Shown piece after piece: positions 1 to 64,000 of a stretch of DNA of 64,000 nucleotides. The notes under the pieces are model-generated. The model was given only the letters and a program-made list of their open reading frames with translations, searched no databases and was not told the DNA's origin. The DNA comes from Botryllus schlosseri (taxonomy: Eukaryota). Numbering within the stretch: the first letter of the stretch is position 1; each line of letters begins with the position of its first letter. Position numbers and translations under genes: made by a program. The stretch covers positions 8,308,001 through 8,372,000 of the forward strand of contig CM119378.1 in the NCBI GenBank assembly GCA_051294905.1, given 5' to 3'.

Positions 1-1094
1 GTGTGTTTGACACCCCTGTTCTAGACATATAAGGAACTATAAAAAATAGATACAATAGTTTTAGGTAAACTGTTCAAACAAATTTGTATGCAAACGATAA
101 TGTGCACGAACACGATTCCTTGGTGCAATTATAAATTGTAGTAGGCTGACTATATGGTGTATAATCATGGCGCTTAGTCGACATTCGACAATTCTACCGG
201 CTTCTCATGAGAAACAAAACATCATTCAGTATCCAATTCATATTCAGCAATATCCGCTTCACGATATCTCTATAGTCTAGATATCCCTGATCTATTAGCG
301 CCTATGATCGAGATCGCCTACAAATGTAATACAATTGCGAACACAGAGCATGAAAATTCGCATCAGAGTAGCCTACACCCTAATTGTTATAGAATTGCCA
401 CGACGCTCTTCCCTGCAGATTTCAGTTATCATCATGTAGGCTACTTCAGCAAGCGGAGCGTAGTTTGACTATAGGCCGGGTGCGAAAATAGAAGGCGCAA
501 CCTTCAAAAAGATGTGCTTTAATCTGCAGCGGGTATAAAATCAGTACAAAATAAATTATCAACGAACCATAAAAAACACAACTTGAACAACACGAAAGAA
601 ATAAGAGAATATACAAAAGTACATACACGTGCACGTGCACGTCGTGCAGTCGTACACGTTACAAGCTGAAATGTTATATCGAATCACACAGTTCAAAGTT
701 CATACTGCATTTGCACTAAATCGAGGATAGACGCGCCAGTGGAAGCGGAAATCATGATTGCTATCTCCTATGATATGATTGCTTATAACATAACCACGAG
801 CAGAATATCAAAAACGCGTAAAATGACGCAAAAGCTACGAATGTTTCGGGTACGTCTTCGAATCGAAATAATCAACCTTAAAAATATTGCAAACATAAAC
901 TTTGCGCAATTTTGACCAACCGAAGAATGAATAGAAATCAATTTACAATATGACTGCACTTGAAAATAATACTTCCAGTTCTGAAACTGTCGGTCCAGCA
1001 TATTTACATGTGCTCTACGAGCACTCGGAGTCTACTACGTTGTCATGATTTTTCGCAAACGTTCCGCAAATGCACAGCAACACGAAATCCCCCA

Positions 1095-4000
1095 TCATCG
1101 CCTGTAGTACGAGTAGTCGCTACCTATGGAACCGTCGTTATCGGTGTCTGTCATTGAATTGCCGTGCATCCGGGGATAGGGACCCAAGGAAGGGTAAGCC
1201 GAAGCAGTGGGCATGCGTGCTCTGTAACGGCGATCATCTCCACTCCCAGTGGGATATCCATAAAGGTAGCTACTGCAATAGAACGCGTGGTGTCAGGAAA
1301 TATTTAGCACTTTATACCACGGGATGTATGTTGATGTTCTTTTGTTTCCTGTTTTCTTTTGCCCTATTTATTTTATCTAATTGAAAAGTCGATTTATATA
1401 TATATATGTCGAAAAAAAAATTCCAAACAAAATTGACTAAGTCTAGCCACCACATCTGATTTTGCACAGAGCTGGTCAGTATCGAGGTACTTCTACTTTG
1501 TTCGAGTACACAAGTATTGCCTACTATAGCACTAGTTATTTAAGTAGTCATATTATTAGATTACTTGCACTCAGCAGTTTATAGGCCCTATGCATCCTTC
1601 ATACTTTGGATTTTGTAAAGTAGAAATTCGTTTTGAGGATATGCTCCCATCACTATTACGAATGAAAATCTCATGACAACTGGGGTGGGGGGAAGACCCC
1701 CTGTATCATGGTGACCGGCTACATTCTCGGCAAATTGTACGTATTTGTAGTGTGTTTATTGGTCATTTTGCGTTAGTCGCGAAGATGCACCTTGCTATTT
1801 TGGTAATGGCCACCACAGATTAACTGTTAAATGTAAGTGATCCACCGACCAAATCTACTTGTTCAAACTACTCTAAATGCCTCTCAGATCTCCACTTTCT
1901 ACATCTATATTTGAAGCAGTTTTGACATGCCTCGTAAGTTCCATACTTCTGCTTATTTGAGTAGAAATTTACGGCGTCACCTCTATACTTCTACAATGGA
2001 GTACTTCGACCGCCTCTGGATCCGTATTCTATAAATAACATGTCTTATTATCGCTGACCAATCAACCCCTTACTTTTGCTTAATGCTCCGTCCCTTTACC
2101 ATGTATTTCCGAGTCAAATGAGCCAGTTCCAACAGATTGATGACGATTGACAGTGAAGAGACGACATACATAAAGTGAAGAAATATGGTTTTTTCCTGCG
2201 TTAAATAGAATCGTGTGAAATAGATTATGCGTGCATCCTTCGGAGGCATAATCAAAGCACGCGTACCCGTGGTCTTGATACATAGCAGTCGACCGTTCGT
2301 GGGCACGGATCAGCGGTACACACATACAGTTCGTTGACCTCAAATTTGTACATGTTGTACTGCGTAAAAACAAATAAAGCATTGCGTTAAATTGGCGATC
2401 TCAGTAACATGTGCAATTGCGCATTCATGGTTGAAAATATTCACTCATCCAGAAAAATAGCAACACCATTTCAACGCCATAAACGTTTGCTACATCATAC
2501 ATTATCTATGACAGGGGTGGCCAACCTGCGGCCGTAGAAGGAAATTTGTACGGCCGTGAACACGTAATTCAATTAGCATGTGTTGGCGGCCGTCGACATG
2601 CAATTTGAATTAATGAGTTGACTCCCGATTTCTTGAAAGATTTTAATTAATCTTGAAATTTTCTTCGCGCTGGGCGCGATTCATGTTGACTTCATTTTTC
2701 GATTAATATAGTAGCGCCTTTTGCAATCGGAACCCAACAATACAGATGCGAACAGCAAAAGAAAATGATGCGCCTCATATGGAAATACCAACTCGGAATC
2801 GTGTGCTCCTCACTATACTGACAATCCTGATGGTGGGTCAAGAAATAACAGCATGCTACAAAGTGACTAATAACGATTGGCCCACCCAAAGATGCATCAT
2901 AATTTATAACTTGCCCCAAATTTCCGAAAACACCCCTGCATCAACTCTATACCGGTGAATCTGATCACATTGGCTGAGAAGGATAAATATTTGGTAGTAA
3001 TATGTAAAACTACCAATATCAATGACGAAACTCATAAGTGAATCTGAAAAAATTTTCGCGCTTCGCGCTACTATCAGCATTCCCTTAACATTACCAGTAA
3101 CCATTCGCTATTTAGGTGCGTATATTAAGCCTACATCATTAAATATGCTGGTCGGGAGTTCGCCGGAAATGGACATACACACTTTAACCTGGGTATTTGG
3201 CGCCCAGCCCGTTCATTACGACTATTCCCTGGAATGCGGCCGTCGGCTATACATGAGTTGTCGAAATGCGGCCGTGAATGGCAAAAAGGTTGGCCACCCC
3301 TGATCTATGACGTCATCGGATTGCCGAAACCTATTAGCCGATTTTCAACCTGCGACTAATATATACAAATGCATAGCAGTGAATTTTGAACGCACTTGCA
3401 AATACAGAAATACCGCCTCGATGGCGATTGTGAAGATAGTCTGGGTGAAATATGCCACAGATATCGCCCGCGTCTTCATGACTTCGGATTTTCCGTCTTT
3501 GTTGTACACAGTTTTCATTTTCACTTGTTTTCTGTAACGAGATGCGTTGCATACGCGTTTTCATTGGAGTAAGATAGTCAGTATATATGTTATTTTGAGC
3601 ATCCGTGTGCACTGTGCAGTGTGCATGTTTTGGTGAAGAAAACAGTGATTCGACTATACTGTATCTGATGAAAACCGACAGAGGAAATACCCGAACAGTA
3701 AACGCACATTGACCAACTGCGTCTACACCATGTGGTGAGACATGTCTTTTCATCGCTGTCCATCTTATTAGATTCCTCTGCGTATAGGTTATTGCTCATC
3801 GAGAGTGCTGTTTACGTGTAACTGTGAATGCCTCTTTTAAGCACGTTTATCGACTTCTGTTGGTATAGGCTATTTATGCAGGTCAATGTGGATATTTGAT
3901 TGGTCTACATACATCAACAAGTCGTTTCGATTGCTTCTTTCCTTCATATTACCGCATTCCGAGACATTTTTTATTTAATGATAAAGCTCTGATTACTTCT

Positions 4001-7000
4001 TGGGTAATGCGTTGCACTATGACGATTACTATACTCACTTTTCCGGTTCCATATTGACCACCTCAATGTGCGGATGAAAAGACGCACGACCTTCTAGATT
4101 CATGGAGTTGTTCTTCGTATCTTTGACTTTGTGAACAAGCACCCCCACCGCTGCTAGAAATCAGGTACAGTATTCATAATTGGCGCAATGTGGAATAAAT
4201 CTGCAATAAAGTCGTTCTTATGCCCATCTCCTACCGGGTTCAGTTCTAGGTTAGACAGCGCCTAAAACTGTTGTCATCGATCTTCGGTAACTGATGAATT
4301 ATAATTATTTTGATGCACTGCATCTCAATGTGTCGCATGCATCTGAAAAACTCTCCCGAATCTGACAAAAATGAAATCAATCACCGACGGAGGCTGTTGA
4401 TTTTCTCGGGTAAAATATTATTATCATAGCCATCATACGGTTGCGGGCCCGGAATTCGATAAAGTCTGCACGAAATTTACAATTCCCATAGCCGGGAAAG
4501 AAAAGATAATGCGGGCGTACAATTTAGTTAGCCTTCAGAAAACGAAATCCCATCGGATGTTGAAGCTGATTTCCCACGCTGAACTCGTTGGAATTCGAGA
4601 ATGCGGAGCGGTGTTGAGTATCTCCAGAAATCGCAAGGTGGAAACGATGATGGCATTTAAGCGTAAGGTGAAAGGGCGTGAAGATGCGTGACGAAAAACA
4701 CGAGCGCTAAGTTTTCTTTCCGCTTTGCTAGCCTTCCAAACGAAATAACTCTAAAAATGATCGCACCCAGGTACGACGCATATACGTGACATGAATAGAT
4801 CGCCAGTTAAATTCTGTACGTTCGTGTCCAATAGGCGATAGAAAATCAAACGGAACCAGCGGCTATGGCAGATCTATGAAATCACCAGCCGTATGACATG
4901 CACGATTGCACGTCATCAAAATTACAGTTTAAAGAGCGTCCCATCGCATACCCCGTGTAGCCTTTGCGTCATCATATAAAATCATCTGAACGTGCCCACT
5001 GTCCGTTCGTCATTTGGTGCATTGCGCTGTCGGCTACAACGGGTCAAAGGTCACATTCATTATACGGAAGCGCGGCGGAAATGTATCACTTGATTGCTTG
5101 CGATATTTTCAAAGTGTTTAATCCGATGAATTGCTGTTACCATCCCGATCTTGCAATGTCACCATAGTTAAGACTTAAAAGATTTCACGCGTTTATGATT
5201 CGTGGGTATGCGCATTTTGCATTAGATGATGTATACAACCCAGACATCCACTATGAATGACTCACACATTTTCAGTTACGGGGTAATAGAGAAAGTCTTA
5301 AAAAGTTCAAGGCATCAGCACAATAATTTCGCAAACAAGGCTGTAATCACGGGTTTCGGTATAATGAGTTGAACATAAGATATTCTAGGATTTTGTGCAT
5401 CTGGAAATGTTTCAATTTGGAAATTTAGCCTGATTAGCGCGGCCGATGAAACATATGGCAGATTGATAGTAAATTCATTGGTGAAATTACTTGATCTTCA
5501 ATGCCAAAAGTATAATAATACCAAGTTAGAACAAAACAAAATTCAATTCAGGTACAAAAAAAATTAGGGTTAGCCCATGAATATACATTTCGATTCCGAG
5601 CAAGAAGATTCAACATTTATCCGTTTACAAATATCACCTAATCCTGCAACTTTAGAGGAAAATATCAAAGTTCGCAAACACATGATCCACCTTATTTGGG
5701 GATGTAAACTGCGTCACGGTTACGCGTAATTCAGTGTTATCATCACGAGGGGAATTTCTAAGGAAACAGCACCGCTAACGAAATAACTGGAATACGGGTC
5801 AAATTCTCCCTATAATCGATGTCACTCGGCGAAACTATGAATACCGTAACCCCACCTCACCCATTATGCGCACCACGCAAAAGTCAAGATGAGTATAGTA
5901 TAACGATGTTGTTCACTGCTGCGGATTTACATTAAACACTTCACCACCACAATACCACAACCCGACGTGATAAGACTAGAAAACACCCAATGATATACCA
6001 TATCAGATAATTACACACTCAAGTAGCTGGTTAAGTGCTTTCGTCACGAATAAATCAAGATGATACGACTGTGTGAAGAAATTGCGATCGAAAAGATCTC
6101 ACAAATGTTCTGCAGCATATATAGAATTAAAGATGTCGGAAATACAACAGATTAAATCCTTCATTGCATGACCTTACATGTACAAACAGTGATAAATTAT
6201 ACCAAACAGTTACCTCCTCAAGGAGCTGGGAAAGTGCATACTCCCCGACGAGACCAGGATGTATTATACCGTGGAAAGAATGGCACTCGAGAATATTCCG
6301 TGCTATGAAGTGTTGCGGTTGATATGAGGGGCTACGACAGACTAAACAATCAAATATTCAAAAGATTACTGTTATATCCATCCACCCTGTTAGCAATTTA
6401 TCAAGTATACTTCGAGTTCGAGACCGCCATTTCTTGATAATGCATGACTAATGACTATACCAGCACGGTATTAATGACTGTAGCAGGTGTCTCCCTCGAA
6501 CACGCGGTCTGCTACAAGATTCTACCAAACTATGCGTGCTAATTTCTTCGCAGAAACTATTAAACATGATTTTACTCTAAGCTTGATCCTAATAATTTGT
6601 TATTTTCCTATGCTCAATGCTCAGCTGTTTCGCGCGATTTGATCAGTTTGTCTTTCGATTGTGCAGCATGTTAGCGTTAGGTTTGCCGACGATTACCCCT
6701 GGTGAGTGTGAGCCGAACCCGAAAATATGCGGGTTATTTCAGTATGAATGTACTTTTCAATTGTATATTGAAGCTATGTACTTCCAAATAGGCAAATACT
6801 AGAAGTACTCCAAATTGGTTTGTGCCGCGGTTAGGCTCAACGAATAACGATTCCCGGCCGACGACGAATTATATTGTGCCAGAAAATAACATGCTTCAAA
6901 GCAAAGCTGAGAAATAAAGATTTTTACAAGTCTAGCTAGAGTGATCTATACGGGAAGAATTCGCCACCCCACCACAAAAGCACATCAAGATGCCGATGCA

Positions 7001-9179
7001 ATAAGACCGACGTAATGAAAGTTCAAATTATAAAAACACCACCACAAAGGAAGCTATTCGCTACCTAGAGATACGTTGAATACGTTACGATCGCGGTGAA
7101 TGAGGCATATAAAGCACATCAGACTTTACGTACTTGGTCGTCCGTCGGGTAAGTCTTCGTAGTGAGGCAAACTGGAATTGTTGCTCCGACTCCTCGACTG
7201 CGCGATACGCTGCTCGTCCGCGTAATTCAATTTCTTTCGGCGGCGCCGGTTCAAATTTCGATTTTCAAATTCGTCTGGAAAGAGCGAGGTTGAAATCAAG
7301 GGCAAAGTATGTGCACGGAAGTGTTAGTCGCTGTTACCCGCAAACAGAACACACAGCCTTAACATTGAATAAAACATGGTGCTTTGTTGATAGTGTTGGC
7401 ATACTTTTGTTTAAGACTGCACAGTGCACACTCACAGTAATTTAGTTGGTGGTGGACTTGGACAAGTAGATAATTCTAGTTGTCGAACTGGATCAATCAA
7501 AGCGACATGCCGGTAAACTAATTTTAGTCTAATTTGTGAAATCTTGCTTTTCTCTAATTCTGGTCTAATCCGTGAGTTATATGATCTAATTTTAATTATA
7601 ATAGAATTTCTTTTTTTTTATAAATGATACACGAGAACTGTAATGCGAAACCCTCATAAGAACGAATGATTTAATATTAACGGAACTTGATTGAATGTCT
7701 GAGTTTTCGTGAATTCATTAATTTTAATTCTAATCTATTTTGGAAGGAAACTGTGTAGCTAAAATTCTAATTTAAGCTAATTTCGAAATAGCTGTAAGTA
7801 CAATTCTGATTGTACTCTAATTTGGAGAAAAAAACTTTGTAGCTGTAATTCTAACTCTAATCTAATTTTGAAAAACTAAAAATTTTCTATCGCTGTCAAG
7901 TCCGGTTGGCGGTACCATGGAAGGGTGTCGTTATTTTGTACGAGTATTAGCCAGGCATCATATAGAGATGTTGCGAGTAGGTTATAATACCGAGACAATG
8001 ACACGAAATACTCATAAATTACCAGATCGCTGGTCAGCAAGTTCGCAGCCTCCCTCTTCGTTCCTAGCTGATAGATTCGACATCTTGTGCAAAGCGAACA
8101 CCACAAATATCACGCTTGGCATTCCGACAATTAATATCTGCACAGCCCAGAACCTTTAAATTTCAAATATGCTCCGTGGTAAGAAACGTTGGTACAGAAT
8201 GTTTCGAAGAAAATACGTGTACATGTAGTATACATGCCGAAATCTTATGCCTTCGCGAAGGCCAGTGACTACCCTTGGCAAACACTCACGATCTTATTAT
8301 GAGTTCACGGCATTGTGTCCGTTTTCGAAATGGCGATGCTCCGTCGGGACTTCATATTCCATTTTTCAGAATTCGTTTGTTTACTTCGCAAGAAACTTAA
8401 TCATGACTAACGTAAAATCACAATATTAGAGCATAATAGGCCTACGTATTACGCAACATGCGTCAATGTATTATTACCGTGATATACACTACAAGTTAAG
8501 TTACAAAGGGGTCCGCGTAACAAGGAATAAGGCGTAACAATTCAGTCAACAAATGTTCGGCTTTGATTAAACTTGATCCGTAGAGGTTCGAGCGATCTTG
8601 GTAACACACGAAATGCTACTCGAAGATGGTGGTAAAACTCATTCACAGTTATTCACCGGAACGGTTAACTGTCGTTTTAGACAGCGGGCTGTATTTCAGA
8701 ATTAGTCGGCTTTAGCCATATTACAGGTTTCCTGAATGCAGCCTATACATATGACAGACGATATCACATATACGGATATAAGGGTTTGATCGCAACAGCG
8801 TTTTGCGAATTGCATGCTTTCAAGTAACTTACTGGTCAGATTGACCCGCTTCCCAGGCCGGTTTGGTCATCGGATCGCTAACTTGCTACTTCTTTACTCT
8901 CGATAGATTTACTGTTACGCCAATATAAATGAGTTTAGGATGTCAATAACCATTAATTTCTATACACCCATGGGCGCAGTCAGCGTGCAGTGAAATTTGT
9001 CGAACTTCTTATTCGTACATTGCAAGGTCATTCTTTTTATCATGTCACAATGTATATTCGTTACGTCGTTATTGCGAAGATTTAATCCCCCTCAAATTTT
9101 TATCCGCACAGACCTGCATCAGCGACATGTATAATATAATACGATAGGGACCCTGATAACGAAAATTTCAGAGGCCCTA

Positions 9180-9210
<31 letters not shown>

Positions 9211-12200
9211 TATTAGGCTACTTTGGGAGACATTTGCACTTATTTTTGTAGCAGTTGGGGGACGAAAAAAATTGGGAGACAATTTTGTGTCCCCCTAATT
9301 CTTGGCGACATTTTTCCCTCGGTTGCTATCGTCTGTTAAGCAAATCCGTTTGGGACCACGCTTATTAGTCCCTCATTTGTCCCTTCCAAAAGAAATCAAG
9401 TCATGAAGTAGCAGGAATTTCGAGTTACAATGGCGACATTTTGACCCCTGTATAAACCCCGTATTTTGAAAAGTGGCATTAAGTCGACAATCAATAGGGG
9501 GGATTTTCTTCCACTTTTCGCGTGTATAAAATGACACCGCTTTGCATACATGATAGTTTTTGTTTAGGATTTACTCAGTTTAGACCATTCCAGTATATAT
9601 AGGGATTTTAAGACTTTATACACTGTTTTAAAAAATGACGACATAAAAAATGCTGACTACCATTGTGATGACTCGACATAAGTTCTAGTTGCGATCTTGG
9701 TAGACACCGCGGATCGTACGATTTTAATGACGACTCCTATTATTTGGGCCCTGATTAGCTCTTGGCAAAGGCGAAAGGGCACTATACCATCGTTAAATTT
9801 TGTTGTTTAACACTCGTGATACATATTGTGAAAAAGAATCCCTGCTTTACCTTAATACAACTCCATCAAATATATGTATTGGTTATAGCATGATAAATAT
9901 TCTGTAGTATTCCCCGCACCCAATATATCGAGCTGATAGGTCGTTGATTTGCTTGTGTCAAGACAGCTTTAAGATGCTCTGTCAGTTGCGAGCGTAAGGC
10001 ATATACCTTTTGTCAGTTATTCTCAACCTTTCATGTCTTTGCGGACCCCTTTTGGACCGTCGCGAGCCTCAGCGAACCCCCGACTTTTATTTCTAATTTA
10101 GCTCAAATTATTGTTTCCGCTCAAGCCAGACAATGTGCAATGCGGTACTAAAGATGCATTGCGACATATTGAACAGAGAAGAGAATGGTAAAACTACCAA
10201 GCACGGTTATTATTAATCTATAGCATCCATCTCGGCCTAATCGTGAAGGTGATTGGCTTCCATTTTTTCTCTTCAGCTGTGTTTCAGTTGCTTGTCCTGG
10301 CAATTCAGTGTTCGCTTTCCTGGCATTCGCAAATCCATGTCTTTGTCGGAGGAGTAGCCCAGATAAACCAAGGAGGGTTGTTGCAAATAAGAAAGGATTC
10401 ACCTTACTAATGCTCAAGAGAGAGAAAGAGAGAAAGCAAACAAACTTATTTTTATCTTAACCATCGGATACCGTGGATACCAGTTTTCGAATCTTAGGTC
10501 TGACCCGCCCGGGGATTGAACCAACGATTTACAGATCAAAAAGCCGCACGCATCACTGCTACGCTATCTCCCCCATTCCTGCCACACCCAGATATTCCTA
10601 CCCCGCTTGGGGGAGGGCGAGCTCGAATGGTGCCAAAATTATTTCGTGAATGAACACTAATTATTCGCTATTTATTTGAAAATTTTCGTAACTTTTTAAT
10701 TTTTCTCGCGCTGTACGCGATTTCATGTAGATAAATGTTTGTTTATTAGGCACCCTTCCTCCACAAAAAATGCGCATCATCTGTAGACGTAGGCATCTAA
10801 GCGAGCGTTGGCCATTACCACGCCACGATGTAAAAAGACATATAAAGTGTGGGTCAACATGGGTCTCAGAGAAGTGAGCCAAAAAGATCGTCAGCAAGAA
10901 AACATTAGCCGAAAAGGATTTCCCTTATGTTGACCGTAAACTTCGATATAAAAATGTCTTGATCCGGGTACCTAAATTGCTGGCGCCGAATATTCATGTC
11001 GTGTCAATCTGGACCAGATGAATATAAAATGTGACCTAATATGGCCGCGGGTGTAATCATCCCTCTCCACACCCACAATAATTTCGTTGCTAGAGAGAGG
11101 AGAACAGCAACGACTAGCATAATAACAATATATCTCGTCGTAATTTTCAAATTATGTGCAAGGTCCAACGGACCATGTGACCTCAATCAGCTTTCCATAC
11201 CTTCGTAAGTTTGTAGCAATTCCCTAAATGATTGTAATCACCCTATCATCTTACCAGAAACGCATATCTGGGTTGAAAACGCGTGATATCAATCAACCGT
11301 AATTTTAACATTAAATTCAACTGACGTAGCTCATGTCATCCGCTCATACCATGCAGCAGTGTTGCTTGAAAAATCAAACTCATTTATTCGTCATCACGTA
11401 CAAGGATAAAATGACTCTGCAAAGCTAACATAAACAAATAATGATGATCAGGCTGAAATGTGGCGATATAGGTTCGGAAAGCAGCCAACTGCAAAGTTGA
11501 CTTGTTTTGTCATTTCATAACGTCACAATGCTGCGGCAAGAGAGTGTCCATTCAAACACCTATCACTGGCTATCAGACATATTGTGGTATCAGTTGTAAA
11601 TACCCAGAGTGTCGGTTTCGCACAATGCGCTGGTTACAACGCTCGGTATAATCTAGGCTTACAACCGATAATCTTACATTATATGCATTGCACTAACTAA
11701 AACATGGGTACAGATATTCTATTTTCCTTATATTAACACACGGTAAGAAGCAGTCAGATTCGGCTATCAATTACGGCCCCGTCCATTCAAGCCAAGGCAA
11801 CAATACATATATTGACATTGACAGTCTGATGGTTAAGTGATCAGACCGTCACGTCATCATCGTTGATCATTATGGCAGACTAGGGAGACCGCAGGCACTT
11901 TGATCAGAATTGCTTGACGGCAAATTCATTAAAGTGTCTTCCCAGCTATCTTGACGTCTCGATTGTTTGCAGTGGCTGAAAAACAAGGCAGCGATCTAAT
12001 GCCAAATTGTTAGCTCCATGCACAGTACATACGTTTGAAGATTATACACAACTCCAGTAAATTTCAAAACAAAAATGCAACATGATAGGTTGCTTCATCA
12101 AGATGGAGCTTTATCATAGGCCACACACTTGATTTTGAATCAATGAAACGAAAAGGCAGATGTTATCGTAACTATGTGCTCACTCACACAGCGTATATAT

Positions 12201-15200
12201 ACGATTTATCAATATTTAGAAAGTATCTAGCTAGTTGAATTATTTGAAATTAATCGGGAAACAATATAAAGTTAACGTTACGCGATAAAAGTAGGCCTAT
12301 TCCCAGATATATTGAGCGTGAAGTCAACATTTTACTAATTGAGTTCTGTGAACACCTTTTCAAGGACGATTCTAAATCCGTTGCTACTCACATAGACGTT
12401 TAATAATCTGTCAGAAAGCACGTTACGCAGTGAAAATCTACCACGGCACGAATTGAATTAGTGAGGGAAACATCACAGGACGCAGCCTCCGTTTGGCGAC
12501 TGTTCTGTCCAGTACTTATCCTTCCGCGTGACGTAGTTAACGAAATATAATACTTACAACAGAAGGGAAATGCATTCTATACTGAATACTCACTTTTTGT
12601 CATGGAAAAGGAGTCAGCGTGGCGATCCAAATTTGTACGCTATTGTACGCAGAATTCAGCAGCTATGTAGAATACTCTTCAATACACAGAACGAATCGTT
12701 CGATGAAAACACTGATTGGGAAGTAACTCCATCACGCATGTTTGCGTCTTTAACTTTTCATATAAGATTCGTGTTAAGGATTCATGCTGATATACTTGTC
12801 ATGAAACTTTAGGGCCATGAGGTGCTAATACATCTTCTGCATCATTCTACATCATCTGCTAGTCCATCGTCCAAAGTAACGTCCATTTACAATAACCTGC
12901 TAATACGCTGAAACTAATCTTTCAATCACTCGGTGACAGCAGACATGAGACCTTACCAGTTGATGGCACGCAATTGGTCGCGCGTACGTATACAATACAA
13001 AAGTCATCGACCTAATTCAACATTGTGAATTGTGCCTATCTCTGTAAGAAAGGCGGCATGTTAAATTTTTTGTGATAAAAGTAGGCTATTCCTAAGCTAC
13101 TGATCGATCTGTATATTCTGCGAATTCGGTAGCCTTTGGGAGACAAAAACCGACTTTTCAGACGCCAATACCGGGCCAACCCCGTGCCCAAGCCGTTGAA
13201 TCGGATATCATCGCGTTCAGTTCGACCAGAGGAAAACGGGGATAACTCTGTCGAACCCCTAAGACCAGCGGTTGTCGATCGGTATTTCGATCTATGTTCT
13301 GATACCGACCGATCGAAAAACCAACTGCGTAACCCGTATTGGCGTACCATCACGGGTTTTTGGAAGAAAACTTTTGTCTACGCGTCTCAGCCCCATTTCC
13401 CGGGTATCGTTGGAATTGTAATCGAATTACGCGTCTGCCGGTACCAAATTTATCCGGCTACGATATTCGGTTGGCGAGAAATCGGTGATTAAAAAAACTG
13501 TGAAAAAAGCGCTATACACTGTTTTTTGAAGGCCGATCCCGAGTCGGCTGAAAGTTCGATACGATCGTATCGGGTATCGGTCTACGCGGGGCCCGAAGAC
13601 GAACGCAGCGGTACCTCGTATGGCCCAGTGGTGTGAACGACCGAGACGGAACCTCGAAAAGCCCGCCTATGAAAAACGTGAACTTCTCGGATGATCCACC
13701 GATCCAGGATAATCCGAGGATTATAATCGAAAAACTCACATAACTCCGCTTCTACTGGTCGGAATTGAGTCAAATTTGGTTTGCATCGTCTTTGAAGACA
13801 GCTAAACAATTTCATGGGGTTGGCAGAAAAATTTGAATTCTTTTTCAAAATTTCACCTAATAAATTAAAATTTTTAATTTGATCTGCGGAGTCCTTTACT
13901 TGTTAGAATTGAACCAACTTTGGTGTGCAGTGTTCTTAGGGTAACCTGACAATTTAATAAGTCAATGGCTGGAATCCGAAATTTTACTTTATTTTTGAAC
14001 AGCCCTAGTGTACGTACGTACAGTCCATTTATGATCAGTGCGGGACTTGAAGCACAGGCCTGCAGGCATAGGCGGAGCCTGGAGCCTATTCAATCATATT
14101 ACGTCGCATGCCATGCAATACCTCGTTTACAATGATGATGACCCCCATTAAACGCCAATGTAATCAAGGAGGTTCGCAATTCGAAATGAAGATAGGTTGG
14201 GATTAGTTTATACAGGGTTTGGCGCTTTGGCCATGTTGATAATTGTAATTATAATTGATCGGGCAGGGTTATTACCAAAGGAAGTCATATGGGCGAATCG
14301 AAACCGTTAGTTGATTTGGCGGAGACAAATACTTTGTAAGTGGCCGGGATGGTAATATCTAGAGATATCATAATGAAATGCTATTGTCTCACGTACATTT
14401 CTACTTGTAAATGTACAGTACGAGTGCACAAGCACATACGTACATTTATGATTAGTGCGGGATTTGAAGCACAGGCCTGCAGACATAGGTGGAGCCTGGA
14501 GCCTAATAAATCACATAATGTCGCATGCAATACCTCGTTTACAATGATGATTATCTCATCATGCGCCAAGGTAATTAAGGAGGTTCGAAACCGCAACTGG
14601 CTGGTATCGCAACTGTGGATCATATCACTACGTTTTCTCGCGACGCTCTCACTAATTGAGTGGCCTTGAATTCGAGATCTAGACGTGTCTCCGAGTACAG
14701 GCGAATGTTGGGTTAGCTTTGCTGGATTTCAGGCGGTGCGTTCTCTTCGGTATCAAGCAGAATATTCATACACGCATCTGTTTAGAATTAGGTTTGACTA
14801 GTCTGACTATATGATGGATATACTAACCGACTCTGACTGCGACAACGAAGCATTTGATCCTAAGCCAATAAAGCTCGGAAGATATGTCTCTTATGACAAA
14901 GGTACGTACCATGTAATTCCGTATGATTACATGTATTTCAATATATCAGTGGTTCCTAATTATATATTAAACAAGTGTAAATAGTCTAGAGAGTATTAAA
15001 GGACAACAGAAAGGTGGTATAACAATCTTTCGATTAAATTATAATCGCAAATTTACATTTGACAAATACATCAAGGTACGGCTCGTTCGTTGGGCTTTCT
15101 GAGACATAGGGACTATACGCCATGTGTTTCGGTCATCGTAATTTATGTAAAATGTGTGTCATGTGCGTATACAATTATGCATAGTGTTGGTATGTTTCTT

Positions 15201-18200
15201 CCCTGTACCATCATGAATGATTCAGTTTACTGATATGATCATACAGCTTCTTATACGAGTAGCATAATATTAGTTGTTTCGCTTGAAGCAGGCCTACAGT
15301 AGGCCTATATCTATGTTGAAGTCGAAACTGGAAGTATTATCTCTACTCTTTACTCAACTATCAAATGTCTATACCACATTTCAGTTAATTTACTATTCGA
15401 ACAGAGCAATGATACAAAGTTTTAAATTATTGATCCGAGCCCGAAATAATTCCAATGCTGACGCCAAGTTTTGAAAACGAACCATTCATCATTATGTCTA
15501 TTATCAATTGAGTCAATTTGATGAGGAGTAATGTTTCGCAATGTTTCGATGATCGATGATATGGTATATTTCATCAAATAGCGTTGTTATCCACGTACAA
15601 TGTACATTGTGCAATATGTTTACGGTTTGTTGACAAGGATATTACGTGATGTGTTCGCTCCCTTATTACTACCGTGTACCATGAGCCAGGGGTGTCAAAC
15701 TCGAATTGCTTCGCCGGTCGGATTCAGACCTTCAAATCGCTCGCGGGGCGGACCAGTTACATCAATCAAAAATGTTACCTCAAAATCAACGCCTCAGTTG
15801 AGCACTTGAATACTCAATTATACAGCCCATGTATGATGCGGTTATACTCTATCAAACCCGTTATTCGCAAACAATATAATTTTTTCAAGTCCGTAATAGA
15901 ACCTAGTCCAACCTTTGACGACTTTGTTATTGTCGATCCGTCTGCAACAGTAATTAAAGGCAAAGTCGCTATTGCTCTTCGTTGATTTTAACTATGTTTC
16001 ATATCGATTTGGGGAACATCATTTCGTATGGTATATTTTGATGCTGTCATCTTACCAAGTTTCAAGACTATGACTTTATGACTAGCGCAGTAATTTCGCT
16101 GTCAAAGTCGAGCATCTAGTAAATCAGCCCGCGCCAATATATGGTCGACTTTGATAACGTAGGCCTACTTACTACTTTAATTATTGGGTCACAGCCTTAA
16201 ATCTTCATACAATGTTAGATGCCATCATGAAGATATACAATCCGAAGTTTTGCCATATAGGAAACAATCAAAATGTACACATACCAATACTGTTTTTCGT
16301 GAAAAATCAGTTATGCGGTAGGCTGAAGGTCAGGTGATTGCATCTTACACTGAACCAATTTTTGAGGGTGTGACTCGGTGATCAGGATAGTAATTTCGTT
16401 ATGATAGTCGAGTATATCAAGTACATCGCTGACCTGCCATCTAGGCTACCGCATGATAGATTTTTCACAAAAGCCGAAATTGCTATAATGCTATATGTAG
16501 GTTTTGAATGTGTTTTATCCCGCGGGGGATAACAAATATCGTATTGTATATTCTGATGGAGACATCTAGCACTGTATCGAGATTTAAGGCTGTGACTCAA
16601 TTATTACGGTAGCAATTTCGTGATTAAAGTCGCGTATGTCAGGGTGCGCGCTGATTTGGCATTCAGCCTGCCGCATAGCAGATTTTACTGCAAAAGCCAG
16701 TATTGGTATGTGTACAATTTAAATATATTTCATACGGCTATGGATAATCAAATTCATATTGTATATCTTGATGAAGGAATCTAATACTTAACCAAGTTTC
16801 AAGGGTGTGACTCTATAATTACAGTAGTAAGTACGTTATCAAATTCGCGTATCCAGGGTCTGCGACTCTGCGTGCGCTGGTCGACATTATATCGGCGCGC
16901 GTTAATTTACTAGATACTCGACTTCGACAGCGAAATTACTATGCTAGTCATATAGCCATAGTCTTGAAAATTGGTACAGCGCAAGATGACAGCATCAAAA
17001 TATACCATACGAAATTATGTCACTCAAATCGATATGGAACATAGTTAAAATCAACGAAGAGCAATAGCGACTTTGCCTTTAATTACTGTTGCAGACGGAT
17101 CGACAATAACAAAGTCGTCAAAGGTATCTGGGTCTGACAGTCACGTGGTTTTCCGAGTGTCCACACCACCTTTGAGTTCACGCTGGTCCAACAATCTCCA
17201 GTAATATAATGGCAAATACGGTGAGGTGTGCGCACTATAATGTGAATTATCTCGCAGTCATTTCTCGGTCATCATCAGCGAATAAATTTTCGAAGATTGA
17301 TTACCTTGTAAGGAAGGTATCATGTTATGGGCGATTGCACGCTACTCGAGAATTATTTATTTTGACACCTTCGAGTGAACTCAACCAACATCTCAAAATG
17401 ATACGATACATTTATATGATTGTAAAATTGTCTACAGCATCACATACATCTGCATGTAGCGTACCAGTTACTCACTGTTAATGTTGAATACAGTATGGGC
17501 ACTCCTTTTACCAAAACTATCTATTCAAATGCGACGCATCAGTCACTCTTGAATCTAAAATGACAGACAACACGATACATGATACATGCAACACGATAGT
17601 CTAACCTACGCAAATTCGTTTCATCACAGCTAATCGGAACAAGCATCTTTCAGATACTGTTGATAATGAAGATGATGTCAATGCCCGGAAGAGGCTTGGA
17701 TCTTCGCTACATATCATCAGTCAAAATGAGATGCAGAATGATAGAGGTGGCTCATGTGAAACACCTCCTATGAATAAAAGACTAAAATCACTCGATCGTC
17801 AATATAACGACGGAGAGGCTGGACCCAGTGGACATGAAGAGGGTGAGTTTACAATATTTTGCCACATTTCATTTTCAACATAAGTGTTCAACCTAATATT
17901 CTCATATTCAACAGTACCAAAATATATTGATGACAATTTATTAATTCGTAGTGGTATTACTATTCCAATACATTTATCGTTCTAGCATATAGGTACAATG
18001 TACATTGTACATGGTCGGTATAGGATTAGTGAAACGTTACACACAGAACTCCTCTATCCCGCAGGAAATGAATAAATACCTAAGGCATCATTTTTCAGAT
18101 TATGAAATGGACCCAGATGCGCACGAGGAACTAGACGAAGACTTTGAGGAGTCATGTATCAGTGAAGCTTCGGAATATGAGCCACAGTCTTCATCTTCGA

Positions 18201-21200
18201 CTACGGACAGTTTCAGTAGCGATGATGGCAGGGAAGAAGAGAAAACCCGGAAACCCGCAACATCTCAGCAAAAGTCATCCACTTCAGACTGTTGCGACAC
18301 CAATATCAACAGCAATAATGAGGCAGCCATGGATATCTCATGTGGCTCACAGTCATCAACGTGGGCTCCAGATGGTTCTGATTGTGAGTGGACAGACCTG
18401 GAAACCTCAACGCCAAAGAAGAAAGCTGTGACTTCAAGGATAAAGAAAAAGCGGGCAAGGCCGAAGAAAAAACCGGCAAGGCCATGCCTTTACTGCAAGA
18501 AGTTCCAAACGAAACTTAACCGACATTTAATAAATAAGCATCCTGAGGAAGATGAAGTCAAAGAAGCTCTGGCTTTAAGTGGAAAATTACGGCTCCTCAA
18601 ATTCGATTTATTAAGGAAGCAAGCAATCATGCAACACAACAAAAAAATGCTACAACTGCAGATGCCATTGGTCTGTGAAAGAAAAAGCCGTCTTTCCCAA
18701 TTGAAAATTTGCCAGAATTGCCAGGGTTAAACTTGGTTTCTCGTTTCAAGAGCGTCAAGAGCGCCATAGATGGACTCGTGAAGAAACAGCTGAAATCCTA
18801 AACAGATTCAAGGATGTAATTTATGAGGAAGGAGACAGCAACAAAGGCAGCTTGCCAGGTAGAGTGGAATGGGTTTGTTCGTTTGTGGTATTCATGGTGT
18901 TTGTCGACTACTATGGTCATTCCCCCCATAATTGCCGACTTTTAGCAGGGCCCACTTCTGGGCTTTTATAAGACGCCGCTTACAGGGATGAGATGGCGAG
19001 GGGGAATGTAAATTGATGCTGTGTGTTCGCGTAATATACATTTATTAGTTAGTGATCATGGCAGTGAAGATATCGATTTCTTTGGATCCTACTTCCGAGC
19101 TAGGCCAACCTTCGATGTTATATGATTTCTTCTGACCGTCGTCGTTGAAATACCATTGAACCTTACAATAGTTATATGCAGCTAGTTGCCCAAATTATAG
19201 ATTTAATGAAATATGCTCGTGTCTTTTTAGGATACAAAGAAATTGGAGAATTTGTGGAAAGCAGTGACATCCTGAAAGGTTTACCGGACATGCAGAGGAT
19301 AAAAATGGTTAAAACCAAAATCTTCAATGAGAGAAAAAGATGCCGCTCTGCACTGCATAAGGGGATGTCACAAATGCACGAATAGTCATGGACTATGACA
19401 TCAGACTTTCAGCACGTAGCGTCAGTGATCTCTAGCACTGACGACTGTAGATTACGATTGAGCAATTTCGTTTAGTACCTGGTGGCAATTTTAAATGTAC
19501 AATTCGTTTCATGATTTTCGTTGCATTCTCTTCACAACATTTTGTTGCGAATGTGTTTTGATAAATTGGTTTCGATCGCATGCTTCGAACTATTTCATTT
19601 CTTGGTGTGATTTAGCAGGTTGACATTGGTAGAATCGAACGATTTTTTGGCCGCTTTCAGCATTGGCTGGAGGATGCACCCATGGCTCACCATGGGGCGT
19701 AGCCTTATTGCTCGAGGTCCGAATTACTTAACAGTGAACAAGTTGGCGTATGGCTTAAAACAAATGAAAGTTAGCAATTATCAAGTGCCCAAGATTATCA
19801 CGAATCAAGATTCAATGTGATCTGCTGTAGGGTTTTTAAGAGAAACATGAATTTGGAGCGAAGTTTATACGGTAACTCCTTACAATTTGACGCGGCTATA
19901 ACATGGCGAGAGTCTGAGATCGGTTTAGAGACATGTTAAAGTGGTCTTTATTCGGTAATATTGGATCAAAAAGTGTACAGTGCCTTAGTGGAAAAATTGC
20001 CTCATACCTGCTAGTAGACTGTATGGTCCATGAGACGTTATACTTCCGAGGGATATAAGGGCTGCTTATATTAAACCGAATATATTTATTACCTAATTAG
20101 AACTTGGATCTGCTATCGCGACAGAGTAGCCACGGCTGGCCAACGAATGTCATAGTGATTTGGATACTAGCCGTAAAAAACTGGTGATCTAATCTGCAGC
20201 ATGGCCAACTGTAGCTTCTTATAAAGACACATGTTCCGTATTTTCACAGCAGTTTTCAAACGCAAATATGTGCGTGGTGAAATGGCGTGGTCATTGGTAT
20301 AATCCACAGCTGCAACACCAATGGGTTGTTGGTTCGAGTCCGGCTGAGGACGACACGAGAATTCCTACCCAAGTGTTGGAGGTTTATCTAGGCTCGTCGT
20401 CATCCTGTGATCCGCGTAAGCGGTGATTTATAAAAGCCTAGGAGTGGGCTGTGCTAAAAGTCGGTGAATAGGGAATCAAAAAATGAATATAGGCATACTC
20501 TAAAACTACGAAATTAGTCAAAACACCATGAATAAAAAACAAACAAACGGCGAATTATATATCGCGATCATCGATATCGTACAAGGATGACGTCGTGGAT
20601 TTCAAATAGTGACGTCAAAAGTGATTGTCATTGGTAAATGACTCTTTTGACGAAACTGGTTCCCGAACCTTGTCATATAATACGACGTCAATGTCCACCT
20701 TAGTTCAGTAACAGCAATGGTCATGGTCTGGTAATTCAAAATGGCGAATTGTCTCCCTAAGTAACGAATGTCCACTAAAGTGGTCTATTAGATATTGAAA
20801 AAGTTGGGAAAAATTAGGGCGACCGCAGTTGGAGGACATTTCGTGTATATTCTAAACGCTGCGATATAAACCGCAAATCACCAGTGACAAAGCGCGGAAT
20901 CGATATTCCAAAACCAATCGAGTTATTTTCAGACGCCTAGCTTGTCTCCTTCTGTTGGCGATAACTGTCGCCCAACTGCTTCAAAACAGGACTGTCCACC
21001 AAAGTAGTCTAATAGGTAAATATATATATATATCTATATACGTTATGAAGACACAGCGCTATACATACCTGATCTGGGAAATAGGGGCAAACCGATTGTA
21101 GCAAACATTTGTACATCCCGGTTGAAGTGTGTTGCATATAAATTGGCTCTGTTCATCGCTATAAACCGTGTCGCCGATACTAGCAACGATGATAATCCTG

Positions 21201-21354
21201 TCAAAACATCGCATGTTTGATTGCACACGGTCGTATAAGCGGACCTCAAAGTTTCATGCCTGAATATGAAGAAGAATGTAATCCACAGTTTACCGATAAA
21301 AGTTGAGTAATTCGCCACCCCTTCTAGAAGCTTTTCAAAAACGTGCCACGCCAT
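1095..21354 (-). CDS. Connexin (gap junction protein) paralogue A, 9 coding exons, 379 aa. Exons: 21260-21354, 21069-21197, 8023-8153, 7134-7274, 4039-4153, 3396-3531, 2267-2359, 2074-2195, 1095-1272
   Basis: Spliced by hand with consistent phases (1140 nt including stop). N-term/TM1 [32 protein letters not shown]; E1 [30 protein letters not shown] (C-x6-C-x3-C); TM2 [23 protein letters not shown]; TM3 [20 protein letters not shown]; E2 [25 protein letters not shown] (C-x4-C-x5-C); TM4; tail ending [12 protein letters not shown]. All introns GT-AG except intron 1 (GC-AG). Additional small loop exons cannot be excluded. Confidence 0.93.
2512..3302. mobile_element. hAT (Charlie-like) MITE, specific to connexin A intron 6
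   Basis: TIR CAGGGGTGGCCAACCT / AGGTTGGCCACCCCTG; exact 8-bp TSD ATCTATGA; empty site in B at approx. 28195-28205. Confidence 0.92.
7453..7904. mobile_element. hAT-like MITE with (TCTAAT)-type internal repeats, connexin A intron 3
   Basis: Ends GGACTTGGACAA / TGTCAAGTCCG; TSD GTTGGTGG/GTTGGCGG (7/8). A remnant of the same repeats lies at the orthologous place in B (approx. 33620-33800). Confidence 0.7.
9180..9204. repeat. (TA)n microsatellite flanking the large transposon; partner tract at 21021-21040
   Basis: Read directly from the sequence. Confidence 0.95.
10416..10574 (-). mobile_element. tRNA-derived SINE, truncated, same family as 22698-22963
   Basis: Reverse complement: A box TAGCGTAGCAGTG, B box GGTTCAATCCC, then GGGTCAGACCTAAGATTCGAAAACTGGTATCC; CT-rich tail. 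Confidence 0.7.
10600..10940 (-). repeat. Fragment of the CAGGGCCGTAAC hAT-like family (matches 45130-45470 and 57690-58030)
   Basis: Reverse-complement similarity, e.g. cgttggccattaccacgccacga vs tcgtggcgcggtaatggccaacg. Confidence 0.65.
13683..14007. mobile_element. Right half of the TAGGGCTGTTCAAAAA palindromic MITE family
   Basis: Matches 41110-41439 and ends tttttgaacagcccta. Confidence 0.75.
14015..14590. repeat. Direct duplication of a ~160-bp block (approx. 14015-14180 and 14437-14590)
   Basis: tttatga(t/c)..gtgcggga.ttgaagcacaggcctgcag.catagg.ggagcctggagccta...tgcaatacctcgtttacaatgatgat occurs twice. Confidence 0.85.
15687..15790. mobile_element. Truncated hAT MITE left end
   Basis: CAGGGGTGTCAAACTC terminus with GCGGGGCGG/GCCGG subterminal motifs; no matching right end found. 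Confidence 0.5.
15911..17125. mobile_element. Foldback-type element (~1.2 kb) with ~240-bp inverted arms and internal diverged tandem units; superfamily unassigned
   Basis: ACCTTTGACGACTTTGTTATTGTCGATCCGTCTGCAACAG... is inverted at 16880-17125. Inner arms 16225-16310 and 16690-16780 also pair. An accaagtttcaag..gtgactc motif recurs near 16055, 16355, 16575 and 16793. Confidence 0.8.
20271..20485 (+). mobile_element. tRNA-derived SINE
   Basis: A box TGGCGTGGTCATTGG, B box GGTTCGAGTCC; core ggaggtttatctaggctc shared with 23514-23720. Confidence 0.7.
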
Positions 21355-22697
21355 GTTGACAAGACGAACGCTATAAACTAATCCAGATATAAAATTTGAA
21401 CCACCTTATATTTGAGAGAGCTATATAAAAACGAAGAAAACCATTGAATGAGAGAAGTATTTGCGCCCAAAATTAACCTGCAGTTGCTTTATCTTCTCAA
21501 CCGAAGAACGTTTTACCCTTAAACGTGATTGCTCAATGGTCACCGCTCAGCTCAGTTACGTAATCGCCCAATGTTTGTTCGCCCTTACAGTATGCTCCTA
21601 TTCATATACAAAGTCAGTAAGCCCAATTAAGCAATTTGAGAAAAAAAATTATACTTGCTTCCAACGTAATACCAGTCCGCCTGCTCTACCCAAATCGTTC
21701 CATTCCATACGTTTTATCCGATGACGAGAACATTTCACTACCGTTACAACTTGTCTTTGCAACCGATTTTTCTGTTTACGGGATCGTGATCATGCCCTTA
21801 CCAGGATTTTTCGATTCTTCAAGGTTATATACAATTATACACACACGATATATAATCCTGTTCATTGGTTATGATAAGTTTCCTGCGTCTGTATGCAAAT
21901 TCGTACATTGATTACGGCAGGGTCGCCGGAACGGAAATCATGATATGAGAAGCATAATATATCTAGAAAGCGTGAGATAACTACGACTAGAAAGAACATT
22001 CATAAAGACTGAACCTTCCTAAATCTGTGTACGCAGGAGACTATCAAACGCACGAAATAATTTTTTTGAATGTCTGCCGGTCTGTCATAAACATGACAGT
22101 GGCAAATGTGTATCAGGGTTACATGTGCAGTGCATCCATATTGTCTGACATTTAAGAAATACAATATTTCAAAGCTGACACATATGATCCAGTCCTGCTT
22201 GTAATATTGCAACAATTCAATGTTTCTGTATTATTCACGAAGACTAACTGAGTGTGCAATTGTTACTGTTCCTAAGACGTTGTCAATATGGGGAATGCCA
22301 CAGTTTAGGATCCTTTTTGAGCTACCAATAGACATTTGTCATTCACTTGAGTCACTAAATCCGGATTCCTAAGTCCTCCAGCAACCTATGATAACAGTAT
22401 CATGCCAATGCCAGTATCACGGCAATAAACAAAGCTACCGAAAGTAGCTCTACGATGAGAACGCTGTTTCTCATGATCGAAAGCGAGATATATTCTCTCT
22501 CTTGCCAAGAAATCTTTTCTCATATCGCAAGGATGCTAAAAGTTCCGAATATTTATTTTCCAAGTCGCCCAAAGCCTATGTCAGATCATTTGACTTCTGT
22601 TGATGGACTACTCTATACGGTCTGAATCATCTTCGATTTCAAAATCTTCATCATTGGACCTGCTATCCCTAAGATCTTCAGCAAAATTGTGTAAACC

Positions 22698-22930
22698 GAG
22701 CAAAATAGTGTAATGGTGATGCGTCGGGCTACTTGATCGGTAGGCCGTGGGTTCGATCCTCGGCCGGGTCAGACCAAAGACTCGAAAAATGGTATCCGCC
22801 GCTATCCTGCTAGGCGCTCGGTATCCACGGGTAGCATGGAGGAGAAAAAATAGGGGGTGCTGACTAGATGACCTTACTGTCGTATCGCATCTCCGTCGTC
22901 CAAATCATCTCGATGGTGCAGACGAGACAG

Positions 22931-22962
<32 letters not shown>

Positions 22963-22963
22963 C
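22698..22963 (+). mobile_element. tRNA-derived SINE with (CT)n tail
   Basis: A box TAGTGTAATGG, B box GGTTCGATCC, body GGGTCAGACCAAAGACTCGAAAAATGGTATCC, (CT)n at 22936-22963. Confidence 0.8.
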
Positions 22964-23059
22964 TCATCTTGATCCAAACCTACCGTATAGAAGTATCACA
23001 CACTGGATAAGCGGAATGGGTCATTGAAACTACAGCTGATAGTAAATTTCATATTTATT

Positions 23060-23436
23060 TTCCTTGCCATATCCTGCGCAGTTTGCATCAAATACGTGTC
23101 TGAAATATCCTCGGATGATTGCATCCCCTAACCAAAAATGGGTGAAAGCATCGGCCTATATCGATACCAGTACCTTTATTCCTAATAATTCAATTGACCC
23201 CCTCGGCTATATAACTTATTATATGATAAAAGTATGGATTTTAAAATGGTATGAAGAAGTAATATGGCTAATTTCGTGAAAATTTGCATATTTTGGGCAT
23301 ATGTCGTAGAGCAAAAACTTGACGCGATAGTACAAAACCAGCGGTATTTTTGGAATCAGCACGCCAAAATTATTCTAAATCAAGTGCAAAATCAAAGTCA
23401 ACAAATTTTTAGTTCAAAATTTTTGCCCAGTGTACT
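23060..23436. mobile_element. Probable Tc1/mariner-type MITE remnant (right end TTTTTGCCCAGTG|TA)
   Basis: Terminus followed by TA; left end not found. Confidence 0.35.
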
Positions 23437-23513
23437 AGTATAGCGACGTTTTAGCGACGGGGTGGGCGTGGCTGACAGTTCGAAATTATGATTTCATTAA
23501 CTTTCCATTATAT

Positions 23514-23720
23514 GGGGAAGCGAGTGGCGCAGTTGGTCACGACACCAATGGTTGCTGGTTCGAGTCTCGACTCTGCCATGTTTCTATGTGTCGGAGGTTT
23601 ATCTGGGCTCCTCATCGCCGTTCCCGCCTTGAAAAACCCAGAGGCAGAGAGACGAACTCTTGAAAGATGGCAGCAAAAGACCAGTAAAAGGACGCAAGAA
23701 GAAGCGGAAAGACATTACGA
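23514..23720 (+). mobile_element. tRNA-derived SINE
   Basis: A box GTGGCGCAGTTGG, B box GGTTCGAGTC, core ggaggtttatctgggctc. Confidence 0.7.
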
Positions 23721-24699
23721 CAATTACAGTGCGGGCGCAAATGACCCAAGTGTTTAAAAGCGCCAATTGTGTCAATAAAACAAAGAAACAACTCTCCATT
23801 ATATAAAACCATGGTATAGGACCAAACTTTCTGAAGCAGAGCAGGATGATTTCAAGACAAGGGGACAAGTATGTAGGACGGTTTAAGGAACATCTATTTC
23901 GGTGGTAGTAGCACTGAGCTATATAAACAAGCCTACTGGTATTTACATCGCACCTCACCGTAAATTTGTGATAGTTAGAGAGGATAAAATACGTTTATAC
24001 AACGGCACGCAGAATAACGGTAAATATGTGTCGAGTCGTTGAAATTCTATAGACCCTTCCCGACGACATTAAGTAGTAGGCATATAGGAATATAATTTGA
24101 TAACTGGCGATGTTAGTGTAATTAGTTTACAAACCTATAGCCCAGTGGTCGGGAACGTTTTTCGTCTGAAGAGCCATGTTAGCTCTATATTTTACATTTT
24201 AACTCCCAAAGAGCCATACTTGTTAATCAATTGTTACGTCACGACTGAAAATCCGTGACGTCATGGTAGTACTAATTCGAACTCACTACATGGGATTTGT
24301 TGTTGGCGCCATATTTTCTCTGTAAAAACTCGTAGGCTACTAACTATCCTGTGATAGCGCAATTCATCGTGAATAGCTCAGAATTTATAATAACTGATAT
24401 AAATCTAATATAACTATAGCACTGATTCCGAAAATAAATATTGATCGACTTCTCAATTCGGTAGTAACATAAACGTTACACTACACGCCTACCGCCCTAC
24501 ATTTTAACCGCAGTACTAGAAAGACTTGTCAATTTAGACGTGGATTGCGAAGCGCTGTTTGTAATTTGGATTTGGATTTGTAATTGGAATGTCACTTCCA
24601 AGCAGTTCATTTCACGGCGTAGATCAGGAAGAAAATGTGTATTTGAAAACTAGATTGTCATATAGGCGTACCCGCGTCTGCTATTCTCTTGATCAACCA

Positions 24700-25080
24700 A
24701 TATATGGTGCAATCCAAGATTACGCAGCGCACGATGCCGGGTACATCGAATTCGCGATAGATATTTGTCGCTGGGTATGCTCTGTTGCGGTTGAGTAAAA
24801 TACCCCATCCACCTTGGAAGTTGCGTCGAGCACGTATAGATTTAACATCGACGAGTCAGCTTTGCGGACTACAAGCGCACCTATTCAAATTGAGAATAGC
24901 AGATTCAGCCAATTGCTCAACGTGCCGTCAAGAAGAGAGCGTCACCTATTATATATTGACTGATGTGTCGCAATTATAGACACCAGGGAAGAGTGCTCTC
25001 CGCTAGTGGGCGCTAAAGTGTGTCCGGAATTTGATCAACAAAAATATGGTAACGCCAGATTATGGGCTATGGCCTCTGCA
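24700..25080 (+). mobile_element. Decayed non-LTR retrotransposon ORF2 C-terminal (zinc-knuckle) fragment, I/Jockey/R1-group-like
   Basis: TSQLCGLQAHLFKLRIADSANCSTCRQEESVTYYILT resembles the C-x2-C...E-T/S-V-x-H-x-L-x2-C knuckle, with the His and last Cys decayed. Confidence 0.6.
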
Positions 25081-25524
25081 ACGAAAAAGTTACCGTAATT
25101 TTATACTTGCTCGCTCACGCATTGAAGCAGTGAAACAAAGAGTTCCGTTCTCTGGTGGAAGGGTTTGAAGGGGCATATACCGACTTGGCAATGAATGCAA
25201 TGCACGCTCCATGAATGGATTCACTTGCGCCGTTGGAAGATACATATTATCACAAAAACAGCAAATGTGAACTTACGAACGTTGTCCATCATTGCATTAA
25301 AATGCATAAAAAATGTACTAAACGCCCGTATACAATTGGTAAATAGGCTACAGTAGCCGGAATTTAATAGTAGCCCACAAATACATGGTAATAATAATAT
25401 TCTGCGGCTCGCAGCGTCTTTTGCTTTTAAAATGCGGCCCGTTAAACATGGGAAGTTGAGAGCCCCTGCTCTAGACATATAAGGAACTATAACAAAATAG
25501 ATGCTATAGTTTTAGGTAAACTTT

Positions 25525-25642
25525 CCAAAACAAAATCTCAAAAAATAGGACATTTGGGCGTCCTCTGAGGACACTTTCAAGAAAGTAAAAAAGTAAGACA
25601 AATCCTCGTAAAAGAGGACGTGTGGACGTATGGTAACCCTAC
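25525..25642 (-). mobile_element. Partial copy of the TAGGGTTACCATA hAT MITE (family of 54864-55140)
   Basis: gaggacactttc...caaatcctc.taaaagaggacg...tatggtaacccta is the reverse complement of the left part of 54864-55140. Confidence 0.7.
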
Positions 25643-25769
25643 TATAATAGAACCAATATGATCCGTATTATAATGAAAGTATTCGATTGAAAAACATGGC
25701 CATGGAGTTCGAGGTAACATTATGGACGTAAGTAAGAGACGTAAGTTGAGTATGACACCCCTAACAAGT

Positions 25770-26110
25770 ATGGCGGACCCCAACTTTGGAACAGCATATC
25801 GCCGGCTATCCGTAGCATCGTATCGTATAGCATGTCGGCATTCAAGTCGAAATACAAGCAATTTCTTCTGGTCAGCCTTTAGGATCACAGGACCACGACC
25901 TAACATATCGATCTCGCTTTCCGCCACCTCATTTTGTCGCTTGGCTCTTACAATCTCTGCTTTACTTTTCATTCAGCGTGCGCTGTGCATATCCGTTCTC
26001 CACTTTGCCCAATGTCCAGGCAAAGGTGAATGTCTGGTCTCAAAGACTTCTCCAAGTCGTTTCGTCACCTTCGATTCTTATCTTTTCATTGTATCGCAGT
26101 TTTTGTGGTG
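25770..26110 (+). mobile_element. CR1/L2-group LINE 3' fragment
   Basis: KYGGPQLWNSISPAIR...SAFKSKYKQFLL, followed by a 3' UTR shared with 43385-43733 and 55610-55985. Confidence 0.7.
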
Positions 26111-26876
26111 TTTTGAAATGATGAAAATACTTATAAACTGATACTGGCACCGAGCTTGTAAATTTGTATCAGAATAGCCTACACCCAAATAGTTATAGAA
26201 TTGCCCCGATACTATTCCCTGCAGATTTCAGTTAACATCATTCGTGTACCTCAGCAAGCGGGGACGGATGCGAAAACAGAAGACGCAACCTTCAAGAAAG
26301 ATGTGCTTTAATCTGCAGCCGGTATATAAAATAAGTACAAAATAACTTATTAACGAAACATAAAAAATACAATCAAACGACTTGAACAACATGAAAGAAA
26401 TAAAGGGAATATAAAAAAGTAGGCTACATACACGTACGTCGTACAGCCGTACACGTTACAATCGATTACACAGTTCAAAGTTCATACTGCATTTGTACTA
26501 AATCGAGGATGGACGCGCCAGTGGAAGTGGAAATCATGATTGCTATCTCCTGATATGATTGCAAATACCAAGACCATGAACAGAATATCCAAAACACGTG
26601 AAATGACGCAAAAGCTACGAATGTTTCGAGTATACGTCTACGAATCGAAATAATCAACTTCAAAAATATTGCAAACATAAAATTTGAGCTATTTTCACCA
26701 ACCGAAGAATGAATAGAAATCAGTTTACTTTGCAACTGCACTTGAAAATAATGCTTCCAGTTCTGAAACTGTCGGTCTAGCTTATTTTCATGTGCTCGAC
26801 GAGCACTCTGAGTCCACTACGTTGTCATGGTTTTTCGCAAACGTTCCGTAAGTACACAGCAACACGAAATCCCTCA

Positions 26877-29800
26877 TCATGGCCTGTAGTACGAGTAGTC
26901 GCTACCTATGGAACCGTCGTTATCGGTGTCTGTCATTGAATTGCCGTGCTTCCGAGGATAAGGACCCAAGGAAGGGTAAGCCAAAGCTGTGGGCATGCGT
27001 GCTCTGTAACGGCGATCATCTCCGGTCCCACTGGGATATTCATGCAGGTAGCTGCTGCAATAGAACGCGTGGTGTCAGATAAAAAAATATTTAGCACCTT
27101 ACACCATGGAATGCGTGCCGAAACAATTTTCCACATCTGGTTCTCTACAGAGGTGGGTGGTCAGTATCGAAATGCTTTTACATAGTCCGATTACACAAGT
27201 AACGCCTTCTATAGTAGGCTACTAGTTACTCGAGTGGTCATGTTTTTAGATCACTACCACTTAAGCAGTTTATAGGCCCTATGCAACTTTTCATACTTTG
27301 GATTTAGTGTAAGTGTAAATTCGTTTTGGGAATATGCTTCCATCACTGCCACGAGTGAAAATGTCCTGACAACTGGAGGGGACAAAAGACACCTTGCATC
27401 ACGGCGACCGTCTACATTTTCGGGAAATTGTACCTTTTTATAGTGTGTTTACTGGTCATTTCGCGTTAGTCGCGCTATTTCGGAAATTAGCGCCTGAGAT
27501 CAACTGCTGGCATGAGTATGTGATCCATCGACCAATTCTACTTTTGAAACTACTCTAGTACTTTCCTGATCTTCTAATTTCTACATCTAGCCTACTCAAA
27601 GCAGTTTTGACACTGTCTCGTAAGTTGCTATACTTCTGCTTGTAATTGAATAGACATTTTACGGCGTTACATGTACTTTTCTGGTGCGCTGCGTAAACCG
27701 TCTGTTCCGTATCCTATATTACATAATGGGGTCAAATTATTATCGCTAACCAATTAACCCCTTACTTTTGCTTAATGCTCCGTCCCTTTACCATGTATTT
27801 CCGAGTCAAATGAGCAAGTTCCAACAGATTCATGACGATTGACAGTGAAGAGACGACATACATAAAGTGAAGAAATATGGTTTTTTCCTGCGTTAAATGG
27901 AATATTGTGAAATAGATTATGCGCCCATCCTTCGGAGGCATAATCAAAGCACGCGTATACCCGTGGTCTTGATACATAGCAGTCGACCGTTCGCGGGCAC
28001 GGTTCAGCCGTACACACATACACTTCGTTGACCTCAAATTTGTACATGTCGTACTGCGTAAAAACAAATAAAGCATTGCGTTAAATTGGCGATCTCAGTG
28101 ACATGTGCAATTGAGCATTCACGGTTAAAATATTCATTTATGCAGGAAAATAATACCATAATTCGAACGTTATAAACGTTTGTTACGTCATACAGTATAT
28201 ATGACTTCGTCGGATTGCCGAAACCTATCCGCCGATTTTCAACCTGCGACTAATCTATACCAATACATAACGGTGAATTTTGAACGCACTTGGAAATACC
28301 AAAATGCCGCCTCGATGGCGATTGTGGAGATAGTCTGGATAAAATATGCCACAGATATCGACCGCGTCTTCATGACTTCGAATTTTCCGTCTTTGTTGTA
28401 CACAGTTTCCATTTTGACTCGTTTTCTGCAAAGAGATGATATATACGTATTTACATTGGAATATGATAGTCATTGTATATGTTATTTTGAGCATCCGTTT
28501 GCATATTTTAGTAATGAAGAAAACGATGATTCGACCACTGTATCTGATGAAAACCGACCGACGAAATACCCGCACAATAAACGCACATTGACAATTACAG
28601 GCACCAACTGCGACTGCACCCTGTGGTGAGACATGCCTGTTCGTCGCTGTGTACAGGTTATTCTTATTACTTATCGAGGGTGCTGTGCATATGCAACTGT
28701 GAATGTCTCTTTTAAACGTGTTTATCCACTTCTATTGGTATGCAGGTAAAGTTGAAAATTTAATTAATTAATTTCACCAAGGCGTTTCGAATGCTTCTTT
28801 GCTTGACAGTACGGCATTCCGAGGCACTTTCATAATTAAAATCAGTGGTTCTCAACCTTTTTTCTTGCAGCGCCCCTTTCGAAAATTGCCTGGGTCTGGC
28901 GCCCCCCCCCCCCCCGCCATATTTCAAGGGCTGTAGTAAAAACAAGGAGTGAGAGTTCGAAATCCAGTTGGTCTTTTCGGGTTTCGACCATTTGAAATAA
29001 CTCGACTGATTATCGGTATGATAATTGTGCTATATTCGGGACCAAATCAAGGTTGTTATGACAACCATCGGGTAGGCTACGGGCTCATACCATCTGGTCG
29101 ATCAACTTCAACATGAATGCATTCTAAAAGCATCTCACGACGTCCATTGTAAGGTTGAGGGTCACAACACTAAACAGTATCATCCTTTATGATACGATGA
29201 ATGAATATTCTGAAGATTTAATTTTGTAGTTCTCAAATACAAATATATTCAGTTATAATCATTCCGACCAAAAAGCTTCAAAGCATCTTTAATGTACGAA
29301 GGGCTCTCACTCTTGAAAGTGGTACAGTGCCCCTTCGTCGATTTTGACACGCTGTTCACTGCGGGATAGTTCGAAACATTTTGTAGAATATAACACGAGG
29401 TAGCGTGATGGGAGTATTTCAACGGGAATGTTAATTTGCAATAAAAACTTGGGGAAATAGGCTGTAGAACTCTTTTCCTACTAATCATAACCATATGTCC
29501 TTACTGCACCCTCTATTGCGACGCCATTTTTCTTCAGCACCCCCATAACGCCCCCAGAGCGTTTCCGCCCCTTCAAAATCCAAATCGCCCCTTGCGGGGG
29601 GCTGGCGACAAGGTCAAGAAACACTGACTTAAATTATAAAACTTTGATTACTTCGTGGGTAATGTATTGCACTATGTCGATTGCTATACTAACTTTTCTG
29701 GTTCCATGTTGATCATCTCAGCCTGCGGACGAAAAGACGCGCGACGTTGTTGATTCGTGAAGTTGTTCTTCGGATTTTTGACTTTGTGAATCAACGCTCC

Positions 29801-32800
29801 CGCCGCTGCTAGAATTCAAGTATAATATTCTAAATGGACGCAATGTGGAATATATCTATAGAATAACTGTTTCTTAATGCCCATATCCAGTTAGAGGTTA
29901 GACCAGACCTGGGCAAAGTGCGGCCCGCGAAGCTATTCTGTGCGCCCCGCGAAAGGTTGCTTGGAATTCAAAACATAAAAACTTGCATTTTTTATGAATA
30001 AAACCATAGGCTGTATTTACTGAACAGAAAATTTGTATACTTTGAAGCCTGTTCATAAATTAGCCACGATTACGCTGCCTATGTACCTCACATGCGTAAT
30101 CCAGATTCAAAATAAAGGCAATGTGGCAAAGTACGAGTAGCAATTAAAGTCACAAGAAATCACTCTTTCCGTATAGTTCAGTTCAAACATCCGTTGTTGC
30201 CATTGTCACATTACGCATTATACGGTATGTGTTTCAAATTGTTACGTGTGATACGTTTCCAAATCCCTAATTCGTAAAACAAGTCAATCAGTGCTTGTGA
30301 TTAGTATATGACTCATCATATTTATTACCCATTAAGGATTACCGCACATGCCAAAAAAAAGAATGCTGCAAACTGAAATTCAAAGAAGGTTTAGACCAGG
30401 GGTCGGCAACCCCGTCCTTTTAGTTTTTGCCGAGCATATCGCCGAGATTAAGCATTTCAATCAAAGTCGGTCTTACGACAAAAACACGAAACACTCGGTC
30501 AAGATAGGGCGAAGTTCAGAAAAAATGCAAGCTTCGCTCAACATCAAGACTATAAGCTGCACACTGCTCGGAAGGCAGCGACCAAGAAAATAAGCTTTGT
30601 ACTATTGCACAAACATTCCAGTGCAGTGGTTCGCTAACTGCGGCACAGGAAAGCTTCAGAATAGGGCGCGATGCCGAAGTTGAATGAGCAATTTTTTCGC
30701 GCTCTGCGCGATTCACACTTAGCTTATAGTTATTGCTCTGTGTATTGTCCGACTTTGATGATATTTCACAATTCTTTCATTAACAGCCGTAACCTTCCAC
30801 GCAATCAAACTATCCGTTTGGATTGCTAGCATTCTGGTTGCACATTTAAATATTTTGTGATATCATGATGAAGACGGCGCGAAATTTTTCACCATCATAA
30901 AGGGGGGGGGGTCCTTAAGAAGTTTGTGAGAACCACTGTTTCAAAGTCTTAATAGAAGAACGTTGATAGGAATTTAAAGAGAGTTATAATCTATCATGTT
31001 TAACATTGTTTCGAATCATTACGGCAAATAGATATTTTCTTAATTAACTGTCCCTTTCTCATTACCTAACATCAACACATTCACTGAGCAGCGTTTATAA
31101 ACAATGTAATATAGAAATAAAATTAAGTACTCTGAAGCATATAGCTAAAGGTTTTCACTCGGCCCGCAAACGTATATTCTAATTCTCATTTGGCCCGCGG
31201 AGGAAAATAATTGCCCACCCCTGGATTAGACAATGCCTGAAATTATTGTTATAGTTCTTCGGAAACTGATAATTTTTAATTATTTGATGCACTCCTCTCA
31301 ATGTGGCGAATGCATCTGAAAAAGCTCTCCCGTATCTGATAAAATTGAAATCAATCACCGACGGGGAGCTTTTTGAACAACCTCTTGACTTTAACGGGTG
31401 CAATATTATTATCAGAGCCGGAATTCGATAAAGTCCTCACGAAATTTACAATTTCCATTGCCGAGACAGAAAAGATAAAGAGCGCGTACAATTTAGTTAG
31501 CCTTCATCCCCTCGGATGTTGGAACTGCTGAAATCATTGGAATTCGAGAGTGCGGAGCGGTGATGAGTATCTCCAGAAATCGCAAGGTGGAAACGATGAT
31601 GGCATTTAAGCGCAAGGTGAAAGGGCGTGAAGATCCAAGTGACGAAGAACACGAGCGCCAAGTTTCCTTTCCGCTTTGCTAGCCTTTCAAACGAAATAAC
31701 TCTAAAAAATGATCGCACCCACGTACGACGCATATACGTGACATGACTAGATCGTGAGTTAAATTCTGCACGTTCGTGTTCAATAGGGGTGGGTCGAAAA
31801 TCAAACGGAACCAGCGGCGCTGGCAGATCTATGAAATCACCAGCCGAACGACATACACGTCATCAAAATTATAGTTGAAGGGCGTTCCATCCCCTACCCG
31901 TGTAGCATTTGCGTCATAATATAAAATCATCTGACCATGTCCATTACGGGTCGTCAAAACATGTCCATTAGGGGTCTTCAAAAATGACTTTTTTCTCAAA
32001 TCGTACTGGCTACTTGATAAAATTGTTAGGTTACCTAATTTAAGCCTACACACCAAATTTGGTTCGATTCCAACCGGTAGCCGCATTGCTACAGGAGAAG
32101 AAAGTTCCTATTTATTATATAAAATAAATAACAAAAAATTTGAAAATTTTCTGTTTACCCCATGGAAGTGTTAGGTTGTCTATAGAAACGGTGTTCACCA
32201 AATTTGGTTCAATTTCAACCAGTGGAAGCGGCGTTATTGCCATCGAAAAATTTGGACTTGAATAAAATAGTATTTACGGTGGGCACCATTATAATAAATA
32301 ATTAAAGAATTGGTCACCGTAAATACTATTTTATTCATAATCCAAATTTTTCGACAAAATTCAATTCGGGTAGAGAGAATTGAAATACATTTCGTTCCTG
32401 AGCAAGGAGATTCACTATTTACGAATTTATAAATATCACCTAATTCTGCAAATGGATTTTCACTATCAAACACTTCACCACCACAATACCACAACCCGAC
32501 GTGATAAGACTAGGAAACACCCGATGATATATAGTACCATACCAGATAATTACACATTCAAGGAACTGGTAAAGTGCTTTCTTCCCCGACTAAATCAAGA
32601 TGTTATGACTCTGAAGAACTCGCGGTCCGGAACATCTCGTGTAATATACAGTAGATATTGGAAATACAGCAGACCAAATCATTCATTTAATACATTGTAT
32701 GGCCTCACAAAGGTGCGTACTGTGATATATTATACCTAACAATTACCTCCTCAAGGAGCTGGGATAGCGCTTACTCCCCGAAGAGCGCAGGATGTATCAT

Positions 32801-35800
32801 ATCGCGGAAAGAATAACACTAGAGAATATCCCATGCTATGAAGTGTTGCGGTTGATGAGGAGCTATATACAACAGACCAAACAATCAGCAATTCGAAAGA
32901 TTACTGGTATCTCCGTCCTCAACCGGCACCATGATATCTCGATAACGCATGACCAGCGCGGTATTAATGACTAGCAGGTGTCTCCCTGCAACACGCCGCC
33001 TGGCCTGGGAAGTTTTTATATGCAATCCGTGCAATCCGGTACAAGGTTATTTCCTGATACTATCAAACATGATGATACTCCAAGTCTTATCCCAATAATT
33101 TATTAGTTTCCTATGCTCTCGATATCATCACCATTGGCTTGATCAGTTGTTTTACGCGAACGCGAATGATGAATTATATTGTACCATAAAATAACATGCT
33201 TCAAAGGAAAGCTGAGTAATTAAGATTTTTAGAAGCCTAGCTAGAGTGATCTATACGGGAAGAATTCGCCATTCCACCACAAAAGCACATCAAGGATGCC
33301 GATGCAAGAAGACCGACGTAATGTAAGTTCAAATTATAAAAACACCGCCACAAAAGAAGTTATTCGCTAACTAGAGATATGTTGAATACGTTACGATCTA
33401 GGTGAATGAGGCATATATGTATATAAAGCACATCGAGACTTAACGTACTTGGTCGGCCGTGGGGTAAATCTTCGTATTGAGGCAAACTGGAATTGTTGGT
33501 TCGACTCCTCGAACACTGCTCGTCCGCGTAATTCCATTTCTTTCGGCGGCGCCGTTTCAAATTTCGATTTTCATATTTGTCTGGAAAGAGCGAGGTTGAA
33601 ATTAAGGGCATAGTATGGGTGCCGGTAAATCAAATTCTAATCTAATTTATGAATTCTATGCACTTAATTGTAATTTTAATCGTAGCTATAATTCTAATTT
33701 AAGCTAATTTGGAAATAACTGTCAGTACAATTCTAATTCTACGCTAATTTGGAGAAAAAACTTAGATCTGTATTGCTAACTTTAATCTAATTTGGAAAAG
33801 TGGTTTGCGGTATACCGGAATATTTGAGTATTTGCCAGGCATCATATAGATATGTTGCGAGTAGGTTATAATATCGAGACAATGACACGAAATGTACTCA
33901 TAAATTACCAGATCGCCGGTCAGCAACTTCACCGCCTCCCTCTTCGTTCCTATCTGTAAGATTCGACCTCTTGTGCAAAGCGAACACGACAAATATCACG
34001 CTTGGAATCCCGACAATTAATATCTGCACAGCCCAGAACCTTCAATTTCAAATATGGTCCGTGGTAAGAAACGTTGGTACAGAATGTTTCGAAGAAAATA
34101 TGTGTCGATAAATGTAGTATACATGCCGAAATCGTATGCCTTCGCGATGGCCAGTGACAACCATTGGCAAAACTCGCGATCTTATTATGAGTTTACGGCA
34201 GGGCTGTGGAGTCCGTAAATTTTACCACCGACTCCAGGTCCGATTTCAGACATTTTCAATATACCGACTCCTGAGTCTTTAAACGTACCGATTCCGACTC
34301 TTTTCTCAAGAGAACTCCGACTCCAACAGTATGACCAATTTACTTCGAAAATGATATGCCACAGCGACGTTTAAATAACTATCATATAACTATTGAACAT
34401 ATGCAAACATACGAATGACGCGAAGACGTGCAAAATTCGGAAACGCTGAAAACTTTCTAGTTGTCCAAGTCGACATTTGGCAAGGTCAGGATTATTCGGC
34501 GTTTAGACATAGCAATATCGAAGGTTTCGGTGTGAACATGCCTCTATCTTTTGTGCAAATGTTTCATCGCCGACGATCTCGCTGCGAGCACACAAGCGAA
34601 TTCGCATGCTGGACGACACGTTATCTTTCAATTGCGAATAAATAGTTAGACTCAATTCTGTAAATTACGCGTATTTATAATTTTCAGTAGGGGGCTCCAA
34701 TACTAAATACAAGAAATCGAGTGACATAAAATCATGCGAAGTGCTAAGAACAATTACAAGTCAAAGAAATCTACTTCATGGTCATATACGGAGATCGGCG
34801 ATAAATGCGGCTGGTCACAGTGGCCACTACAACTATACGTCAATGCGTCGGAACTGATCTTTTAGTCATCATCAAATTTCGTGTTCATGCTAATCAAATT
34901 TTGGATGGCCTTGCAATTTTTCCTGATGTTATAACCAGACTTGGACAACTAGACAATTCTAGTTGTCTAATTTCACAAAATTAGAGCGAAATGCCAGTAA
35001 TCTAATTTTAATCTAATTTGTGAAATGTTCCTATGCTCTAACTTTATTTATAATCTAATTTATTGTTTTCCTGAAAATGCCTTTGTCCGGGACATTTTGC
35101 AGCGAGTTAACAAGAATAGCCCTCTCAAAAGCAGGGAAATGTAGTTATTGTGACGAATAATAGCCTGCTAGTATAGTAGCTTGTAGTCTGCGAACAACAT
35201 TCTAGTTTCAAATACTTTGTGTTTGTACAACGCCGTGCTGACTAACACGGGCGATGCTCGTGGTAAGCACAAAGAATTACAACAATTACAACATAAATAT
35301 CATGATCATAAACGTCATTTTATTTTGAACTATATATGAGCTGCGCACGATACCCGACAACGCTTTTCCATCAACAAATGAATCGATATTGGAGCTATAG
35401 CCAGACATGTTACTAGCTGAAAGACTACCGTAATTTTCCAAGTATAGTACGCACCCTTAAAATGGCATTCTAATTCTGAGAAAAAGCCTGTACCCATGTA
35501 TAGTACGCACCTTGCATTCGCGGTACATGAATAGTTGTGTTTTAGTATACCATGTATTTCTGTTTTGCGACGTCACTGTTGAACAATCATCACATAACGA
35601 TCGCTAATCATTATACAATTAACGGCATTGTCTCTAAATCAGGGGTGGGCAACATACGGCCCGCGTACAGCTTCTGATCTTAAATGCTAATGTGGCCCAC
35701 GACCAGGGTCTACCTACATTTGCGAGCAAACGTTTACGACCATGATCATTAAGGGTGGAGATAATAAAGTTGGATTAGCAATGCAGTCGATTATCACTTT

Positions 35801-38800
35801 GATTTGCCGATGATGATAACTCTGCTTATTACAGTGGCAGGATCGTAGACAACATGCTGCTGTTTCATTCAACAAATTGACAATTTATTGACAATTGACA
35901 GCTTATAACGCGTTTTCGCATTGTGATGCAACAGATAGCGCCACTTGATTGAAAACTCGGGACACATCGACTAAACATCGCGTAACCTTTTCCACCTTGA
36001 TGCGTCGCGATTAGCAGTATTTAATCACACGATTAGCATTCTTCCGGATCAGCTAAATTTATTATCTCCGCCCTAACAAGACAACGCGACGTTCCAGCCT
36101 ACCTCATGTTCACGTGCAGTCTTTACTAAGGGTTTGTACGTTCAACATGCCGCCAGAGTTCAAAGAACTTGTTGACAACTTTGATCGATCACATGCAGAT
36201 CTTACTTCACAAGTTATCGAAGTACATGACGTTAATAAATTCTTCGACTACTGCTTTTGGTCTCCATGCTTTACGCTTAAAGTTTACATTAAATACGATT
36301 TATTCCTTGTATATAGGAAGGGTTGCATTTACAACAAATGGTTGTTTAAAACACGATTAACGAAGGCCTTTTTAAAAAATGGTGTTTTTTCAAGTGGCAA
36401 AATCATGCCATAATTGTGTAAATACTTTTCAAAAAACGTGTTGTATGAGCCTAAGGACAATTCCCACCCGATATATAGCCGACGTATGCAATATGGGATG
36501 GTTGGAACCTCACAGTCGGTTCAACAGCTATAGTACGTTGTACGTAGATATTTCGTCAAAGGAGCTACATTTACCCTATAATTTCAACTGTCAATGTCAA
36601 TCCACTATGTGATGACTTAAAAAAAACATGTTTTAGACAACGGCCTTGTTTTGAACATGTTTGTTTTGAATTGATTTTTGTTTTAAATGCAACAGTATAT
36701 ATAGGTGGATAGATACGCGAACTATCGATACAGGAATCCGGCCCGCCAAATACTTCATTTTCCCATATCCGGCCCGCCGACTGGAGAAGCTGCCCCCTGC
36801 TGTAAACGATAGTAGCAGTCAAAGCCTGGGAGGCTGGCAATTTTAGCATTTCAAAATGCTTTCTTTCGCGTTCTTCCTATATCACAAATCAGATCGCGAC
36901 TGCGATGACTAGGGTTGGATTATCCGGATAACGGTTAACCGGTTAACCGGTTAACCGCAGGTATTTTCACTATCTGATATCCGGATATTTTTCTGCCGAT
37001 TAACCGGATAAAAAAGAATCGTTTCTAATGCATTTCACACGTTTTAGTAAGCTTCAATAGGTCGTATTCAGTGTTGGCGCGGCCGATTAACGAGAAGCGT
37101 GTTGCCAATTAGCGAGATGCGTCTGTACACATTGCACAATGTAGTGACGCGATCTCCTGCTGAGAAGATCGTTAAATTAGGTCATTGATTGCCGCGCGCT
37201 CGGCTATCGTCTCTGGCCTGATTTATCGCGTCTTCAACAAGCCGATAGTGCCACTGGATTGAAGAATCGCATCTGCAATAGGCCATGTGCATGTGCAGTG
37301 TACACACTATTCCATCGCTGGCCTGCACAATCGCATCTTCATTGGCTTGGCGCTCACGATATTATCGTTGACCTACACAATCGCATCTGCAATAGGCCTA
37401 CGAACGATATAATCGCTGGCCTAACCATCTCGGACCCAGCATGCATTGGCTCCTATCTCTCGATGGCTTGTTGACGATATGCCGTTTAGTGTATTCTAAT
37501 TAGTGATTCTGAGAGTGACACCGCGAAACTGAATGACATCGAATGTTCGCAAAAATGTGCGTGCGTGCAAGCGTAATTGATTTCCGCTGATGATTAATTC
37601 GAAAAAAAATCGAAACCCACTGATTTTATATCAATCCCCCTACATTTTCGGCTGGCTGCGTGCCTGATAACGTGAATTAGAGCGAGGTATCATGTCGGCA
37701 TCAATTCCAGTATGAACTATTAGTCGTCCTTCTAGTACTCCAAACATAAGGATGGTCAAAAGGATGTAAAGCCGTTGAAGTTTCCGGGGTACGACCTGCC
37801 AACCTTTTGACTCTCTACGAAGCGCTGCTTTCTATTCAGCCCACTTCTGTGGAAGCTGAAAAAGCATTCAATGAACGTGGACTCTTTGTTACAAAATTCC
37901 GGTCCCGGCTACAGGATTCCACAATTGATGCATCTGTGCTTCAAAAAGAGGGCATTGCAGAAGCAGTGAACATTAAATTTGCGTGGTCTTTCTCGTATTC
38001 GCTCATACTGCGCGCGTAGGTAGGTACTCTACAATCTGTGTAATGATTTTGCGATCCGTTTTACATGCAGACCTAATGAAATCGATTGTCTCACTTGGCA
38101 GTTATTATCCGGTTAGATAAATTCCAAAATATCCGGATATATCCGTTATCCGGATAGTGAAAATTATTGATATCCGAACTAACCCTAGCGATGACCCCTG
38201 ATATAGTACAAAACGAGCCAAGCTTGGTGTACAGACGTTCACCATTCTCGTGGTTATGGGAATGCACTGTAATTTCATATGAACTGATTTTTGATGTATT
38301 TATTTCATGTTCACAATCTCATTCATTTTCCAAAGTCTTTGCGAATTCAGTAATTCTAATTCTAATCTAATTTGGAAAAAGATGTGTAGCTCTAATTCTA
38401 ATCTAATTTGGAAAAAAACTGATGCTCAATTCTAATTCTAATCCCAATCGGAAAAGCTGAAAATTTTCTAGTTGTCCCAGTCTGGTTATGACTAATTTCA
38501 AGAATTACCTCGCGGGCCACACAAAACCTTCTCGCGGGCTACATTTGGCCTGCGGGCCACGGGTTGGCCGCCCCTGATCTATACCGTTACTGATAACAGT
38601 GATTGATGGTACATAAAAATCCTAGTTTAGTTATTATTCGTAACTGAAAGATACCTTTGTTGCTTTCCTAATAAAGTTGGAGTCGGAGTCAGGGTCATTT
38701 TCACAACTCCGACTCCACCCAGTCAGTATTTTTTCCACGACTCCGACTCCAGCTACTCTAGTTTTCATATGCATATAACAGACGATTTAAACTAGACTAT

Positions 38801-39594
38801 TTATCACATATACGGAAAACGAACTTTGAGATCGGTATAGGCCTACGGCCTATACGGTAAACTCCTCAATTCAGTTTAGGGTTTGATCTCAAACATCGTT
38901 TTGCAACTACTTGCTTTCACGTAACTTGCTGGTCAAATTGACCCGCTTCCCAAGCCGGTTTAGTCATCGCCAACTTGCTACTTATTTACTCACGATAGCT
39001 TAATTTTTACGCCAATATAAATGGAGCTTATGAGGTCAATAATAATTAATTTCTACTCCCACGGGCGCAGCCAACGTGCAGTGAAATTTGTCGAACTTCT
39101 AATTCGTAAATTGCAACGTCATCCGTTTCATTAGGCCACGATGTGTATTCGTTACGTCGCTATTGCGGGGATTTAGTCCCTCTCAAATTTTTATCCGCCT
39201 AGACCTGCATCAGCGACATGTATAATATAATACGACGGGGACCCAGATAACGAGGCCCTAATATAGATATATATATTATATATATAAGTTACGAAGACAC
39301 AGCGCTCATACCTGATCTGGGAAATTGGGGAAAACCGATTATAACAAACATTGGTACATCCTGGTGTAAGCGTGTTGCATATAAATTGGCTCTGTTCATC
39401 GCTATACACCGTGTCGCCAATACTAGCAACGATGATAATCCTGTCAAAACATCACATGTTTAATTGCACACGCTCGTGTAAGCGGACCTGAAAGTTTCAT
39501 GCCTGATGAAGAAGAACGTAATCCACAGTTTACCGATGAGAGTTGAGTAATTCGCCACCCCTTCTAGAAGCTTTTCGAAAACGTGCCACGCCAT
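26877..39594 (-). CDS. Connexin paralogue B, 9 coding exons, 375 aa. Exons: 39503-39594, 39312-39440, 33909-34039, 33449-33580, 29694-29808, 28290-28425, 27961-28053, 27766-27887, 26877-27054
   Basis: Same exon structure and phases as A, all exons open (1128 nt including stop). Length differences are in-frame: 3-nt deletion in exon 1 (FFFIR vs FFFIFR) and 9-nt deletion in exon 4. All six extracellular Cys are kept ([12 protein letters not shown]; [12 protein letters not shown]). Confidence 0.92.
28843..29626. mobile_element. hAT-like MITE, specific to connexin B intron 5
   Basis: Ends CAGTGGTTCTCAACC / GGTCAAGAAACACTG; flanks ATTAAAAT/ACTTAAAT (6/8); absent from A at approx. 3970-3985. Confidence 0.7.
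29904..31223. mobile_element. hAT-like element with internal hAT fragments, specific to connexin B intron 4
   Basis: Ends CAGACCTGGGCAA / TTGCCCACCCCTG; TSD GGTTAGAC/GATTAGAC (7/8); empty site in A at approx. 4248-4262; internal CAGGGGTCGGCAAC at approx. 30397. Confidence 0.8.
31965..32290. mobile_element. Diverged left half of the TAGGG(C/G)T..TCAAAAA MITE family
   Basis: taggggtcttcaaaaatgac...cacaccaaatttggttc..ttc..acc is similar to 40822-41100. Confidence 0.55.
35640..36799. mobile_element. Nested hAT (Charlie-like) element
   Basis: CAGGGGTGGGCAAC / GCTGCCCCCTG ends, GGCCCGC subterminal motifs, flanks CTCTAAAT/CTGTAAAC (6/8). Confidence 0.65.
36910..38187 (+). mobile_element. Nested hAT deletion derivative retaining a transposase dimerisation-domain remnant (37807-37945)
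   Basis: Ends TAGGGTTGGATTATCCGG / TATCCGAACTAACCCTA; exact [51 protein letters not shown] matches the hAT C-terminal dimerisation motif. Confidence 0.9.
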
Positions 39595-40821
39595 GTTGAG
39601 AAGACGAACACTGCAAACTAATCTAGTTATACATTTTGAGCCACCTTATATCCGAGAGAGCTATGCAAAAACGATTAGGCTGTAGTTTCTTCATCTTATC
39701 TCAATCGAAGGGCGTTTTGCCCTTAAACGTGATTGCTCAAAATGGTCACCGCTCACGCTCAGTTACATAATCGCTCAATTTTGTTCGCCCTTACAGTATG
39801 CCCCTGTCAGAGACGGGAACAAACACCTGACTATCACCTTTGTCCTGAGCAACAGGCTTGTAGCCTTCATGGAACGCATGTGGGATGTTGTATCCGATAT
39901 GTTCCAAGTTAGTAGGCAAGTGTCTCGTGTCTCGTGCATTGTCCGATTTACCTGAATACAGGCCTGGAAATATTGTGTCACAAAAGCTCCTGTCACTGTT
40001 AGCCTCGTCCAGTCGATGTCATGTTCTGCCTTCAGCACTTTTAGCCGCGAGACGGCGGTTAAGATTGTCTACAAATAGGTCCCGCGCTGTGTGACACGAC
40101 TCATCGTACTATTCTTCTGGACTAGTCGACTATATATCGCAATACCCAGTAGCCTACCCCAACTGAACCGACGGCTAATCGTCCATAAGTTGACTTGAAC
40201 TGGCCGTTTCGCTCTCATTTCACATCTGTACTGCCAATCAGCAAATCCACATTTGTCAGACACTCACAATCACAATCCCAGACATCGCAGGATTTTTCAA
40301 GGCGCCTCGTTTGATTGCTTCAAATATAAGTATTCGTGATAACACGGCTGTTTTGGCCATCAATGGTTGCAAGCAATGAGGCCCGATTAGCAATCGAATG
40401 GTGACTGTTGTAGTTATATACGGACAAGCATGCTATTCTCTCTGTACACTGTGTACAGGTACTACGTACTAGTCATATTTAGATATGTTTCAAGACTAGT
40501 ATCTTGATACAACCACATACAAATGTTATTACCCCGGAGAGCATATACAATACATAATAGTAGGCCTACAAAACAACAATAGTTGATGAACAAAATTGGT
40601 GATAACTGAGCTTGGCATGTAGTGGGAAAGACTGGAATCACGATGAAAATACATTGAAATCTTGTAACCAAATCTGAGTTGAGTGGCATATCGCGACCGG
40701 GCGACCCAAGCCTCACACATCACGAAGAATGCATTTTAATATTCGTATGCTACGGTTTTACGGGTATGTCTACAATAGACATAGAGAACGCGCATACGAC
40801 AGTTGTGCAATGTACGTACAA

Positions 40822-41439
40822 TAGGGCTGTTCAAAAATAACTTTTTTTTCCTGATTCCAGCCATTCACTGATTAAATTGTCAGGTTGCCACAACAAAGGG
40901 AGCACACCAAATTTGGTTCAATTCGAACATGTCTAAGCGTCCGCAGAGCCAATTAAAATTTTTAATTTAATACGTAAAATTAAAAAAAAAAAATTTCAAA
41001 TTTTTCTCTCAACCCCATGAAAATGTTGAGATGTCTTCAAAGACCATGCAAATGAAATTTGAGTCAATTCCAACCAGTAGAAACGGAGTTATTTGAGTTT
41101 TTCGTTGATAATTCTCGGATTATCCACCAATCAAGGATAATTGGAGAATTATCAACGAAAAACTCCAATAACTCCACTTCTACTAGTCCGAATTGAGTCA
41201 AATTTTATTTGGATCGTCTCTGAAGACAGCTCAACAATTTCATGGGGTTGACAGAAAAATTTGAAAAAATTTTTTTTTCAATTTTCCTGTATAAATTAAA
41301 AATTTTAATTGGATCCGCGGAGCCCTATACTTGTTAGAATTGAACCAAATTTGGTGTGCAGCCTTTTTTAAGGTAACCTGACGATTTAATCACTGAATGG
41401 CTGGAATCCGGAAAAAAAAGTTATTTTTGAACAGCCCTA
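40822..41439. mobile_element. Complete palindromic MITE (TIR TAGGGCTGTTCAAAAATAAC), hAT-like
   Basis: Both ends intact, long internal inverted symmetry, TSD ACGTACAA/ACGTACAG (7/8). Confidence 0.88.
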
Positions 41440-42064
41440 ACGTACAGTCGTACATGTACGTACAGGTACAATTGTACATTGTACACGTACAGTACACGCA
41501 ACGCAGCTCTATGAAACATTTCTGTTGCACGCTATATCAAATTGGGGTGCGGGTCGCGTTAGCACATCTGTCTTCTTAGATTGCAAGAAGTGTGTCGGTG
41601 TCGACGACCGGACGTATCATTATCCGCGGTTTTGGCCAACCGGTGCGGACATTTTGGCCACACCGCGGATATTGTTGGCATAATTGCATTTTGCCTAGAT
41701 GTATTTTGGCCAAAACTTCACGTCTTCACGTGTTCCGGCGCGGAATAAGGGGTTGGCCTCGAATTACCTGTGTATCATAGTACCTCAGACCGCTTGTTGC
41801 ACACAGCTACACTAAAGCATCGCAATAGTATCAAATGGTTTTTTCCAGTCAAATATTTTAATGTCACACTTATTCGCTATTAACCAACACAATCACTTCG
41901 TTTCCATGCACGGCCGACGGACGGCCGAAAGGCCATGACGCATGCGTTGTACTTGTGGGCCGTGTTTCCGCGACCAGGCGTAATCCGACCGTGACTTGGC
42001 AGAATTAGGTGGGCGAAGCGTTCACGATGACGTTTTTGGCTTACTTACTCTGTAATAATAATAA

Positions 42065-42375
42065 ATCCACCAATCAAGGATAATCTGAGAATTATCAACG
42101 AAAAACTTAAACAACTTCGCTTTTACAAGTTGGAATAGAGTCAAATTTATTTTGCATCTTCTTTGAAGACAGCTTTAGCAATTTCATGGGGTTGACAGAA
42201 AAATTTGAATTTATCTTTTAATTTTCCCTGATGAATTAAAAATTTTAATTGGATCTGCGGAGTAGATCTTGGATCTGCGCAATACTTGTTAGAATTGAAC
42301 CAAATTTGGTGTGCAGCGTTTTTCAGGGTAACCTGCCAATTAAACAGTGAATGCCTGGAATCCAGAAAAAAAGAA
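42065..42375. mobile_element. Truncated right half of the same TAGGGCTG MITE family
   Basis: ccaccaatcaaggataat...gttagaattgaaccaaatttggtgtgcagc...ctggaatcc matches 41125-41410. Confidence 0.7.
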
Positions 42376-43061
42376 AAACAATGGAGGCGTTCTGCCCCAC
42401 CCATGTCGCAAAACGTCAAATTGATGGACAATGGACTTGGACAATATGGACATAGATGAATGATAATTTTACATATGATAATTGATACTTGGACTCTCCA
42501 GGCGATCGTGGTAGAGTGGGGACGATATTTCGCGCCTTAAGTTAGAAAATCAATCCGTTTCGACCAGGGATATCTAGAAACTAGTTTCGACTAGTTTGGT
42601 GGATATTATGACGTTTCCCGCTTAGGGTAGGCGACAGGCGTGTTGCCCACTGTACCGTATTTTCGGTCCCAGTGTCTCATCGGTAACACATCTCCCCGCC
42701 TACGTTACTTGCAATTATAGGCCTACACAAAACAACAATATGTCAAATATGTTTACTGCAGCAGCCCTTTGCCGTCTGGACCCCGCATATAGTTGCTTTT
42801 TAATAATTTTACGCAATTATTGCTATTTTCACACCCATATTTTCGAAATACATTTTTATTGCAAAACGGTCATTGCCGCAGGCTTCTTGGATAAAGCAAA
42901 CGAAACGAACAAGTGAAAGCAATGATATATATAAATCAGGGGTCGCCAACTCAAAACGGGTCGCGGGCCACGTTTCAAAATTTGTAGAGGCCGCGGGCCG
43001 CATGAGTTCGCTGTCGAGATAAAATCAGTCACGCAGTTTAACCTTGGATTAAGAATTTAAC

Positions 43062-43101
43062 CATAGCAATTTACAGCGTAGCTACGCTGTAAATTGCTAT
43101 G
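43062..43101. repeat. Perfect 40-bp palindrome CATAGCAATTTACAGCGTAG|CTACGCTGTAAATTGCTATG
   Basis: Zero-loop inverted repeat; a near-identical copy lies at 58276-58317. Confidence 0.9.
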
Positions 43102-43384
43102 ATTTAACAATCACAATTTGAAAACTTTGCTCTCTGATATGGGCGAAGAGCATATATAGTTACCACAAAAGAAATAATCTTATTAAAGACATTCAAATAC
43201 AACAAAAAATATCATTATCATCACTTCCATAATAATTTGAACTATGAGCGCTGAGCAGCGTGCGATAACTGGCAACACTTTTCAGACTAAACAATCGATA
43301 TAGCTCAGTGAGCTACACACGGTAACCTGCCATGTAAATCAAAAGCGCACAAGTACAACACACGCGCGTCCACGTCGTCCAAAT

Positions 43385-43733
43385 ATCATATGATCGACCG
43401 AAAAGATCATCGCTCTATCAAATATGCCGGACCTGATGTGTGGAATAGTATCCTGCCGGCCATCCGACAGTCGACGAGCATGTCCACATTCAAGTCGAAA
43501 TACAAGCAATTACTACTAAATAAATACAGTCCATCCTCAAGATTACCGGACCACGACTGACCTATCGATCTCGCTTCCCATGACATGCCGCCCTATTTCT
43601 TGTCGCTTTCTTTTTCTATACTATCTCCTTTAGGCTACTTTCATTCAGTGTGCACTGCATGCCTCCTCTTTACATCGCCTAGGCCAAGGTGGGTGTCAGA
43701 TTCCATAGTCTGCTCCTTGTCGATGATCTTGAT
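43385..43733 (+). mobile_element. CR1/L2-group LINE 3' end, interrupted by the 43734-45756 element
   Basis: HRSIKYAGPDVWNSILPAIRQSTSMSTFKSKYKQLLLNKY is a typical ORF2 C-terminus, followed by the shared 3' UTR. Confidence 0.8.
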
Positions 43734-45756
43734 CAGTGGTTCCCAACCTTTTTCGGTGGCAGGGCCAAATTTAGAATTTCAGAGTACGGCCGGGGCCGCA
43801 CGAATACCAAGGCAATGGAAGGAATCCAAAATAGTCACCAAAATATGAAAATTGGCATTGTTCCGATCATTCGCTTGACGCCATTGGCCATTGCGTTGCC
43901 GCGCTCCCGTTGTTCAGAACAATCAACCTTTGCTGGCTATTTCGGAGTAGTTTCATTGCCCTGGCGAGATTTCAACTCCTATGTTTGGAATCAGTGCGAC
44001 ACTTGCGCTCGAAAACACCGACATATCAAATTATACGGACGCTTGGGTCGCGAGCTATAGGACTACAAATTATGCTGCTTTTTGCCGGCTAAGCAGTACG
44101 CATCTCGGCGTATTCAATCGTGAGTCACTTGTTGCACATCTATCCGTAAATTAGTTATCAATACCAAGGGCCGTAACAGCACTTCGTCAGCCTCCCCCCC
44201 AAAAAAAAACGTTTCTCTTGGACCCCCCATAGGGTGATAAACAGAACTTCGAAGCCCCCAGACCTCCTCAGGCTAGATGGCTATTTACCGCTATTTATCA
44301 TCTAAATCGGGTGTCCGTTTTAGGCAGCTTCTCTCGACTAATCGCGCGAAGCGCGGAAAATTTATAAAATTCATGATTGAATCGGTCAATATAATCGGGA
44401 ATTGCATATATATTGGTATCAATTTTTATCCTCTCTCTGCTCACGTAATCAGATTGACCGGTTGAGCCGAGTGAGTTGTGTTTAAAAAGGTAGGACCACT
44501 CAATAATAATTAAACATCTTCGGGCGTATACCTGTTGGCAGGAACGAAACCGCACTTCGTTATGCCCCCCAAAACACTTAGGTCTTGAGCTCCCATAGGG
44601 TGATAAACCGACCCCCCGTCCTGTTGTTCGCTTCTGCCACGAAATCAGGATCCCCGTTTAGTGAGCCAGCATGGAGCGCGAAAATTTTCGATAATTCAAA
44701 ATAAAATAGGTCAATAAGATCGGCAATTGCATATATATTGCTATCAATTACTTGTCCTCTCTGCTCACGTAATCAGATTTACCGGTAGAGCTGAATGAGG
44801 TGTCTTGGAAACTGTAGGGCCCGTAAATAATAATTAAACGTATTCGGACGGGCGAACCCGTTGGTACGACTTCGTTACATGATGTTATTTGTTATTTCGT
44901 GACCTCCAGTCTGCTCTATCAAGAAATATAGAATCACGCAAACATACTAAACTAAAAGATGCACACAATTTCCAATTGGTAGTTCTTCACTGGCATATAA
45001 TTTTTCCCTGCGGGATGGTAGCCTATTTGTCTCGTGACGTTCAGATTGCCAAGACAGGAACATTCGGCGCCAGTCATTTAGGCGCCTATGGTCAATTATA
45101 CCAATATGTATTTTGAATATACATAACGAAGTTTTCGGTCAGCGTAAGGGCAGTCCTTTTCGGCCAAGGTCTTCTCGCTGCCGATCGTCCTGGCACGCTT
45201 CCTGGAGTCGCATGTTACATGGCTTAAAACTGTATATGTCTTCGTGCGTCGTGGCGCGGTAATGGCCAACGCCGATATGCCTACTTCTATAAATCTTTGC
45301 GTATTTTATCTTTGTCGAAGAGTACGGAATAATGAAGGTACTTGGAAACTCGAAATCGCGCGCAGCGCGAAAAATCGTTGAAAAAGTTGCATAAAATTTC
45401 ATAAAATTTATGCTAATTCACTAAATAATTTTGGGCCCCCTTCGAGCTCGCTCCCCCCAATTGGGGGGCTTGAGATGTGGCAGTTACGGTCCTGTCAATA
45501 CCTATATCTATAGGTACTGCCCGTTCAACTGGAAAGTTAGGGCACATTGCATTGAAACAGCAGTGACGTAATCTTAGCAGTCTACTCACAACTTTCCTGC
45601 AATCCTAATTGAAAACTCCAGACTCCAAGCCAAGCAAAAGTATTTTATAAATATATTTTTTTTTCATAAATCGATTTCTCAATATTTTTGTGGGGGCCGC
45701 AAGAAGGCTAGCTGGGGGCCGCATGCGGCCCGCAGGGCCGCGGTTGGGAATCACTG
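43734..45756. mobile_element. Middle hAT element of the nest
   Basis: TIR CAGTGGTTCCCAACC / GGTTGGGAATCACTG; exact TSD ATCTTGAT. Confidence 0.9.
44166..45494. mobile_element. Innermost hAT-like element (CAGGGCCGTAAC family) with two internal ~350-bp tandem units
   Basis: Ends AAGGGCCGTAAC / GTTACGGTCCTG; exact TSD TCAATACC; second copy at 56762-58063. Confidence 0.88.
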
Positions 45757-46408
45757 ATCTTGATCTTGTGGGGAAGCCCCAAGTCGTTTTCTAATCGTCT
45801 CGGTCTTGGCGGTGACGGGGCCATGGCAATATACCCATTCATATCAGCTAATTCTTCATCTATAGAAGGGCTACCATGGCCGTGGCTCAGTGGGCCGAAG
45901 CCGTATCAGCTATAGTGAGGAATACTGATGTTGGTCACTCATTTTGAACAAACGGAAATATTTTTAAACTGGAATCAATTTCAGCATTTCAAAATGCTTT
46001 ACTTATCGTTCTTCCGAAATCTCAAATCGGGTCGCGGGCCGCAAAATATGATCACGAGGGGGCATGCGGCCCGCGAGTTGGTGACCCCTGATATAAATCA
46101 TTGAGCGAAAGTCACTCACAGCAAGATATCTAGCGCCAACGCGCGGGAAAAAGTGTCAAAAGTCGATGTCAAACATAAACAAAACATCCTGAATTGAAGA
46201 TACACCCGGTAAAGACAATTATTCACTAATGAGGTGATACGGGCGACACGTCGCTGTCAGTGTATGCTTGGGGGCGAAGGGTGAAGATGAAAGAAAGGTC
46301 AGTTGAAATACTTGTTAAATCAGATAACTCTTATCTTTCTCTATGTGTTAGGTTAATAAGTTGCACTATTATTATACCGAACCCATTACGTTTTAGGTCA
46401 TCACATTA

Positions 46409-47629
46409 ATGATCGCAATTTCAGACGGGTATATGCGGAATAATCCTGACCGATCCCTGACCATATATGTAATGAAAGTTCTCATCGTATGCCCGTCGTC
46501 ACGGCCCGCGACCGGAAATGTGAGCACCGTTCAACGTATAAAATGCCATCTAGATTCAGCAGGCATACCGTGTTTATTGCAAGACATGGAAACGTTAGCA
46601 AGAATGAGCGACGGATGCATTCGAAAGATGATCCATAAGTTTGTTGTTGAAAAAGAGATTACTGGAATTTTGCTACTTCACGCATTTAAATGTGCTAATT
46701 TAGTTTTATGCAGTTGTATTGGTGACAAATGCCACAAACTCCTTGTGCCATATGGTTTCATATTTGGGGGTACCGATATAAATGTTGATATGGAGGATGA
46801 AAGGAAACGATCTATTATGAAGAATGCTTTGATTTCCGCCATGTTCGCTGTTGCTTTTACTGAAAGCATGGTACAGTCTGCAAGAACTATGACACCGTTT
46901 CTTGAGTTATTCGTACAACCCCAAGCTGTTAGTATACCAAAATGCAGTTTAATTGACATTCCCCGTAAGAAATCAAACCAGTGTGTGTGCCATTCTCCAC
47001 AGTTGTTCCTTATGGTTGCAGGCATGCGTCCTGTCAAAGATCCTACCTTCCTCCTGGAAAGTTGGATGGAATTCTGTTCAAATCACAAGGAATTGTGCTT
47101 GAAACTTTTGATTATAGGACCTGTCTTGGACAAGGTATACATGGCTAGATTCCATGGTCAGATCTCATATTTAAAAGTTCAGTATGGCTTTGACACACTA
47201 GTATTGGAAAAGAATTTGGACTATGACAGCATATGCATGTGGATGCATGACAAAAATTCATTTCCAATACTACACACAACGCCAATACCCAATGAAGCTT
47301 ATAAGTTACTACTTTCTACCCAAGTTTTTGCTTCAGTCAATTCCTCAAAAAGCGAGGGTATGTCATCTGCTATACTTGAGTCCATGGCTGTATGTGTCCC
47401 TGTAATTGCGAGGGCAATACCTGGCAACTGCGCCGTGATTACAGAATCACAGACTGGGCTCTTGTACGATACTCCCGTTAAATTCATTGAACAAGTCCAA
47501 CGTATCTTATACGAGCCACGTCTTAGAGATCGCATCATAAGAAATGCTTTCAAGTATGTATCTACCCATCACTCTCTGCAAAGAGAAAAGCAGTTTTATA
47601 TCGGAACTTGCATGCAGTATTTCCGTTGA
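46409..47629 (+). CDS. GLT1D1: Glycosyltransferase 1 domain-containing protein 1 (GT-B fold, Glycos_transf_1), single coding exon; start may be the ATG at 46472 (MKVLIV)
   Basis: 406-aa ORF with motifs TGNVSTVQRI, PYGFIFGGTDIN, FAVAFTESM, GMRPVKDP, VNSSKSEGMSSAILESM, ARAIPGN, TGLLY, matching vertebrate GLT1D1 as I recall it. Confidence 0.92.
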   Translation: MIAISDGYMRNNPDRSLTIYVMKVLIVCPSSRPATGNVSTVQRIKCHLDSAGIPCLLQDMETLARMSDGCIRKMIHKFVVEKEITGILLLHAFKCANLVLCSCIGDKCHKLLVPYGFIFGGTDINVDMEDERKRSIMKNALISAMFAVAFTESMVQSARTMTPFLELFVQPQAVSIPKCSLIDIPRKKSNQCVCHSPQLFLMVAGMRPVKDPTFLLESWMEFCSNHKELCLKLLIIGPVLDKVYMARFHGQISYLKVQYGFDTLVLEKNLDYDSICMWMHDKNSFPILHTTPIPNEAYKLLLSTQVFASVNSSKSEGMSSAILESMAVCVPVIARAIPGNCAVITESQTGLLYDTPVKFIEQVQRILYEPRLRDRIIRNAFKYVSTHHSLQREKQFYIGTCMQYFR

Positions 47630-48438
47630 ATTTCCACTGTATTTTTTCAGCACATTGCATCAGTTCAACAACTCTTACCTGACGTTGCCTTTTCAACAAG
47701 TTCAATTTTGCGCTAAATCGGCCAGTCGGCTCAAATATTATAACTGTTCTGTTACACTAATCCCATCTTCAAAGATAATGTTGCCAACTTTCTGTCCACA
47801 AGCCCTATAGTTGCATTTTGAGACCTTTGAAGTGAACACAGTTGAATGAACCGTTGGTGTGATATGCAACTTCAAAATTTTCCTATCATAACTTGCTCGA
47901 GTCAACTGCACAGTATTACACCGTTCCGAACTAAAAAATCTTGAATCTTGTTACAAGTATCGGATTTATGTAGTTTCTATATATTGTTGATGGCAGTAAC
48001 TACCTGTTTACTGTCATACTGAAACTTATCTTTCCCATATTTTTAATTTATATTCTCTGCAGTATTTGCGTGATGTCTCATTGATTCCAGATCAAGTTTG
48101 CTTTGCGCAGGGACCTGGTAGTTTAACATCACATTTGCTGAAAGCGTGCCTATTATTATAACAGCAGTATTTTCATGTTTCAATGATTCCCGATCATGTT
48201 CGTTTTGCACAGTGGCCTGGTAGTTGAACTAACATTTTCTGAAGCCTGCCTATTTATTTTCAACTTTCCCTCTATAATTTGACTGTAGCATATAAGCTTG
48301 CGTGTGTACAACTGAAAATAAAGCTTGGACTTTTTAGAAGGAAAACCGCTGTGGTACAGTATGTTTCAGCACAATAACCGCTGACGTAGTGAGTAAATGA
48401 TGGTTTATTGCAACTTTACATGACTTGAGAAATCGTAA

Positions 48439-48552
48439 CACCGCAAACAAGTGAATAAAACAAATGATCAATTGATCAGTCGCCGTCGATTGAAAGCTCC
48501 ACCGCAAACAAGTGAATAAAACAAATGATCAATCGCCGTCGATTGAAAGCTC
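48439..48552. repeat. Tandem duplication of a ~55-61-bp unit containing AATAAA, between the convergent GLT1D1 and Emi-like 3' ends
   Basis: caccgcaaacaagtgaataaaacaaatgatcaat...cgccgtcgattgaaagctc occurs twice. Confidence 0.9.
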
Positions 48553-48619
48553 CAGTCAGTCGGGATTGCTGTTCACAGTGATGCCTGAGTGAGTGGGCAC
48601 AGTATACTTAGACTAAGCG

Positions 48620-51600
48620 TTACATCAGTAATCGCTTTTTTAACCGCTCCCTGCTCTTCTTCGTGCCAATCTTTGGAGCTTTGACCTTGTCATCTGGGGG
48701 CGGGGAATCTTTCGTAGGCGAACATGGCTTAGGATGATGATACGCCGATTTGCAACCAGTACAAAATTCGAATCGACACTTGTACCGGTAGCAAAGGCCT
48801 TTGTTGGTACCATCCCCGTATATCTGTAATTGCAAAAGCAATAGCGCTATAAGTCAACATCTCTGCCATTGCCGTATTATTTGTAGGGTGGCTGGGCATA
48901 TCTTTCGGCAAACCACATGCTTCAAAGCATGAATCTAACTCGGGTAAGTTGAGATACTTCAGTGTAAGTCACATTTAACCTGCTGTATCAAGCTTCACAG
49001 ACTTTTAAAATAAAATTTGACGAAATTTAACAGTGCATATTAGCGATAGTTGACAGTACGCTACACCAGAATCTAGCAAACATAACAGTCAAAATCAAGT
49101 CCGTGGTTTAAGATGGACTTTGCCTTGCAGAGACTTGAATAGTCACACATAACAGGCATAATATTGAAGAGATGACAGTAAATTTCGACTAAAGTATGCA
49201 ACAAAAACAACCAAAAAAATGAAATTTACTGTTATCTCTTCAATATTATGCCTGTAATATGTGACTATTTAAGAGATAACAGTATATTTCAAATTACATT
49301 CAAGCTCTAATTTTGTTTTCAGTTGCATACTTCAGTCGTAATTACATTATGGGTTGATTTTTATTTTTGAAGTTCCCCGGTCCGCAAGCAGCAAAGTTTG
49401 AGAACCGATGATAATATGATAAACATCATTTCAAACATTTAAATCATTGACGATTGAGAAAGACCAACTAACCTTCGCCGTCCAACCGCATTTGGGACAG
49501 GGTCTCAAACTCTCCCCGAATTGCAACGTCCTTTTAACGCCTTGATTGTGCTGAAATTTGTCGTTCGCCGGAACAAAGCAGTTTTTCCCACTTGGTGTTT
49601 TCGGCATGCAGTTCTGCGATTTTGTAGGCGTCCTCTTTGCTAAGAAACAAGTGAATGTCAAAATATATTTCGACATGAGCATTGCAGCGCCACAGCAACT
49701 GCTTGATAAAGGGTAGTGGCTTGAAAGAGTAGTAGAGATGACGAAGTACTCTAGTCTCAATAAATTATGCTTCCCAGTTTACCATTTGTTGATGACCTGT
49801 ACCCAGTACTTATTTTCAAAATTGTAGAGATTGTAATAGGGATGGGGATGCATCCGGCATAATGTGTCACGATTTATTACAGCACATTGATTGATGTCCC
49901 ATTCAAAATGATGCAAGAGGTAAAATCCATTGATCAAATTATAAATGTCTTAGAGTACCGTCGAATTGGAGTTAGTCTAAAAATGTATCAACCCTAATTT
50001 GTTCGACCGCAGTGATCTAGTCCATGCAACTAGTTGGGTTTGCTCGAGTTCAATCGAAGCCTTGGCTATGGATATTTACATAAATTAACCCTTATGCTAA
50101 TCTGCCATGAATATTTCAATCTCAAACACGCGGCCCGTGAGACCATTTTGTGCGGCCCGCGATGGCATTTTAGATTTCGAATATTCGACAATATTGAACT
50201 GCCAATTATCCTTTTTTGAATTTGAGAACTGGAAATTCGCTCTAAAACTATTCCAGAAGCCTGAAATTACTCCTCAAACTTCACTATTACATCACTTTCA
50301 AAAGTTACCACACAGTGGAGAATCAGCTATTACGTCACGTTACTTGTTTATGATGGTAAAACATGACCCGTTGATGATTAGTGACTGAAAATTGTGATTT
50401 GGACTTGGGCGCGACCTTTTGTAGAATTACTAGAACTCGGACTCAATGTGTGATGAAATAAGAACGACTCTAGTTGAGTCGAGTCAAACGTTACAATCAG
50501 AGAAAGACTTATTGTGACTCGGAACGCCGTGACTTGGTACAGCCTCGGACGCAACAAAAGATCAAAATGGTATGGGGAATGGTAATATATTCAAAGGTAT
50601 TAACTTGTGTTGCGTAGCTTATTTAGATATCTAAGCAGGTCGGATGGCAACCATTGAAATTGTGTTGCCCCTTGATGTATAGTTAGTTAAATCCTGTGTC
50701 ATCTTGGCCCTTGGATATCTTTTTCTTTGTTCTCATCGCCAATTAAATGTGGCGAGTTCAAAGTAGTTGTAGCATCCGCTTCACAGCTGTAACACCAATG
50801 GATTTTTCGGCGATTGGACATTTCTATTGCTATGGCACAGTTATCATTATTTTCAAGTTGTTATAGATCTGTTGCAATATTCGAAGATAAATCTAACGCT
50901 GATTTAATTTGACTTTGGTAAGGACATGATCAATAGCCTAGTTATCAGGAGTATGCCCGAATTAGGTTGTAGGCCTACTGCTCCAATGATCTGATGTCAG
51001 ATCAATCATTTTAAATTTCTAAAATATTCTACCTATAGTTGTTACACGTCAAATGTCCGCTAGCTGCAAAATTTTGAAGCGACAGCTTTTACGATGTCCT
51101 GATGCATTTGTACTCTCGCATGGTGTCTACAACTAAATATACAACTATAGTTTGAATAAAATTGTTGCAACAATTTTATTAGAATATTTCTAAGTGTGAT
51201 ATTTTTCGTGCCAGGCGTGAGTTCACAATAATTAATCACATTTCCCGATGCGTGTGGAATGTCGGTCTGCAAGATCCCGCCAAATAAGGCCTACATGGAA
51301 ATACATTGAATCCCCCATTAGTGTTGCGGCCCCATCAAAAAGTAGGAAATTGGCCCGCGAGCACATTTGAGTTTGAGACCTCTGATCTAGGATGAACAGG
51401 AATTAGTGAACAGATTTGTTCCTAGTCACAGTCAGTTCAACCACCAAAGAAAGCTCATTTTCAGATACTACTAGCTACAATAGTATTTACTATTTACCCC
51501 GTGCTTGCAGACCTCCAAGGGCACACCTTCCATTCGACAGATCCCGATGTGGTCCAAATTTTGCTGGCGACTTCAGCAGCGCCTTTTTAATGGCGTACGA

Positions 51601-54471
51601 CGCCGTCACGTTTTCTGAACCACGAAGACGTTCGTCGTCCCGATATCGCTGCTTCAAAGATTTGATCTTTCCCCGCAGATATCTGTTACGCTTGCACACT
51701 TGGGCCCAAGACACGGACACGTGACTACACCGTAATATATCCTTCGGACGGATCGTACTGAATATCTTGGTGATCACATGAGTCAAGTCTTTATGGGCGA
51801 GATGCGTAATGATGTCAAAGTGGTGTTGACCAGCTTGGCAAGTATGTTTGGAGTTCACCACCGTACACCTAGATTTAGACTGGGCTTTCACTCCTTGTCT
51901 AGGCGGTGCAAAGGTGGGTTTTGCAAATTGAAAGCTATCAGTCGACAAGGCGAGAGAAGAGCCTTGCGAAAACTGGATAGTGTTGGCGAATATAGGAGTA
52001 GGCGGCGTGTCCAGGATGTCATCATATTCATAATCCCTGGAAGACAAAATCATTTTCTTGCCTCAAATTACACGAGTAAAAACAAATGATACTCACCTAT
52101 CAAGAAAGAAGGAATTGCCGGGAGCGCAATTGTCAAAACTGAGCGTTTGTTTTTCCAAATCATTTTGACATTGCAGCGAGTCAAAAGCAAGTCTTTTCAT
52201 GGGGCTCTCCACGGATGTGGTACAATCACCAGCTTTTCGTTTCATCGGAGAGGTAAAAACAGAGTAAGAATCTTGGGATAGCACGCTTGTCGCCAGCGAA
52301 TCAAAGCCACTGTCTTGTAACGATGCCCCTAGATTTCGAGGACGGCTTATCGAGTCATTGTTCCCGTTATTTCCATCATGATTCAGTTTCTTTTCGAAGT
52401 TTCTCTTTTCTTTTTTCGAAGGAAATAGCACGGCTTTGAGGTCATCAACAGCGATATTCTGCAAATAATTATATGGGTAATGAAACGCTCGGAAATTGCG
52501 GGATTATTGTATATACTTTTTCCAAATATGACTGCGTTTTCGAAGAATGCTGATGCGAGTGAACGCACGGGGAGAGTCCTTGTAAATCTCCCTTCATGAT
52601 GTCATTGGATGCGGGGGTGTCATTGACTTCTGTGGTATTCGGGGTGCTAGTCAATCTGCCCCTGACATCGGTCTTCGGAACACGGAGATACTGTTTCCCA
52701 TTCCACACTGGATTTCTCAAATTTTCACGAGGCGGCACGTTTGTGTCGAAAAGGTCCAGGTCATCAAAATTGAAAACAGTCCTCTGTCGAGAACAAGCCG
52801 GTGACTCTGTTGGCGCATGTTTAGGACTCTGTGACCTGAAAATACGAAAATATAGTCTTGTAATCAGCGAATGTCAATACCAATGATATTTTACCTTGCA
52901 TGATCAATAATATCAATATTCTGGGTTTCTTCTGAAGTCATGTTCGATAAAAGTTTTGATGCTTTCATAAATATTAAATATATAGTATCTAAGGAAAGAA
53001 TCGTTATGTGGAAAGAATCGTTATGTTAAATTGTGCAAGACTAAGACATTCATAGTAAAAACGTAATATTGCTATTTTCTTACAGTGATTAAAGATTGTT
53101 AGAGGGTTTCCTTGAAATTAAACTGCAACTTCTAAGGAGTGAGGCACAGAACTAGTGTGATATGAACAACAGAACAAAATTGTTAATACATCACAGCTAC
53201 ACCTTGTCCATTTCTATATTGTCCATACAGACACGACTTGGTGGAAACCAGTCGTTGATATATTCTTGAGTAGGTTAGTTTATGAAATTACCATGCAATG
53301 GAACTGTGAGCCAAAAAAAGTAGATAACCCAGTTTAATCAGAATTGGAGCGAATTACGTGATTATAACAGAAAGCGAAGCGTAGAATAGGCCAATCCAAA
53401 ACCAGGCTGCAACAAGGGGCCGGAAAATCTTTCAGTCAGCAATAGCCTGATTCACTCGTATTTCGTGGCTGTGGAATCAGAGTACCCTCTGTCCATTTTT
53501 CAAACTTCTAGAAATTAACGTTTTTGTACAATTTTAATTTTCTTTCGGCCATGGTTATCTTTGTCAATTGTCATCTTGTTTTAAACATAAATATAGCCAA
53601 GATATAACCAAAAGAAAATGAAATTTTACAAAAAATTGATTTTCTTCAACTATATGATGAATGGGCAATGGGCATAAGCTACGGTATGCTAATTCCACTG
53701 CAATGACTCTTGAATTCGAAGACACAGGAATAAAAGGCCATACAATAATAATTACAATTGGATAGATAGGAGGCAATATATCTCGAACTGCAATTCAATA
53801 TAATAATATTCTTGGTACAGATTCATAGAGGAAGATATAATAAGGAGCTTATGGACGAGATCAATCAGGCATACCCTATTGCTTTTGATTAGAAGCTCAT
53901 GCATGAACTATTTCAAGTACACGAGTAGCCAATTATATGGGGCTCTTCCTGCACCCTAGGTCGATTAGTTTTTCATTGTTTACTGGAGACGACTTCATTG
54001 GACCAAATTCAAAGATTGACTGATTCGAAAATATAAATTAAAATCTGGTTAGGGCACTGCAACCCCTCTATAATCGCTTCCACTGACACCACTATAAATT
54101 AATTTTTGCTCTGGTCGACGCCATCATAAGATTATCAATTATATTTTACTTGCGGCCATGAGAAAGCTTATGTTGAATAAACGCGCGACACGTCTCATTT
54201 CATCTCCTTACTGATATTCGCTGGGCGCTTGTTATAAGATTGCACGATGCAGAAATGCACACCCCTGATTACGCTTACTTATCGTTCCATGCTATTGTTA
54301 AATGGCTGCATTGGTGACTGGAAAAACTCTGCTTCGCTAGTAATACAACGACAAGCCTGGACACGAAGATCTTAGTTCGCGACCGTAGTCGCTCGGCAAA
54401 GCCGCGTCAGTAAACATACGTTACGCGCATTTATTTAAATGCTTTTGTCTTCGCGATATGTTACTACGCAT
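48620..54471 (-). CDS. FBXO5/FBXO43: Emi1/Emi2-like APC/C inhibitor (F-box + zinc-binding region), ~545 aa. Exons: 54425-54471, 52517-52835, 52097-52458, 51498-52036, 49473-49639, 48620-48823
   Basis: Phases are consistent (1638 nt). DSGFDS (DSGxxS beta-TrCP degron); F-box HFDIITHL...ILRCSHVSVSWAQVC; D-box-like RCAL; IBR-type ZBR CPKC...C-x4-C-x4-C-x2-C-x4-H-x4-C; basic tail KIGTKKSRERLKKRLLM. Exon 1 is the least certain. Confidence 0.88.
50117..51384. mobile_element. Degenerate hAT MITE(s) in Emi-like intron 4, including a GACTCG-repeat MITE fragment (approx. 50390-50546)
   Basis: Right end GTTTGAGACCTCTG|ATCTAGGA, decayed left end TCTCAAAC..GCGGCCCG; the GACTCG-rich segment resembles 60820-61240. 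Confidence 0.5.
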
Positions 54472-54496
54472 CGAAGCGTCGCGTCCACTGCGTTGT

Positions 54497-54532
54497 TTTG
54501 AAATTGCCACGCTAACGCTTTCCCGTGATTGG
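54497..54532 (-). promoter_or_regulatory. Putative cell-cycle promoter of the Emi-like gene: CCAAT box, E2F-like site and CHR-like motif
   Basis: Minus strand reads CCAAT(54528-54532)-CGGGAAA(54519-54525)-TTCAAA(54497-54502), 26-61 nt upstream of the proposed ATG. The motifs are short, so support is contextual. Confidence 0.4.
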
Positions 54533-54863
54533 ATGATAAACGCTTCTCGGAACTGGCCGATCGTTACGCTTGACAAATTGTCGGAGGGAAAAGTAACAGT
54601 TCGGTAAAATGTTGAATTATGTACTTTGCTGTAGATCTGTAATTCGATCCATAATCCATAATCGTAAGAATATATTTTCAACTGCCCAAGACACTCACAG
54701 AATGTACAATGCGATAGACAAGACAAAATGTGATGTACAGTAATGAACAGATGAGGATGCCGAAACTACCAGTTGCGGTCCCTTGATGTGGCATTCAACT
54801 CGGCCTCGTGCCCGCTGTTACAGCCTTTTCTATGTTAATCTTAAATAGTCGGGCCTTTTAGTC

Positions 54864-55140
54864 TAGGGTTACCATACGTCCTCTTTTAAGAGGATTTGTC
54901 CTGTTTTTTGACTTTTTTGAAAGTGTCCTCGGAGTACGCCCTTTTGTCCTCTTTTTTGAAATTTTGTCCTCTTTTTTGAAAATTTAGGTCACATTTAGAG
55001 CAAAATGCGAGTGATATGCCGTAAATTAGCACAGCAGTGACGCTCAAACGGTATTTTGAGCTCTGAGCGAAAAGATGACCTTTTTCTCAAATTTCTGAAA
55101 AAGTGTCCTCTTTTTAGATTTCCAAAATATGGTAAGCCTA
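54864..55140. mobile_element. hAT MITE (TIR TAGGGTTACCATA / TATGGTAAGCCTA)
   Basis: Exact 8-bp TSD TTTTAGTC; internal TGTCCTC repeats. Confidence 0.92.
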
Positions 55141-55609
55141 TTTTAGTCGTTCTTTCTTGCTTCTTGTCTTTATTCCATTCTTCATCGGGTCTTTTTCTGT
55201 TTTTTTTTGTCGCCGTTAACAGCGACGCGGGGGTGAGGAGCCCAGAATAACATCTGACGGCGGGATTTAAAGGGATTTGAAGCCGATGCTTTGAACTAGG
55301 TTTGAACTAGGTGAACTAGGTGGTACGAGGTAGCAGGTAGTATCGTAGTCTTGTGGTGTTTTGAACTGTTAAAAATATTGATAAAACGATGAACGAACAA
55401 TTTCATTGGAGAAAAATCTAAACATCTCTTGTTTCAGTAAATCGAATGTGACGTTCAAAAATCTTGACCTATGATCTAAAATTTTACATTTCCGTCGCTG
55501 CGATCGTTTCAATTTGACCGAGAGGGTGCTCGTTAGGGATGGACAGTTGGACATGGACACAACCATTTGTGAGAATAAGTATTTTCGAGGACCTAAATTT
55601 CACATTTCT

Positions 55610-55985
55610 TGTCACTGAAAGTTATTTCGGTTCGGATTATTAGCAATTTTTATCAGTTCAATACACCACAAAATTGCGATACAATGAAAAGATAGGAAGG
55701 TGTCGAAACGAATTGGAGTATTCTTTGGAATCAGACACCCACCTTGGCCTGAGCGATGTAAATATGAGGCATGCACATTGCACACTGAATGAAAAGTAAA
55801 AGAAGATAGTATAGAAAAAAGCAAGCGATGAAAAATAGAGTGGCATATGTCACCTAATGTCATGGAAGGCGAGATCGATAGGTCAGGTCGTGGTCCGGTA
55901 ATCTTGAGGATGGACTAGTATTTATTTAGTAGAAATTGCTTAATGCTTATATATTTCGACTTGAATGTGGACACTGGACATGCTT
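55610..55985 (-). mobile_element. CR1/L2-group LINE 3' UTR fragment, third copy
   Basis: Reverse complement matches 43490-43700 (ttcattcagtgtgca...tttacatcgc..aggccaaggtgggtgtc.gattcc). Confidence 0.75.
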
Positions 55986-56761
55986 TATCAATAATAATTT
56001 GCATTTCGATATAGTTTCTTCCCATATGTGAGAGCCTCATTTTTCTTGCAGTAAACGATCCCTCTGGTGCGTTTTCGTGACTCGTGGGAGACCAAAGTCA
56101 TAGTCACCGGAGGGTGATCACGATCCGGTCCAGGAGTCGGAGCATAATAAGGATTTTGTCGATTTTAACCTAGCCTGACCGGATCCTGATTTTGGGTCTG
56201 CTTGAAAGACGGATTTAAAAATGATTCTACCACTGAATATATAACAAACTGATTATGATTTTTAGCCAGATTGTTTTGGACTCTGAATTTTAGATCGCAA
56301 ATCGGAGCCGGACGGATTCGAAATCTCGAATTTGAAAAATGCACGAACATTTTAATACTGATTACACACGATATAAGCGGATGATAAATCGACTGGACAG
56401 CTTAATCTTAGGCGTATATATGACGTTGTGGCTGAAGTCGTGGAAATCACTGATATTTCATGTCACGATATTACAGTTCGAAATTAGATGCCTTGCCTAC
56501 ATCCCAATCCAGTTACGAGTCACAAAAACAGAGTCATGTCTTTTCTATCAAACCATTCCCTGCTTGAGCCTGACGGCGGAGCAGGAACATTGATTACATA
56601 ATAGTAATATTTGTAGACATTTGTATTTTCACCTGCACAATGCAGACTACAATGCAATACGCAAGATGATGAACGAACATGCATGGGGATTGGGGATGCC
56701 GCAACGACCAGGCACGCGCGGTCTCTCAATCTGGCATCCACCTTGGCCTAGAGCCTGACAC

Positions 56762-58063
56762 CAGGGCCGTAACAGCACTTTGTCAGCCCCCCCCCAAAAA
56801 AAAAACGTTGGCCTTAGGCCCTCCATATGGTGATAAGCCGAACTTATCTGCTTCATTGGGTGTCCGTTTAGTGAGTCGGCTTTTCTCGCCTAAACACGCG
56901 AAGCAATAGAAATTTCTCTAATTCATGACTGAATCGGTCAATATGATCGGGAATTGCGTATATATTGCTATCAATTTTTATCCTCTCTCTCTGCTCACGT
57001 AATCTGATTTACCGGTAGAGCTGAGGGAGGTGTGTTCGAGAAGGTAGGACCGCTCAATAATAATTCCGGGTGTATACCCGTTGGCAGGAACGAAACAGCA
57101 CTTCGTCAGCCCCCCCCCCCCCCCACAAAAAAATGAGTCTTGGGCTCCCATAGGGTGATAAACTGCCTCCTCCCCCCATTACATTGTTCGCTTTTGCCAC
57201 GAAATACCAGTCGTACTGTTTAGTGAGCCAGCGCGAAGCGCGAAAATTTTCGATAATTCATGATAAAAATCGGTCAATAAGATCGGGAATTGCATATATA
57301 TTGCTATCAATTTCTTGTGCTCTCTGCTCACGTAATCAGATTTACCGGTAGAGCTGAGTGAGGTGTCTTTGAAACTGCAGAGCCCGTAATAATAATTGAA
57401 CATCTTCGGGCGGGCGGACCCGTTGGTATGACTTCGTTACATGATGTTATTTCGTGACCTTCTGTCTGCTATATTAAAAAATATAGAATCGCCAATACGT
57501 ACTAAACTGAAAGATCACACGATTTCGGATTGGTATTTCTTCACTGGCGTAGTATTTTTTTCTGCGGGATGGTAGCCTATTATTTGTCTTGTGAGGTTCA
57601 GATTGCCAAGACAGGAACATTCGGCTCCAGTCATTAGGGCGCCTATATGGACAATTAAACCTATATGTATTTTGTATATATAACGAAGTTTTCGGTCAGC
57701 ATAGGGCAGTCCTTGTCGGCCAAGGTTTTCTCGCTGCCGATCGTTCTGGCACACTTCTTGGAGTCGCATGTTACATGGCCTAAAACTTTATGTCTTGGTG
57801 CGTCGTGGCGCGGTAATGGCCAACGCCGATATGCCTATTTCTATAAATCTAGCCTATTTTTTCTTGGGGGGAAGAGTGGGCTACCCAATAATTAACATAT
57901 TATAGGCGACTTGAAATAGCGCCGAGCGCGAAAATTTTTTGAAAAAGTTGCATACATTAAAAAAACCTCTATAATTTCTGATAATCCACGAAATAATTCT
58001 TGGCCCCCTTCGAGCTCGCCCCCCCCTAATTGGGGGGTTTGGGGTGCGGCAGTTACGGCCCTG
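56762..58063. mobile_element. hAT-like element of the CAGGGCCGTAAC family, complete
   Basis: TIR CAGGGCCGTAAC / GTTACGGCCCTG; exact TSD CCTGACAC; collinear with 44166-45494. Confidence 0.92.
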
Positions 58064-58275
58064 CCTGACACTAACAGCTTTCGATTTGATCCACCTTGCA
58101 ATCATACCCTATCGACCGACACATTGTATGTCCATCGCTGGGTTTTCTGTCGAAATAAAAACGAGCGACACTGGGGTGCAGGAGCCTAGATAAACCAACG
58201 ACGCTTCGGCTAACGTCGACAATCGAAACACGTTTGCCAACGGAGATGGCGCTAGATACCGCCACTGCGCCAACT

Positions 58276-58317
58276 CCATAGCAATTTGCAACGTAGCTAC
58301 GTTGTAAATTGCTATGG
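58276..58317. repeat. Second copy of the micro-palindrome (42 bp, one mismatch)
   Basis: CCATAGCAATTTGCAACGTAG|CTACGTTGTAAATTGCTATGG. Confidence 0.9.
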
Positions 58318-59544
58318 CAACTCTACCGAAATGGCAAGAAATAATGATACAAGAAAGCATCAGTGCCACGAAGGACCCGAAGTTTCAGGTCTGAAATAGT
58401 GGTCATTGAGTAGCCTAATCTCACTGGTGTACTCTTCTACGGACGAGTCCAGAAGTCCTGATGACGGTCTGCGCTTTCTGTTCGAAGAATTCCACTAAAT
58501 AACTGAATAATCCCCAACTACTATCCCCATGTCTCGTGCAGACCATACAAAATCAGTTATGCATCATTTATTACCAGTTATCACAACATGTAAGAAACAG
58601 CATAAGGAATAACTGGATTTCAAAGTCGACTACAACATAAACTCTGGATTGTTCCAGCATATTGCACCATTTCCAGAGTGTCATTATGTCAGTTTTATTT
58701 ACACTCTACTCACGGGATTGCACAGTTGCCAAATGAGCAAGGAGCTAGTGCGAACACCATGCACAAACCAGTTGCATTCGTTGCCTACAAGACATGCAAT
58801 ATTTTGAAACTTAGATCACAATAACGACCGATTTGTCACACCACTTTGGAAGTAGCGCACTTATTCAAAACTGAGTCTACCACTGATGACCAGCAACAGA
58901 AAAACACAGCACAGATACACATCGCATGGACCGGACATTTCCTTAGCTGCTTCCAGCACAAAACGCGATCTACGTTACAGAATCTAAAGTAATCAGCAGC
59001 GACAAAAATTTGCAAGATAAATTTACAATATGAAAGAAAGGAACTTGAAACCAATTCAAAAACAGAATATCACAAAAAATACCAAACACATACTAACTTT
59101 TGCTGGACAACGAAAACATGCCAAACGCAGTTACATTTTCGGAAACGCAACAGTCCACACACCATACAACTTACGGCCCACACATGCAACAGTGATAAAA
59201 TCGGCGATATTGCAATATTATTACGTTCTTTTTCCCCCCAAAAAAAACAATTTTGCAGTACAGTGTTCACTTGAACAGGAGATTTTTCGATTTTAACGGT
59301 ATCTTTGTATCTCTAATCGAAACAGCGATCGTCAATTTCTGTACAGAGAGGAACGCAGAACAGACCGTGTACTAGAAACCGAAGCCCGTATTATCGTCAA
59401 CTACAGTACAACGTAAGTATTTATACTGAGAAGACAACCCCTTGCTTCACATGCTTTGTTACCAAGCAAGCGGCGCATAGCTACTCCCCGCGATTGTGTC
59501 GTCTGCCCGACTACACACGTCGCGGTTGCTCTTTTCTCGGACGC

Positions 59545-63259
<3,715 letters not shown>

Positions 63260-64000
63260 CGTGCACCATTAAATTAACCCATCTGTCATCAAAATTCATA
63301 TCATCGAATTCAATATTTCAAATCTTCATCATCGAATTCAATATTTCAATTCTTCACCTTATCAAATTTTGTAATTTCCATAAAAGAACTAATCTCTCTA
63401 ACACGACTACAAGCAGAATTTACAAGCCTTCCATAGAAATGTTCGCCATCGCAAACCAATCAACGTACACATTCCCAATGAACATAGATACTGATTGATA
63501 CACATACACTAGTTAATATGACAACGGAAGTTGTGTTAGAGGCACTTGAAACCTTTTAAACGGCACTCGACTACCCATTTCATCACTGAAATCAGCCTGC
63601 CTAGAGGTGGATAGAACCAGACTGGGACGCGAGGCACAAGTGTCATGGGAACTGCGTTAACATGCAGTGATTTCAAGGTCGCTATAAAATGTAGCATAAT
63701 TGTCACGGATGATGGATGAAATATTGATAGTGCTGAGCAACATTCATGGGTACGCCAGCATTCTGGCGACAATGGAGCAGAACTTCAGTGAAATGTTTCA
63801 TTGCTGAAAATTCTCCCGGCCTTGAATTACTGTCATGGTGAAGTGTTTGGCTTGTTGTTATTTGATAAAAGTAAAACTTATTTTGATCTCAGAAGTGGGT
63901 ACGGGGAATTCCTAATGCACCACTCTTCACACACTGCTAACTTTTGATAGACGAATCGGCTGGGGTCAGAGATGCAAACTATATATGGTGATCGTTATCA

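Follow-up and report, generated by a model that had tools for sequence, protein, structure and literature searches.

An insertion of 11.8 kb lies in a connexin gene of Botryllus schlosseri, which raises the question of what kind of element it is and which enzyme moved it. The window, the whole stretch of 64,000 nucleotides that was analysed, holds this element at 9205–21020, inside a (TA)n tract (Table 1). The original prediction had been a TIR transposon with a spliced Crypton-like gene. Our results make it very probable that this is one copy of a DNA transposon, non-autonomous and with an internal deletion, and that its family is moved by its own tyrosine recombinase, of Crypton type in the broad sense. 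Transposition by this recombinase was inferred from the association of the enzyme, the ends and (TA)n.

The insertion was predicted to be antisense in a connexin intron, and connexin exons on the minus strand indeed flank the element, whose own gene is on the plus strand. The connexin exon downstream of 21041–21205 is 8054–8203, indicating that the element sits in the intron between them. The empty site expected in a connexin paralogue was also located: the left flank (8781–9204) aligns with 38878–39286 and the right flank (21022–21599) with 39267–39805, and these matches converge in a TA-rich tract of 27 nt. The filled site carries about 20 TA letters more than the empty one.

Table 1. Coordinates, within the window, of the element, its gene, its flanks and the connexin genes.
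Feature	Position	Strand	Remarks
Left 28-bp TIR	9205–9232	+	begins TTTACCTATTAGGCTAC; G at position 13
Right 28-bp TIR	20993–21020	-	A at position 13
Left (TA)n flank, half of target microsatellite	9178–9204		perfect TA run 25 nt; TRF 9180–9205
Right (TA)n flank	21021–21040		perfect run 13 nt, then CTATATA
Left subterminal region	9205–9325	+	four same-sense [G/T]NGAC[A/G] motifs at element positions 23, 55, 72, 101
Right subterminal region	20901–21020	-	three [G/T]NGAC[A/G] motifs; ends in right TIR
Palindromic block, 1.2 kb	15911–17125		143-nt arms, 97% complementary; inherited by family
Upstream exon, 3′ part	14841–14901	+	donor GT at 14902; RNA reads splice directly to last coding exon
First coding exon of recombinase gene, truncated	18068–18730	+	ATG at 18068; acidic/basic N-terminus
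Zinc finger 1, C-x2-C...RHL..H	18485–18541	+	in first coding exon
LR...HN motif	18611–18640	+	in first coding exon
Zinc finger 2, first half only, CQNCQG	18710–18727	+	in first coding exon
Deletion junction	18727/18728		missing: rest of finger 2, whole recombinase, intron 1, linker exon, part of predicted 59-nt intron
Exon, first half of C-terminal three-helix domain (RHRWTREE...SLPG)	18751–18858	+	donor 18859 RNA-confirmed; acceptor 18750 predicted
GT..AG intron, 372 nt	18859–19230	+	6 raw RNA-seq reads, 4 start points (L040 3729/3731 to 4102/4104)
Last coding exon (YKEIGEF...MHE, stop)	19231–19385	+	homology to C-termini of relatives
Host connexin exon matches (PF00029)	21232–21348, 21041–21205, 8054–8203, 2267–2386, 2112–2198	-	
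PF00029 positions 2–40, 29–84, 61–107	21232–21348, 21041–21205 (N-terminal), 8054–8203		connexin exons
Empty target site, tandem connexin paralogue (~39.27 kb)	39262–39290		unbroken TA-rich tract, about 27 nt
Paralogue connexin exons	39305–39478, 33937–34056, 27961–28083, 27804–27890		

The ends of the element were examined. Inverted repeats of 28 bp and (TA)n on both sides were present as had been described, and direct counting gave a TIR identity of 25/28 rather than 26/28; a weaker inverted match continues to about 60 bp. The termini read TTTACC. Where listed termini could be paired into elements, left ends carry G and right ends carry A at position 13 of the TIR. Genome-wide, 126 termini with at most one mismatch were found and none in the reversed control, indicating that the TIR matches are not due to chance, and TATA precedes 121 of the 126 (96%). 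The flanks of other copies, from which the target site was to be defined, showed (TA)n at every end examined: all 29 distinct ends adjoin a TA run, with lengths of 6–25 nt and a median of 19 nt. Flank lengths concentrate around 21 nt, and a long duplication of the target would likewise explain this and the extra TA letters of the filled site. A TSD is unreadable within the TA tract, and duplication of a TA dinucleotide is compatible with the flanks. The [G/T]NGAC[A/G] motif, with a background of 0.46 motifs per 120 nt, forms arrays in both subterminal regions, which are candidate accessory binding sites judged from their sequence.

About 60 copies of the family, 95–100% identical, were found in the genome, in size classes of 8.1–13.6 kb resulting from deletions. 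At least 40 matches were obtained for each element end, with 95–100% identity. The copies are spread over at least 17 contigs with exact common boundaries and unrelated flanks. Single-copy TIRs without association with the gene had been named as evidence against the original prediction; the TIRs proved multicopy and always linked to the element's internal sequence. At least five copies of 8.1 kb lack the entire gene. Deletion derivatives with identical breakpoints occur at several unrelated loci, indicating that they were mobilised in trans, and the family is recently active. An immobile, domesticated host gene family derived from a recombinase and spread via segmental duplication would agree with the many homologues annotated as ordinary genes, some with SET or WW fusions. 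It would also agree with two copies on C2 (20.68 and 20.76 Mb), whose identical flanks place them within a segmental duplication. Given the exact boundaries and unrelated flanks of the copies, the empty paralogue site, and a copy identity of 98–100% even though the majority are gene-less deletion forms, such an origin is scarcely credible.

The gene of this mobile family was then compared between copies. Comparison with a 13.6-kb copy shows that 1,826 bp are missing from the window copy, exactly at 18727/18728. The same junction is common to three copies at different loci (the window, C2:26861252 and C2:35954585) and occurs in 2 RNA reads. The stop codon at 18728–18730 arose through the deletion, and the first coding exon matches the full copy's 707-codon frame over residues 39–258. 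The first finger, the LR...HN motif, the truncated second finger and the C-terminal domain were found as reported earlier, with the correction that the LR/HN spacing is x6, not x5. The W-x2-EE...PG / ...VK domain is split over the exons 18751–18858 and 19231–19385, and the former aligns with the C-terminal tails of the homologues P0045, P0157, P0155, P0001 and P0071. RNA reads bore out the spliced, multi-exon structure, with two GT..AG introns and a poly(A) site. Reads beginning at the first base of the last exon (137) have the 3′ end of the 14841–14901 exon as overhang, and the 3′ UTR extends to a poly(A) site near 19580, with 43 reads carrying a poly(A) tail (L040:4453). The window copy is predicted from its sequence to encode only a 221-residue stump, which stops in the middle of finger 2. 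Owing to the deletion it carries none of the catalytic residues, and it would need the full copy in order to move.

A copy with an intact recombinase, able to act as autonomous partner, was expected elsewhere in the genome, and a candidate was identified at C8:20,560,536–20,574,128, on the same chromosome as the window copy. This 13.6-kb copy retains the 1,826 bp, and its 707-codon open frame comprises a pair of zinc fingers and the whole of a tyrosine recombinase. It is the only copy in the assembly with the full recombinase; the others are partial or degraded. The predicted spliced protein has about 841 residues, with two zinc fingers, a two-domain recombinase, a linker and a small C-terminal three-helix domain. 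Read through to the stop, this spliced model stays open, and it aligns with the extreme C-terminus of Styela clava and sea-cucumber homologues. One of its introns (59 nt) is predicted; if this stretch is retained, the C-terminal domain falls out of frame. RNA depth over the unique part of the recombinase exon was zero in four runs.

A search for a phage-integrase fold had been proposed, and the C-terminal 400 residues of the full copy were assigned with high confidence to a two-domain tyrosine recombinase. The AlphaFold model of residues 300–700 had a pLDDT of 91 and showed a core-binding and a catalytic domain. The best 50 Foldseek matches all had the tyrosine-recombinase fold (Xer, Cre, Tn1549 Int, other integrases, and the integrase-like regulators MrpR and YopR). 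Structural Z values (VIA) over both domains, model residues 15–395, were 15.2 for IntI4, 15.1 for XerH, 12–13 for Cre and 11.8 for Tn1549 Int. R518 (ARRGGE), R641 (MRHRxST), H664/H667 (HMGHS) and Y676 (VYQ) are present in the full copy and invariant over 47 homologues, and K566 (GKG) is kept by at least 90% of them. Another residue seems to have taken the place of the first His of box II. Pfam Phage_integrase matched 12 of the 47 members (best E 1.2e-5) and DUF3504 matched none. Homologues formed 3,314 clusters, with the match covering the fingers and the recombinase.

Other transposition enzymes were searched for in the window copy, the full copy and variant interiors; five long copies (13–21 kb) lay outside these searches. 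No DDE, RT or RNase H domain was found in 26 ORF pieces of the window and full copies, and no further long ORF was present in variant interiors or in an S. clava element. Thus, as had been noted from the window, no DDE transposase appeared as the element's own gene in any copy examined. The TIRs and the (TA)n preference might nevertheless come from a DDE cut-and-paste transposon (Ginger2-like, Tc1/mariner-like or other), with the DDE enzyme supplied elsewhere, possibly by one of the five long copies, and the recombinase being cargo or a nested Crypton. MarCry-1_FO of Fusarium, which combines mariner TIRs and TA duplications with a Crypton recombinase, is a precedent (PMC3212892). Moreover, Ginger2 elements favour RTATAY targets (PMC2836005), Ginger2-bearing nimaviruses with 46-bp TIR insert in (AT)n (PMC10871703), and a TA duplication could hide inside a TA tract. 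However, the termini are unlike the TGTNR of Ginger, and the TA runs at the ends far exceed what duplication of TA or of 4 bp needs. A relative in S. clava, its recombinase only 48% identical, still joins TIRs and (TA)n flanks to such an enzyme, and its left end can be aligned with the one here, which fits co-evolving ends and enzyme. Together with the lack of a DDE domain in the sequences searched, these results make a composite origin unlikely.

Inverted terminal repeats and a related recombinase also occur in DIRS1 (cited in PMC10871703). The element could accordingly be the relic left by a retroelement with a tyrosine recombinase (DIRS, Ngaro or PAT-like) after loss of its reverse transcriptase, with the TIRs as remnants of DIRS-type inverted terminal repeats. 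This would agree with a 5′ region that is long (about 9 kb) and has had no function assigned to it. No RT, RNase H or Gag domain was present in any piece examined, the TIRs measure just 28 bp and an internal complementary region was not detected. Furthermore, the introns spliced in RNA reads are kept in all genomic copies, and gene-less deletion derivatives still multiplied. Such a relic is therefore very improbable, and a DNA transposon moved by its own recombinase is the reading followed below.

Among known systems, Cryptons in the broad sense have a recombinase as the only transposition enzyme and no RT, which agrees with what was found in the window copy, the full copy and the variant interiors. 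Classic Cryptons (CryptonF/S of fungi/stramenopiles, CryptonA/I of animals; Goodwin 2003, Kojima and Jurka 2011) share this trait, as well as an excess of non-autonomous derivatives over autonomous copies and a proposed circular excision followed by recombination at short homology. In contrast to the 28-bp TIRs and microsatellite target here, published Cryptons have no TIRs, just terminal direct repeats of 4–6 bp (PMC3212892; PMC13465315). The TIR layout is thus unusual for the class; the variable-length (TA)n flanks could serve as direct repeats, though not of 4–6 bp. CryptonA/I have no C-terminal domain (PMC3212892), whereas a three-helix C-terminal domain and N-terminal zinc fingers are present here. 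Microsatellite targeting by CryptonV holds for some families (Kapitonov and Jurka 2012, cited in PMC8869645), and that source, in its account of them, is silent on TIRs. Insertion into (TA)n agrees with this trait, both at the termini preceded by TATA and at the empty TA tract. CryptonV was described from cnidarians, and the closest named relatives here come from tunicates, echinoderms and molluscs; by description, the family possibly belongs to this group.

Cre/loxP, Xer/dif, IntI and the Tn1549 integrase share the two-domain fold (Z 12–15) and the catalytic R-K-R-H-Y, and the predicted circle junction resembles lox/dif in having inverted arms that flank a short AT-rich crossover. Tn1549 and Tn916 use a circle intermediate and AT-rich targets. 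The bacterial and phage recombinases differ from the intron-containing eukaryotic gene, with its extra zinc fingers and C-terminal domain, and have a fixed spacer of 6–8 bp rather than the proposed crossover in a dinucleotide repeat of variable length. The telomere-repeat recombinases of endogenous nimaviruses (PMC10871703), likened by features only, are also eukaryote-associated, with a C2H2 zinc finger, an N-terminal SAM-like domain and simple-repeat insertion; they differ in their giant viral genomes, (TAACC)n target and no described TIRs. MarCry-1_FO and Ginger2/TDD are likewise TIR-bounded with TA or AT-rich targets, and MarCry bears a Crypton recombinase, but they encode their own DDE transposase. 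Four classes are not matched: Ginger2/TDD (Gypsy-like DDE integrase, TGTNR termini, 4-bp TSD; PMC2836005), with no DDE found in the copies searched and termini of another kind here; Tc1/mariner (DDE/D transposase, TA duplication), with no transposase found and TA runs rather than bare TA; DIRS/Ngaro (RT/RNase H and recombinase, long inverted or split direct repeats), with no RT found and the TIRs as sole terminal repeats; and CryptonA (DUF3504 recombinase, no C-terminal domain), with DUF3504 in 0/47 and a conserved C-terminal domain.

A mechanism can be proposed for the recombinase-driven transposon. The recombinase would cut the element out as a circle, whose junction (right TIR, (TA)n, left TIR) would be a near-perfect palindrome resembling a lox or FRT site, with inverted binding arms on either side of a crossover region. 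Joining at such a junction would give the TIRs of a tyrosine-recombinase transposon a rationale, as a palindromic recombination site. Integration would be a reciprocal exchange between the (TA)n spacer of the circle and any genomic (TA)n tract. Matching sequence within the crossover would then confer target specificity, so a target duplication of fixed length would not be expected. The subterminal GNGACR arrays are probably accessory sites bound by the zinc fingers or the C-terminal domain. No excised element, circle junction or allelic empty site was observed, and no head-to-tail junction of elements was present in the assembly.

To our knowledge, no animal Crypton has been shown experimentally to transpose, and their ends are usually undefinable. 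This family offers sharp ends, a simple and abundant target, many recent trans-mobilised derivatives and one apparently intact gene, which makes the mechanism (circle, TA crossover, roles of the fingers and C-terminal domain) directly testable. A eukaryotic integrase that inserts DNA in harmless dinucleotide repeats would also be of interest for gene-insertion tools.

Tunicates, echinoderms and molluscs thus supplied the nearest named relatives. The S. clava relative has flanks of (TA)20 and (TA)14 and TIRs matching at 24/30; its left end aligns with the Botryllus left subterminal region (z 4.9 versus shuffles), and the motif array is conserved. A broader and rather doubtful proposal is that the family and thousands of relatives in these groups make up a lineage of their own, so far undescribed, among the tyrosine-recombinase DNA transposons of eukaryotes. 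It would be marked by a zinc finger-recombinase-three-helix protein, often with an N-terminal SET methyltransferase, and by TIRs acting as inverted binding arms of a lox-like site with a dinucleotide-repeat crossover. If true, a chordate would harbour a natural integrase system that targets repeats and is still active. A point for genome annotation is that in marine invertebrates many proteins labelled "uncharacterized" or "SET domain-containing" are probably encoded by transposons of this sort. Within the element, the palindromic block is probably a nested foldback or MITE-like insert.

The element at 9205-21020 was bounded by inverted repeats, and a second inverted block carried the similarity to ~60 bp (see table). 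The original prediction had put the identity of the terminal inverted repeats (TIRs) at 26/28; a direct count of the 28-bp cores gave 25/28. An 11-nt likeness of the TIR to a sesarmid nimavirus TIR (PMC10871703) concerned the inner end, the wrong end of that repeat, and is probably due to chance. Both ends had arrays of the motif [G/T]NGAC[A/G], oriented alike with respect to the terminus: four copies within the first 120 nt on the left and three on the right, where the background is 0.46 per 120 nt. TA repeats adjoined both element ends, as had been predicted, and scans of the element for tRNAs, Rfam families and tandem repeats returned nothing except the flanking (AT)13.

Connexin (PF00029) exon matches were located on the minus strand on either side of the element, which therefore lies within a connexin intron, in the antisense orientation proposed for it, ~50 bp from the apparent connexin splice donor as judged by eye. 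The empty site expected in the paralogue was also recovered: the element flanks recurred in the window at 83% identity, and the two flank matches joined within a single unbroken TA-rich tract of ~27 nt, which is the empty site of the tandem paralogue. Window 1-40000 contains a tandem duplication of the host connexin gene, with paralogues ~83% identical over introns, and the element is present in the first copy only.

A perfect TA run was present at all 29 distinct ends read (loci L001-L043 and the window), with a minimum of 3, a median of 19 and a maximum of 25 nt, and the flanks of different copies had nothing in common beyond it. The run lengths clustered at 20-22 nt and were exactly 21 nt at 8 of the 29 ends, mostly right ends. 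Moreover, the filled window site contained ~47 TA-tract letters versus ~27 in the empty paralogue, i.e. ~20 more. The clustering and the extra letters may mean that the element carries ~(TA)10, or that a long duplication was made.

Positions of the element, its host gene, its transcript features and its size classes (plain positions are those of the window; L040 is the locus holding the 3′ part of the 13.6-kb copy)
Feature	Position	Strand	Remark
Inverted repeats bounding the element	9185-9232 vs 20993-21040		inverted-repeat comparison
Second inverted block	9244-9263 vs 20967-20986		
Connexin (PF00029) exon matches	21232-21348, 21041-21205, 8054-8203, 2267-2386, 2112-2198	minus	parallel set in paralogue
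Flank matches at the empty site	38878-39286, 39267-39805		
GT..AG intron	L040 3106-3291		directly 5′ of the long exon's in-frame stop; one spliced contig
GT..AG intron	L040 3732-4103 = 18859-19230		six raw RNA reads
Poly(A) site	L040 4453 = ~19580		43 reads
8.1-kb class	9205-14202, 19955-21020		at least 5 copies; only these parts retained
9.3-10 kb class			among the twelve mapped copies
11.8-kb class			window copy and two copies on contig C2, 99.0-99.6% identity
13.6-kb class	C8:20560536-20574128		one copy

For each 400-bp end, 40 or more genomic matches of 95-100% identity were found. An exact-pattern count allowing one mismatch or fewer gave 126 termini genome-wide (0 for the reversed control), 121 of them preceded by TATA, and the family is thus estimated at about 60 copies. 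Where listed termini could be paired into elements, TIR position 13 was G at left ends and A at right ends. Twelve copies were mapped onto the window copy and fell into four size classes (see table). Identical internal breakpoints were found in copies at unrelated loci; derivatives that are truncated or lack the gene have therefore been mobilised in their own right, and nothing but the end regions is required in cis. A further copy of 12.1 kb (G000:C8:8201953-8214074) lies in the opposite orientation on the same chromosome, ~100 kb upstream of the window. Five longer copies, of 13-21 kb, are located at C4:16.39 Mb, C5:20.71 Mb, C6:1.89 Mb, C6:4.81 Mb and C7:11.78 Mb. Of the sampled recombinase-region words, 58% were present in a run whose label names another organism (B; sequencing runs X18, X21); the family, or a near-identical sequence, may also exist in another species or be filed under another label.

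The peptide motifs listed in the original prediction (the fingers, the LR..HN motif and the C-terminal domain) were all present in the window gene, and the autonomous partner that it expected elsewhere was the 13.6-kb copy on C8. This copy has 1,826 additional bases exactly at window 18727/18728, by which the 241-codon ORF of the window becomes a 707-codon open frame. When the entire genome was searched in six frames with residues 300-700, a complete stop-free recombinase was found in this one copy only; partial copies on C15, C6 and C16 belonged to a subfamily of ~90% identity that has a 1,358-bp deletion, and C3 carried two degraded copies. HMMER against 1.84 billion representative proteins returned 3,314 clusters, 388 of them below 1e-30, with matches extending from the first zinc finger to the recombinase end. 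In an alignment of 47 members, R518 (ARRGGE), R641 (MRHRxST), H664 and H667 (HMGHS) and Y676 (VYQ) were invariant and K566 (GKG) was kept in at least 90%, a set that is the tyrosine-recombinase signature. Pfam Phage_integrase matched 12 of the 47 members and DUF3504 none, while the full ORF alone gave just a sub-threshold Phage_integrase match (E 0.047). Searches of PDB sequences with the protein and with a profile were uninformative, so a fold search was needed. The AlphaFold model of residues 300-700 had a mean pLDDT of 91, and the best 50 Foldseek matches in the PDB were all proteins of the tyrosine-recombinase fold. VIA-align Z scores were 15.2 for integron integrase, 15.1 for XerH, 12-13 for Cre, 11.8 for Tn1549 integrase and 10.8 for lambda integrase, with both domains covered. 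The integrase-fold check proposed at the outset thus came out in favor of a tyrosine recombinase.

The gene structure was examined with reads and contigs placed on L040, which located two introns and a poly(A) site (see table). The window-type deletion junction was crossed by two reads, indicating that deleted copies are transcribed. Past the first intron, a 95-residue linker was followed by a stop, with the C-terminal domain in another frame in every copy examined. A predicted 59-nt GT..AG intron would restore the C-terminal frame; the donor, GTGAGC/T, is shared even by a C3 copy of 81% identity. With the predicted intron, 841 residues are open from the first ATG to the stop, and the tail of the spliced model aligned unbroken with the C-terminal ends of homologues from Styela clava and sea cucumber. 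The deletion in the window copy would end inside the predicted intron, which would explain why the window ORF stops at 18728-18730 and why 18751-18858 and 19231-19385, the two C-terminal exons, are still present. The domain that they encode was conserved in several homologues and was modeled as a three-helix fold (pLDDT 82). Pfam found no match to it in seven homologue tails, and in a fold search it resembled homeodomain or Myb-like structures only weakly (E > 1, TM by target at most 0.77); a DNA-binding role is a lead.

Other transcripts were also observed in this region. The upstream exon at 14841-14901 was spliced straight to the last exon at 19231, in frame, as the commonest form in one RNA run (137 reads vs 6 at the neighbouring junction); this transcript skips the recombinase, and its predicted ~80-residue peptide has the last helix region only. 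RNA-contig depth at 18882-18921 and 20155-20548 (L040 3755-3794 and 5028-5421) was hundreds to thousands of times that of the surroundings, with many different flanks; the two stretches probably derive from other, abundant repeats that lie nested in the 3′ part. The high-depth region is bracketed by an inverted pair (18926-18989 / 20410-20473), and one contig contained the tRNA-like string TTCGAGTCC.

Another enzyme was sought in the copies. Pfam found nothing useful in six ORF pieces of the window copy, and no transposase, integrase or RT domain was present in these or in 20 ORF pieces from both strands of the 9-kb 5′ region of the full copy; two variant classes had only short ORFs in the interiors unique to them. 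The claim that no DDE remnant is present therefore held for the ORF pieces of both copies. Ginger2, one of the two main rivals, has TGTNR termini, a 4-bp duplication and a DDE integrase (PMC2836005), and a Ginger2 origin is not supported. The interior of the element did hold fragments of other repeats and a 1.2-kb palindromic block. This block (15911-17125) has 143-nt arms that are 97% complementary and further nested arms; most copies inherit it, and several deletion classes break inside it, at 16213, 16549 and 16588.

The other main rival is a MarCry-type composite, on which the relatives of the gene bear. The closest named homologues were three Styela clava proteins (~50% identity), followed by sea urchin, sea cucumber, starfish, bivalve, abalone and Aplysia proteins. 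At one S. clava locus, L052, the recombinase gene lay inside an 11.15-kb segment between (TA)20 and (TA)14, with imperfect 30-bp TIRs (24/30) and no other long ORF. The first 110 bp of this segment aligned with the B. schlosseri left end, motif array included (z 4.9 vs shuffles). This layout indicates that the combination of TIRs, (TA)n target and recombinase is old and stable rather than a one-off composite, and the MarCry-type reading is not supported. At a second S. clava locus, L051, clear element ends were sought and not found. Two relatives on metagenome-type contigs (L048 and L049) had very long (TA)n within 220-650 bp of the recombinase gene, and TIRs were not detected in them. L051 17659-21352 and L052 20327-24855 share ~3.7 kb at 95-97% identity in two aligned blocks, with an insertion in L052; the shared stretch begins exactly at the flanking (TA)n, the recombinase elements there have ~49% protein identity, and the stretch may represent either a duplicated target region or another (TA)n-associated repeat.

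A SET methyltransferase domain (residues ~50-160) was found N-terminal of the fingers and recombinase in four homologues from phylogenetically distant animals, P0157 (S. clava), P0007 (Strongylocentrotus), P0185 (Haliotis) and P0232 (Mercenaria), and that of S. clava lies inside a TIR-bounded element. It may be a chromatin-modifying module of such transposons. No SET domain was found in the B. schlosseri element by tblastn or with a local HMM.

Taken together, the ends of the family are exact, its target is a specific repeat, the empty site has kept its tract and derivatives were mobilised in trans; one copy has an intact recombinase, and the copies inspected have no rival enzyme. We consider it very probable that the family is a transposon moved by its own tyrosine recombinase. 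As to how, the element might be excised as a circle with the junction right TIR - (TA)n - left TIR, a near-perfect palindrome that would be laid out like a lox, FRT or dif site, and the circle could then enter any genomic (TA)n via reciprocal exchange within the repeat. Such a route, which we infer with about an even chance of being right, would give a recombinase-driven transposon TIRs because they form the circle-junction palindrome. Because exchange would occur within the repeat, the target would be a repeat matching the junction spacer, and the reciprocal exchange would leave no fixed duplication. A circle carrying ~20 TA letters would add them to the filled site. A search of the assembly for head-to-tail or circle-like junctions found none.

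In published descriptions, Cryptons have no TIRs and their direct repeats measure 4-6 bp (PMC3212892). The B. schlosseri element differs from that description on both counts, and its family is without DUF3504 signal. According to PMC8869645, which cites a 2012 Repbase Report on cnidarian elements, some CryptonV families insert into microsatellites. The B. schlosseri element shares this trait. If CryptonV has the same ends and protein layout, the B. schlosseri element would be a new tunicate member of CryptonV.

Elsewhere in the window, 46409-47629 on the plus strand holds an uninterrupted 406-codon ORF with a group-1 glycosyltransferase domain (Glycos_transf_1, E 7e-15); the gene is intron-less, and its family is of bacterial type, here in an animal genome.
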